A stretch of DNA of 64,000 nt, taken from Pristiophorus japonicus. Its lineage: Eukaryota. The notes beneath the pieces are model-generated. The model searched no databases and had not been told where the DNA came from. It worked only from the letters and a program-made list of their open reading frames with translations. The stretch lies in assembly GCF_044704955.1 (NCBI RefSeq), contig NW_027254113.1, positions 496,001 to 560,000 of the forward strand, in the 5' to 3' direction. Positions 1-64,000 of this stretch are shown piece by piece (within the stretch, counting starts at the first letter, position 1; each line of letters starts with the position of its first letter). The translations under genes were made by a program, and so were the position numbers.

Positions 1-193
1 ACTGTGACCTGGACCCGAGAAAAGGAGGCTTTGAAATCAGAGATTGCCGTCCAACCGGGAGAGGATCCCAACAGCGTGATCAGCAACTTAAACATCTCGA
101 CACAAGACTGGCTGAGTGGGGATAAGTTCTACTGCGTGGTGAGCCATCAGGATATGCCGACACCGATCAGAGAATCCATCCACAAGGAGAAGG
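1..193 (+). CDS. IGHM: IgM heavy-chain constant exon CH3 (3' part; 5' end outside window)
   Basis: TVTW...[16 protein letters not shown] is an Ig C1-set motif; phase-1 donor AAG G|GTGAGC at 193/194. Confidence 0.9.
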
Positions 194-1092
194 GTGAGCG
201 GGAAGATTGTTGCAATAAGTGACTATTTCTGCTGCATGTGCAAGGGCCAATTCATTATTTAAAGTGTTTAATGGGCTAATCTGATCATTCAGTTTGGTAA
301 TTCCACGAACTCAGCACTCTGGGACCTGATGTTGTGTATGTTAGGGGAAACTGGATAAGTCCATGAGTGAGAAAGGGTATGTTATTAGGGTTAGATTAAG
401 TGAGCTAGGAGGAGGCTTGTGTGGAACATACACACCGGCATAGACCAGTTGGCCAAATCTCCTTGTTATGTGCTGTAAATTGTATGTAATTTTCCACACC
501 AATCCTTCAAGATTTCAGAGTGAAAGGTTGTGTTCCTCTGCTGCGGGATGGAAAACCAGAGGGGCCCCAGAGGGGAAAAGGAAAAGCTTTAAAATTCAAC
601 GCAGTGTCCATTTCTTTCACATCTAACCACCTGAAATTGGCTGAATTTTAATGAGGAAGGCGAGTTGTGGGCGGTGGTCTCACAGGCCACCCGGGAGAAT
701 GGGAGGATTGTAAGCCGAGTGAGGAGGTCTCGGATCACGGGGGGTGGGTTAGATAAGGACCCTGGATCCAGGGAGTATGTGTAAGGGCAATTATCACCTG
801 GTTGCAGAAGTCCCCGCCTCGCTGTAACTGCAGGGATTTACACAGTGTGTCCAACCGGACCAGCGACAGATAAACACCAAATGGTGGTTAAAAAAGAGCA
901 TTCCAGCCTAATTTAAATACATTACTCAAATATAATATTACAACTGGGAGTGGGCTAGTTGATGTCGGGATTACGATTTTTAACAATTTATATACCTCCA
1001 CGCCCAAAACCTGCCCGCTGTATTCGTTTAAAGTTTCCCCATTGTCTCTGGAACTGTCCAGTTCATTGGTCTTTATTGTAACTGTTCGACAG

Positions 1093-1484
1093 CGAAAGAT
1101 CCACGGGAACCAGCCGTGTCTGTCCTCCTGCCCTCGGCAGAAGAAGTCTCCGCTCAGAGGTTGGTCAGCCTCACCTGCTTAGTGAGAGGTTTCTCCCCCC
1201 GAGAGATCTTCGTCAAATGGACCGTCAATGACAAGCCGGTGGATTCGGGCAACTACAAGAACACCGAGGTGATGGCGGAGAACGGCAGCAGCTCCTTCTT
1301 CATGTACAGCCTGCTATCCATTGCAGCCGAGGAGTGGGCCAGCGGCGCTTCTTACTCCTGTATGGTGGGACATGAAGCGATCCCCTTGAAGATCACCAAC
1401 AGAACCGTCAATAAATCCAGCGGTAAACCCAGTTTCGTCAACATTTCCCTTGTTCTGATGGACACCGTAAATTCTTGTCAATGA
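1093..1484 (+). CDS. IGHM: IgM CH4 exon with secretory tailpiece
   Basis: Acceptor cgacAG| at 1092 joins in frame to CH3 ([11 protein letters not shown]). [10 protein letters not shown]...W...YSC motifs; tail [20 protein letters not shown] with N-glycan sequon and penultimate Cys. Internal donor G|GTAAAC at 1422/1423 for the membrane form. Confidence 0.95.
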
Positions 1485-1522
1485 GAATCTCTCGATTGCA
1501 TTTCCGTTCTTAAATTAAAAAC

Positions 1523-1528
1523 AATAAA
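1523..1528 (+). terminator. poly(A) signal of secretory IgM mRNA
   Basis: AATAAA about 40 nt after the secretory stop. Confidence 0.75.
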
Positions 1529-2229
1529 GGGTTTTTTTTTCCAATCGTGAGTTAAACACACAGCCGCTCAATCAACTATGTTTCCTATTTTTGCCAATGT
1601 GAGGGCTGTTTATCTGAAGTAGGGTGTTTGCGCGCCTCGGTCCCAAGGCTTGTACAGCCAGCGCTCCCAGCTCAGATACACCATGGGTTGGAGACTGCGT
1701 GAAGTTCTCTCATTACAGAATTCCTGAAAGTAACTTCAGCAGAGAGAGAGTAAAGGCTAATTCTAATTCACTGTACCTCTCTCAAGCACCAGCGAGAGGG
1801 GAATGGGAAATGTGTAATTCACGTAACCCCCCACTGCCCCTCCTGCAGGGAGATAGGAAGTGAACCACTCTCTTTTAAATGCACTAAGTTGTTATCAGTA
1901 CAATGTCACATTCTAACCCATGGTCTAAAGATTTTAAACTTGCCAGATGAGTATTATAATCTGAAATAACTGTTTATTCCACGTAATATTTTTAAATAGG
2001 GTTGGGGGTGCAACAGTCCCTGTTAATTGTAAACTAACATGCTGAATTCTAATGGGCCATATCTAAACTGGTGATTTAATCCTCTGCGGGTTTCTCACAG
2101 TTGTGTCCCTGATGTTTCTGAGGCCCATCGGTTGAATTGTTGCATTCCTTCGGCTGACGTCACATTGCGCCTCACACAGGACACATTTACACAGAGCAGG
2201 GAGAATACTTGTGAAAGTGAGTTTGTCTG

Positions 2230-3232
2230 TGTTCATATGTAAGTGTGTTGATTATTTTTTATAAGTGTGTGTGTTTTTGTGTAAGTGCACAATTACACAC
2301 AAACACACATAGACTTACATATAAAGACATACATTAACACTCTGACACATAATATTATACATAACTAGAATATAATGAAAACCATCATTGTCAAATCCAG
2401 TTCTTGATGCTCTCTGAAAATGTTAACAATAGCAATAATACACGTGAATCTAAACGCACACTTACACAACGGATACTTACACACACTTACACACACATAG
2501 ACACACACATCAATCCACACAGACACTGACACAAAGCACACCTACACACACATAAACACATACATCAATCCACACACACACTTACACAAAACACACTTTC
2601 ACACACATAGACATACGCACAAATCCATACACATACACTTACAAAACACCACTTATACACACATAAATGCATACATCAATCCACACACACACTTACACAA
2701 AACACACTTACACACACATAAATACACATCAATCCACACACACACTTACACAAAACACACACACACTCGTAAACAAACGCATCAATCCAAACACACATTT
2801 AAACTAAACACACACACACTTACATGCAAACATACTATTGCACTTAGACAAATACATCAATCAAAACACACACTTTCACAAAACACACAAACACAAATTT
2901 ACCTGCAAACCCATTGTTACACATAAACACACACACGCTTAAACCTAAACATGAACAACACTGATACATACACTTACAGAAAAACACACAACTGAACAGA
3001 CTTACACAAGCATGAACACGCATATAAATCCAAACACAAACTAACACAAAACACACACACACAAACTTACAGGTATACACAATGTTACACGAAATCTCAC
3101 ACACACACTTACACCTCAACAAAAACAAACACTTATAAATAACCATACACATACACTTGTAGGGAAACACACACATGAACATACATATACACAAGGATAC
3201 ACATACACATAAGCACACACATGAACACACTT

Positions 3233-3276
<44 letters not shown>

Positions 3277-3500
3277 CACACACAGACACACACAAACCCT
3301 TAGATATGAACATGCTTACACATAAAAGTACACACACTCACCTACACCAAATCGCACACTCGCAATTAAATATAAAAACACACACTTACATGCATTCTTA
3401 AACAAAACATAAATAAAGATTTACACACACATACACAATCTTACAAATACACACACGCACAACCTCACAGATCAACACCCTCACAGGGAAACACAAACAC
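2230..3500. repeat. (CA)n-rich low-complexity tract
   Basis: Degenerate CA repeats with a pure (CA)n run near 3235-3273. Confidence 0.9.
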
Positions 3501-4188
3501 TGACTAATCCAGAACAAGAGATAGTCATACAGTGATATAGACATTAAAGAGCACAAACAAAAACGTCAGGCTTTAGAAGAATGTAGAACTAAGATGCATT
3601 TTTATGACGGACAATGTATCCAACGCTTGGCCTGAATAAATAATTCCTGATACCATAATATCTCACAATTCACTATTCTGGTCTTACACATACACTGGAT
3701 CAATGTAGTTGTTGCAAACTGACACGTTATTTATGTTCAGAGCATTGCCGTAACAAATAAAAAAACAAGGTTATAACTCACAACTGATCTCTTACCTAGC
3801 CTCCTTGGCAGCCTCCAACTAAGTAACTACCTTAACCTAGCGGAAAAATAATCGATATCCTGCTGTAAACCTTCCTCAATGTTTCATCGTATTATTTCCG
3901 AATGATAGATCGTTGCAAAGTCATCCAAAATCAATTAGCCTCTGACATGGAAGAAAAACTATCATATTTTCCAAAACGGACGACAGAGGGATCGTAAAGG
4001 AAGAGCGGCAGTGGAGTGAGGAACAGTGAGAGATTGTTGAGAGTGATTAACTTAACACAAAATATACATTGAAAGTCCAATTAAAGAACAAACTAATACC
4101 TTAAGGGAAAAAAGAGAATATAAAATAATAGCATGATACCCGGGATTAATAAACGATCTGAATATATTTCCTCCCTACATCCCCGTAG

Positions 4189-4317
4189 ATTCCTCAGACC
4201 ACATCTGGAATGAAGACTATGAGGACGAGAGCGGCAACATCTGGACAACCGCTTCCACATTCATCATCCTTGTTCTTCCTGAGCATTTCCTACAGCACTG
4301 CCGTCACTCTGGTGAAG
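4189..4317 (+). CDS. IGHM: IgM TM1 exon, frameshifted (+1)
   Basis: Acceptor cccgtAG|; DSSDHIWNEDYEDESGNIWTTASTFII then, one base out of frame, LFFLSISYSTAVTLVK; donor AAG|GTGGGA. Confidence 0.9.
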
Positions 4318-4457
4318 GTGGGAAGATTCAATCCGCTCACACTTCTATCTGACTGAAGCCGTTTGACAAATCTCTGGATGTTTCATTAATAAAAACCCTG
4401 AGATAAATGCCCCAGACCACTAAACTTCCGCTTAATTCTTTTATCCCACTTTTGCAG

Positions 4458-4466
4458 CTCAAGTGA
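4458..4466 (+). CDS. IGHM: IgM TM2 exon (LK-stop)
   Basis: Acceptor ttttgcAG|CTC AAG TGA; AATAAA at 4528-4533 and 4709-4714. Confidence 0.8.
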   Translation, partial: LK

Positions 4467-4818
4467 TGATCTGAATTTCGGCCGCCGTGAATGTTCCTCA
4501 TCTGTTTATTATTTCTGTGCCACTAAAAATAAAATATGTCCTCTTGGTGATTCTCAGAGTAAAATGCCTTCATTTACTAGATCCGAATCAGTAGCTGAGA
4601 AATATATAACTGCGATTTCCATCTTTCTGTTTGAAATGTGTGCGATAATTGTGGCTGTAATGTAACTGCATCTCAGAGTTTCACCGTGCCTTGTACATTT
4701 CATGTGTAAATAAATAACTTTTCTCATTCTTATTCACAAGTGTTCCCTTCCCTTTATGCTGAGCCCCTGTTCACTCGCTCTGATGTCTGTCACAACTGTA
4801 CAGATAGCGGCAGCTCTG

Positions 4819-5245
4819 ACATGAGAAATAGGAGAAGGAGTAGGCCCGACGGACCCTCGAGTCTACTCCGCCATTCAATAAGATCCGGGCTCATTATCGA
4901 CCTCAACTCCACTTTCCCGCTCGATAGCATATCCGTTGCTTCTCCTAGAGTCCAAAAATCTAACTATTTGAGCCTTTGAATTTATTTAGAGACTCAGCAT
5001 CCACAGCCGTCTGGGGCAGGGAATTCCAAACATTCACAACCCTCTGAGTGAAGAAATTCCTCCTCATCTCCGTCTTAAATGGCCGATCCTTTATCCGGAG
5101 AGAGTGCTCCCTAGTTCTAGAGTGTCCAGCCGGGGAAAACAAATCTTCAGCATTTAACTTGTCAAGCGCCCTCAGAATCTTATGTTTCAATCAGATCACG
5201 TCTCATTATTCTAAACTCCAGAGAGTACAGGCCCAATCCGCCTGT
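4819..5245 (-). mobile_element. CR1-clade LINE 3' fragment
   Basis: FKTEMRRNFFTQRVVNVWNSLP (CR1 RT C-terminus) plus the CR1 3' UTR tail. Confidence 0.85.
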
Positions 5246-5814
5246 ATTCTGTTCTCAAATTATTGCTCAGTTATATTCACTTTATGTTCACTTTTTTACA
5301 CTTCCCTGTAAATTGTTTTCTGTGAAATTGTTAATAAATCTCGAATGACAAATGAAGTAACTTGGACTTTGCTGTATTCCTTTCTCCACGGCTCCTGTAC
5401 ACTTCTCCATTTTCCCTGTCACACTGTGTTTTATTTGCCTGACATGTATGTTTCACCCGTCCTATTTGGGTTGTGATTGAACCCAAGTTCCATTGGTGAA
5501 GGACCCATGGCGCCACCCAGTGTCCCATCGGAGAAAAGACATCTCTACCGCAGCCTTGATGTATCTGGTCCCAGAGGCGGAATTGCGGCACAACCACCAG
5601 GTGCACCATGCAGTCTCCTCTAATATTATGATCTGTCACAGTCACATGGCAGGTTCTGTGAAAAAACAGGTCTCTGTCTCGTCACAGATTTTCACAGTTC
5701 AGTACACGGCATAGTAAGTCTCCCTTTCACTGTCCCATCAAACTCTCCCAGGGCAGGTACAGCACGGGTTAGAAATCTGACACAAACGCCCAAGGTAGCA
5801 CAACACCGGAGAAT

Positions 5815-6275
5815 GGCCCCCAATAGGGTGAGCCTGTGCTGGCGCAATAGGGTGAGCCTGTGCTGGCCCAATAGGATGAGCCAGGCTGGCCCAATAGGGT
5901 GAGCCCATGCTGGCCCAATAGGGTGAGCCCGAACTGGCCTAATAGTGTGAGCCCGGGCTAGCCCAATAGCGTGAGCCCATGCTGGCCCAATAGGGTGAGC
6001 CCATGCTGGCCCAATAGGGTGAGCCGGGTTGGTCCAATAGGGCGAGCCCAGGCTGGCTCAATCGGGTGAGCCCAGGCTGGCCCAATAGGGTGTGCCTGTG
6101 CTAGCCCAATAGGATGAGCCCAGGCAGGCCCAATCGGGTGAGCCCATGCTGGCCCAATAGGATGAGCCAGTGCTGGCCCAATAGGGTGAGCTCAGGCTGG
6201 CCCAATAGGGTGAGCCGGGCTGGCCCAATAGGGCGATCCCGGGCTGGCCCAATAGGATGAGCCGGGCTGGCCCAG
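5815..6275. repeat. 24-bp minisatellite (~19 copies), GCTGGCCCAATAGGGTGAGCCCAT-like
   Basis: CAATAG recurs at 5821, 5845, 5869 and onward. Confidence 0.95.
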
Positions 6276-6369
6276 GGTCACCAGACAACATTCAGCACAA
6301 CAAGGCTCCCTGTCAGGGGCCACTGACCTGGGCACAAACATGTGTCCAATCTAACTGTCAGACACGCTG

Positions 6370-6670
6370 AAGCCCCGCCCATCCATTATCCCTGCCCAAA
6401 GGGCCGCGCAAACACCGCCGTACCCGCCCTGACCAAGATGGCGGCCACTGAGCCCGCTCCCCTGGGAAGCTCACTGACTGGGCCTGGAACCGGGCTGTGA
6501 TTCGGTTCTTGGGGACGAGCCCGGGTGTGTGTAAAGCAGATGGTGCGGTGTGTTGCCTCTCGGGCCTGGGCCCGCACTCGGGCTGCGTGTCCCGCCTGGG
6601 GTTTATTAACGCAGGAATCGATTGATTCTGCACTTTGTGACTGACAGGCGACAAGCCCCGCCCCATCCGG
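6370..6670 (+). promoter_or_regulatory. CpG-rich promoter-like segment
   Basis: GC box CCCCGCCC near 6374 and YY1 consensus CAAGATGGCGGC near 6434; retained CpGs. Confidence 0.4.
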
Positions 6671-6711
6671 GCACGAATCATTCCATGCATGTGGTGCAGA
6701 GAAATAAAACT

Positions 6712-7520
6712 CGGGTAAGGCACTTGGGCTGGGGGAGGCGTGCACTGGGACTGGGGTAAGGCAGTCGGACTGCAGTAATGCACTTTGGATGGGGGAGGCT
6801 TGCACTGGAACTAGGGTAAGGCACTTCGGCTGGGGGAGGCATACACTTGGACTGGCTAAGGCACTTCAGCTGGGGGAGGCGTGCACTGGGACTGGGGTAA
6901 GGTACTTGGGCTGGGGGAGGCATGCACTGGGACTGGGGTAAGGCACTTTAGCTGGGGTGGTGGCATGCACTTGGAATGAGGTAAGGCACTTCGGCTGGGA
7001 GATGCATGCACTGGGATTGGGGTAAGGCACTTTGGCTGGGGGATGCATATACTGGGACTGGGGTAAGGCACTTCGGCTGGGGGAGGCATGCACTGGGACT
7101 GGTATAAAGCACTCCAGCTGGGGGAAGCCTGCACTGGGACTGGGATAAGTCACTTCGTCTGGTGGAGGCATGCACTCAGAGTGGGGTAAGGCACTTCGGC
7201 TGGAAGAGACTTCCACTGGGACTGGGGTAAGGCACGTTGGCTGGGGGAGGCGTGTACTGCGACTGGGGTAAGGCACTTTGGCTGGGGGAGGCATATACTG
7301 GGGTAAGGCACTTCGCCTCTGGGAGGCATATACTGGGACTGGGGTAAGGCACTTTTGCTGGGGGAGGCATGCACTGGGTCTGTGGTAAGGCACTTTGGCA
7401 CTGGGATGCATGCACTGGATCGGGTTAAGGCACTTTGGCTGGGGAGGCATTTACTAGGACTGGAGTAAGGCACTTCCGCTGGGGAGGGATGCACTGCGAC
7501 TGGAGCAAGGCACTTTGGCT
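6712..7520. repeat. 41-bp G-rich minisatellite (~19 copies)
   Basis: Unit GGGACTGGGGTAAGGCACTTCGGCTGGGGGAGGCATGCACT; GTAAGG at 6715, 6756 and onward. Confidence 0.95.
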
Positions 7521-7784
7521 TGCAGTCGCTGTCTTCTGGGAGTTCTGCCTCTGTTGTTTCAGGAAGTCAAAGTGGATCAAGTTACAATTTGCAAAGTCAG
7601 TGAGACGTTGGGATGGGTGGTTTCAGTTATACATTCGAGTGAAACCTCAGGCTGTGGCTTATCCTCCAAAGGATCCAATCATGGAAAAAGGTTGGAGCAT
7701 GGCGGCCATTTTTGCAGTACAAATAAGCACGTCCTTTATTAAATCGCTCCCTCCCTCCACCCATCTCTGACCCCCTGTCTCACC

Positions 7785-7922
7785 CACCGCGCATGCTCAG
7801 TTCACACTGCCTGGCTGATTGACGGCAGCTCCCGACCAATAGGGAGAGCAGTTGTGGAGCTGGTGGTCTGGGTGGGCGGTTAGTCTTCCAACCAATCGGC
7901 GTGTGCAAGGGGTGCGGCTTGC
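7785..7922. promoter_or_regulatory. CCAAT/NRF1-type promoter module, paralogous to part of 24060-24620
   Basis: GCGCATGC, two CCAAT boxes; CTGATTGACGGCAGCTCCCGACCAAT matches CTGATTGACGGGAGCTTCCAACCAAT near 24477. Confidence 0.45.
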
Positions 7923-8457
7923 TGTATTGTATAGGGTTAATCACATAGGGTTAATTATGATATTTCGACATTTACAGTGTGTTTCTGCTTCATGCCTCGT
8001 GGAATGTTGTTGATGCAGAGAGAGAGAGAGAGAGGGACCTTGATGCGCACACCATCTTGTTTATGGGACAGTCGGCGCCTCGAGGTCTCATGCTTTGTGA
8101 AAGAACAGCTGGGGCCTTACTGATTAGGAGTTGGCCATAAGCCACATGCACCCATGTTTGTTCAATAGTATAAAGCAATGGAACTGTCCAGTAGCTCTTT
8201 TAACTTCAACTTGGACCATGATTCGCGAGCGGTGCCGGGACCCCCAAGGCTCCAGACTAGCCATCGTTGCGGAGTTCCCGACGGGCCGAAGGCTTTGAGC
8301 TTTGTTGCATCTTATCATACTTCTCTTTTCTTCATAAACTGTATTATGTTTCTTTTCCCTCAGTAAACGGTGTTTTATCTTTACTTCATTTGTCTTGCCT
8401 CTTATTTAACATTCATCCAGAACCCGAACCTGGGTCTATTATTATCGATCCAAAAAA
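7923..8457 (+). repeat. 5' LTR of class III ERV
   Basis: Starts TGTATTGTATAGGG; direct repeat of 13748-14274 at roughly 90% identity by eye. Confidence 0.92.
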
Positions 8458-8460
8458 TGT

Positions 8461-8478
8461 TGGCATCACGAACAGGAT
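8461..8478 (+). promoter_or_regulatory. Primer-binding site, tRNA-Ser(CGA)-like
   Basis: TGGCATCACGAACAGGAT, one mismatch to the recalled complement of the vertebrate tRNA-Ser(CGA) 3' end (TGGCGTCACGAACAGGAT). Confidence 0.75.
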
Positions 8479-8486
8479 CTGGTAAA

Positions 8487-10149
8487 ATGTTTAAGAGAAA
8501 AGACAAGGAGCAGTCTCCTCCTGCGGGAGAGAAGTATAGAATACCAGGGTGGAGCACAAGGGATGAGGGTTTTGGCTCTCTTGCCAATGTGCTAGCCCAG
8601 TTTGCACCCCCACAACATTGGGATAAGCAGTTATTGGAACAGAGCAAAGATAGACCCGTACCCCACGCGGTACTGTCTCTCCTGGAGGAAGCGGGCGTCC
8701 CACAGGAGAAAAGTAATCCCCCACAAATGGGATGAATTTTGTTGACAGCATTAAAGACGATGTGTAAACAACTTAAGGAAAGTGAGGCAGAAAACCTAGA
8801 GTTAAAAACAGCTGTTAAGGTTTTTCGAAAGTCAAAACTCGACTCTGACTGAAGCGGTCCACACTGCACAACAACAGGTGGACAAGCTCAATGAACAATC
8901 AGAAACTTTAATATGCCATCTGGTGACAGTACAACATTATTAAAAAGCCAGACGACGGAAATTACAGATAGATCGGTCAAAGGTACGTGCATTGGTAGCT
9001 GGACCCACTTGGGATCCGGCTCATTGGGAAGGAGACATCTGGTACTCCTCTGACTCAGAATATGAATGGTCAGATGGAGAGGGGGGGAACGGGAGGAAAC
9101 TAAAAACCCTCCCCCATACGCTCCGAGCAAGAAAGCTAAACCCCTTATGACAAATAAGGTGAAATAGCAAGATGGGGAACAGCCAGTAACCACTAGAGGG
9201 GTGCGTGACTTCACCACTTGTGAGTTACAAGAAATAGGGTCTCGATTTCGCAAAAAACCCGAGGAATCATTGTCAGAATGGCTAACCCGGATTTGGTATC
9301 AGGGAGCATCAGGCGTAATACTTAACCCTGAAGAGTTAACAAAAATGAGGACTATGATTACGGACCACCATATCACAGCAGTGCTACGAAATGTCCAGGG
9401 CACAAGTTCGCTATGGGACATGGTTACAATAGGGGTCCAGCAAAAATTTCCCTCTGCCGTTGATTGGAAAGGGGAGGTAAAACCTTGGAGTACTGTGGTG
9501 GAGGGTGCGATACAATTGCACAACATGGAAACACAGGGAGGAATATATCACCAACAATATGGGGGGCTAGATCAGGAGCTCTTTACGGCAGGAATGCAGA
9601 GCAGGCTGATGAAGAGTGGCCCGCCTATGATGAGGGGTGCGCTACATGCATTATTGGGACCAGCCCAAGAGCAGCGGGTAGGGGACGCTCTCCTGTTGTT
9701 AGGACAGTAAGACGATGTAGAAGAAAGTGCGCGAGAGTCGAGAACGGCTAATGTAGAGGGGGATCGGGACCAGCGACAAGGTTCGACCTCAGGAAAGATA
9801 TAGGGTCAGGAAAGACAAAAAAAAAGAATTGCGCAGAGGGACATGTACGCGGCTTTATAGAAAGCAGGGGTCCCCAAGGAAATAAATTGATGCAATCCCA
9901 ACAGGAGCAATGTATTCTATGTGGAAGCAACACTGCGTCCCGGGAACAGGGAAGGGTAAAAGGAGGGAGGTAAGGGAGACTAAGTCGGATAGCGTCAAGT
10001 CTGCGGATGCGGAGAAACCATCTCCCACTAGCCTATATCCCAGCGTAGAAGAGCTGTGGAAGGCTAGTAATCCCCTCGACTGGGGTGTGGCCGGGATCCG
10101 GGAGTACTCCCCGTTAGAACCACATCAACCCAAGCTCCCGGGGATCTGA
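8487..10149 (+). pseudogene. gag: gag of class III ERV, disrupted
   Basis: ATG just after the PBS; fragments such as FRKKPEESLSEWLTRIWYQGA; several stops and frameshifts. Confidence 0.75.
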
Positions 10150-13100
10150 GGCCACACATTCCGATTACAATACATTGGCGGGGTGGGGGCGAACATACAA
10201 AGAGATGTTGCTTTACTAGACACAGGGGCAGAAGTTACTATTATCCTTGGAAACCCTAGGAAACACACAGGGACCTGTATGATGATTAATGGGTTCGGGG
10301 ATGGGGGGCAGAAACGCCCGCTGTCCGAACAACTATCAGAATGGCGTTGGGAAATGGGCCTCCGCGCTGCGTAATGGTCTTAATATCGGCAGTAAAGGAA
10401 CATATTATTGGGATGGACCTTTTAAAGGGAACCACACACGACATCTCGTTCGGGCGATTCTCATTCGGGATATGGGCGATCATTGAGATTGCAGAGGAAG
10501 CAAAGTGGGAACCAGTGGTAATACCACGGCCATTGCGTATAGTGACTATGAAACAGTACCAAATACCTGGGGGACACAAAGAAATAGGGGAAACCATACA
10601 AGGGCTCTTGGAGGCGGGAATCATTAGACATGTTTGGCGTGTGCAGAAACCCGAAAAAAGTTGGAGGATGACTGTGGATTACCGACAACTGAACAAATGT
10701 GACCCTCCCCTGGCAACCGCTGTCCCAGATGTCGTAACTATAACAGAGCGGCTGTCTCAAAAAGGTGCGGAGTGGTATGCGGTAACAGACCTGGCCAATG
10801 CCAGTTTCGCCATTCTAATAGCGGAAGAATCACAGCACCAGTTTGCACTCACTTGGGAAGGGAGGCAATACACGTTTAAACGCCTACCTCAAGGTTACCT
10901 ACATAGCCCTACCCTATGCCATGGATTGGTGGCCCGGGACCTGGACATGTGCACGTTGGCTCCTAATATCTCACTGGCACACTATATCGATGATGTACTA
11001 ATAAGGGGTCCCACCGAGGCTGTGGTGTCAGAAGCCCTAGCTACTTTAGTCCAACACATGCGAGATCTGGGCTTGGAGATAAATCCGAAGAAGGTGTAGG
11101 GCCCTAGCCAGATTGTCCAGTTTCTGGGGATCCAATGGACTCGCGGTGAGCGCATCATCCCCGAGCCTGTGAGGAATAAAATTAAAGAAATGGCCACCTC
11201 CACGAATAAAACTGAGACACAACGGTTCGTGGGACTATTGGGTTACTGGAGGAGACACATACCTCACCTCACGTTGCTATTAAAATCGTTGTATGCCGCA
11301 ACTCGAAAAAAGGCCCACTTCGAGTGGGGAAAGGAACAACAGGTGGCTTTTGATGCAGCCAAACAAGCCGTAGCTCAAGCTTTACCCCAAGCCCTGCAAG
11401 TGCCTGGACAGCCTTTTGAGCTACAGGTATCCGTTACCAATGATACTGCAGTATGAAGTTTGTGGCAGGCTCAACATGGCACTCGTATATCGTTAGGGTA
11501 ATAGTCTAGAAAATTGATAGATGCTGCTGCTCGTTACACTGCATTTGAGAAACAATTATTAGCATGTTATTGGGCCCTAACAGAAACAGAAGGACAGACA
11601 GGAGACAGCAATGTTATTTTAAGACCAGACCTACCCATATTACCCTGGGTTCTCTCAGAAAATGAGACACACAAGGTCGGGCGAGTGCAGCAAAGCTCCA
11701 TAGTGCGCTCGAAATGGTATATCGCAGACAGAGCAAGTAAAGGGAAAGAAGGAATCACCCGACTACATGAGCATGTGGCTGAATACCCACAAACAGCTGA
11801 GAGTGAACTTACGCAGTCGTCTGTCAGTTTAACCAAAGAGTCACCGATCCCCTGGGGCGTGTCTTTTGAACAGTTAACACCCGAAGAACGTAGCCATGCC
11901 TGGTTCACAGGTGGCTCAGCGGTCTGGCGAAATGGCCTTCGGTGATGGCGAGCCGCTGCCTTCAATACAAAAAAACAGACAATTGTGCATGATGAGGGCG
12001 CGGGAGGCTCCAGCCAGCAAGCAGAACTAGCAGCTGTAGTCCCTGCGCTAGAAGAGGAACAGCAACAAGTACACATATATACTGACTCATGGGCAGTAGC
12101 CAATGGCATGGCGGGCTGAATGCGAAACTGGCATGAACATAACTGGCAAATAACTGGGAAAGACTTGTGGGGAAAGTACCTATGGGAACAAATATGTTCC
12201 AAAGCCCAGAAGATGAAAATAACTGTATATCATGTGGACACTCACATGAAAAACACTTCAAAGACCTCTGAATATAATAACACAGTTGATAATATAGCCC
12301 GGGTACGGGCTGTAAAAGAGGCGGAAGAGGAAGAATATGGCATAGGCAAGTGGGTCCACCACAAATCTGGACATGTGGGCATTCAGGGTACGATACAGTG
12401 GGCACGAAATGGGGGGTTACATTTGACTACGGACGGTGTTAATCAGATCATAAACACCTGTGAAATTTGTCAAAAGGTGAAGCATTTCCCCTACAACGAC
12501 AATTAAGAGAGGGTCTCAACCAGCAGAAACATGGCAAGTTGATTATGTAGGACCTTTACCATTGCAACAACGGTTCCAATATTTGCTCACTGTTGTTGAT
12601 ACCTATTCTACACTTTTGATCGCTTATCCAGTGACTAAAGCGAATCAACCAAGTACGATTAAAGGACTGGAGAATTTAATCACATACTACGGTGAACCAG
12701 CAGAAGTACAGTCCGATAATGGGTCGCACTTCACAGGTCAAACAGTGCAACAGTGGGCGGTAGATAACGAGATCTATTGGATGTTTCACATACCTTACTA
12801 TCCTCAAGCTGCAGGTTTAATGGAACGCATGAATGGATTACTTAAACAACAGATTAAAATATTAACTCCCACTAACACATTGCAAGGGTGGTTAAAGATC
12901 GTCCCACAAGCAGTGCGCAATCTGAATCACCGACCATTGTGGGGGGGGAAACTCCCATAAGCCACATGTTAGGCAAAGTTAGTGTCCCTACTATTGAAAA
13001 AGAAAATCAGACTCAGGACACAGTTTGTGAAGGAGGAAAAGTGTGGGTGCAGTACCCCCAGAAACGCTTACAAGCAGGGGAAAAGTTAGTGAAAGGAGAA

Positions 13101-13181
13101 CAAAACACTTATTGGGTGCTCCTGACCGGTCAAGATGTGCCTCCCTCTGTTGACAAGGGTAAATTGACTAAACGGAGCTGA
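10150..13181 (+). pseudogene. pol: pro-pol of class III ERV, disrupted
   Basis: LLDTGA protease; WRMTVDYRQLN, LPQGY, HYIDD; RNase H YTDS; integrase HH..H..CEIC, QSDNGSHF, ERMNGLLK. Confidence 0.92.
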
Positions 13182-13223
13182 ATTAATATAATTATTCTTC
13201 CTCCCACAGAAATTCAGCCCAAA

Positions 13224-13689
13224 ATGGCGACTTACCAACTCGTGCTGGCCAGCCTCTGTGTCTCGTTATCTGTGACTGTGCTACGTCCATCCTCAAACAC
13301 AGCATGGGGTGGCGGATAGCTAACACTGATCGTATGCAAGACAATTACTAACCTTCCTCCACACTGTAGACCTAACTCGTTAAGCTCAATTTCTAAAAGA
13401 TAATCAAAAGGTCACTGACGAATTGAGCAAACGAGGGCGTACTCTTCATACTCTGCAAGTTGCTATGAGTTACAGTGAAGGCGCCTTGGTCAGAGTTGCG
13501 ACAACGGTTAATGACCTTACTGTACACCATTGGTGGGACATCTTTTACGAATGGTCCCCAAAGACATCTGCCGCTTTGAAGCTGTTACTACATCCTATCG
13601 TTGTTTTACTCATCGCGTTATTACTGATATGTATGTATTCTTTGATGTAGATTGTGGGCGTTGTTCGCGCATACACAATATGTAACTGA
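13224..13689 (+). pseudogene. env: short env-like remnant (signal peptide plus membrane-proximal/TM region)
   Basis: Acceptor ctcccacAG at 13209; MATYQLVLASLCVSL; later HHWWDIFYEWSP...LLLHPIVVLLIALLLICMY hydrophobic span; stops and frameshifts. Confidence 0.6.
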
Positions 13690-13747
13690 TGCATTACGCT
13701 TTCAACTCGATTATATTACTTAGAATGTCTAAATATCAAGATTGGAT

Positions 13748-14274
13748 TGTATTGTATAGGGTTAATCACATAGTGTTAATTATGATATTCCAACACTTAC
13801 AGTGTGTATTCTGCTTCATGCCTCGTGGAATGTTGTTGATCCAGAGAGAGAGAGACCTTGATGCGCACACCATCTTGTTTGTGGGACGATCAGCGCCTCG
13901 AGGCCTCATGCTTTGTGGAAGAACATCTGGGGCCTTACAGATTAGGAGTTGTCCATAAGCCACATGCACCCATGTTTATTCAATAGTATAAAGGAACGGA
14001 ACTGTCCAGTAGCTCTTTGAATTTCACCTTAGACCGTGATTAGCGAGTGGTGCCAGGACCCCTAAGGCTCCAGACCAGCCGTCGTTGCGGAGTTCCGACG
14101 GGTCGAAGGCTGTGAGCTTTGTTGCATCTTATCATACTTCCCTTTTCTTCGTAAACTGTATGATGTTTCCTTTCTCTCAGTAAATGGTGTTTTATCTTTA
14201 CTTCATTTGTCTTGTCTCTTATTTAACATTCATCCAGATCCCGAATCTGGATCTATTATTATCGATCCAAAACA
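13748..14274 (+). repeat. 3' LTR of class III ERV
   Basis: TG...CA termini; homologous to 7923-8457. Confidence 0.92.
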
Positions 14275-16774
14275 CATGCTCGCACAAGTCTTTTACACAG
14301 GTTATACAATACAAACAGCTTGTTGGAGCATAAAATGTTTCTAGCTTTCTCAAAAGCAATTACTTGTTTTTTTCCCCATACCCAGTTCTCACCTTGACGC
14401 AATAACACATGTAAGGGCTCTAAGAGGGTGCTTCACCCCGGTAGAAAGTTGCCAAGATAGTTGAGAAGTCCCAGGAACGACCGCAGCTCCATGATGTTCT
14501 GTGGCATGGGCGCGTTCCTGATAGCCTCTGTCTTGGCGTCTGTGGGCCGAATGCCGTCCGCCGCAATCTTTCTCCCCAAAAACTCCAATTCTGTTGCCAT
14601 GAAAACGTATTTCGACCTCTTCAGCCGCAGCCCTACGCGATCCATTCACTGGAGGAGCCCCTCTAGGTTTGTAGGTGCTCCACAGTATCTCGACCCATGA
14701 ACAATATGTCGTCCTGAAAGACCACTGTGCATGGTACCGACTTGAGTAGGCTCTCCATGTTTCTCTGGAAGATCGCTGCAGCCAACCGAATTCCAAACGG
14801 GCATCTGTTGGAGATGAACAATCCCTTGTGCGTGTTGATGCAGGTGAGGCCCTTCGAAGACTCCTCCAGGTCCTGCGTCATGTAGGCCGAAGTTTAGTCG
14901 AGCTTGGTGAACGTCTTGCCTCCTGTCAGCATCGCAAATAGGTAGTCTGCCTAAGGTAGTGGGTATTGGTCCTGTAGCGAGAAATAATTAATAGTTACTT
15001 TATAATCGCCGCAAATCCTGACTGTGCCATCACTTAGGAACAATCGGGCTGGCCCACTCACTGAATTCCACTGGGGAGATGATGTCCTCGCGTTGCAGCC
15101 TGTCCAACTCGATCTCCACTCTCTCCCTCATCATGTGAGGTACCGCTCGCACCTTGTGGTGAATGGGCCGTACCTCTGGGACCAAGTGGATGAGCACCTT
15201 CGCCCCGGTAAAAATGTCTAATGCCTGGCTCAAAAAGGGAAGGATATTTTTAAGAACCTGTGTACACGAGGCCTCATCGACATGTGATAGCGCTCGGATG
15301 TCATCCCAGTTCCAGCGGATTTTGCCCAGGCAACTCCTTCCAAGCAGTGTGTGGCCATCGCCCAGGACAATCCAGAGTGGCAGTTCATGCACCGTGCCCT
15401 CGTAGGTGACCTTGACCATGGCACTGCGCAGAACAGTGATGAGCTCTTTGGTGTACGTTCTCAGTTTCGTGTGCATGGGGCTCAGGGCTGGTATGAGAGT
15501 CTTGTTGCACCACAGTCTCTCAAACATCACTTTACCCATGATGGATTGGCAAGCACTAGTGTCCAGTTCCATGGCTACGGGTAAGCCATTCAATTTAACA
15601 TTTAGCATTATAGGTGGACATTTTGTCGAAAATGTGTACAGCCCGTATACTTCAGCATCTGCCTCCTCTCTCTGAGGCTCGAAATTGCTTTTATCCACCA
15701 TGGACCGATCTTCCTCTGCCACGTGGTGGTCAGCAGGTTGCAAGCTCGTTGGAGGAGCCCCATTGTTCCACAGCTGTTGCAAACATACCCTTTGGAGCGG
15801 CATGAATAGGCTGAATGGAAGCCTGCACAACGCCAACAAGGTGTGAATTACCTTGCATTCATCCTTTGTTGCGGACTCTGAGTCATCTGGGTCACCTGAG
15901 GCCTTCTGGCAGTTGCAAACTCGTGGTTTCTGCCCTGTACATTTCTGCTCACAAACACAGTTCCAATTAATTTGTGAACATTGCAAGCACTTGTGTGCTG
16001 AGAGATTTGTTTGGTGTTATCACTGACGGACATAAACGCCTGTGATATTTCAATGGACTTACTTAGGGTCGGTGTTCCTTCAGTCAAAAGTTTTCGTCAG
16101 ATGGTCTCGTGGCCAATGCCCAGTACAAAAAAGTCTCCGAGCAGCTGCTCCAGGTAGCCATCATATTCACATTGTCCTGCAAGTCGCCTTAGCTCGGCGA
16201 TGTAGCTCGCCACTTCCTGACCTTCAGATCGCTGGCACATGTAGAACTGATACCACGCCATCAGCACGCTCTCCCTCGGGTTAAGATGCTCCCGAAGCAG
16301 TGCACACATCTCCTCATACGACTTATCTGTGAGTTTCACTGAAGCCAGAAGATTCTTCATGAGGCTGTAGGTCGGTGCCCCTCAAACCGTGAGGAGGACT
16401 GCTCTCCTTTTCGCAGCACCTCCTTCTCCGTCCAGCTCATTGGCTACAAAGTACTGGTTTAGCCGTTCGACATAGGCTTCCTAGTCCCCATCCTCCAAGA
16501 CCTTCTCCAGGACGCCCACAGTTTGCTGCATCTTTCCATTGGATTTGCATAGTCGTCGCCAGTTATTGTGTTCCTAACAGAGATGAGACTGCACACAGGG
16601 AGGTTAAAGTAACAGTGACCTCAGTCTTTATTAAGGCACTCCAGAATGAGGAACAGGCCTTAGGGGCCGGCTTATATACAGTGCTCCCAAGGGAAGCTGG
16701 GATCCCGTGGGACTTCAGGGGATGTGATACCTGTTGGCAGAACATGGGAGTGCATGCTTTACAGATACAGAACA
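14275..16774 (-). mobile_element. Ty3/gypsy LTR retrotransposon (Mag/K02A2.6-like), 3'-truncated
   Basis: 5' LTR 16567-16774; PBS TGGCGACGA at 16553-16561; gag fragment, MELDTSA protease, RT (INTHKGLF, VFQDD, ELRSFLGLLNY); ends at the RNase H start (KRLVRAC). Confidence 0.88.
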
Positions 16775-16777
16775 CAC

Positions 16778-17612
16778 CCCTCCCCCAACTCGGGCTCCCA
16801 CCCCTCCTCTCCCCAACTCGGGCTCTCTCCCAGCTCAACTCGGGCTCCCTACCCTCCCCCCACAACTCGGGCTCCCTCCCCTCCCACCCACCACACTCTG
16901 GCTCGGGCTCCCTCCCCTCCCGACTCGGGCTCCTCCACCCGCCCCTCTCCTACCGACTCGGGCTCCTACATCCTCTCCTCCCCCCCGACTCGAGCTATCA
17001 CCACACCCCCCCCCCGCAACTCAGGCTACTCCTCTCCCCCACAACTGGGGCTTCTCACCTCCCCCAACTGGGGTTCCTCCCCACCCCCCAACTCGGGCTC
17101 CTCTCCTCCCCACAACTCAGGCTCCTCCGCTTCCCCCTCTCCCCAAACAACTTGGGCATTCCCCCTCCCCCACTCCCCCAACTCGGGCTCTCCCCCTCCC
17201 TCACCCTCTCCCCCAACACGGGCTCTCCCCCTCCCTCTCTCCCCCAACTCGGGCTCTCCCCAACTCGGGCTCTCCCCCTCCACCTCTCCCTCAACTCGGG
17301 CTCCCCCTCCCCCTCTCCCCAAACTCGGGCTCCCCCTCCCTCTCTCCCCCAACACGGGCTTTCCTCCTCCCCCTCCCCCGCAACCCGGGCTCCCCCCTCC
17401 CCCTCAATCGGGCTCTAACCCTCTACGCCAATTCGGGCTCTTCCCCTCCCCCTCTCGCCCAACTTGTGCTCTCCCCATTCCCCTCCCCCAACTCAGGCTC
17501 TCTCTCTCCACCCCTCTCCCCCAACTCGTTCTTTCTCCCTTCCCCTCTCCCCCAGCTCCGGCTCCCCCAACCCCGTCTCTCCCCCTCCCCCAACTCGGGC
17601 TCGCCCCCTCCC
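16778..17612. repeat. Pyrimidine-rich degenerate repeat (CCCCAACTCGGGCTC core)
   Basis: Core recurs with variable C/T spacers. Confidence 0.9.
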
Positions 17613-17990
17613 ACCTGAAGGTACTGACTCTGGCTGGGTTCAGTTTTACTCTCACTCGTTCTCTTCCCCTGAAGGTGCTGACTCTGGCTGGGTTCAGTTT
17701 TACACTCACTGGCTCCCCTCCCCTGAATGTACTGACTCTGGCTGGGTTCAGTTCTACACTCACTGGTTCCCTTCCCCTGAAGGTACTGACTCTGGCTCGG
17801 TTCAGTTCTACTCTCACTAGTTCCCTTCCCCTGAAAGTACTGACTCTGGCTGGGTTCAGTTCTACACTCACTGGTACCCCTCTACTGAAGTGCTGACTCT
17901 AGCTGGGTTGAGTTCTCCACTCACTGGTTCCCCTCCGCTGAAATTACTGACTCTGGCTGGGTTCAGTTCTGCACTCACTGGTTCCTCACT
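17613..17990. repeat. 54-bp satellite (GACTCTGGCTGGGTTCAGTTCTACACTCACTGGTTCCCCTCCCCTGAAGGTACT), ~7 copies
   Basis: Same family at 22730-23000, 31097-31345 (reverse) and 60734-61015. Confidence 0.92.
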
Positions 17991-18184
17991 GTTTGTGAAA
18001 TGCTCCTGACACTTTATTAAATACACACAGCAGAAGCCCATGAATGTGATGCTCGATCACTGACTCATGAACAGCCAGCAGTGTTGAGCCTCCTGAGGAT
18101 TCGATCCCTTTACGGCCAGTATTTGCAGGAGCTGGGACACGGGAAATTATACATTTGTTCACTAAAAATAGTAATGTCTACTTA

Positions 18185-18585
18185 ATTTACAGACGCTCCC
18201 TGAACAATCCTCATTTTCCCTCCATTTGCAAACGCTCCCTGATTGGTACCCATTTCTCCATTTACGGACACTCCCTGTCCAGTCCCCATTTCTCCCCCAT
18301 TTACAGATGCTTTCTGACCAGTCCCCATTTCACCTCCATTTACAGACGCTCCCTAACAGGTCCCCATTTCTCCATTAACAGACACTCCCTGACCACTCCT
18401 CATTTCTCCTCCATTTACAGACACTCCCTGATCAGTCCCCATTCCTCCTCCATTTACAGATGCACCCTGACCAGTCCCCATTTCTCCATTTACGGACGCT
18501 CCCTGACCAGTTGCTATTTCTCCTCCATTTACAGACACTCCCTGACCACTCCCCATTTCTCCTCCATTATAGACACTCCCTGACT
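18185..18585. repeat. ~39-bp minisatellite (TTTACAGACGCTCCCTGACCAGTCCCCATTTCTCCTCCA)
   Basis: Same family at 55495-55735 and 56427-56520. Confidence 0.88.
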
Positions 18586-18779
18586 CGCTGGGGGTTTCCC
18601 AACACTTCCTGCTGGTCCCAGAGTCTGTGTCTGAAACTGGCGGGTGGTTGTGGTGCAGCGGATAATGCGGCGTGTTGTCTCTTAAACTCCAGGAGGAATC
18701 GGGATTTTGTGTTGTGGCTTAAACAGATGGAACCCTGTGGGGTGGAGTAAACATTGCATCATCTGTTAGTGAAAGGGAT

Positions 18780-19565
18780 TCATTCAGGACAGGCAGCAGG
18801 GTTTCAGGAAATCACAGTGCAGTGAGAAAGGAAATAAATGTTGTGTAGATGGATTGCCAAACGGTGTTTGATAAGGTGCCGGACAGGAGGCTTGTTGACC
18901 AAATTAATGCTCACAGTATTAAAGACAGTGGGGCAGCGTGGAGAGGAAGTTGGGTCATGGGCAGAAAACAGAGAGTGGCGGTTAATGGAGGTTCTTCAGA
19001 CTGGGGGGATGTAAACAGTGGTGAGCTAAGGGTCAGTGTTGGGACCATTGCTCTGCTCAATATAGAGAAATGATCTGGTTTTGGGTATATGGGGCACACA
19101 ATCAAAATCTCCAGGGAACACCAAAAAGGGCCCATGGCTAACTGTGAAGAGGACTTTAAGTGCCTTCATTGTCAATACACAGGTTAATAATTGGGCAGGT
19201 AGATGTGAAATGAAAGTTAATGCAGAGAAATGTGCTGCGATAGATTTCGGGAGGAAGAAAAAGGGAGGAAATGTATATTAAATGGTAAAACTTTCAATGG
19301 AGTAGAGGAGCAGAGAGATTTAGGATTGTAGGATTCCAGCTAATTCCATGTCTTATTGAGGATCGAGAGACGAGTGTTAGAACACAAGAACATAAGAAAT
19401 AGGAGCAGGAGTAGGCCATCTGGCTCCTCGAGTCTGCTCCGTCATTCAATAAGATCATGGCTGATCTGATCCTGGCCTCTAATCAACTTCCTTGCCCGCT
19501 CCCCATAACCCTTCATTCCCTGATCGCTCAAAAATATGTCTATCTCCACCTTAAATATATTCAAT
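18780..19565. mobile_element. Old CR1 RT fragment (+) followed by a CR1 3' tail (-)
   Basis: FDKVPDRRL, RKQRVAVNG; CR1 tail AACATAAGAAATAGGAGCAGGAGTAGGCC. Confidence 0.75.
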
Positions 19566-20289
19566 GATTATTATTAGAAACATTAAGATTTTAAGAACTG
19601 TAATTTGAGCAGATTCTCTGTGCTCTACCACATCAGAGTAAAGATGCAAGTCCCACGTGTCCACAGTAACTGACACCAGGTCAGTCCGCTGGATGGTACC
19701 TCGGGTGCCCTGAGCTTGATCTCCGGTGTCTCTAGTCCCCACTGCCCTCGTACATCAGTCACCCCTCACTTTTATGCCCTGCACTGGTCCATCTCTGGCA
19801 CTGGACTCTTCTTTGTCTTGTCTGCTGGGTTTGGGCAGGACACGAGGAAAAGACAGCTAGAACGTCTCTAATCCGTGATTTACAAGGACACTTTCCCTGG
19901 TTCCCAGCAGTTACTTTTCTTCAATAATTTTCTCATTATCCCTAAACTCCCCTGCCTGCTGTTAGTTGTTAGTTCTTATAGTTTCACAATTATAGGTATA
20001 AGCATCACGCGTTATATTCTAATCTATTGTGTTACTCACTCTGGTTTAAGCTTACATTCTGGTTACTCACAGACAAACCCTGTTCTTTTCCCTGATCTGA
20101 TTACAGATTGCAACAGTGGATTCAGTGAATGGAATGTCTGATCAGTGTTGCCATGGTGACCTGTCTGCAGTGAATCGATTGTTTGAGTTTCTAACTCAGA
20201 CTAAACTTATCTTTCCCATGATGCACATTTAAGTCAAAGTCAATGTATTTTAGCCATTTTATGTTGATAACGTGGTTAAATAAGCACAA

Positions 20290-20650
20290 AGGGTCCTATG
20301 GTTTATAAATAGGGCTGTGTAGCACAAAAGAGCAGAGGTCATGTAAACCTGCACAAATCATTGGTTAGGCTGCAGTTCGAGTATTGTGTCAGGTTTTGGG
20401 GATCTTACACCAGGAAGGATATCGAGGCCATGGAGAGGGTGCAGAGAGATTCACTGAGATGATACCAGGGAAGAGAGGCTTTAGTTATCAGGGCAGATTG
20501 GAGAAACTGGGACTCTTTTCATTATAACAAAGGGTCATTGGAGATCTGAGGGAGGTGTTCAAAGTTTGATCGGTAAGTGAGGAAAAACTATTTATACCAG
20601 TCGGTGAGTCAGCAACACGAGGGCATCAAATTCAAATCATCACTAAAAGG
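20290..20650 (+). mobile_element. CR1 3' fragment
   Basis: Degenerate RPQLEYCVQFW / LERVQRRFT-like coding DNA. Confidence 0.7.
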
Positions 20651-20844
20651 CTCAGACCCGGGGGTGAGCTATCGAACACACTGTACAACAATGTTCGGGA
20701 CACTCACTGTCCCTCCGGATCTGTGTCCAGGGGAGGAACCGATGGGTTTTCCTTATCTTTGGGTTAAATGATGTTCTCATCGAGGTGATGGATGTCAGTG
20801 TTTGGGAATGGGTCATTCTGAGCACCTTGTGTCTGCCTAAAGCA

Positions 20845-21135
20845 CTTCCAGGGCAGGTAAAGCACGGGGTTAGATACAGAGTAAAGGTCTCTCTACACTT
20901 TCCCAACAAACACTCCCAGGGCAGGTACAGCACGGGTTAGATACAGAGTAAAGCTCTCTCTACACGGTCTCATCAAAACTCCCAGCGCAGGTACAGTACT
21001 GGTTAGATACAGTGTAAAGCTACCTCTACACTGTCCCATCAAACACTCCCAGGGCAGGTACAGAACGGGTTAGATACAGAGTAAAGCTCCCTCTACACTG
21101 TCCCATCAAACACTCCCAGGACAGGTACTGCACAG
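20845..21135. repeat. 67-bp tandem repeat (~4.3 copies)
   Basis: AGAGTAAAGCTCCCTCTACACTGTCCCATCAAACACTCCCAGGGCAGGTACAGCACGGGTTAGATAC; partial copy at 5728-5775. Confidence 0.9.
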
Positions 21136-21137
21136 GA

Positions 21138-21390
21138 TTGCTGCACTGTCAGTGTTGCCATCTTTCAGATGAGTCGTTCAACCGAGGCCCCATCAGCTCT
21201 CAACCAATATCACTCAAACAGATTCTCTGGCCATTGCTGTTCATGGCAGCTTGCTGTGTGCAAATCATCTGCTGCATTTCCTATATTACAACAGTGAATG
21301 CACTTCAAATGTACTTTGGTGTTATTGCACTTCATTGGCTGTAAAGCACTTTGAGGTCATGTGAGGTGCTGCATAAGGACAGGTCTTTGT
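21138..21390 (+). mobile_element. DeuSINE-type SINE fragment
   Basis: Homologous to the cores at 23480-23910 and 52515-52940. Confidence 0.6.
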
Positions 21391-21626
21391 TAAATGAAGG
21401 AGAAAAGTTCCAAAAAAGGAACAGTTAGTAACAGTACAACAATTAGTCTCCTCTTATATTGGAGAATTCAAGGAATCGACACACTGTGTGTTGGAACCAA
21501 AGCTGATTTATTTGTCAGATATCCAGAACATTAAATCCAGCCCAGTTACAGGGGAAACACAGCCCGACTGTCAGAATGAACACGATTCAGTCCTGATGTG
21601 ATTCACAGCAGAATCCAACCCTGCAG

Positions 21627-22644
21627 TCACTTGTGAACTCGCAGGTTTCTCAGCAGGTTGTATGGGGCAGTGAATCCCTTCCAACAGATGGAACAGGTGA
21701 ATGGCCTCTCCCCAGTGCGAACCCGCTGGTGTGTCAGCAGGTTGGATTTCTGAGTGAATCGCTTCCCACACTCTGAGCAAGTGAACGGCCTCTCCCCAGT
21801 GTGAACTCGCTGGTGTGTCAGCAGGTTGTATGAGGCAGTAAATCGCTTCCCACAGACGGAGCAGGTGAACGGCCTCTCCCCAGTATGAGTGCATTCGTGT
21901 TTCCTCAGATCATTTCTGCTTTTAAAGCTCTTCTCACAGTCAGAACATTTAAACGGTTTCTTATTGGTGTGAACAAGTAGGTGTGCCAGTAGGTTGGATG
22001 AACAAGTGAATCCCTTCCCACACACGGACACAGGTGAATGGCCATTCCCCAGTGTGAACTGGTTGGTGTGCCAGTAGGCTGGATGAATCACTAAATCCCT
22101 TCCCACACATGGAGCAGATGAACGGCCTCTCCCCGGTATGTATTCGCTGGTGTCTCAGCAGGTGGGATGGCCGAGTGAATCCTTTCCCATACTCTGAACA
22201 GGTGAACAGCCTCTCCCCAGTGTGAATGCGCTTGTGAATTTCCAGCTCAGAACGGGTAACTGAATCCCTTCCCACAGTCTCCACATTCCCACGATTTCTC
22301 CATGCTGCTGGTATCACTCCAGATTGGAAGCCTCGCCCACACACAATACGTTTACAAATTCTCTGCGCTGTGAATGGTGCGATGTTTTTTCAGGCTGTGT
22401 AACTGGTTAAAGCTCTTTCCAAAGGCAGTGCCATGGAACACTCTCACTCGGCTGTGTGTGTCTCAGTGCTTTTGCAGTCACACTGATGTTTGGAATATTT
22501 GCCTGCAGGCAGAAGAGACAAACATTTCTCCTTCCACATTCAAAGGCCAATGATATTCATGTTGCGGTGGATCAAGTGACTCTGTGAAATCTTGGTGATG
22601 TTTGGTTCCAGTTTCCCATCTGCAAATCTTCCCCTTCTAATCCC
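21627..22644 (-). pseudogene. C2H2 zinc-finger cassette 1, frameshifted
   Basis: Acceptor ttttcAG; [12 protein letters not shown] then about 8 fingers with HTGERPF linkers ending RVHK*; frameshifts near 22255 and 22030. Confidence 0.88.
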
Positions 22645-22729
22645 CTGAAAAAGGAGTTTACAAAAGTCAACCCTGCTCCCCATGTTGAAATCCAAACCCA
22701 TTACATCATTGCCAATATTTTTTCTTTCT

Positions 22730-23000
22730 TGCTGAAGGTATTGACTCTGGCTGGGTTCAGTTCTACATTCACTGGGTCCTCTCCCTCTCCTCCCCTGAAG
22801 GTGCTGACACTGGTTGGATTCAGTTCTACACTCAATGGTTCCTCTCCCTCTCCTCCCCTGAAGGTGCTGACATTGGTTGGATTAAGTTCTACACTCAATG
22901 GTTCCCCTCCCTCTCCTTCCCTGAAGGTGCTGACTCTGGCTGGTTTCAGTTCTACACTCACTGGTTCCCCTCCCCTGAAGGTGCTGACTCTGGCTGGGTT
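22730..23000. repeat. 54-63-bp satellite upstream of ZNF cassette 1
   Basis: Variant of the 54-bp unit. Confidence 0.88.
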
Positions 23001-23002
23001 CT

Positions 23003-23478
23003 AGTTAGGCCACAGCTAGAGTACTGTGTGCAGTTCTGGTCACCACATTACAAGAAAGATGTGATTGCACCACTCAGGGTACAAAGATTTACGAGGATGT
23101 TGCCTGGACATGAGAATTTTAGCTATGAGGACAGATTGGCTAGACTGGGGTTGATAGTTTAGGAAAAGAGGACGCTGAGGGGATACCTCATTGAGGTGTA
23201 TAAAATTATGAGGGGCCTAGATAGAGTGGATAGGAAGGATCTATTTCCCTTAGCAGAGGGTCAATCGCTGGGGGTGCATAGATTTAAAGTAATTGGTGAA
23301 ATGTTTAGATGGGATTTGAGAAATATTTTCACCGAGAGGATGGTGGGAGTCTGGAACTGACTGCCTGAAAGGATGGTAGCGGCAGAAAACCTCATAACAT
23401 TTAAAAGTACTTGGATATGCACTTGACGGGCCTAGATAGAGTGGATACGAAGGACCTATTTGTCTTAGCAGAGGTGTC
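23003..23478 (+). mobile_element. CR1 3' fragment
   Basis: RPQLEYCVQFWSPHYKKD coding DNA. Confidence 0.8.
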
Positions 23479-23479
23479 A

Positions 23480-23910
23480 CCTGTGGCTCAGTGAGTCAGA
23501 AGGTTGTGGGTTCAAGTCCCACTCCAGAGACTTGAGCACAAAAAATCTACGCTGACACTCCAGTGTCACTGCACTGTCGGAGGAGCCATCTTTCGGATGA
23601 GGCTTTAAACTGAAGCCTGGTCAACTCTCTCTCTGGTGGACGTAAAAGATCTCATGGCACTATTTCGAAAAAGAGGAGGGAAGCTACTCCCGGCGTCGTG
23701 GCCAATATTTGTCCTTTAATCAAAATAACAAAAACAGTTTATCTGGTCTTTATCACATTGCTGTCTGTGGGAGTTTGCTGGTCACAAATTAGCTGCCGCC
23801 TTTCCCACATTACAACAGTGACTACACTACAAAAGTACTTCATTCTCTGTGAATAGCTTTGTGACGTCCGGTGTTCGTGAAAGGCACTATATAAATGTAC
23901 GGCTTTCTTT
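23480..23910 (+). mobile_element. tRNA-derived DeuSINE-type SINE (SacSINE1-like)
   Basis: A/B box-like TGGCTCAGTG and GGTTCAAGTCC; core GCACTGTCGGAGG...TCTTTCGGATGAG. Confidence 0.75.
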
Positions 23911-24059
23911 ATTGTGCCGTAACCTACAGAGCTACAGACCAAGAGCTGTACAGTGGGATTAGGCTGGAGAGCTCTGTGCCGGCCGGCAGGGACACTGTGG
24001 GCTGAATGGCCTCCTTCTGTGCTGTCAATGTCAGGGATTCGATGATGTCACAGGTCTCA

Positions 24060-24620
24060 CCAGCAGCTGAGCTGCCTGATTGGTGACTGACAGCCGAGAG
24101 TCTGCGCATGCACACCGGGAAAAGCGTCCGGCACAGCGCCCCCCTCGCGATCGCCATCGGTATAGCCGCGCATGCCCAGGGGACACCAACCGCCTCCTCC
24201 CCCCCACACTCGGAGCTGTGCCTGTGCACTCGGATCCTGTGGTGTGGAGTCAGTGCGGCGCCTTCTGGGGAAAGGCGTTTGTGTCCGTTAAAGTGCCGCG
24301 AGCGGTGATGCAAAGCGACTTTCCTCCACTCCGATTGGGTAGAGAATTGCGCGGGGGGGCGGGGGGGATAGGGAGAGAATAAAGGGAAATCTAAACCCGA
24401 GTGTCCGCCCATCCGGGTCCCCGAGACCAGTTTTCACCAGTTTGGCGGAACGCGCTCGAGGGACATGTGACCGGGCCTGATTGACGGGAGCTTCCAACCA
24501 ATGCGGAGCGAGCGGGTCGGGGTTGGAGGAACGAGCCAGCGACGGGTCCTCCAACCAATTGGGGAGCCCGAGGGGCGGGATTTGTGCCACTGATTGTCTG
24601 AGCCACAGGGCACGACCTTG
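24060..24620. promoter_or_regulatory. CpG-island-like, probably bidirectional promoter
   Basis: CpG-rich; CCAAT boxes on both strands; two GCGCATGC (NRF1-like) sites; lies between divergent ZNF cassettes. Confidence 0.55.
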
Positions 24621-24688
24621 TGCAGTCCCTTGTTCAGGGCCTGGGGCCAGGGGAGGCTATGGGCCTTTATTGTGCGCCCTTTTGGACA

Positions 24689-25035
24689 CATCATCATCAT
24701 CATCATAGGTAGTCCTTCGGAATCGAGGAAGACTTGCTTCCACTCCTGAAGTGAGTTATTTGGTGGCTAAACAGTCCAATACGAGAACCACAGACTGTGT
24801 CACTGGTGGGTGGGACAGGTTTGCTGCACACTCCTTCCGTGCCTGAACTTGACCTCTTCATGCTCTCGGCATTGAGACTCAAAGTACTCAATGCCCTCCT
24901 GGATGCACTTTCTCCATCCAGGGCAGTCTTTGGCCAGGGACTGCCAGGTGTCAGTGGTGATGTCGCACTTTATCAGGGAAGCTGTGAGGGTGTCCTTGTA
25001 ACATTTCTGCAGCCCACATTTGGCTCGTTTACCGT
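24689..25035 (-). mobile_element. RTE-clade LINE 3' fragment
   Basis: Minus strand reads YKDTLTASLIKCDITTDTWQSLAKD..WR; ends in a (GAT)n tail. Confidence 0.75.
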
Positions 25036-25167
25036 GGACACAAGGCTCTGGGGCTCACAACCCACTGGCTCACATTTTAATGCAGATTTTTTAAATTCAT
25101 CCTTTTAATATAGACTTGTTAAATTCATCAATAAAAACAGACAGACCCCGTGCTTCTGTGGAATAGT

Positions 25168-26045
25168 CGGGAGGAGGCCAGCATCGCGAGACCTGTGCGG
25201 ACGCGGGAGTACAAAGGGCAGCAGTCCGGAGGAGGCCAGCATCGCGAGAACTGTGCGGACGTGGGAGTACAAAGGGCAGCAGTCCGGAGGAGGCCAGCAT
25301 CGCGAGAACTGTGCGGACGCGGGAGTACAAAAGGCGGCAGTCAGGTGGAGGCCAGCATCGCGAGACCTGAGCGGACGCGGGAGTACAAAGGTCAGCAGTC
25401 AGGAGGCCAGCATCGCGAGACCTGAGCGGACGCGGGAGTACAAAGAGCAGCAGTCAGGAGGCCAGCATCGCGAGACCTGAGCGGACGCGGGAGTACAAAG
25501 GGCAGCAGTCAGGAGGAGGCCAGCATCGCGAGACCTGAGCGGACGCGGGAGTACAAAGGGCAGCAGTCAGGAGTAAGCCAGTATCACGAGACCTGTGCGG
25601 ACGCGGGAGTACAAAGGGCAGCAGTCAGGAAGAGGCCAGCATCGCGAGACCTGAGCGGACGCGGGAGTACAAAGGGCAGCAGTCAGGAGGAGGCCAGCAT
25701 CGCGAGACCTGAGCGGACGCGGGAGTACAAAGAGCAGCAGTCAGGAGGAGGCCAGCATCGCGAGACCTGAGAGGACGCGGGAGTACAAAGGGCAGCAGTC
25801 AGGAGGAGGCCAGCATCGCGAGACCTGAGCGGACGCGGGAGTACAAAGGGCAGCAGTCAGGAGGAGGCCAGTATCACGAGACCTGTGCGGACGCGGGAGT
25901 ACAAAGGGCAGCAGTCAGGAAGAGGCCAGCATCGCGAGACCTGAGCGGACGCGAGAGTACAAAGGGCAGCAGTCAGGAGGAGGCCAGCATCGCGAGACCT
26001 GAGCGGACGCGGGAGTACAAAGAGCGGCAGTCAGGAGGCCAGCTG
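25168..26045 (+). repeat. 58-bp CpG-rich tandem array (~15 copies)
   Basis: GGCCAGCATCGCGAGACCTGAGCGGACGCGGGAGTACAAAGGGCAGCAGTCAGGAGGA; period 58 (25692 to 25750). Confidence 0.95.
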
Positions 26046-26249
26046 CAGCAGGAACATAAAGTGAAAAAAAATCGAAATCGAAGTGTGACGTCTCGGCCAA
26101 ACAGGCAAGTGATTGGCTGGTGGATATGTGACTTTTTTTTCTTTAAGAAATCTTTGGTATTGTTGTAGGTTTGGAACTGCAATTAAATATATGTGATCTT
26201 TATTATCTAAGGAGAACCAGTTGATTAAATCGGCTGTGTGCTGAAACAG

Positions 26250-29200
26250 TTTGGGTGGAGATAAGGAATAATAAAGGGAAAAAGTCAGTTGGTGGGTGTA
26301 TGCTATAGGCCCTCGAACAGCAGCAACTCTGTTGGTCAGAATATAAACCAGGAAATAGTGGGGGCTTGTAAAAAGGGAACAGCAATAATCATGGGTAATT
26401 TTAATCTCCATATTGATTGGACAAATCAAATTGGTCAGGTAGCCTTGAGGAAGAGTTCATCGATTGCATCAGGGATGGGTTCCTTGAACAGTATATAACG
26501 GAACCAACCAGGGGGCAAGCTATCTTAGATCTGGTCCTGTGTAATGAGACAGGATTAATAAACAATCTTCAAGTAAAAGTTCCCTTGGAATCAATAGCAT
26601 GATTCAATTTCAAATTCAGATGGCAGGGGAATGGGAACCTATGTAGGGAGGCAGAGGGAAATAAAAGGGAGACAGAGGCAAAAGAGAGAAAGGAGAATAG
26701 TAAAAGTGGAGGGCAGAGAATCCCAAGGGCCACATTACAGCAAAACTATAAAGGGACAATGTGTGTTAAAAAGACAAAGCTGAAAGCTCTGTGTCTTAAT
26801 GCAAGGAGTATCCGTAAAAAGGTGGATGAATTAACTGTGCAAATAGATGTTAACAGATATGGTGTGATTGGGATTACAGAGACGTGGCTCCAGGATGATC
26901 AGGGCTGGGAACTCAACATCCACGGGTATTCAACATTCAGGAAGGATAGAATAAAAGGAAAAGGAGGTGGGGTAGCATTGCTGGTTAAAGAGGAGATTAA
27001 TGCAATAGTTAGGAAGGACATTAGCTTGGATGATGTGGAATCTATATGGGTAGAGCTGCAGAACACCAAATGGCAAAAAACGTTAGTGGGAGTTGTGTAC
27101 AGACCTCCAAACAGTAGTAGTGATGTTGGGGAGGGCATCAAACAGGAAATTAGGGGTGCATGCAATTAAGGTGCAGCAGTTATCATGGGTGACTTTAATA
27201 TGCATATAGATTGGGCTAACCAAACTGGAAACAATACGGTGGAGGAGGATTTCCTGGAGTGCATAAGGGATGGTTTTCTGGACCAATATGTCGAGGAACC
27301 AACTAGGGGGGAGGCCATCTTAGACTGGGTGTTGTGTAATGAGCGAGGAATGTGTAATGTGAGGCCCCTTGGGGAAGAGTGACCATAATATGGTGGAATT
27401 CGACATTAGGATGGAGAATGAAACAGTTAATTCAGAGACCATGGTCCAGAACTTAAAGAAGGGTAACTTTGAAGGTATGAGGCGTGAATTGGCTAGGATA
27501 GATTGGCGAATGATACTTAAGGGGTTGACAGTGGATGGGCAATGGCAGACATTTAGAGACTGCATGGATGAACTACAACAATTGTACATCCCTGCCTGGC
27601 GTAAAAATAAAAAGGCAAGGTGGCTCAACCGTGGCTATCAAGGGAAATCAGGGACAGTATTAAAGCCAAGGAAGTGGCATGCAAATTGGCCAGAAATAGC
27701 AGCGAACACAGGGACTGGGCTAAATTTAGCACTCAGCAGAGGAGGACAAAAGGTTTGATTAGGGCAGGGAAAATAGAGTACGAGAAGAAGCTTGCAGGGA
27801 ACATTAAAACGCACTGCAAAAGCTTCTATCGATATGTAATGAGAAAAAGATTAGTAAAGACAAACGTAGGTCCCCTGCACTTAGAATCAGGGGTAGTCAT
27901 AACCGGAAACAAAGAAATCGCAGAACAATTGAACGAGTACTTTGGTTCGGTATTCACTAAGGAGGACACAAACAACCTTCCGGATATCAAAGGGGTCAGA
28001 GAGTCTAGTAAGAAGGACGAACTGAGGGAAATTCTTATTAGTTGGGAAATTGGGTTGGGGAAATTGATTCGATTGAAGGCCGATAAATCCCCAGTGCCTG
28101 ATGGATTGCATCCCAGAGTATGTAAGGAGTTTGCCTTGGAAATAGCGGATGCATTGACAGTCATTTTCCAACATTCCATAGAATCTGGATCAGTTCCTAT
28201 GGAGTGGATGGTAGCCAATGTAACGCCACTTTTTAAAAAATGAGGGAGGGAGAACAGGGAATTATCGAACAGTCAGTCTGACATCGATAGTGGGTAAAAT
28301 GATGGAATCAATTATTAAGGATGTCATAGCAGCGCTTTTGGAAAGAGGTGACATGATAGGTCCAAGTCAGCATGGATTTGTGAAAGGGAAATCATGCTTG
28401 ACAAATCTTCTGGAATTCTTTGAGGATGTTTCCAGTAGAGTGGACAAGGGAGAACTAGTTGATGTGGTGTATTTGAACTTTCAGAAGCCTTTCGACAAGG
28501 TCCCACACAAGAGGTTAATGTACAAAGTTAAAGCACATGGGATTGGCGATAGTGTGCTGACGTGGATTGAGAACTGGTTGGCAGACAGTAAGCAAAGAGT
28601 AGGAGTAAATGGATATTTTTCAGAATGGCAGGCAGTGACTAGTGGGGTACGGCAAGGTTCTGTGCTGGGGCCCCATCTGTTTACATTGTACATGAATGAT
28701 TTAGACGAGGGGATTAAATGTAGTATCTCCACATTTGCGGATGACACTAAGTTGGGTGGCAGTGTGAGCTGCGAGGAGGATGCTATGAGGCTGCAGAGTG
28801 ACTTGGATAGGTTAGGTGAGTGGACAAATGCATGGCAGATGAAATATAATGTGGATAAATGTGAGGTTATCCACTTTGGTGGTAAAAACAGAGAGACAGA
28901 CAATTATCTGAATGGTGACAGATTAGGAAAAGGGGAGGTGCAACGAGTCCTGAGTGTCATGGTACATCAGTCATTGAAGGTTGGCATGCAGATACAGCAG
29001 GCGGTTAAGAAAGCTACTGGCATGTTGGCCTTCATAGCTAGGGGATTTGAGTACTGGGCAGGGATGTGTTACTACAGTGTACAGGGCCTTGGTGAGGCCA
29101 CACTGTAGTATTGTGTACAGTTTGGTCTCCTAACTTGAGGAAGGACATTCTTGCTATTCAGGGAGTGCAGCGAAGGTTCACCAGACTGATTCCCGGGATG

Positions 29201-30700
29201 GCGAGATTGACATATCAAGAAAGATTGGATCAACTGGGCTTCTATTCACTGGAGTTCAGAAGAATGAGAGGGGATCTCATAGAAACGTTTAAAATTCTGA
29301 CGGGTTTAGACAGGTTAGATGCAGGAAGAATGTTCAAAAATGTTGGGGAAGTCCAGAACCAGGGATCACAGTCTAAGGATAAGGGGTAAGCCACTTACGA
29401 CAGAGATGAGGAGAACTTCTTCACTCAGAGTGGCGAAACTATGGAATTCTCCACCACAGAAAGTTGTTGAGGCCAATTCACTCAATATATTCAAAAAGGA
29501 GTTAGATGTAGTTCTTACTGCTAGGGGGATCAAGGGGTATGGCGAGAAAGTAGGAATGAGGTACTGAAGTTGCATGTTCAGCCATGATGGAATACAATGT
29601 CGGAAAGTGTGAGGTCATCCACCTTGGGGAAAAAAAACAAAAATTGGGAATATTATTTGAATGGGGAGAAATTACAACATGCTGAGGTGCAGAGGGACCT
29701 GGGGGTCCTTGTGCTTGAATCCCAAAAAGTTAGTTTGCAGGTGCAGCAGGTAATCAGGAAGGCGAATGGAATGTTGGCCTTCATTGCGAGAGGGATGGAG
29801 TACAAAAGCAGGGAGGTCCTTCTGCAACTGTATAGGGTATTGGTGAGGCCGCACCTGGAGTACTGCATGCAGTTTTGGTCGCCTTACTTAAGGAAGGATA
29901 TACTGGCTTTGGAGGGGGTACAGAAACGATTCACTTGGTTGATTCCGGAGATGACAGGTTTACCTTATGATGATAGATTGAGTAGACTGGGTCTTTACTC
30001 GTTGGAGTTTAAGAAGGATGAGGGGTGATCTTATAGAAACATTTAAAATAATGAAAGAGGTAGACAATATAGAGGCAGAGAGGTTGTTTCCACTGGTCGG
30101 GGAGACTAGAACTCGGGGGCACAGCCTCAAAATACGGGGGAGCCAATTTAAAACCGAGTTGAGAAGAAATTTCTTCTCCCAGAGGGTTGTGAATCTGTGG
30201 AATTATCTGCCCAAGAAAGCAGTTGAGGCTAGCTCATTGAATGTATTCAAGTCACAGATAGATAGATTTTTAACTAATCAGGGAATTAAGGGTTATGGGG
30301 AGCAGGCGGGTAAGTGGAGCTGAGTCCACGGCCAGATCAGCCATGATCTTGTTGAATGGCGGAGCAGGCTCGAGGGGCTAGATGGCCTACTCCTGTTCCT
30401 AATTCTTATGTTATGTTCTTATGACCTCATTGAATTGCGGTGCAGGCTCGAAGAGCCAAATGGCCTATTCATGCACCTATTTTCTATGTTTCTATGATCT
30501 CTAACCAGCGTACTAAGTTTAAATAAAGGGGACTATGAAGGGATGAGGGCTGAGTTGGCTAAAGTGGACTGGGAAAATAGATTAAAGTGTAGGATGGTTG
30601 GTGTACATTTCAGGAGATATTTCACAACTCTCAAGAAAAATATATTTCAGTGAGGAGGAAAGGGTGTAAGAGAAAAGATAGCCATCCGTTGGTAACTAAA
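26250..30700 (+). mobile_element. Three nested CR1 LINEs, including a near-complete but disrupted ORF2 (26759-29567)
   Basis: APE motifs (LNARSI, ITETW, YRPP, GDFN, SDH) and RT (QGSVLGP, FADD); a second 3' half at 29590-30422 interrupts the tail; the outer element resumes near 30500. Confidence 0.92.
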
Positions 30701-30890
30701 CGTGTTTGAGCATCCTGATCATTTGAGCCAATATCATTTCTCACTATGGCGGTGATTCCATCCTTTATCATCAGAGCTACCCCACCTCCTTTTCTTTTCT
30801 GTCTTTCCTTCTGGATTGTCAAGTACCCCGAAATGTTAAGTTCCCAGTCTTGGTCACCTTGCAACCATGTCTCTGAGACCATATCCATTT
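30700..30890 (-). mobile_element. CR1 endonuclease fragment
   Basis: SETWLQGDQDWELNI...KGGGVAL. Confidence 0.8.
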
Positions 30891-31096
30891 GTAACTGGTG
30901 TTGGTGCTAAACCCTGACTAAGAACCTAGAGGTCCCACGTTTGCAGCTCTGGGACTTTTTCACTGGAACAGGCCCAGGTTGGCAGCCTTTGTAAAGATAC
31001 GATGCAGATCTGTGCACCACTATCACTGTTCGTCGAGCCATAGAGCGCATGTGTGGTCACCTTTTAAATGAACACAGAGTGCTTGGAACTTCAGGG

Positions 31097-31345
31097 CCCC
31101 AGCCAGATTCAGCACCATCAGGGGAGGAGAGGGAGGGGAACCAGTGAGTGCAGAAGTGAACCCAGTCAGTGTCAGCACCATAAGGGGAGGAAAGGGAGTG
31201 GAACCAGTGAGTGTCGAACTGAACCCAGCCAGAGTCTGCACCATTAGGGGAAGAGAGGGAGAGGAACCAGTGAAGGAGAACGGAACCCAGCCAGAGTCAG
31301 CACCATCAGAGTAGGAGAGGGAGTGTAGAACTGAAACCAGCCATA
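31097..31345. repeat. 54-63-bp satellite (reverse orientation) upstream of ZNF cassette 2
   Basis: GAACCCAGCCAGAGTCAGCACC units. Confidence 0.85.
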
Positions 31346-31542
31346 GTTGGTGGGGAAAACTGGGAATGGAGGATAAAATGTCTTGAGACGTGCGATGTGT
31401 TTGGATTTCAGCAGAAGGAGGAGGCAGCGATTTACAGCCTTGGAGGAACAAGAGAGGAAAAAATGTTCCTTAATAACTAGAATTTACTGTTCTGAATTTT
31501 TTTGTGTACTTATGGTGATGAGATCTGTAAACTCCTTTTACA

Positions 31543-32130
<588 letters not shown>

Positions 32131-34339
32131 TTTCCACTGCTGAACTTAGCATGTGCCCCATAGCATCTCTCTCACCTTCGATGTGTGAATAGAGCATCAT
32201 GGCTGCAAACCTGGTTTTAATTTAAATTTGAATCCACTCAGGAAAGGTATTTGACAAAAGATGAACAAGTAGACCGATCGCATCAATTAATTGGCAAAGC
32301 TTTAGATTCACCAAAATGAACAAGTAAACACATCAGAGCCCAATAGTCCAGCTCTGTATTCACAGGAGAATGTCTGTTATCTAACTGATCGCGTGGACAA
32401 ATATAGAAAGACCATAAGTCCAAGAACCTGTAGAATCTGTTGTAAATATCTTTCAAATCCTGACTGGTACAATCTCTCTGTTTCCTTTCAATTGAAATGA
32501 CTGTAAGATGAGAGGGGTTTAAGAGGAGTGGTCAGTGAGGGTGGAGAATAAGGGTGAAAGGAGTTGGGACGAAGATGGTTGGAGACAGAGGTGCAAGAGG
32601 AGCTGGGATGCGAGGTTTGGTGAATAGTAGTGTCTCAATTTCACTGAATAAAATATAATTACTGTCACCAATACGAGTTAAGTCAAAGCTTTCTGAACTT
32701 AGGTGTGAAAGGGCGAATTGGCACAGACCCAAAAACTCAACAAATTGACTTGACAGATAGTAATTAATCAATATTTTGTTCAGTGGAACTGGGGTCCGGA
32801 GATCTCTGGCCAACTCGTTATAGTCAGCCAGGCTATCAATCCAGGATGGAGAATTTCTGGGAGATGTAGGACTAATCTACCTGTAATTGAGCGATGGGTT
32901 TGCTAAGCATGGCTAACCTGACAGAGTGTGCCAGGAACAATGAACATGTGAAGCTGCTCGCTACCACTCACTTGACATCATTCCTTGCGAGACCAGAAGG
33001 TGACTCATACTGAAAAGCGGTCGATTGGGTTCAGGGTCAAATTGACGAGGGCAAGTCCCAATTTGACAAAGGGAAGCGTATATTGGTTTACACAACCCAC
33101 CTCTGTGCGCAGACTTGAGAAATTAACAGGTGAGGGAGGAGAAGCATAAGGAACAGACGAGACAGAGAGGGGAAAAGATCTATGGTGCAAGTTAACCCAG
33201 CCGAGAACTCAGCAATTGAAGGACAAAACAGAATTAGAGAATAAGTTGCTGAGATGACAATTTAAAAGATGAAAAAAGGAAACTTAAAGTTGAAACCAAC
33301 ACTGAAGCTGTCAGTGTCTGTGCCGAGAAAAATAAAGCACAAGATTACTGAGTGAAAGGAACCTGAAAGGATGCTGAAATTTAAGTTTGTGTGAATTATA
33401 TGAGTGGAAGTTTTCCTGACCATGAATGTTTAAGAATTTACAGTATTCCTTTTGTCTGAAAGACTGTCTTTGAAAAAAGCATCTGTTATGTTTGTTTTAG
33501 CTTCACCCACTTTTCTCTGCATGGAGCTAAAAGCCATTTAACCCTTTGTTGTCTTGGATATTGGGAGTTTTACGGAAGTGTGGATGTGTTGAGTATGTTC
33601 ATTTCAATTCAGATTATGGAACTAGTAGCAGTGGATCTTTGTGATTTACATTTTGAGGTTAAAGACGCTGCTGTGGATATATTTTGACTGGGGCAAGCTG
33701 TGCCACTCTGAAAGTCAGGCGAGTTTGTTTTACAAAAGATAAGCTTCAGCCTTGAAGTTACCGTTGCCATGTGCCTGATGCTTGTTTTGAAATTTCCAAA
33801 GCACTTTGTTTTTTCACATTTAAACAAATTAAATCAATGTTTGTCTACTCATATTCAGTATTTTTAGTCATTTGGAAAAGCACCTGAAGGTAGCAATGAT
33901 GTAATTTACTGTGTTCTGTAAGCATGTGCTATTTTGTTTCATTTTATCTGTTCTGTATTGTTTAGTTAATAATATATTGGTCTGAATTAAATTGGAGCTA
34001 TTTAAATTAACTTAGCTATGTTTTATTCAAGGTTAATAATGATAGCTTTACTAATGATTCTGCTGTTTTCACGGATTTTTAATTATTAAGGAAGTTATGA
34101 AGTTGCAAACTTAAAAAAAAGAACCAAATCATGATTTAAAACTAACTTCTGTTTGTTCACTTGAGTAGTAACGAATTCAGTCTTCTGTTTATAATCAATT
34201 TATTCTTTACCATCAGCATGAAAAGCAATTTACAAGTGGAATATAGTCACAGATGGAGCATGTGTAACCAGGCACGGGTATCTCCATGCTAACTAACAAA
34301 GGAAAAAGCTTACATTTATAGACTGTTTTCTTAGCAAAA

Positions 34340-34662
34340 TGGAGCCGGCATTGCCTAATATGGTAGTCTCTGGCTACTGCATAGTCCAGAGACACAAGTT
34401 TACATCAGCAACACATTTAGAAGCATTGCGACCTGGCCACGGTGATCATAAACCACTAGTTCTGGACTTTTCTTATCCTAACAATATTTCTAATCCATTC
34501 TATTATGAATATCGAAGCCTGGTTGGTCACAAAACAACAGCTGTTGCTAAGTGAAATCTGTCTCTCTCTCCCTAATAATACGAACCACATTTATCCCACT
34601 ATCAAATGAATTAAACATAAACCCCTTTCAGAAGCTGAATTAACCAGGGTCCACGTGTCAAC
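34340..34662 (-). repeat. Diverged direct repeat, copy 1 (LTR-like; possibly extends to 34132)
   Basis: Roughly 75% match by eye to 48612-48955; followed on the minus strand by TATAAA (near 34318) and AATAAA (34199-34204). Confidence 0.7.
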
Positions 34663-34769
34663 CTGTCCCAGAGGTTTTTTTATGGGTTACATTACCTGTT
34701 GAAAAAGTGTTTTATATCCTTCTTTGTCTTTACTAATCCTGGTTTCCTCTCAGCGTCCTTCCCTTTCCT

Positions 34770-36275
34770 TATATTTTCAATGTCTCTTATTGACTTCCTT
34801 ACAGCATAATGCAATGACCAGAATCCCTGAAGCTATTATCCGTGCTATCACCAATCCCAGCTGGAACAATCTAATTAGATACTACTTTCCTCCATTCCTG
34901 ATTCTCATGTCTCGGGATTGCCCGTTCTGTCTCTCTATTCCTCTATATGATTTGCACTGTTTGTTTCTGGGATGTCCTAATTCGCTTAATTATGAGCTTT
35001 AAAGCCAGAAACAGGGATAATATCGTGTCCTATGTGTGGAATGACTTGAATGGCTTCATCCTCCAGAGGCAGTCTTGTCTGCAGATAAGTTGTGTCATGA
35101 TGATGCACCAGAACCAACGTTTAGCACCGATACATGTGTTCCTCGGTGGAATCAAGCTAAAGTGATGTTCTAGTATGGGGCATCGGGTTGAACCCACAGT
35201 CATATACGTGACAGTAGTAGTCACACAATACTGTCCTTTTCCTTTATACACGGTATTAGTTTGGCCTTCGCCACATTTAAATTATTTCAATCTGGCATTC
35301 TGGAGATTCTTTGTTGAGGGTGAACCCACAAGCTGGAACATCTACAAACCAATGTTGTCCCTTTCAGAGTACAACACTGCATATCTGGTGCTATCCAAGT
35401 TCCTCCCCTCTCAATCAGATATCTTGGATATTCCTCATACTGTTTATGGATCGGACCTAACTCAGTCTTCCACCCTTGCAAACAGTTCTACCCTAGACAC
35501 CGGCCAAGGTTTCATTTCATTTCCATTTTTCCTCAGCAAAGGCAAGACCAATCCCACTGGTCTAATATCTTCACTTCTTTCTTCTTCCCTACGAGCCAAA
35601 ATCCCCATTCCTATTGTCGGCATATAATCAAAGCCTATGACTTGGTTCCCCTAAACCATTTTCTCAGTTGTTCTTCATGAATAAACAAAGGGATTTGATT
35701 ACTCTCTCTCTTGTCCAGTTCCTACTGTATCACATTCATCATAAATGTCACAGAGGCTACACATGATACCTCCAGTAAGCCACATCCTGTTCCCATTCAC
35801 TTTCTATATCTATTCTGTTTACTCCTGCTAACCTTGCTGTAGCTCCTATTCTGAGCTATCCTGTCAGCTCTCACTTTCCTTCTGATTTGAACTGATTCTC
35901 CTTGTATTCTCCATCTTCCTCATCCCTTGGTTCCTGTTTTCTATTCTTTACTAACACATCCTTTACTAATTCTCTTCCCATTTTGTCTATTAATTGTGAA
36001 TATCTCCCTTCACATAATCTAGTTGATAGATTCAAGCTCATGTTTAAAACTTTTGATTTCAATGAACAATTTAAAAACACATATTGTTATATAATACATT
36101 TCCTGATTCATTTACTTCTAGTCCATTAAAATGTGGGTTCTTTTACTGGATGGGACAGGTCGAGTTCTTTTTGCGAGGTGAGATGTCATTTTATTTAAAT
36201 CTCACATATGATGATCACTATCAACGTTTGTACTTGGCAAACCAATAGTTAACATTACTGATCAACATACGACAT
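34770..36275 (-). pseudogene. Decayed viral fusion-glycoprotein-like (env) gene B
   Basis: Joined minus frames give NGLEVNESGNV..FLNCSLK, RRKVR, IGATARLAGVNRIDIE, PRYLIERGGTWIAPDMQCC...VCRC, VYKGKGQYCVTT...RCPI, and C-terminal TM LFQLGLVIARIIASGILVIALCC. Confidence 0.65.
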
Positions 36276-36449
36276 TTCTTACTTTAAAATAACCTGCCGT
36301 CATTACCTTTTAAGTTTGTATTGAAGTATTTTATAATGTTTTTGAATTACTTATTGTCCTGGAGTGATACTAACTCTTTAAGTGAACACTATTAATTTAG
36401 TGTTTGGGGTCAGGATGTGTCCCAACACACCTGGTTCAGGGGAGTCTTC

Positions 36450-37347
36450 CTGGTCTCACAATATTCCCAAGGAGCAGGCTTGAGGGTTCTTTCTCTATTA
36501 CCACCAAAATTATGCTTTTGCGGTTTATCACTGATTCCAAAACTAACCCTTTTGAGGTCCACTGTTTCCTACTGGAGATCGCCTCTCACTTGGATCCATG
36601 TTTTGTTATGGAGCTTGTAAGTTCTGGCCTCCTTATCTCCCACCTTCAGCTTGGAGCTGATCTGTACACAGCCATGGCCACCTTGTTCGGACAGAGCCAG
36701 GCTGATTTTTTCTGTTTTTAGTCTCTATACAAGCTTTCTTTGTTCAGTATTAGTGGAGGCCTTGAAAATGACGACCATTCCAGCTGTAAGGAAATCCTAA
36801 TTTGGTCAGCATTCTCGCTCCTGTTAATTCTAATGCCTCTGACAGGTAGCAGTGTGTTTAACTCCATCCTGATTATTTCAACGTCGGTTTCTCTATGGAG
36901 AATGTGTCACGGCTGTGATGGTTTAAAAAGTTGTCTCACTCTCCTGAGCCAAATTAGCCATTTCATGTTGTGCTGTTGTCGATAACTGAGCATGCCTGAG
37001 ACTCGTTCACACACACACGCAGTGGTATCCCAATATCATGCCACATGTGACATCTGTTCCAAGCCATTTGAGATGATCTTATCAAAAGATCGTGGGGTGT
37101 CTGAAGATCTTTGCTCATCTCCCTCTGCATGGTCCCGATGTCTCGGATAGTGGCCAGACGATCAAATTCAGTTTTCTTATTGTTCAGTGTAGGCAATGAC
37201 ACAAACATCTCAGAGAAATCTTAGCAATTTCCTACACTTCCCTGACTTTAACAAGAATTTACATTAACACCAGATTGTACCCAGGAGATTTTTGACAATT
37301 CGCCCAGGAACAATGAGTGAAGAAACATTTCTATTTGGAGATGTAAC
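36450..37347 (-). pseudogene. Decayed fusion-glycoprotein-like gene A, 3' part (split by provirus)
   Basis: K*KCFF (decayed basic site), FVSLPTL...RLATIRDIG...LQTP, CHMWHDIG.YHC...QAC. Confidence 0.45.
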
Positions 37348-37907
37348 TGTGGATATCTGAACGGAATATATGGAATTAAGGACAGTAAAGTAAACGGGAT
37401 ATATGAAAATGTATAAGCCATGGAAGAATAGCTGGGAGAATGTCAGACTGCACATAGTGCAACATCAGCATAGTTAACAGTCTTTCCCAAGGTTTCAAGT
37501 CACTAATCCTGCCAATAACATAAATTGTAACATGAAATGAATATACGGATAAATCTGCAGTATTGCAAGGTCTCAGTTAGTAGTCACACCACTAGATTGA
37601 AACATTCAGAGGCAATGCTTGAGCTTTCGTAAAGACATCTCATATAGATTGACTAATGAGTGGCTGAGTTAGAATGTCAATCTAATTGTATTTTGTTATC
37701 TGATTTCAAAACTGTATAACTGTTGTCGCTTTACGATGTAACTTCACCTATCCATAGGGAGTGTGTACGCTCTATCCAGAGGTTATATCTTCTGTCTGAT
37801 AGGTCCTGCCGGCCGGTAAAATAAAGACTGCTTTGTTCAAAACACAAGAGGTATTCGACTCAGTAATTTTATGGAACCAGATTGAGAGAAAATAATCTAC
37901 ATTTACA
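37348..37907 (+). repeat. 5' LTR
   Basis: TG...CA termini; AATAAA near 37820. Confidence 0.95.
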
Positions 37908-37909
37908 TT

Positions 37910-37927
37910 TGGTGTCAGAAGTGGGAT
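37910..37927 (+). promoter_or_regulatory. Primer-binding site, tRNA-Leu
   Basis: TGGTGTCAGAAGTGGGAT. Confidence 0.85.
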
Positions 37928-39195
37928 CTCAACGGACAACTGCCGAAAACTTGCGAATTAAGAGCTAGACTAACCTTGGACGAGACAGGGGGAGAGTGGC
38001 CACTGGAGTGATTATGATTTCAATACTGTTCCAGTTTCCCCCGGTTTCAAAAGTCTGAGAAAAGTTTAGCCACTTGCTGGTTCTCGGGTAGTGTCTGAAC
38101 GAGATTCATAACAATTTGGCGAATAGCTTCTAAATTTAGAAATAAGTGTTCAATTCAGGTACGACATCGACCTTGTATATCACTTGGTCCGTCTAGGCAC
38201 TGATTGAATTTAAACTGCGCAGTGACGCGAAAGGATAGGGAAATTTGGAGACTAAAAGAAATTAAATAAGGCTCATAAGAAATCAAATTTAGAAAATTAG
38301 GCTCACAGGGAATAAAATGGGGAATTAAATAGAGGATAGGTGTTCAATTCAGGTACGACGTCGACCTTGTATAGCACTTGGCCCGTCTAGGCACTGATTG
38401 AATTTAAATCCCGCAGCAACTCGGAAGGTAGGGCCGACACAAACGCGCAGTGGCGCTGACGCGCAAACGATGTGAGACGTGCAGCGGCGCGAGCGTGCGG
38501 CCGAGAGGTGGAGGGCCGACGCGAATGCGCAGCGGCGCTGACGCGCAACTATGCAAGATGCGCAGCGGCGCGAGCGTGCAGCCGAGTAAAGGAGCGCTGA
38601 CGCAGACGCACGGCAGCGTGAACACGTGGTGACGTGGGACGTGCGGCAGCACGCGCCTGAGTAAACGTGGGCCTACGCGAATGCGCAGCAACGCGAACCG
38701 CGAAAGTCAGTGCTAGTGTCAGTAAATCTATGTCAGTATTAGAGTCTTTGTTTATCTTAATTATTCTAATCGCGCGGCGATGCAAACAACGGGGCGACGC
38801 GGGAGTCTCAAGTATCGCGCGACAACGTGAACCGCGGGGCGATGCGGATCAGTGTTAGATTTAGTAAAGTCTTTGTTTAGTGTTTTAAATCGCGCGGCGA
38901 CGCGAACCGCGGGGCGACGCGGATCAATGTTAGAGTCTTTGTTTATTTTAAGTATTCTAATTGCGTGGCGACGCGAACTGCGGGGCGACGCGGGAGTCTT
39001 AAGTGTTCTAAATTGCGCGGCGACGCGAACCGCGGGGCGACACGGATCAGTGTTAGCATTAGTAAAGTCTGTTTATTTGGAGTTGGTTAAAAGTCAGTGT
39101 TAGTTTCCGTAAAGTCTGTGTTTATTTTAAGTTTGTTTAAATTGCACGACGACACAAACGCGTAACGACACTGTAATACGAGGGGCAGCGTGAAA

Positions 39196-41126
39196 ATGGG
39201 TAATCAGTTGGATAAAACAATGGATGCGGATAGTCTGCTACAAAAGTTACGTGAGGAATTCCCTGAAAGAGCTGAAGACTTTAGAAAATTATCAGGAGCC
39301 CTGAAAAAATTATTAGGAGATGACCAGTGGCCTCTAGGTGGCACTAGAAGCGTAGAGGTAGCAAAAAAAGCACAGGGATTAATTTGGATAAGGGGACGAG
39401 GAAAAGGGGACAAAAATTTAATTGCAACATGACGACACTATTGTCAAAAATTGAAAGATGCATCACTTCTGTCAAGTTGGCAAATAAATGCTATTAAATT
39501 GTGACTCTCATTGACAGAGGGAACACATGTTAAAACTGTAGACGTCTTAAAAAAAGAATGTGTACACGAGAAACTTGCTAAGAGAACCTCTGGGACCTCT
39601 GAGAAAGGTATTCACCGACTACGTAGTAAAATGGCTGGCTTTGTGTTAACCGAGGCTGATGATGAAATTGATGAGTGGCAACTGACTCAGCGCCCAACGG
39701 CGCCTCCCGCACCCCCTGGCCCCTTGCTCCAGTCCTCTTCCCAACACCCTCCACCTAACACTCCGGCGAAAAGAGTTAAAAATAACCCCATACCACCAAA
39801 GCAACAAACCCAAACTGGGTCCTCATCCTCTGATAGTGATTCAGATCCCCAGTTCACAAGCAATATAGCCGAAAGGACCAGATCTCACACTCGAAAGGGC
39901 AGAACTATATCTCGATATCACAAACAGTCCTGTAAATCTTCTAGTCAATCTACCAGTCCAAGTTGTGAAAGACATAGCAAACACCCCTGCCGATCGAGAC
40001 GCAGAACTGTCAAGCAGTCAGACAGCTCTGAAACATCCTCCGACCTAGAAATTTCCAAGATCCCAAAGTCCCGACACCAATTCCCTGTCAGACCGATGCC
40101 AAATCCTGATGCACAACAAGCTGCAGACCACCCCACTATAGATATCTATGTGCCTTGGAAACCAAACGAAATTATGGCCCTTATGGCCAGCATACCAGAT
40201 CGGAAAAAAGAACCTATCAAATTTATAGATTATCTTCGAACAACTATTTCAGTTTATAATGCAGAATCAAGGGACCTGTGGGCCTTAGTAAAGCAAACCT
40301 TTAGCCAAACTGAACACACCCGATTTCTAACTCACCTAGGACTTGCTACTCATGATGCATTGTTGATTGCTCACCCTAACGATATCCAGGATCGCCTAAA
40401 CGTTATCTTCAATGCTCTCACCACGACCCTTCAGAAGCCCATCAGTATGGCCACAGTATTAGAAACTAAACCCAAGCGTGAAGAAACTCCCGATGAATTT
40501 ATCGAAAGATTTATTGAAATGTATGGGAGTCAATCAGGAGATAATGCCTTCAGTGCAGGAGAGGATTCTCCTCAATTTTGCACTATCCTACTTCAGTGCT
40601 TGCCCTATTCGATTGCTCACGCTATTCGGACAAATAATATGAATTGGGCAGATAACAATAAAGCCCAGATGGAAAGGGCAGTTAGATATTATTGGCAGGA
40701 AAAGAAAGGGGAGGGGGCAGGTGCGCCCCCAACCCGAGTCAAGACTGAATACGTGACTAGAAAGGAAGAGCCGCCTCAGGTGGAAGGTCCAAAACCCGAC
40801 CCAAGGGGATACCAGATGGAACCGCAGTATTGCGTGCCTGGTTGGGTGGATAAACAGGGATACGGTTATATCGAACACCCAAATGGCCCGGGCCCTGCTA
40901 ATTACGACCGCCCTACTGTCCCCGGCCTGGTATGGGAAGAGGTCGGGGCTTGGAAAGAAGAGATGGATGTTTTTATTGTGGGCAGGAAGGACATTGGATT
41001 AAAAATTGCCCCTACCGTCAGCGTGGAAAAGGAAGAGGAGGGAAAGGAGGGGGGCAAGGGGGGAGAGGAGAATTTTACACTAACTTCTCCCAGAACAACA
41101 CCTTTTGTCACTTGTCCCCTGATTGA
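39196..41126 (+). pseudogene. gag: gag
   Basis: MGNQ myristoylation start; WPLGGT; PTAP; YVPW; major homology region ETPDEFIERF; knuckle CFYCGQEGHWIKNC; stops and a frameshift. Confidence 0.9.
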
Positions 41127-44100
41127 CCACACAGCTTGATTGTACAGGGATCCTCCCCGGAGGACGAACCAATGATATTGTTAAAAATTCTGAATGAGTG
41201 GCAACCCTTTTTGATAGATACGGGAGCCTTCATGTCTTCTGTACAATCAAAGCTTAAACTCCCTGCCTCTACTGAAACACAGGAACTTTCATGATTCCTG
41301 GGACAATTCTCGACATTCCCGGTGTCAGAACCAGTTAAAGTGGGTTACCAGGAAGAATCGGTAGAACATCGATTTGTCATCACTACCAATCTGGACTGTA
41401 ACTTGATGGCTAGAGACCTCCTCTGCAAATTCCAGTTGCATTTGGAGTGTGGAGATGATGGGATTATTGTAAAACAGGGAACCCTTAAGCAGCAGTGTTA
41501 TACCACTAGAACCCCTCAGTGGTGGTCTCTGGACCTGCCGCAGGCACCCTATCACATAACCCTAGCAGACTATCCCAGCAGAAAGAATCAGGACGTGCAG
41601 AACTTTTATCAGGATCACGAAGGGGAAGTGAAGGGAATTCTATTAAGGGCTAGAGTGACTGGACCGGAAGGAGAGGCAGATTTTGTGGAAATGGATAAGA
41701 ATCTGTGGAAACAGCCCCTAACAATGGCACCGCATATTGCTCGTGAAGTATTAGCCCCTCACCATGCTAAAGATTTGGGAGTTATGGTACGCAAGGCCAT
41801 AGATGAGGCTGACCCTACCTGCCGGGATGTGCAAATCGTAAAGCATGGCCAAACAGTCCAATTTCATGGGGACGCCGAGAAGGTCTTAACGACTCTACAG
41901 CATCATACTGGCTCGGACATACCTGACTATGGGGATCCTCATGTGTGGGCAGAGGACCCTTCCCATGTGGGTTATACTCCCATTGATCCGATTGAGATCC
42001 CAGTGAAGGGCAATGTTGACTGGCCCTCTATCCGACAGTACCCACTGAAATCACAGGCAATACCGAGTATCCACCGATTGATTAAGGGGCTAATGGAACA
42101 GGGGATTTTGGTTCGAAGCCAGTCCCCGTGTAATACTCCTATACTGGCAGTGCCTAAGCCAGGCAGACCAAACGAATACCGTTTGGTCCAAGACCTGCGA
42201 GCTATCAATGCTATCGTCCAGCCCCTGCATGCTCTGGATCCCAACCCAGCACAGATACTGTCTTTAATCCCAGCAGACGCCAAGATCTTCACAATAATAG
42301 ACCTCCAACACGCCTTCTTTGCTTTACTGCTAGCCCAGGCGAGTCAGTACCTATTTGCCTTCACTTACCAGGACAGCAATATACCTGGACGAGACTTCCC
42401 CAAGGGTTCATCCACTCCCCAACCTTATTCTCAAGGTGCCTGCAGAAACAGTTACAATCTCTCATGCTGACTAAGGGATCTCCTTTAATTCAGTATGTGG
42501 ACGATTTACTGGTATCCCGCGTAGATGAACCAAGTAATAGAGAGGATGCTAATCAGTTATTGAATTACTTGTCCTAGTATCTCCGTCAAAGTCAAAATTG
42601 GCCAGTCTCAAGTAAAATTTCTTGGGATCATTTTAACAGGCACACACCGAGCCTTGGAGGCATGTCGAATCAAACCCATCTGCCAGTTTCCAGTCCCTAG
42701 CACGGCTAGACAAATGCGGCAGTGGTTGGGGATGATAAATTACTGTAGATCCTGGATTCCTAATGCTGCCCTGATGACCAAACAGCTCACACCGTACACT
42801 ACCAAGGAAGGCAACTTTAAATTAGAAACCACAGACATCCAAGCCTTTAAGGAACTAAAAACAGCCCTGCTGCAAACTCCGGCTTTGGGATGGCCCCTCT
42901 ACGACCATCCCTTTCAATTGTATTGCACAATCATTAAAGATTGTGCTACTGCTGTTTTAACTCAGAAACACGGGGATAAACATAGGCCTGTTGCTTACTA
43001 CTCTTCTAAAACAGATCCCGTTGCCTTCGGACACCCCGTATGTACTCAAATATTAACTGCTATCTACAATAGCCTACAATCTGCCGCCAACCTTACCCTT
43101 CAGCAGGATAGTGTTGTATCTACTTCTCAGTCCGTAGCTGCCCTTTTGGGCCAACTGCAAACTCAACATCTTACCATGGCTAGGCAAAGTAGATATGAGA
43201 TCTACCTACTAAATAATCCAAGGCTGACCTTTCGGTACTGTACTGCCATCAATCCGGCTTGTTTTCTTATCGAGCCACCCAAGATGAGGAAGAACCCAGT
43301 CATGATTGTTTATCCTTAATTCAGGAGGCCACATCAGTCAGGGAGGATTTAGTTGATGTACCAATGGAGGATCCAGACTGTATTATGTATGTAGACGGAA
43401 GTTCTTTCATTGACCCAGAAGGCAGACGAAATTCTGGATACGCCATAGTAAACCAGGAGAATCAGATCGTGGAATCTGCCGCCTTTGAGACCGCCTATTC
43501 CGCCCAACAAGCTGAAGTATTTGCCCTTACCAGAGCCTGTATCCTGGCTAAAGACCTCAAGGTTAATATCTATACCGACTCTGGATATGCCTTTGGCATA
43601 GATCATGATTTCGGACAATTATGGAAAAATAGGGGATTCCTAACCTCACAGGGGAGTGGGATATCTCATAAACAGTTAGTATCTGATTTGTTGCAAGCCC
43701 TCATGTTCCCCAAACACATTGCCATTGTCAAATGTACCGCCCACACTACCGGAAAATCTCTGGTTGATGTAGGGAATCGTTGTGCTGACCAAGAGGCCAA
43801 ACAGGCCTCTCGTGGACAACGGATGGTAGTGCCCAGAATGATGAGTCAGACTAAAAATCCTGCGAAGGATAAGTTAGCCTCGGAAAAACCAATGCCAACC
43901 ATCCAAGATGTTATAAAAGCACAGGAGGACGCTCCTGAAAAAGATAAACTGTTATGGAAAGATTATGGATGTACCTATGACAATGTCTCTAAACTCTGGA
44001 CCACTCCCACGGAACAGACTTGCATGTCTGACGAGTTGGCCTCATGGGTTATAGAATGTCTGCATTTTGCTACTCATTGTGGAGCAAGGGCAACAAGTGA

Positions 44101-45031
44101 TACGCTTTTGGCTACTTGGTGGCACCCAAGACTTCAGGCGTTGGCGCAAAAAACTAGTAGTCGTTGCCTTCTTTGCCAACAGCATAATCCAGGGAAGGGA
44201 GTCCCCTGTGATTGGGGTAAGACGCCCCTACCAGAAGGTCCCGTTGAGACCTTGCAGTTGGACTACATTGAGTTGCAAAGGGTTCAGTGTTATAAATATG
44301 TGTTAGTAATAGTGGATGTATTCAGCAAATGGATTGAAGCTTATCCTACCCTAGACAATAAAGCTCAAACTGTTGTTAAAGTGTTAATGAGGGAAATTGT
44401 TCCTAGATATGGTATCCCTGCTCGACTGAGTTCCGATAATGGCCCTCACTTTATTGGCCAAGTTAACAAAGAATTCTGCTCCCAGATGCACATCAACCAG
44501 CAGCTGCATTGCGCCTACCGACCCCAAGCTGCGGGACTGGTTGAACGTGCTAATCAAACTCTGAAAACCAAACTTGCAAAACTAGTAGCATCAACTGGAC
44601 TAAACTGGCTTAAACTCCTTCCCATAGCCCTATTCCAGATACGCACTACCCCAACTGGTAAAACTAGGCTGACCCCCGCTGAAGTCATTTATGGCAAACC
44701 CCTAAGGACCCCTTGGAATCAGAATGTCCCCTCCACTGTCCAATTCCACCACATGACTGAGGAGATGACCACATACATTCTTTCCTTAACTCAGGCTCTG
44801 CGAGAAGCCCACAACCAGGTTCGAGGGGCTCACCTTGACCTCCCAGTTTTACCCGAATCATCCCTCGTGGTTCCAGGGAAGTATGTTCTGATTAAGAAAT
44901 GGGTTCGAAAAGGATTGCAGCCGCGATGGGAGGGCCCTTTTCAGGTGTTACTCACTACCCCTACTGCAGCTAAGGTAGAAGGGAAAAGTGCCTGGGTTCA
45001 CCTGCACCACTGCAAGCTCATCACCCTTTAA
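41127..45031 (+). pseudogene. pol: pro-(2H phosphoesterase)-RT-RH-IN
   Basis: LIDTGA; YRLVQDLRAIN; YVDD at 42494; YVDGSS; SAQQAE; HHCC; SSDNG; GPF C-terminal motif; several frameshifts. Confidence 0.93.
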
Positions 45032-45242
45032 ACAAATTTTGATGGTTAGTCTAATTCCTGTTTCTGTTCCAGATCTCCTCTTCCCCATAGCTGAACAAGG
45101 CAGTTGAAGGAGGACCAGTTTGAACTTTTACCCGTAAGACAGCCAAATACACTGATGGAGACCTGAAGAAGGGAAACGGGAAAACAGAACTCTTTTAATC
45201 AGCAAAATAATTGGACTATTTATCAGAATCCTGAGCCATAAG

Positions 45243-46680
45243 ATGAGACTGTGTCTGTATGCCACTGTCTGCATAATAGTGTTGATATATGAGTTTTGGC
45301 GCATGGGAAGGAAGACAAAGGCGAGAGCTCCATGTCAACACCTTTTTATATATGCCTTACGTTTATGCGGAAAAAGGGCACTTCACTAGATGCTGGGTGT
45401 GTCACATATCCCTATACATTCCAAAGGGGGAATTCCTTTGTGCACCGTTCCACTGACCCTAACTGAGACTGTCAGATGGATTCAAAGCCAAACTATAATA
45501 AAAGGAGGGGCCAATACAAGTACAAATGATGAAAGGCGGGTCAAAAGAGGGATCACGGAGACCAGGAGGAGTAACATACCGTTACCACCTGAACAAACAC
45601 GGGGAGGTCACCAAGTGGGAGGGTATTGGAGATCCCATTAGTCAGACGTTCCAGGGATGGCACCAACCAACCTACAACCGGGAAAAGGAACCCCCATTCA
45701 TAGCTCTGATCAATATCTCAGGGATTGGGAGGCCAACAGGGGGCATATGTCTAATTCGAAATGATACCAGTACCAGGGGACATGTCGTAGGGTATAGCAA
45801 TTGCCCACACAGTCTCAACCTCACCACAGGTGCACGGGTTACCATTCACTCTCATTATCCAAATAACACAGACGGGAGGTTGTGGGCCCAGTCTTGGGAC
45901 CCGGAGACAATATATCAGAAAGCAGCCTTTAACGGCACGTATTTCGTGTGCAGTCATAAGGCATATCCTTGGTTGCCCAGGCGATGGACAGGGTCCTGCT
46001 ATATGGGATATGTGGTGCCATTTAAGCGACAAGTACGTACCTTGGCGGAAGTACATGCCTCCATACGAGTTAAGCGAGCCATCACCCCCGCCGACAAGTT
46101 CTTTGGGGTCCTGGTGTTCCCAGTGGGGATAAAACGTCTCATGGATGAAGTACAGAACTTAGAAACGATATTGGAACAGGTAGCTAACCGCACTGCTGAG
46201 ACTCTGGAGGGCATCACAGCTGAAATGGTAGCAATAAGGACCGGAGCATTACAAAACCGAATGGCCCTCGATTACCTGTTAGCTGAGAAAGGGGGAACGT
46301 GTGCCCTGATAGGATCTGAATGTTGCACTTACATTCCTGATAGTTCAGAAAACATAACCCACCTTGCCGATCACATAAGGAGGGAGGTGAAGAAGTTATC
46401 CACACCAGCAAAAGAACTTAGCAGGTTTGATTGGTTTCTGGGTGGGTCTTGGAGATCCTATCTAATACATGGGGCAATTGTTCTCATCGTAATAATAATT
46501 ACCTACTGTTTGATTGTTGGTTGCCTTAACCTCTGCTGTAAAGTAATGATGGCAAGGTTAGCAAACCCTCTTGTGGTCAAGGGTTCCCGGGTTATGATCC
46601 AACAAATTAGAGAACTACTCAACAATAATATGATTCTGGAAATGGAGTGTGAACGGATGAATGCAATACTCTCAGAATGA
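45243..46680 (+). pseudogene. env: gamma-type env; SU frameshifted, TM open
   Basis: Acceptor at 45072; signal peptide; CWVC; furin RVKR; immunosuppressive domain LQNRMALDYLLA; CX6CC (CALIGSECC); TM span. Confidence 0.92.
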
Positions 46681-46715
46681 TCCTACATGTTATCATAGAA
46701 TGATAAAAGGAGGGA

Positions 46716-47274
46716 TGTGGATATCTGAACGGAATATATGGAATTAAGGACAGTAAAGTAAACGGGATATATGAAAATGTATAAGCCATGGTAGAATAGC
46801 TGGGAGAATGTCAGACTGCACATAGTGCAACATCAGCATAGTTAACAGTCTTTCCCAAGGTTTCAAGTCACTAATCCTGCCAATAACATAAATTGTAACA
46901 TGAAATGAATATACGGATAAATCTGCAGTATTGCAAGTCTCAGTTAGTAGTCACACCACTAGATTGAAACATTCAGAGGCAATGCTTGAGCTTTCGTAAA
47001 AATATCTCATATAGATTGACTAATGAGTGGCTGAGTTAGAATGTCAATCTAATTGTATTTTGTTATCTGATTTCAAAACTGTATAACTGTTGTCGCTTTA
47101 CGATGTAACTTCACCTATCCGTAGGGAGTGTGTACGCTCTATCCAGAGGGTATATCTTCTGTCTGATAGGTCTTGCCGGCCAGTAAAATAAAGACTGCTT
47201 TGTTCAAAGCACAAGAGGTATTCGACTCAGTAATTTTACTGAACCAGATTGAGAGAAAAGAATCTACATTTACA
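46716..47274 (+). repeat. 3' LTR
   Basis: About 98% identical to 37348-37907. Confidence 0.95.
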
Positions 47275-47278
47275 TAAC

Positions 47279-47557
47279 TTTCCTGTTTTCTTCTTATATC
47301 CTCACTTATTTCCTCTCATTACATTTTATACAGTGTTCACCATTTCATTCCTGAGCCCGGGGGAACTTTACTGTCTAATACAATATTATCATACTGTCTT
47401 TAAACATCGATCAAACATTCCCACTTGGTTCAAGTTTTGAACCAGTTTCTTTGTTTAATTTTATTTAACTGAACCTCTTCTTGGACCTTTTATTCTCCAA
47501 AAGATGCCAGAGAGCAATTCAGTCGACAACAAGAAGGATGTTAGTTACCTTTAGCAT
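47279..47557 (-). pseudogene. Fusion-glycoprotein-like gene A, 5' part
   Basis: MLKVTNILLVV signal-like start; TGSKLEPSGNV / FDRCLK parallels gene B; reads across the TSD into 37347. Confidence 0.4.
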
Positions 47558-47696
47558 AACAGTCGCCCCCAAAAACTTATTTCTGAATACATAGTTTGGA
47601 CAGAACCACAGAGACAGGACTTTTTCAAAAATAAAACATAATTATCGCAATTTTCAGTAAATTTTCCTTCCCATGGGTTTGACCAGCGAAGCTTAG

Positions 47697-47729
<33 letters not shown>

Positions 47730-47849
47730 CAGTTTTAATTTCACAAACAAATTATGCCCAGACTGTCATTTTACAAAGAAGACAAAAGTAACAATTGCGT
47801 TTGGATGCAGGTCATTTATCTTCCCCTTCGAGCAGTGTGACTTGGACAA

Positions 47850-48430
47850 TAGGATTACATCGGATATACGTCACAGAAACAGGCCATTCGGCCCAACCAG
47901 TCCATGCCGGCGTTTATGCTCCACTCGAGCCTCCTCCCTTCTTTCCTCATCTAACTATATCCACATAACCCTCGATTCCCTTCTCCCTCATATACTTGTC
48001 TAGCCCCCCCCTTAAATGCATCGATACTATTCGCTTCAACCACTCCCTGTGGCAGCGAGTTGCACATTCTCACCACTCTCCGGGTAGAGGTTTCTTCTGA
48101 ATTCCCTATTTGATTTCTTGGTGACTATCTTATGTTGATGGCCTCTAATTATGCTGGTCCCCACAAGTGGAAACACTGTATCTACTCTATCAAAACCTTT
48201 CATCATTTTATAGACATTATGTCACCCCTCAGCCTTCTTTTTTCCAAGAGAAAAGAGACCTGGCCTGTCCATCCTTTCCCGATAGGTACACGCTCGCCTT
48301 TCTGGTATCATCCTTGTAAATCTTCTCTGCACCCTCTCCAGTGCCTCCATACCCTTTTTATAATATGGTGAGCAGAATTGCACACACAAAGTCTAACCAA
48401 GGTTCGATACAAGTTTAGCATAACTTAACC
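47850..48430 (-). mobile_element. CR1 3' fragment
   Basis: CR1 RT C-terminus and 3' UTR on the minus strand. Confidence 0.8.
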
Positions 48431-48611
48431 ACTTTTCCATTCTATAATAATTCAATTCTATAACAATCGATCCCAATAATTTAACTCAATACTTTAAATT
48501 CTTAAGTCCAACTTTGTCAGCATGCTGCGACATTCGATGTCTGCAGATAACTGGAGATAATTTTGTTTTAACTGCTGGATCTTTTGCTATGCCATTTACC
48601 TCTTATCCAAC

Positions 48612-48955
48612 TGGAACTGGCATTGCCTAATATGGTCGTCTTTGGCTACGGCATAGTCCAGAGACACAAGTCTGCATTTTCTTCAACATACATCAACAAT
48701 GTTAGAAGCACGTAAAACACTGGTCTTCCTGTGGCAAGCACAAACCACTAGTCTCTGAAATTTTCTTATTCTAACATAATATTTCTAATCTAAACATTCT
48801 ATGATGAAAATATCCACGGCCAGTTGGTTGCAAACACCAACTGTTGCTCAGTGAAATCTTTCTCTAATGATAACAACCACATTTTCCCCGATATGGAATG
48901 AACTAAACATGAACACCTTTCAGAAGCTGAATTAACCTAGTTTCCTATGCCAACA
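48612..48955 (-). repeat. Diverged direct repeat, copy 2 (LTR-like)
   Basis: Shares GGCATTGCCTAATATGGT, CATAGTCCAGAGACACAAGT and CTTTCAGAAGCTGAATTAACC with 34340-34662; on the minus strand starts TGTT after GAGGGG. Confidence 0.7.
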
Positions 48956-49720
48956 CCCCTCACATCTTCCATTCACTTCAACTGAAAGGAAAATGCCAGA
49001 TTTTATCAGTCGGGATTTGAAAGATATTTACAACAGATGCTAGATATTCTTAGAGTTAGCATTGTTCTCTATTCTGTCTACTCGAGGAGTTTGATAACAG
49101 ACTTTCTCCTTTGAATGTAGAGCTGGAATATTGGGCCGGGATGTATTTACTTGGAAATCTTGTTGACTCTAAACCGTTGCCAATTATTTGATGTGATCTG
49201 TATTTCCTTAAATACATTTCCTGAATGGATTCAAATTTAAATTGAACCCAGGTTTGCAGGCGTGATGCTCCATTCACACATCGAAGGTGAGAGAGATGCT
49301 GTGGGGCACACTAAGTCCAGTATCTGAAAGTGATTCACAGACTGGGTTTAGTGTTTAGTGATCCCAGGCATGTTACCGACACCTTCCCACAATACCAAGG
49401 CTAGGAGAGGCACTCTGGAAGGTAAGGGGAACTGGCATTTGTCCACGAGAGTAACCGAAGGTATGAGAACTGAAATAATCCAGAGTTAGAAAGGAGAAAA
49501 GGCCCCAAAATGGTGCAGTCAGAAACAGGACATCAATTAGTCTCCTCTTATCTTGGAACATTAAATATCGACACACTGTTATTGAAACATCAAATATTAA
49601 TATTCCAGCCCAGTTATAGGGGTTATTATCATCAGAAACAAACTTCAACTGTCAGAATGGACACGATTCAGTCAGGATGTGATTAAGAGCAGCAATGATA
49701 GCAGAATCCAACAACTGCAG

Positions 49721-50410
49721 TCACTTGTGAACTCGCTGGTGTGTCAGCAGGCGGGATGACACAGTGAATCCCTTCCCACACTCAGAGCAGGTGAACGGCC
49801 TCTCCCCAGTGTGAACACGCTGGTGTGCCAGCAGGTCGGATGACTGAGTGAATCCTTTTCCACATTCAGAGCAGGTGAACGGCCTCTCCCCAGTGTGAAC
49901 AAGCTGGTGTTTCACCAGGCTGGATGACTGAGTGAATCGCTTCCCACACACGGGGCAGGTGAACTGCCTCTCCCCAGTGTGAATGTGTTGATGAACTTGC
50001 AGTGCAGACGGGTAGCTGAATCCCTTCCCACAGTCCCCACATTTCCACGGTTTCTCCGTGGTGCGGGTGTGCTTCCGTCTCTCCAGGTTGGATGATCAGT
50101 TGAAGTCTCCTCCACACACACAACACGTTTACAGTTTCTCCCCCACTGTGAATGGTGCGATGGTTTTTCAGGCTGTGTAACTGGTTAAATCTCTTTCCAC
50201 AATCAGTGCACTGATACACTCTCACTCGGGTGTGTGTGTCTCAGTGCTTTTTCAGTCACACTGATGTTTGTAATCTTTCCCCACAGACAGAATAAACAAA
50301 CATTTCTCCTTCCACATTCAAAGGCCGATGATATTCAAGTCCTGATGAATCGAGTGATTCTATCAGATCTTGTCGTGAGGTTTAGTTTGAGTTTCCCTCC
50401 TTCTAACACC
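49721..50410 (-). pseudogene. C2H2 zinc-finger cassette 3
   Basis: Four clean terminal fingers ending RVHK*, but the MEKPW start reads ACG and there is an upstream in-frame TGA. Confidence 0.85.
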
Positions 50411-50539
50411 CTGCAAAAGGAGTTTACAAAAGTCGTCACTGTAAGTCAGGATCGAAATTCAGAAGAGACAATTCTAGTTTCTATGGAACATTCTTTCATT
50501 CTGGTGTGTGGTTTTAAGTATTGACTTCATAAAAATAAT

Positions 50540-52375
50540 AAAGAGGGAGAAGATAGACTGAGAGTAAACTGACAAGGAACATAAATAGTCAGAGCTTCTA
50601 CAGATATATAAAAAGGAAGAGATAGCTAAAATAAACGTTGGTCCCTGAGAGGATTAAACGGGGAAATGGCAGAGACTTTAAACAAATATTTTGTGTGGTC
50701 TTCACGGTGGAAGACACTAAAAGCATCCCAATAATAATAGATAATCAAGGGCTCACAGGGAGCGAGGAACTTAAAACAATCACTATCACTGGAGAAAAAG
50801 TACTCGACAAACTATTGGGACTAAAGGTGGACGTCCCCTGGACCTGATGGCCTGCATCCTGGGGTCTTAAAATAAGTGGCTGCAGAGAAAGTGGATGGAT
50901 TGGTTGTAATCTACCAAAATTCCCTGGATTCTGGTAAGGTCCCAGTGGATTGGAAAACCTCAAATGCAACACCCCTATTCAACAAGGGAGGGAGGGAGAG
51001 AGAAAGCAGGAAACTATAGAGCAGTTAGCCGAACATCTATCATTGGGAAAATGCTGGAGTCCATTATTAAAGAAATAGTAGCAGGACATTTAGAAAATTA
51101 TAATAGTCAAAAGGGTTGACAAATTTGCTGGAATTCTTTGAGGAAGTAACGAGCAGGGTGGATGAAGAGGAACCAGTAGCAGTTGTGTATTTGCATTTCC
51201 AGAAGGTATTCGATAAGGTGCCAGATAAAAGGTTACTGCACAATATAAGAGCTCACATGGTTGGGGGTAATATATTAGCATAGATGTAGAATTGGCGAAC
51301 TAACAGAAAACAGAGAGTCGGGATAAATGGGTCATTTTCAGGTTGGCAAACTATAACTAGTGGGGTGCCACAGGGATCAGTGCTGGGGCCTCAACTATTT
51401 ACAATCTATATTAATGACTTGGATGAAAGGACGGAGTGCACTGCAGCCAAATATGCTGCTGATACAAAGATAGGTGGGAAAGCAAGTTGTGAGGAGGACA
51501 CAAAGAATCTGCAAAGGGTTATGGACAGGCTCAGTGAGTGGGTAAAAATTTGGCAGATGGAGCATAATGTGGGAAAATGTGAGGTTGTGCACTTTGGTAG
51601 GAAGAATAAAAAAGCAAATTATTATTTAAATGGCGACTACAAAATGCTGCGGGACAGAGGGGATCTGGGGGTCCTTGTGCATGAAACACAAAAAGTTAGC
51701 ATGCAAGTACAGCAAGTAATCAGGAAGGCAAATGCAATGTTGGCCTTTATTGAAGGGGAATGGAGTATAAAAGTAGAGAAGTCTTGCTACAATTGTACAG
51801 GGTGTTCGTGAGACCACACCTGGAGTACTGCATACAGTTTTGGTCTCCTTATTTAAGGAGGGATATATTTGCATTGGAGGCAGTTCACAGAAGGTTCACG
51901 AGGTTGATTCCTGAGATGAGGGGGTTGTCTTATGAAGTAAACTTGAGCAGGTTAGGCCTGTACTCATTGGAGTTTCGAAGAATGAGAGGTGATCTTATTG
52001 AAACGTGTAAGATTCTGAGGGGGGCTTGACAGGGTAGATGCAGAGAGGATGTTTCCCCTCGTGGGGGAATCTAGAACTATGGTGCATAGTTTCAGAATAA
52101 GGGGTCGCGCATTTAAAACGGAGATGCGGAGGAATTTCTTCTCTGAGGGTCATGAATCTTTGGAATTCTCCACCCCAGAGAGCTGTGGAGGCTGAGTCAG
52201 TCAATATATTTAAAGGGGAGATAGACAGATTTTTGAATTATAACGGAGTCAAGAGTAATGGGGAGCAGGCAGGAAAGTGGAGTTGAGTTCAAGATCAGAT
52301 CAGCCATGATTTTATTGAATGTCAGAGCAGGCTCGAGGGATCAAATGGCCTACTCCTGCTCCTATTTCTTATTGT
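50540..52375 (+). mobile_element. CR1 LINE, 5'-truncated and degraded
   Basis: PQGSVLGP, RPHLEYC, 3' tail. Confidence 0.9.
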
Positions 52376-52514
52376 TTATCTGTGAAGCTTGACCTGAACG
52401 TTCAAAAATGTTACTGATTTTGAGGAATGCACAAAATATCTAAGCATTGATAAATGCATCATCTCACATCTCCAACTGAGCTAACCTGCTCTAACTATGT
52501 CAGTATTTGTGTCA

Positions 52515-52940
52515 GCTGTGACTCAGTGGGTAACACACTTGCCTCTGGGTCACAAGGTTGTGGGTTCACGTCGCACTCCAGAGACATGAACACAAAACTC
52601 TCGGCTGATGCTCCAGTGCAGTGCTGAGGGACTGCTGTACTGTCGGAGGTGCTGTCTTTTGGATAAGATGTTAAACCGAGGCCCCGTCTGCTCCCTCAGG
52701 TGGACGTAAAAGGTCCCATTGCACTATTTCAAGCAGAACAGGGGAGTTATCCCCGATGTCCAGGCCAATATTTTCCCTTAACATCAGTAAAGCAGATTAT
52801 CTGGTCATTATCACATTGTAAATTGGTTGCTGCGTTTCCTACATTACGATAGTGACTACACTTCAAAAATAACTTAATTGACTGTAAAGCCATTTGGGGC
52901 ATCTGGTGGTGGTGAAAGGTGCGAAATAAATGCAAGTCTT
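52515..52940 (+). mobile_element. DeuSINE-type SINE
   Basis: Homologous to 23480-23910. Confidence 0.75.
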
Positions 52941-53464
52941 TTTATTTTCTATGTGTCTTTTATTACTCTCCCTTCTCCCATTGTGCCTCCTTTTGTCTGC
53001 TGTCACTTCCCCACCTCCTCTTCCCCACCCAACTTTACAGTTCATTTCTTGTGTACATGGTCTCTCTCTCTCATTTCCCTCACTCTATCGCTCCCTATAA
53101 GCTGTCCATCTGCCATATCTCCCAGTTCTGATCAAATGCTCTCCCTGACCCATCACCATTTCTCCTTCCTTTATCAACAACAACAACTTTCATTTATGTA
53201 GCACCTTTAAGAACATAAGAGTTATGAACAGGAGTAGGCCATACGGCCCCTCGAGCCTGCTCCACCATTCAATATCATGACTGATCATCAACCTCAACTC
53301 CACTTTCCCGCCCGATCTCCATATCCCTTGATTCCCCGAAACGTGAAAAATGTATCTATCTCAGCCTTGAAATAACTCTGTAAAATGGCACCTGGTGCTT
53401 CACAGGAGCATTATCAGATAGAATTTGACACCGATGGTCAAAGAGGCACATTTTAAAGAGGGTT

Positions 53465-55260
53465 AAAAAGGAAAAGAGTGGCTCAAGTAAATGTTGGTCC
53501 CTTGGAGGATGAGACTGGGGAATTAATAATGGAGAACAGGGAAATGGCAGAGACGTTGAACAAATGTTTTGTATCGGTCTTCACGGTAGAAGACACTAAA
53601 AACATCCCAATAGTGGATAATCAAGGGGCTATAGGTAGGGAGGAACTTAATACAATCACTATCAGTAATGAAGTGGAACTCGGTAAAATAATGGGACTAA
53701 AGGTGGACAAGTCCCCTGGACCTGATGCCTTACATCCTAGGGTCTAAAGAGAAATGGCTGCAGAGATAGTGGATGCATTGGTTTTAATCTACCAAAATTC
53801 CCTGGATTCTGGGGAGGTCCCAGCAGATTGGAAAACCACAAATGTAACGCCCCTATTTAAAAAAGGAGGCAGACAAAAAGCAGGAAACTACAGACCAGTT
53901 TGCCTAACATCTGTCATTGGGAAAATGCTGGAGTCCATTATTAAGGAAGCAGTAATGGGACATTTGGAAAAGCATGATTCAATCAAGCAGAGTCAGCATG
54001 GTTTTATGAAAGGGAAATCATGTTTGACAAATTTGCTGGAGTACTTTGAGGATGTAACGAGCAGGGTGGATAAGGGGGAACCAGTGGATGTGGTGTATTT
54101 GGATTTCCAGAAGACATTCGATAAGGTGCCACATAAGATGTTACTGCACAAGATAAAAGCTCACTGGGTTCGGGGCAATATATTAGCATGGATAGAGGAT
54201 TGGCGAACTAACAGAAAACAGAGAGTCAGGGTAAATGGGTATTTTTCCAGTTGGCAAACAGTGATTAATGGGGTGCTGCAGGGGTCGGTGCTGGGTCCTC
54301 AACTATTAACAATTTATATTAATGCCTTGGATGAAGGGACAGAGTGTAATGTAGCCAAGTTTGCTGATGATACAAAGATGGGTGGGAAAGCAAATTGTGA
54401 GGAGGACACAAAAAATCTGCAAAGGCTCAGTGAGTGGGCAAAAATTTGGCAGATGGAGTATAATGTGGGAAACTGTGAGATTATCCACGTTGGCAGAAAT
54501 AATAGAAAAACAAATTATAATTCAAATGAAGAAAAATTGCAAAGTGCTGCAGCACAGAGAGACCTGGGGGTCCTTGTGCATGGAACACAAAAAGTTAGTA
54601 TGTAGGTACAGCAAGTAATCAGGAAGGCAAATGGAATGTTGGCCTTTATTGCAAGGGGGATAGAGTATAAAAGCAGAGAATCCTGCTACAACTGTAGATG
54701 ATATTGGTGAGGCCACACCTGGAGTACTGCGTGCAGTTTTAGTCTGCTTATTCAAGGAGGGATATACTTGCATTGGAGGCTGTCAGAGAAGGTTCACGAG
54801 GTTGATTCCGGATGTGAGGGGGTTGTCTTATGAAAATAGGTTGAATAGGTTGGGCCTATACTCATTGGAGTTCAGAAGAATGAGAGGTGATCTTATTGAA
54901 ACATATAAGATAATGAGGGGGCTCGATAAGGTGGATGCAGAGAGGATATTTGCATCCACTCATTGGGGAAACTAAAACTAAAGGACATAGTCTTAGAATA
55001 AGGGGCCACCCATTTAGAACTGAGATGGGGAGAAATTTCTTCTCTCAGAGGGTTGTAAATCTGTGAAATTCTCTGCCCCAGAGAGCTGTGGAGGCTGGGT
55101 CACTGAATATATTTAAGGTGGAGATAGACAGATTTTTGAACGATAAGGGAGTAAAGGGTTATGGGGAGCGGGCAGGGAAGTGGAGCTGGGTCTTATTGAA
55201 TGGCGGAGCAGGCTCGACTGGCCAAATGGCCCACTCCTGCTCCTATTTCTTACGTTCTTA
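53465..55260 (+). mobile_element. CR1 LINE, 5'-truncated
   Basis: KSPGPD, GNYRP, QHGF, FADD, 3' tail. Confidence 0.92.
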
Positions 55261-55264
55261 GGGT

Positions 55265-55480
55265 GTTAAAGGAGGAGGGAGAGGTTTAGGGAGGGAATTC
55301 TGGAGCTTCGGGCCTAGGCAGCTGAAGGCATGGCCACCAATGGTGGTGTGATTAAAACCAGGAATGTGCAGGAGCGAGAGATCCTGGAGGGTTGTAGGGC
55401 TGGAGGAGGTTACAGAGATAGGGAGGGGCGAGGGCACGGAGGGATTTGAAAACAAGGATGAGAATTTTTTAATTGAGCTT
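55265..55480 (-). mobile_element. L2-clade LINE 3' fragment
   Basis: TIGGHAFSCLGPKLQNSLP; homologous to 60530-60733. Confidence 0.75.
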
Positions 55481-55494
55481 CGTGCCCAGTCGTC

Positions 55495-55735
55495 ATTTCT
55501 CCTTCCTTTACAGACGCTCCCTGACCACTCTCCATTTCTCCTTCCTTTACAGACGCTCCCTGACCACTCTCCATTTCTCCTTCCTTTACAGACGCTCCCT
55601 GACCACTCTCCATTTCTCCTTCCTTTACAGATGCTCCCTGACCACTCTCCATTTCTCCTTCCTTTACAGATGCTCCCTGACCACTCTCCATTTCTCCTTC
55701 CTTTACAGACGCTCATTCACCACTCTCCATTTCTG
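55495..55735. repeat. 39-bp minisatellite (~6 copies)
   Basis: Period 39 (55501 to 55540). Confidence 0.92.
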
Positions 55736-55779
55736 CTTCATTTTTTGAAATATTTAAAGATTTTAATAAATCTTTGAAG

Positions 55780-56420
55780 GTCACAGGACAGGTTAACAAA
55801 GCTGTTAATAAAGCGTAAAGGATCCTGGGCTTTATAAATCGAGGCACAGAGTACTAAAGCCGGGAAGTTATGCTAAAGCTATACAAAACACTAGCTCGAG
55901 CCCAGCTGGAGGATTGGGTCCAATTCTGGGCACACTTCAGGAAGGACACAAAGGCTTTGGAGAGGGGACAGAAGAGACTTACTGGAATGGTGCCAGGGAT
56001 GAGGAACTTCATTTATGTGGAGACTGGAGAAGCTGGGATTGTTCTCCTTGGAGCAGAGAAGGCTAAGACGAGATTTGATAGAGGTGATAAAAATCATGAT
56101 TAGATAGAATAATTCTATCGGCTGATAACCAGAGGGCACAGATTTAAGGCGATTGGCAAAAACAGAGGTCACATGAGGAAAACCATTTTCACACAAGGAG
56201 TGGTTAGGGTTTGGAATGCACTGCCTGACGTAGCGGTGGAGACAGAGTCAATAGTGGCCTTCAAAAGTGAACTGGACAAAGACTTGAAGCAGAACGATAT
56301 TGCAGGGATTTGGGGAATGAGCAGGGGAAGTGGGATAACCGGATTGCTCCCCAAAAGTATTGGCGCAGACTCGATGGGCCGAATGGCCCACTACTGTGCT
56401 GTAATATTCTGTGATTCTAG
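55780..56420 (+). mobile_element. Old CR1 3' fragment
   Basis: LYKTLARAQLE, FTQGVVRVWNALP. Confidence 0.8.
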
Positions 56421-56589
56421 AATTCTTTACAGACGCTCCCTGCTCAGTCACCATCGCTCCTTCATTTACAGACGCTCCCTGGTCCATTACTGTTTCTCGT
56501 TGATTTACAGACACTCCCTGAGAGTTTGACGCAGACACAGCGCATGCACTGACCGCTCCTTCTGGCTGGAGCGGACCCAGGACCCGGCA

Positions 56590-57035
56590 GGCAGGGGGAG
56601 AATGTTCCCCGGTTTATATCCCCCCCGCCTAGGTGTGGGGAGAATGTTCCCTGGTTTATATCCCCCACGGTGTGGGGAGAATGTTCCCCGGTTTATATCC
56701 CTCCTCCCGGTGTGGGGAGAATGTTCCCTGGTTTATATCCCCCGGTGTGGGGAGAATGTTCCCCGGTTTATATCCCCCCCCCCCCCCGGTGTGGAGAGAA
56801 TGTTCCCCGGTTTAAATCCCCCCCCCCCGGTGTGGGGAGAATGTTCCCCGGTTTATATCCCCCCCCCCCCCCGGTGTGGGGAGAATGTTCCCCGGTTTAT
56901 ATCCTCCCCCCCGGTGTGGGGAGAATGTTCCCCGGTTTATATCCCCCCCCTCCCGGTGTGGGGAGAATGTTCCCCGGTTTATATCCCCCCCACCGATGTG
57001 GGGAGAATGTTCCCCGGTTTATATTCCTCTCCCCG
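56590..57035. repeat. ~40-bp minisatellite with variable C-run
   Basis: GGTGTGGGGAGAATGTTCCCCGGTTTATAT(C)n, about 11 copies. Confidence 0.92.
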
Positions 57036-57690
57036 GGAGATTTGGGTGACCTTGTGCAAGAAACACAGAAAGCGAGCATGCAGGTACAGCAAGCAGTAAG
57101 GGGGTGGAGTATAAGAGTCAGGATCTATTGCTACAATTGTACAGGGCCTTCGTGAGACCACACCTGGAGTACTGGGCGGTTTCGGTCTCCTTATCTAAGG
57201 AAAGATATACTTGTCTTGGACATGGTGCAATCGAGGTTCACAAGATTGATTCCTGGGATGAGAGAGCTGTCTTACGATGAGAGATTGTGTAGAATGGACC
57301 GATACTCTCTGGAGTTTAGACGAATGAGAGGGGATCTCATTGAAACATACAAGATTCTGAAGGGTATTGACAGGGTAGATGCCGAGAGCTCGATTCCCCC
57401 GGGCTGGAGTGACTAGAACTTGGGGGCTCAAGATAAGGGGGAGGCCATTTAAGACAGAGATGGGAAATTTCTTCAATCAGAGGGTTGTGAATCTTTGGAA
57501 TTCTCTGCCCCAGAGGGCTGTGGATGCTCAGTCTATTCAAGGCTGAGATAGATAGATATTTGGACTCTCGGGGAATCAAGGGATATGGAGATCAGGTGGG
57601 AAAGTGGAGTTGAGGGCGATGATCTTATTGAATGGCGGAGCAGGCTCGAGGGGGCGTATGACCTACTCCTGCTCCTATCTCTGATATTCT
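57036..57690 (+). mobile_element. CR1 3' fragment
   Basis: YSLEFRRMRGDLIETYKIL and 3' tail. Confidence 0.88.
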
Positions 57691-57719
57691 AATATTGACA
57701 TCTAAGGGACTCTAGATTT

Positions 57720-59400
57720 ATTAGTCCCACCCTTTATCTTAAGGGAACATACTTGCTCTGAACCCTCGCTATCTCCTCCTTGAATGCCTCCCACTGCTCT
57801 GACACTAATTTACCTTCAAGTAGCTGTTTCCAGTCCACTTTGGTTAAATCACATCTCTGCTTAGTAAAATTAGCTTTACCCGAATTGAGAACTTTTGTTC
57901 CTGGTCCATCTTTGTCCTTTTCCATAACGACCCTAAATCTAACTGAATTATGATCACCAGCACCAAAATACTCTCCCACTGATACCCCTTCCACCTGCCC
58001 AAGCTTCATTCATTAAACCGAAGTCCAGAACCACCCCCTCTCTTGTTGGGCTTGCTACGTAATGGCTAAAAAAGTTCTCCTGAATGCATTTTAAGAATTC
58101 TGCTCCTTCTATATCTTTCATACTAATTCTATCCCAGTTAATATTTGGGTCGTTGAAATCCCCGACTATTACTGCCCTATTATTTTTTGCACGTATCAGA
58201 AATGTGCCGACATCTTTGCTCTTCTGTCTTCCTCTGACTGTTTGGGGGTCTATAGTACATCCCCAGCAGTGTGATCGCCCCTTTTTTGTTCTTCACTTCT
58301 CCCATGTGGCCTCATTTGATGATCCTTCGAACATATCATCCCTCTCCACAGCTGGAATTGTTTCTTTAATCAACACTGCGATGCGCCCGCCTTTTTTTAT
58401 CCCCGTCTCTATCTCGTCTTAAAACCCTGTAACCAGGAATGTTGAGCTGCCATTCCTGCAGTTCTTTTAGCCGTGTTTCACTAATAGTTACAATATCATA
58501 CCCGCACATGTCTGTCTGTGCCCTCAGCTTATCTGCCTTAATCCCGAGACTCCTTGCACTGGCATTGAAGTATTTCTAGATTGATTCCTGGGATGAGAGG
58601 GCTGTCTTATGATGAGAGTTTGTGTAGAATGGGCCTATACTCTCTGGAGTTTAGACGAATGAGAGGTGATCTCACTGAAACACACTGGCACTGGCATTTA
58701 GCGCTGCCAAACTCCCTTATTGTCTATTTTCTAGCCTTTGTTTCCTCTGCCTTCCAAACACTAGCAAAACCCCAGTGAGGATATTGTCCGGTCCTGTTGA
58801 GGTGCAACCTGTCCGGCTTGTACTGGTCCCACCTCCCCCAGAAACGCTCCCAATGCCTCAGGAATCTAAAGCCCTCCCTCCTGCACCAAACTCCAGCCAT
58901 GCATTCATCTGCTCTATCCTCTTATTTCTGTACTCACCAGCACGTGGCACCAGGAGTAATCCGGACATTACTACCTTTGAGGTCCTGTTTTTTTAATCTC
59001 TTTCCTAGCTCCCTAAAACCTGCCAGCAGGATCTCATCCCTCTTTCTACCTATGTCATTGGTCCCGATATGGACCACAACCTCTGGATGTTCATCCTCCC
59101 CCCTCAACAATGTCCTGCAGCCGCTCAGTGACATTCTTGACCCTGGCACCAGGGAGGCAACATACCATCCTGGCATCATGTCTGTGCCTGCAGAAGCGCT
59201 TGTTTGTTCCCCTAACTATCAAATCCACCACCACTATTGCTCTTCCACTCTTCTTCCTCCCCGCCCTGTGCAGCTGAGCCACCCACGGTGTCGTGGACAT
59301 GGTTCTGGCTGTACTCCCCAGAGAAACCATCGCCCTCATCAGTATCCAGAACTGAAAACCGGTTAGCGAGCGAGATGCACTCAGGGGACTCCTGTCCTAC
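57720..59400 (-). mobile_element. CR1 fragment: ORF1 esterase region and ORF2 endonuclease
   Basis: SGNH-esterase motifs RMVCCLPGARV and PEVVVHIGTNDIG; endonuclease GDHNSVRF. Confidence 0.85.
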
Positions 59401-60219
59401 TCTTGCCCCATAACGCAGAAAATTTTTTCAACCCATGTTTATTTCTTTCGAAAGTTACAAGTGAATCTGCTTCCACCACCCGAACAGGCAGTGCGTTCCA
59501 GGCCAGAACATCTCGCTGCTTCATTAGTCCCCTCATGTAGCATCTGGTTCATTTACCAATCACATTCAATCTGTGCCTCTGGTCACTGAACTTTCTGACA
59601 CTAAGATTTGTTTCTCCTTATTAAGAGGATTGGCGGGCTCGAGGAGGTTACAGAGATAGGGAGGGGCGAGGCCTTGGAGGGATTTGAACAAGAGGATGAG
59701 AATTTTAAAGCCTGAAGCCACCAGCCGTCTCCCCCAGTGCAGAATGTGACTCACTGCTAACAGAAAGGATTTTTGTTTACTTACAAAAGATGCATAATGG
59801 AGGGAAATCAATCTCTGTATCTTTAACTAACAGCGACATGGGGGAAATGAATGACCTTTAAACACCTGGTTCACTTGGCACTGAAATGTCTGAAACTCAT
59901 AATAGGAACACCAGGGAAACAAAATACTGACAAATGTTAAACTGTTTTGCTGACAAAAGAAATCTCGATTTAACTTTAAAATATGAATAGTTTAACAGGG
60001 GTTCACACAGACTCACCTGACAGGCCGACTCAGGATCCACCCCTCAAGCACCGCGATTGGTTGCAGAACACGCTGCTCCCTGGGCCCTCCGGCCTCTGAC
60101 CTCTCTTCCTGGGAAGAGCAGGGAAGTGGAACTAACTGGCTAGCTCTTCCATAGAGCCAGCACAGGCACGATGGGCCGAATGGCCTCCTGCGCTTTGATT
60201 TTATGAAAATGGCGGATGA

Positions 60220-60733
60220 TCTTATCCAGAATGCTGCGACCACATATCCCCAGAAAACCAAGACCGCCTATTTCCACCTGTGTAATATCGGCCGTCTCCA
60301 TCCCTGCCTCAGCTCACCCTCTGCTGAAACCCTCATCCATTCCTCAGTTACCACTAGACTTGACTATTCCAACACACTCCTGGCTGGCCTCCCACATTCT
60401 ACCCCACGTAATCTTCACCTCATCTAAAACTCGGCTCCCCATGTCCTAACTCGCATCAAGTCTCGTTCACCCATCACCCCCTGTGCTCACTGACCTACAT
60501 TGGCTCCCGGTTAAGCAACGCTTCGATTTCAAAATTCTCATCCTGGTTTACAAATCCCTCCATGGCCTCGCCCCTCCCTATCTCTGTAATCTCCTCCAGC
60601 CCCACAACCCCCAGAGATGTCTGCGCCCCTCTAATTCTGCCCTCCTGAGCATCCCTGATTATAATCGCTCCACCATTGGTGGCCTTGTCTTCTGTTGCCG
60701 AGGCCCCAAGCTCTGGAACTCCCTCCCGAAACC
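60220..60733 (+). mobile_element. L2-clade LINE 3' fragment
   Basis: RLDYSNTLLAGLP; LHWLPVKQRFDFKIL; HGLAPPYL. Confidence 0.88.
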
Positions 60734-61015
60734 TCTGACTCTGGCTGGGTTCAGTTCTACACTCACTGGTTCCCCTCCCCTGAAGGTACTGACTCTGGCT
60801 GGGTTCAGTTCTACACTCACTGGTTCCCCTCCCCTGAAGGTGCTGACTCTGGCTGGGTTCAGTTCTACACTCACTGGTTCCCCTCCCCTGAATGTACTGA
60901 CTCTGGCTGGGTTCAGTTCTACACTCACTGGTTCCCCTCCCCTGAAGGTACTGACTCTGGCTGGGTTCAGTTCTACACTCACTGGTTCCCCTCCCCTGAA
61001 GGTACTGACTCTGGG
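60734..61015. repeat. 54-bp satellite (5 copies)
   Basis: Period 54 (60737 to 60791). Confidence 0.95.
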
Positions 61016-61370
61016 TGTCTGTGCTCCCGTCACCTCTTTATACACTCTGACCCTCCCTATTTATCTGTAATATCTCCCTATTTTGGTGATGGGCTCTCCC
61101 TGACCACTCACTCCCTGACTCTCACCATTTCAGGGAATCATATGGCACAGAATGAGGCCATTCGGCCCATCGAGCCTGTCCGACTCACTGAAAGACCCAC
61201 TCCCTGCACCTGCCCCAAAACACCAGAAAATGTTCCCTTTGACCATTGCTGGTTTTGAAAGTTATTATTGATGTCCCAGAATTGAGGCCAACCCTCAATA
61301 TCTGAGTCTAACTAGTGAGTGATAAAGGTTGACCAGAACTTGCTTGTTGTACTCTGTACTGCTATTAGTT

Positions 61371-61740
61371 CGGGGCCCCCGGGGAGGTGGGCTCTGGGCC
61401 CGTGCGGGGCCCCCGGGGAGGTGGGCTCTGGGCCCGTGCGGGGCCCCCGGGGAGGTGGGCTCTGGGCCCGTGCGGGGCCCCCGGGGAGGTGGGCTCTGGG
61501 CCCGTGCGGGGCCCCCGTGGAGGTGGGCTCTGGGCCCGTGCGGGGCCCCCGGGGAGGTGGGCTCTGGGCCCGTGCGGGGCCCCCGGGGAGGTGGGCTCTG
61601 GGCCCGAGCGGGGCCCCCGGGGAGGTGGGCTCTGGGCCCGAGCGGGGACCCCGGGGAGGTGGGCTCTGGGCCCGTGCGGGGACCCCGGGGAGGTGGGCTC
61701 TGGGCCCGTGCGGGGCCCCCGGGGAGGTGGGCTCTGGGGG
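61371..61740. repeat. 34-bp GC-rich minisatellite (~11 copies)
   Basis: CGGGGCCCCCGGGGAGGTGGGCTCTGGGCCCGTG. Confidence 0.95.
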
Positions 61741-62465
61741 AGATTAGATTGTTAAACACACCCTGTCCACACAATGGGAAAGTGTTTGAGGAACAAGTAT
61801 TTCTGGAGAGACTTTTAACCCATTGAACATTTACAGATTTTTTAAATTGTTCCGGGCTGTGGCCGTCGCTGCCAAGGCCGGCATTTATTGGCCATTCCTA
61901 ATTACACTGGAGAAGGTGGTGGGGAGTCACCTACTTGAACCGCTGCAGTCCGTGTGGGGAATGTACTCCCACAGTGCTGTTAGGGAGCCAGTTCCAGGAT
62001 TTTGACCCAGTGACGATGAAGGAACGGCGATATATGACCAAGTCCGGATGGTGTGTGACTTGGAGGGGAACTTGCAGATGATGGTGTTCCCATTCACCTG
62101 CTGCCCTTTTCCTTCTGGGTGGTAAAAGCTGTGGGACAGGTTGGATGGCAGGTTCCCTTCCATCAGAACATAAGGATTGGGAGCAGGAGTCAGCCATATG
62201 GTCCTTCGAGCCTTCTCCGCCGGTCAATACGACCATGGCTGATCTTCAACCTCAACTTGACTCTCCTGACGATCCCCATATCGCTGAAGGACATTAGTGC
62301 GCCAGTTGGGATTTTAGTGACAATCCGGCAGCTTTCATGGTCACTGTTTTTCTAGAGCCTGCCCCACAAATTCCCCGATTTATTAAACTCAATTTTACAA
62401 CAAGCCTTTGTGTTTTTCTGGGTTCTCTCTCACTCCCTTTTATTTGTTTTATATTCATTTTACAG

Positions 62466-63455
<990 letters not shown>

Positions 63456-63520
63456 CTGCAGGGTTTGGATTCTGCTGTTATTGCTGCTGTTAATCACATC
63501 CAGGACTGAACCATGTTCAT

Positions 63521-63670
63521 TCCACCGCTGGAAGAGACACTGTGCAGCAGATTTAAAGGGACCGCTCACCAACTCCCACCGCTGGAAGAGACACCGTGCA
63601 GCAGATTTAAAGGGACCGCTCACCAACTCCCACCGCTGGAAGAGACACCGTGCAGCAGATTTAAAGGGAC
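63521..63670. repeat. 54-bp tandem triplication
   Basis: CCACCGCTGGAAGAGACACCGTGCAGCAGATTTAAAGGGACCGCTCACCAACTC, about 3 copies. Confidence 0.9.
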
Positions 63671-64000
63671 TTCGCACATTGGTGAGAACAAAGTGATAAA
63701 TTGGTAAATTTGAAACAGTCCCACTCTTGGGGCCCAAATTTGACCAGTAGAGATTTCTGGCGAACTCACCAGAGGTCGCCGCTTTTCTACACCGATTAGG
63801 GCGCCAAAAATCTTCAGGCCGAGTTTGGCCGCTCCCCAGCCTCGCCTCGATGGAGGCGGAGCCAGGTCCCGGAGCTGAAAACAGTGCCGGGACCTCTGCA
63901 CATGCACGCTAGAGTGTGCACGCATGTGCAGTAGCTCCTCGCCCCCAGAATCTCTGCGTGTGCTCTGCAGGCTGTGTGGGAGGGGCCCGAAGCACACCGC

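Follow-up and report, generated by a model that had tools for sequence, protein, structure and literature searches.

A tandem of two broken, predicted F-type envelope genes in a multi-copy repeat of the shark Pristiophorus japonicus

The locus described here lies in a window of 64,000 nucleotides of Pristiophorus japonicus (contig NW_027254113.1, positions 496,001 to 560,000 of the forward strand), in whose coordinates all positions are given (Table 1). Once a young provirus and a piece of a CR1 element are excised, about 4.3 kb remain that read, on the minus strand, repeat, gene A, gene B, repeat, as the first-pass annotation had described; overall, its observations were confirmed in part and its interpretation gained partial support. 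The provirus (37348-47274) is flanked by the target site duplication (TSD) TAAC at 37344-47 and 47275-78, as had been proposed, its LTRs are 97.9% alike over 561 nt, and it carries gag, pol and env ORFs with the Pfam domains RVT_1, RNase_H, rve, MLVIN_C and TLV_coat. It is missing from one copy in sequencing run X8, where a contig passes from 37347 to 47280 and onward, and the two parts of gene A are contiguous in one X8 contig. The CR1 piece, previously reported without precise borders, was located at about 47850-48450; it matches other CR1-like pieces within the window at 58-68%, and its translation reads as the C-terminal part of a reverse transcriptase (RT).

Table 1. Features of the locus, in window coordinates
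Feature	Position	Strand	Remarks
3' LTR of old element	34129..34661	-	U3 ~34661-34330; TATAAA 34320; AATAAA 34204; end near 34129
Gene B, broken F-type env (predicted)	34777..36175	-	basic site, fusion-peptide-like stretch, Cys core, second heptad, TM
Gene A, rear part	36190..37347	-	blocks 37247-36989 and 36696-36485; TM-like stretch 36248 (hydrophobicity)
Young provirus	37348..47274	+	gamma/epsilon-like; antisense within gene A; TSD TAAC
Gene A, presumed front part	47279..47566	-	signal-peptide-like stretch at 47566, hydrophobicity 1.69
CR1/LINE fragment, 5'-truncated	~47850..48450 (borders approximate)	-	similarity to CR1-like pieces
Right repeat	48601..48955	-	U3-like part of same-family LTR; begins TG at host junction

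The reading frames of both old genes are broken, with 85 codons as the longest stop-free stretch. In gene B the class I order of features seen at first reading held: the basic site RKVR at 35880 is followed by IGATARLAGVNRIDIE, a Cys core and a transmembrane (TM) segment at 34860. Gene B matches an intact shark protein (P0008) by phmmer (E 6.9e-14) and by tblastn in pieces 28-51% identical, and a frameshift-aware alignment to the shark protein scored 553 against a shuffle maximum of 52, with 165 of 422 columns identical (39%), 8 frameshifts and 5 stops. RKVR aligns to the furin-site position of that protein and IGATARLAGVNRIDIE to its fusion-peptide position; near 35770 the first heptad is short of about 55-60 residues, and gene B is without a separate signal peptide. 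The absence of ISD and CX6CC, likewise noted earlier, was confirmed in the three minus-strand A/B frames by a scan that found both in the env of the young provirus, our control. Searches by profile and by word were negative: seven single A/B frames drew only DUF2321 from Pfam (E 0.17), hmmscan matched PF00523 neither in any frame of the window nor in P0008, a word-index search gave 0 of 2195 candidates for P0001 and 0 of 663 for residues 85-310 of P0006, and viral and metagenome collections yielded no relative and no LTR motif. There is strong support for gene B as the remnant of an F-type, and not a gamma-type, envelope, and its predicted furin-type cut, fusion peptide, heptads and TM segment suggest that it encoded a fusogen.

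The intact relatives, GCC29952.1, XP_072333160.1 and XP_067889054.1 (P0008-P0010), are labelled as unnamed or as 'Ig-like domain-containing'. Among bamboo shark, catshark and horn shark, members of three orders, they share 85-88% identity (90-94% in the core), with one record per species within the clusters. They share the motif order of gene B and lack ISD and CX6CC, but they are intact and carry an additional domain of about 170 residues at the N-terminus, ahead of the F-like part, whereas gene B is broken and without it. By language-model atlas features, the top match of P0008 (0.95, 219 of 256 shared) is a cluster in which 21% of the members carry PF00523, the third is Fusion glycoprotein F0 (0.94; PF00523 on 88%), and all ten best family-bearing matches fall within one family or clan. 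Sequence searches of the PDB returned no F protein; five of the nine weak matches of P0008 were antibody heavy chains, over residues 68-145 (E 0.05-0.85). No counterpart to the Ig-like part of the shark protein turned up in the window (six tests, best 2 of 60).

With regard to gene A, the rear half contains two collinear blocks, picked after inspection; each was equalled by none of 500 shuffles, and none of the 304 and 212 real-DNA tiles did as well. The best single unbiased score was 59.3, compared with 54.6 for the best of 210 unrelated tiles, and the front part and the heptad-2/TM block, each taken alone, were matched by 148-220 of 1000 shuffles. The presumed front part yielded no significant alignment. 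When A was set directly against B, 38 of 300 shuffles did as well, and neither BLASTP nor hhalign matched a gene A frame to the B frames or to A3, for which AlphaFold returned a pLDDT of 27.8. The N-terminal signature G..l..SGNV, which the first-pass annotation had held common to both genes, did not survive: 268 of 1000 shuffles reached an equal score, the best match does not lie at SGNV, and with the shark profile 249-282 of 300 shuffles were as good. The LP..RL.TI.DIG block cited alongside it does lie inside a significant segment, although by itself it falls short of significance (65 of 300 shuffles). On these alignments we regard gene A as a distant F-type paralogue, in its rear half only. 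Against about 250 codons in the reference it offers some 129, and neither cleavage site nor fusion peptide nor first heptad could be accommodated in it; because it is so short and has no basic site there, it is likely to have been a non-fusing partner, acting in attachment or as a folding aid, and it may occupy the place of the Ig-like domain in the single-gene shark form.

The left end of the element, first put at 34132, was nearly right; contig data place it better near 34129, the summed contig depth in run X9 being 3270-4715 across 34140-34631 versus 790 immediately outside, with loose contig ends at both borders of the LTR. The direct repeats 34329-34662 and 48601-48954 were recovered as reported (269 identities, 56 mismatches and 39 gap columns; 73.6% over 363 columns, 17% mismatch). 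Their status as a cognate LTR pair was not borne out, the match being confined to the U3 part and a TSD lacking: the similarity ends 9 nt before the TATA box, the continuation of the right repeat resembles the remainder of the LTR no better than shuffles do (124, 121 and 92 of 200), and the flanks of the old element differ at 4-5 nt, though decay could hide a TSD. The mismatch of 17% lies within the 12-20% found between copies, so that the repeats can be a cognate pair. There is no TGG-like start of a primer binding site (PBS) at a definable LTR end, the 5' LTR end itself being undefinable, and no run of nine purines adjoins the 3' LTR as a polypurine tract (PPT). A purine-rich stretch before the right repeat was considered as a PPT and rejected, being host sequence common to 32130-32518. 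The host paralogue at 32130-32518 matches 48955-49330, halting exactly where the right repeat starts, and the host sequence expected from it was not found beyond the left end of the element. The abrupt end of the repeat similarity, the missing TSD, the CR1 piece 150 nt away and the absent left host sequence are signs of local damage at the 5' end.

Among contigs of sequencing runs, the block of rear gene A, gene B and LTR, to which the copy survey was confined, is a multi-copy repeat family in at least three organisms, with 2761 aligned contigs in X1, 2241 in X9, 514 in X2 and 9 in X8 (X8 and X9 being those used of five small-share runs, X8-X12). The long contig pieces listed are mostly 80-88% alike. 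In X9 the LTR bins are several-fold deeper than most internal bins, and one contig covers the A/B border (35928-36290) at the same length; two X2 contigs extend beyond 34329 in the fashion of the right repeat. Three small runs of unspecified kind contained 26-33% of the words, which has no bearing on expression.

We predict that A and B are F-type, that is paramyxovirus-like class I, envelopes, arranged in tandem and both broken. The reading we favour, with a probability of roughly one half, is that the locus contains a defunct copy of an LTR element present in many copies, descended from a two-envelope shark retrovirus that lost gag-pol at this locus. The ancestral shark retrovirus would have had two F-type envelopes, A then B, with gene A probably the product of an ancient duplication of a gene of B's kind; R-U5, PBS and gag-pol would have been removed at the 5' end by local deletion or recombination, which would also account for the missing TSD. 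The CR1 piece and the young provirus were added later. An envelope pays off for elements that make particles, and endogenous retroviruses (ERVs) that multiply within their host's genome typically shed env rather than gag-pol.

Against local loss stands the fact that no gag or pol remnant of the old element was detected here with the ORFs of the young provirus as the only queries, in agreement with the earlier description; one of 40 gag/pol/env tests did reach 0 of 30 shuffles, that of the young env with A/B (score 44.9), which we take as a TM match or chance. Moreover, merely 433 non-CR1 bases separate the shared repeat from the signal-like stretch of gene A, about the length of R-U5 and a short leader. 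Both points would fit a non-autonomous family with env as its sole coding content (LTR, short leader, A, B, LTR), which would rely on a helper retrovirus for packaging and reverse transcription and provide it with envelope in trans. We consider such a family possible but doubtful: the two repeats have the same orientation and a plausible age, the right one begins with TG exactly at the host junction, and the loki lineage offers a precedent for single-gene non-autonomous LTR elements in BHIKHARI, albeit with gag only (PMC12067270, as far as the sections consulted go); yet the R-U5 of both ends should match and do not, TSD and PBS-like TGG are lacking, no second copy of this layout was seen in the survey of the rear A/B/LTR block, and literature searches found no precedent. 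A bolder version, in which the LTR family carries a two-part entry machine only, with B as a class I F-type fusogen and A as its fusion-dead duplicate and accompanying protein, possibly made as one precursor given that B begins no more than 15 codons from the TM stretch of A, an envelope satellite lent to env-less helper retroviruses and a class I counterpart of E2/E1 and Gn/Gc, seems to us unlikely.

If the right repeat were a truncated LTR in its own right, left by a sister subfamily, and A-B-LTR the 3' end of a different provirus, this would explain the U3-only match, the missing TSD and a left flank that does not continue the host paralogue, and the two X2 contigs past 34329 hint that such a form may exist elsewhere; they may, however, simply be the orthologous right repeat. 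Two independent insertions in one orientation, with 433 non-CR1 bases between the repeat and gene A and a divergence that fits the age of the family, would need coincidence or an insertion hotspot, and we judge this improbable. Chance similarity of gene A, as an unrelated accessory or leader sequence, would agree with the want of Pfam, hhalign or homologue matches, the 38 of 300 shuffles in the comparison with B and a best unbiased score near background, but two independent blocks in the right order, above all shuffles and real tiles and with a TM-like stretch behind them as far away as it should be, make it very improbable. The suggestion of a formerly co-opted host tandem, now dead, found no support and is scarcely credible: a relative of B is indeed conserved intact in three shark orders, but the identity of B to it is just 39% and the N-terminal domain is missing from B, frameshifts are numerous in both genes, and the stretch belongs to a multi-copy family, its copies 80-88% alike, with an LTR directly behind B. 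Xenopus XTERV1, an epsilon-like ERV, may carry two env genes in tandem in one provirus, like A-B; unlike A-B, its env is of the gamma type, on an intact gag-pol backbone.

Among described systems, the lokiretrovirus Env is F-like, with a basic cleavage site, fusion peptide, coiled coil and TM segment in an LTR element, and lacks ISD/CX6CC (PMC7947760, Wang and Han, in the portions consulted). Gene B has the same motif set and the same lack, and P0008-P0010 share with it the RXKR-type site, fusion peptide, coiled coil and TM segment. Lokiretroviruses, however, are RT-defined and in those portions have one env behind gag-pol, whereas here there are two env paralogues, no RT and no direct PF00523 match; 'lokiretrovirus-type' accordingly denotes env resemblance only, with no RT for placement. 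Their hosts in the main text consulted are lampreys, ray-finned and lobe-finned fish, amphibians and reptiles, sharks being unmentioned there (PMC7947760). The zebrafish BHIKHARI (Bik-1, Bik-2) families, non-autonomous relatives of lokiretroviruses with one structural gene kept, have by the same partial source gag, not env, and full matched LTRs, unlike the A-B element (PMC12067270). Paramyxovirus and pneumovirus F, baculovirus F and errantivirus F-type Env (PF00523, PF12259; PMC13524379, in part) form the feature clusters nearest to the intact relative, but they are single trimeric fusogens with no tandem paralogue in the text seen, and they gave no sequence-level match here. In the class II pairs E2/E1 and Gn/Gc the coding sequence of a partner glycoprotein immediately precedes that of the fusogen, often within a shared precursor, and in the text consulted the partner is not derived from the fusogen (PMC8706100); the likeness is an analogy only, the fold class being different and the partner here a putative class I paralogue.

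F-type envelopes link retroviruses with negative-strand RNA viruses and are overlooked by motif-based env surveys; a survey of 40 chondrichthyan genomes demanded the CKS17/ISD motif, according to the sections consulted (PMC12813294). Literature searches found no retroelement with two F paralogues. Such an element, with one paralogue apparently non-fusing, would be a case of duplication supplying a class I fusogen with a partner, and an env-only mobile family, if true, would invert the usual rule of ERVs shedding env. The intact protein with Ig-like and F-like parts, conserved in three shark orders, probably goes back to a captured env gene and makes an immediate candidate for an F-type fusogen captured long ago. 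Sharks have several forms of live birth. The N-terminal domain of this protein, modelled alone, reached a pLDDT of 44.9 and was predicted mostly as strands.

The old minus-strand element at 34129-48955 belongs to a multi-copy LTR family in which two envelope genes, A and B, stand in tandem before the 3' LTR; the present copy is dead, and was later entered by a CR1 element and a provirus. As first proposed from the sequence, taking out the provirus, with its TAAC duplication, and the CR1 piece leaves about 4.3 kb of the element. The tandem fusion-glycoprotein-like genes that the first-pass annotation saw between LTR-like repeats are real, and we read them as twin F-type envelope genes of a shark LTR family.

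Features of the locus and the shark proteins used as reference
Feature	Position or accession	Strand	Reference residues, species or length	Basis
Young provirus	37348-47274	+		LTRs, TAAC flanks, ORF matches
CR1 piece	~47850-48450
Gene A block 1	37247-36989	-	residues 449-535	shuffles, real-DNA tiles
Gene A block 2	36696-36485	-	residues 587-656	shuffles, real-DNA tiles
P0008	GCC29952.1		Chiloscyllium punctatum, 739 aa
P0009	XP_072333160.1		Scyliorhinus torazame
P0010	XP_067889054.1		Heterodontus francisci

Single frames of gene B had no match in Pfam or a word-index search, and phmmer with one frame against 1.84 billion representatives returned P0008 as its sole match (E 6.9e-14). An alignment that tolerates frameshifts and writes X at every break carries gene B across residues 198-691 of P0008 (165/422 identities, 8 frameshifts, 5 stops; score 553 against a maximum of 52 among 200 shuffles). 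Here RKVR (35880) falls on the basic site of the shark protein and IGATARLAGVNRIDIE on the stretch just after it, with the TM at 34860, which confirms the order first read from the sequence; the first heptad has lost about 55-60 residues. A motif scan of the F-type genes found neither ISD nor CX6CC, in agreement with the earlier claim. The F-type reading is based on architecture and on the atlas, a language-model feature comparison of protein clusters: P0008 residues 180-720 score 0.95 and 0.94 against Fusion_gly (PF00523) clusters, with thresholds not measured for parts of proteins, and 10/10 of the best family-bearing matches fall in one family or clan. No independent support came from Pfam, the PDB sequences or AlphaFold. 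We infer that gene B was a class I F-type fusogen.

The three shark proteins share 85-88% identity overall and 90-94% in the core. They are intact (739-754 aa), with a signal peptide, an Ig-like domain (the source's name, with weak antibody matches) and an F-like env, and have one record per species in bamboo shark, catshark and horn shark. They probably represent an F-type env gene captured long ago; co-option, earlier offered for this locus, is wrong here but likely right for this intact relative.

With these proteins as a bridge, each of two gene A blocks, chosen after inspection, outscores 500/500 shuffles, a test with a slight bias in favour of the block, and every one of the 304 and 212 real-DNA tiles; a TM-like stretch follows at 36248, positioned as in the reference. 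The best unbiased score is 59.3, versus 54.6 for the top unrelated tile (n=210). The heptad-2/TM block by itself is not significant (148-220/1000 shuffles), direct comparison of A with B fails (38/300), and the N-terminal signature said to unite them does not survive shuffling (268/1000). From the signal-like stretch (47566) to residue 449, gene A has ~129 codons where the reference has ~250 residues, and 47279-47850 showed no basic site; hence gene A as it stands is too short there for a cleavage site, a fusion peptide and the first heptad. Gene A would be a duplicated, non-fusing partner of B.

The homology of B to the shark protein begins at most 15 codons from the gene A TM, leaving no space for a separate B signal peptide. 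B may have been read from an overlapping frame or made together with A as one precursor. A precursor would require a second signal, and none is visible, since with a single TM B would end up on the wrong face of the membrane. One contig of run X9 crosses the A/B border (35928-36290) with length unchanged. Contigs of X1 and X2 skip 35999-36212, a deletion variant of the family with the border removed.

Contigs of 4 of the 12 listed runs were compared with 32500-37400, and 2761 (X1), 2241 (X9), 514 (X2) and 9 (X8) aligned; those of X1 comprised 568 at 99+% identity, 622 at 95-99%, 833 at 90-95% and 738 under 90%. Long X1 and X9 pieces are mostly 80-88% alike among those listed (32 of 5695). Single records have depths of 12-37 (up to 88 in X9), versus summed depths over the body of 2000-10800 (X1) and 250-10800 (X9), summed contig depth not being copy number and the flanks being repetitive as well (141-1719 in X1). 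The X9 bins over 34140-34631 reach 3270-4715, versus 247-1666 in most internal bins (without 36764-37255) and 790 in the outer bin; both borders show loose ends with mixed sequence, where a short inverted repeat, TG..CA, is found in other copies. This is the pattern expected of an LTR that also exists as solo copies. In one X8 contig 37262-37347 runs directly into sequence from 47280 on, showing that the provirus inserted later and that gene A was once continuous. X8 coverage of 35555-36037 by a contig shows 27 differences, no gap and the same heptad loss in B; at the same place contigs of X9 have sequence that does not align, and the loss is therefore unlikely to extend to the whole family. 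Summed depth at 36764-37255 (X1, X9) and 35124-35451 (X1 only) is several-fold above the rest, which suggests that pieces were amplified on their own or that a short repeat lies within the genes. The small runs X2, X3 and X7 contain 26-33% of the words of the element, a share close to that in the large DNA runs; they would be RNA, or else DNA sequenced at low coverage, where repeats are the first to assemble.

How the family moved is best explained, at a probability of about 0.5, by an infectious gag-pol-A-B retrovirus that would have lost its 5' part at this locus, since a virus that makes particles has the clearest use for two envelopes, and since the 5' end is locally damaged. The right repeat begins with TG exactly where the 80% homology of 48955-49330 to 32130-32518 runs out. 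Each of these regions lies downstream of a zinc-finger remnant, and the breakpoint marks an insertion into host DNA. Its match to the left LTR (34329-34662 versus 48601-48954: 269 identities, 56 mismatches, 39 gap columns) ends 9 nt before the left LTR TATA box, and neither the following 140 nt nor the sequence past the CR1 piece aligns to R-U5 better than shuffles do. The 17% mismatch is in keeping with the age of the family, and the two repeats may thus have begun as a cognate pair that was damaged afterwards. If the variant with the right repeat as a separate insertion is included, a gag-pol-A-B retrovirus becomes somewhat more likely than not. An env-only family complemented in trans, as the annotation proposed, stays unproven and seems rather unlikely to us, although searches of the old element with queries that were all distant turned up no trace of gag or pol. 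It showed no TSD at its flanks and, at any end that could be defined, no PBS; nor was the continuation of the host paralogue found beyond 34129.

The envelopes of the element resemble lokiretrovirus or errantivirus F-type Env in how they work; with no RT to place it, membership in either group cannot be claimed. Sharks are absent from the main text of the lokiretrovirus paper in the portion consulted (PMC7947760). The comparison literature, consulted in part, comprised PMC9040795, PMC13524379, PMC11089739, PMC12067270, PMC8278194, PMC10536682, PMC12386078, PMC8706100, PMC12813294, bioRxiv 2023.10.26.564176 and bioRxiv 2021.11.23.469661. The literature searched, whose coverage excludes most subscription papers and Repbase, held no tandem F-type env, env-only LTR family or captured F-type env in sharks.

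The LTRs of the young provirus are 97.9% identical over 561 nt, TAAC lies at both its ends, and its ORFs match RT, RNase H, integrase, MLVIN_C and TLV_coat in Pfam. It is a class I element with a PBS-like TGG directly 3' of the 5' LTR, pol broken up across three frames and a gamma-type env with both ISD and CX6CC; its depth is very high in X1 and X2, and it is missing from the X8 copy. The window also contains CR1 pieces and C2H2 zinc-finger remnants, and its nearest proteins are from sharks, as would fit DNA of a cartilaginous fish. Two decayed zinc-finger paralogues (31448-32518 and 48955-50505; 78-80% alike) are arranged tail to tail. The old element lies within the region downstream of the minus-strand paralogue and has the same orientation; other remnants occur at ~21400-22300 and ~62500-63500.
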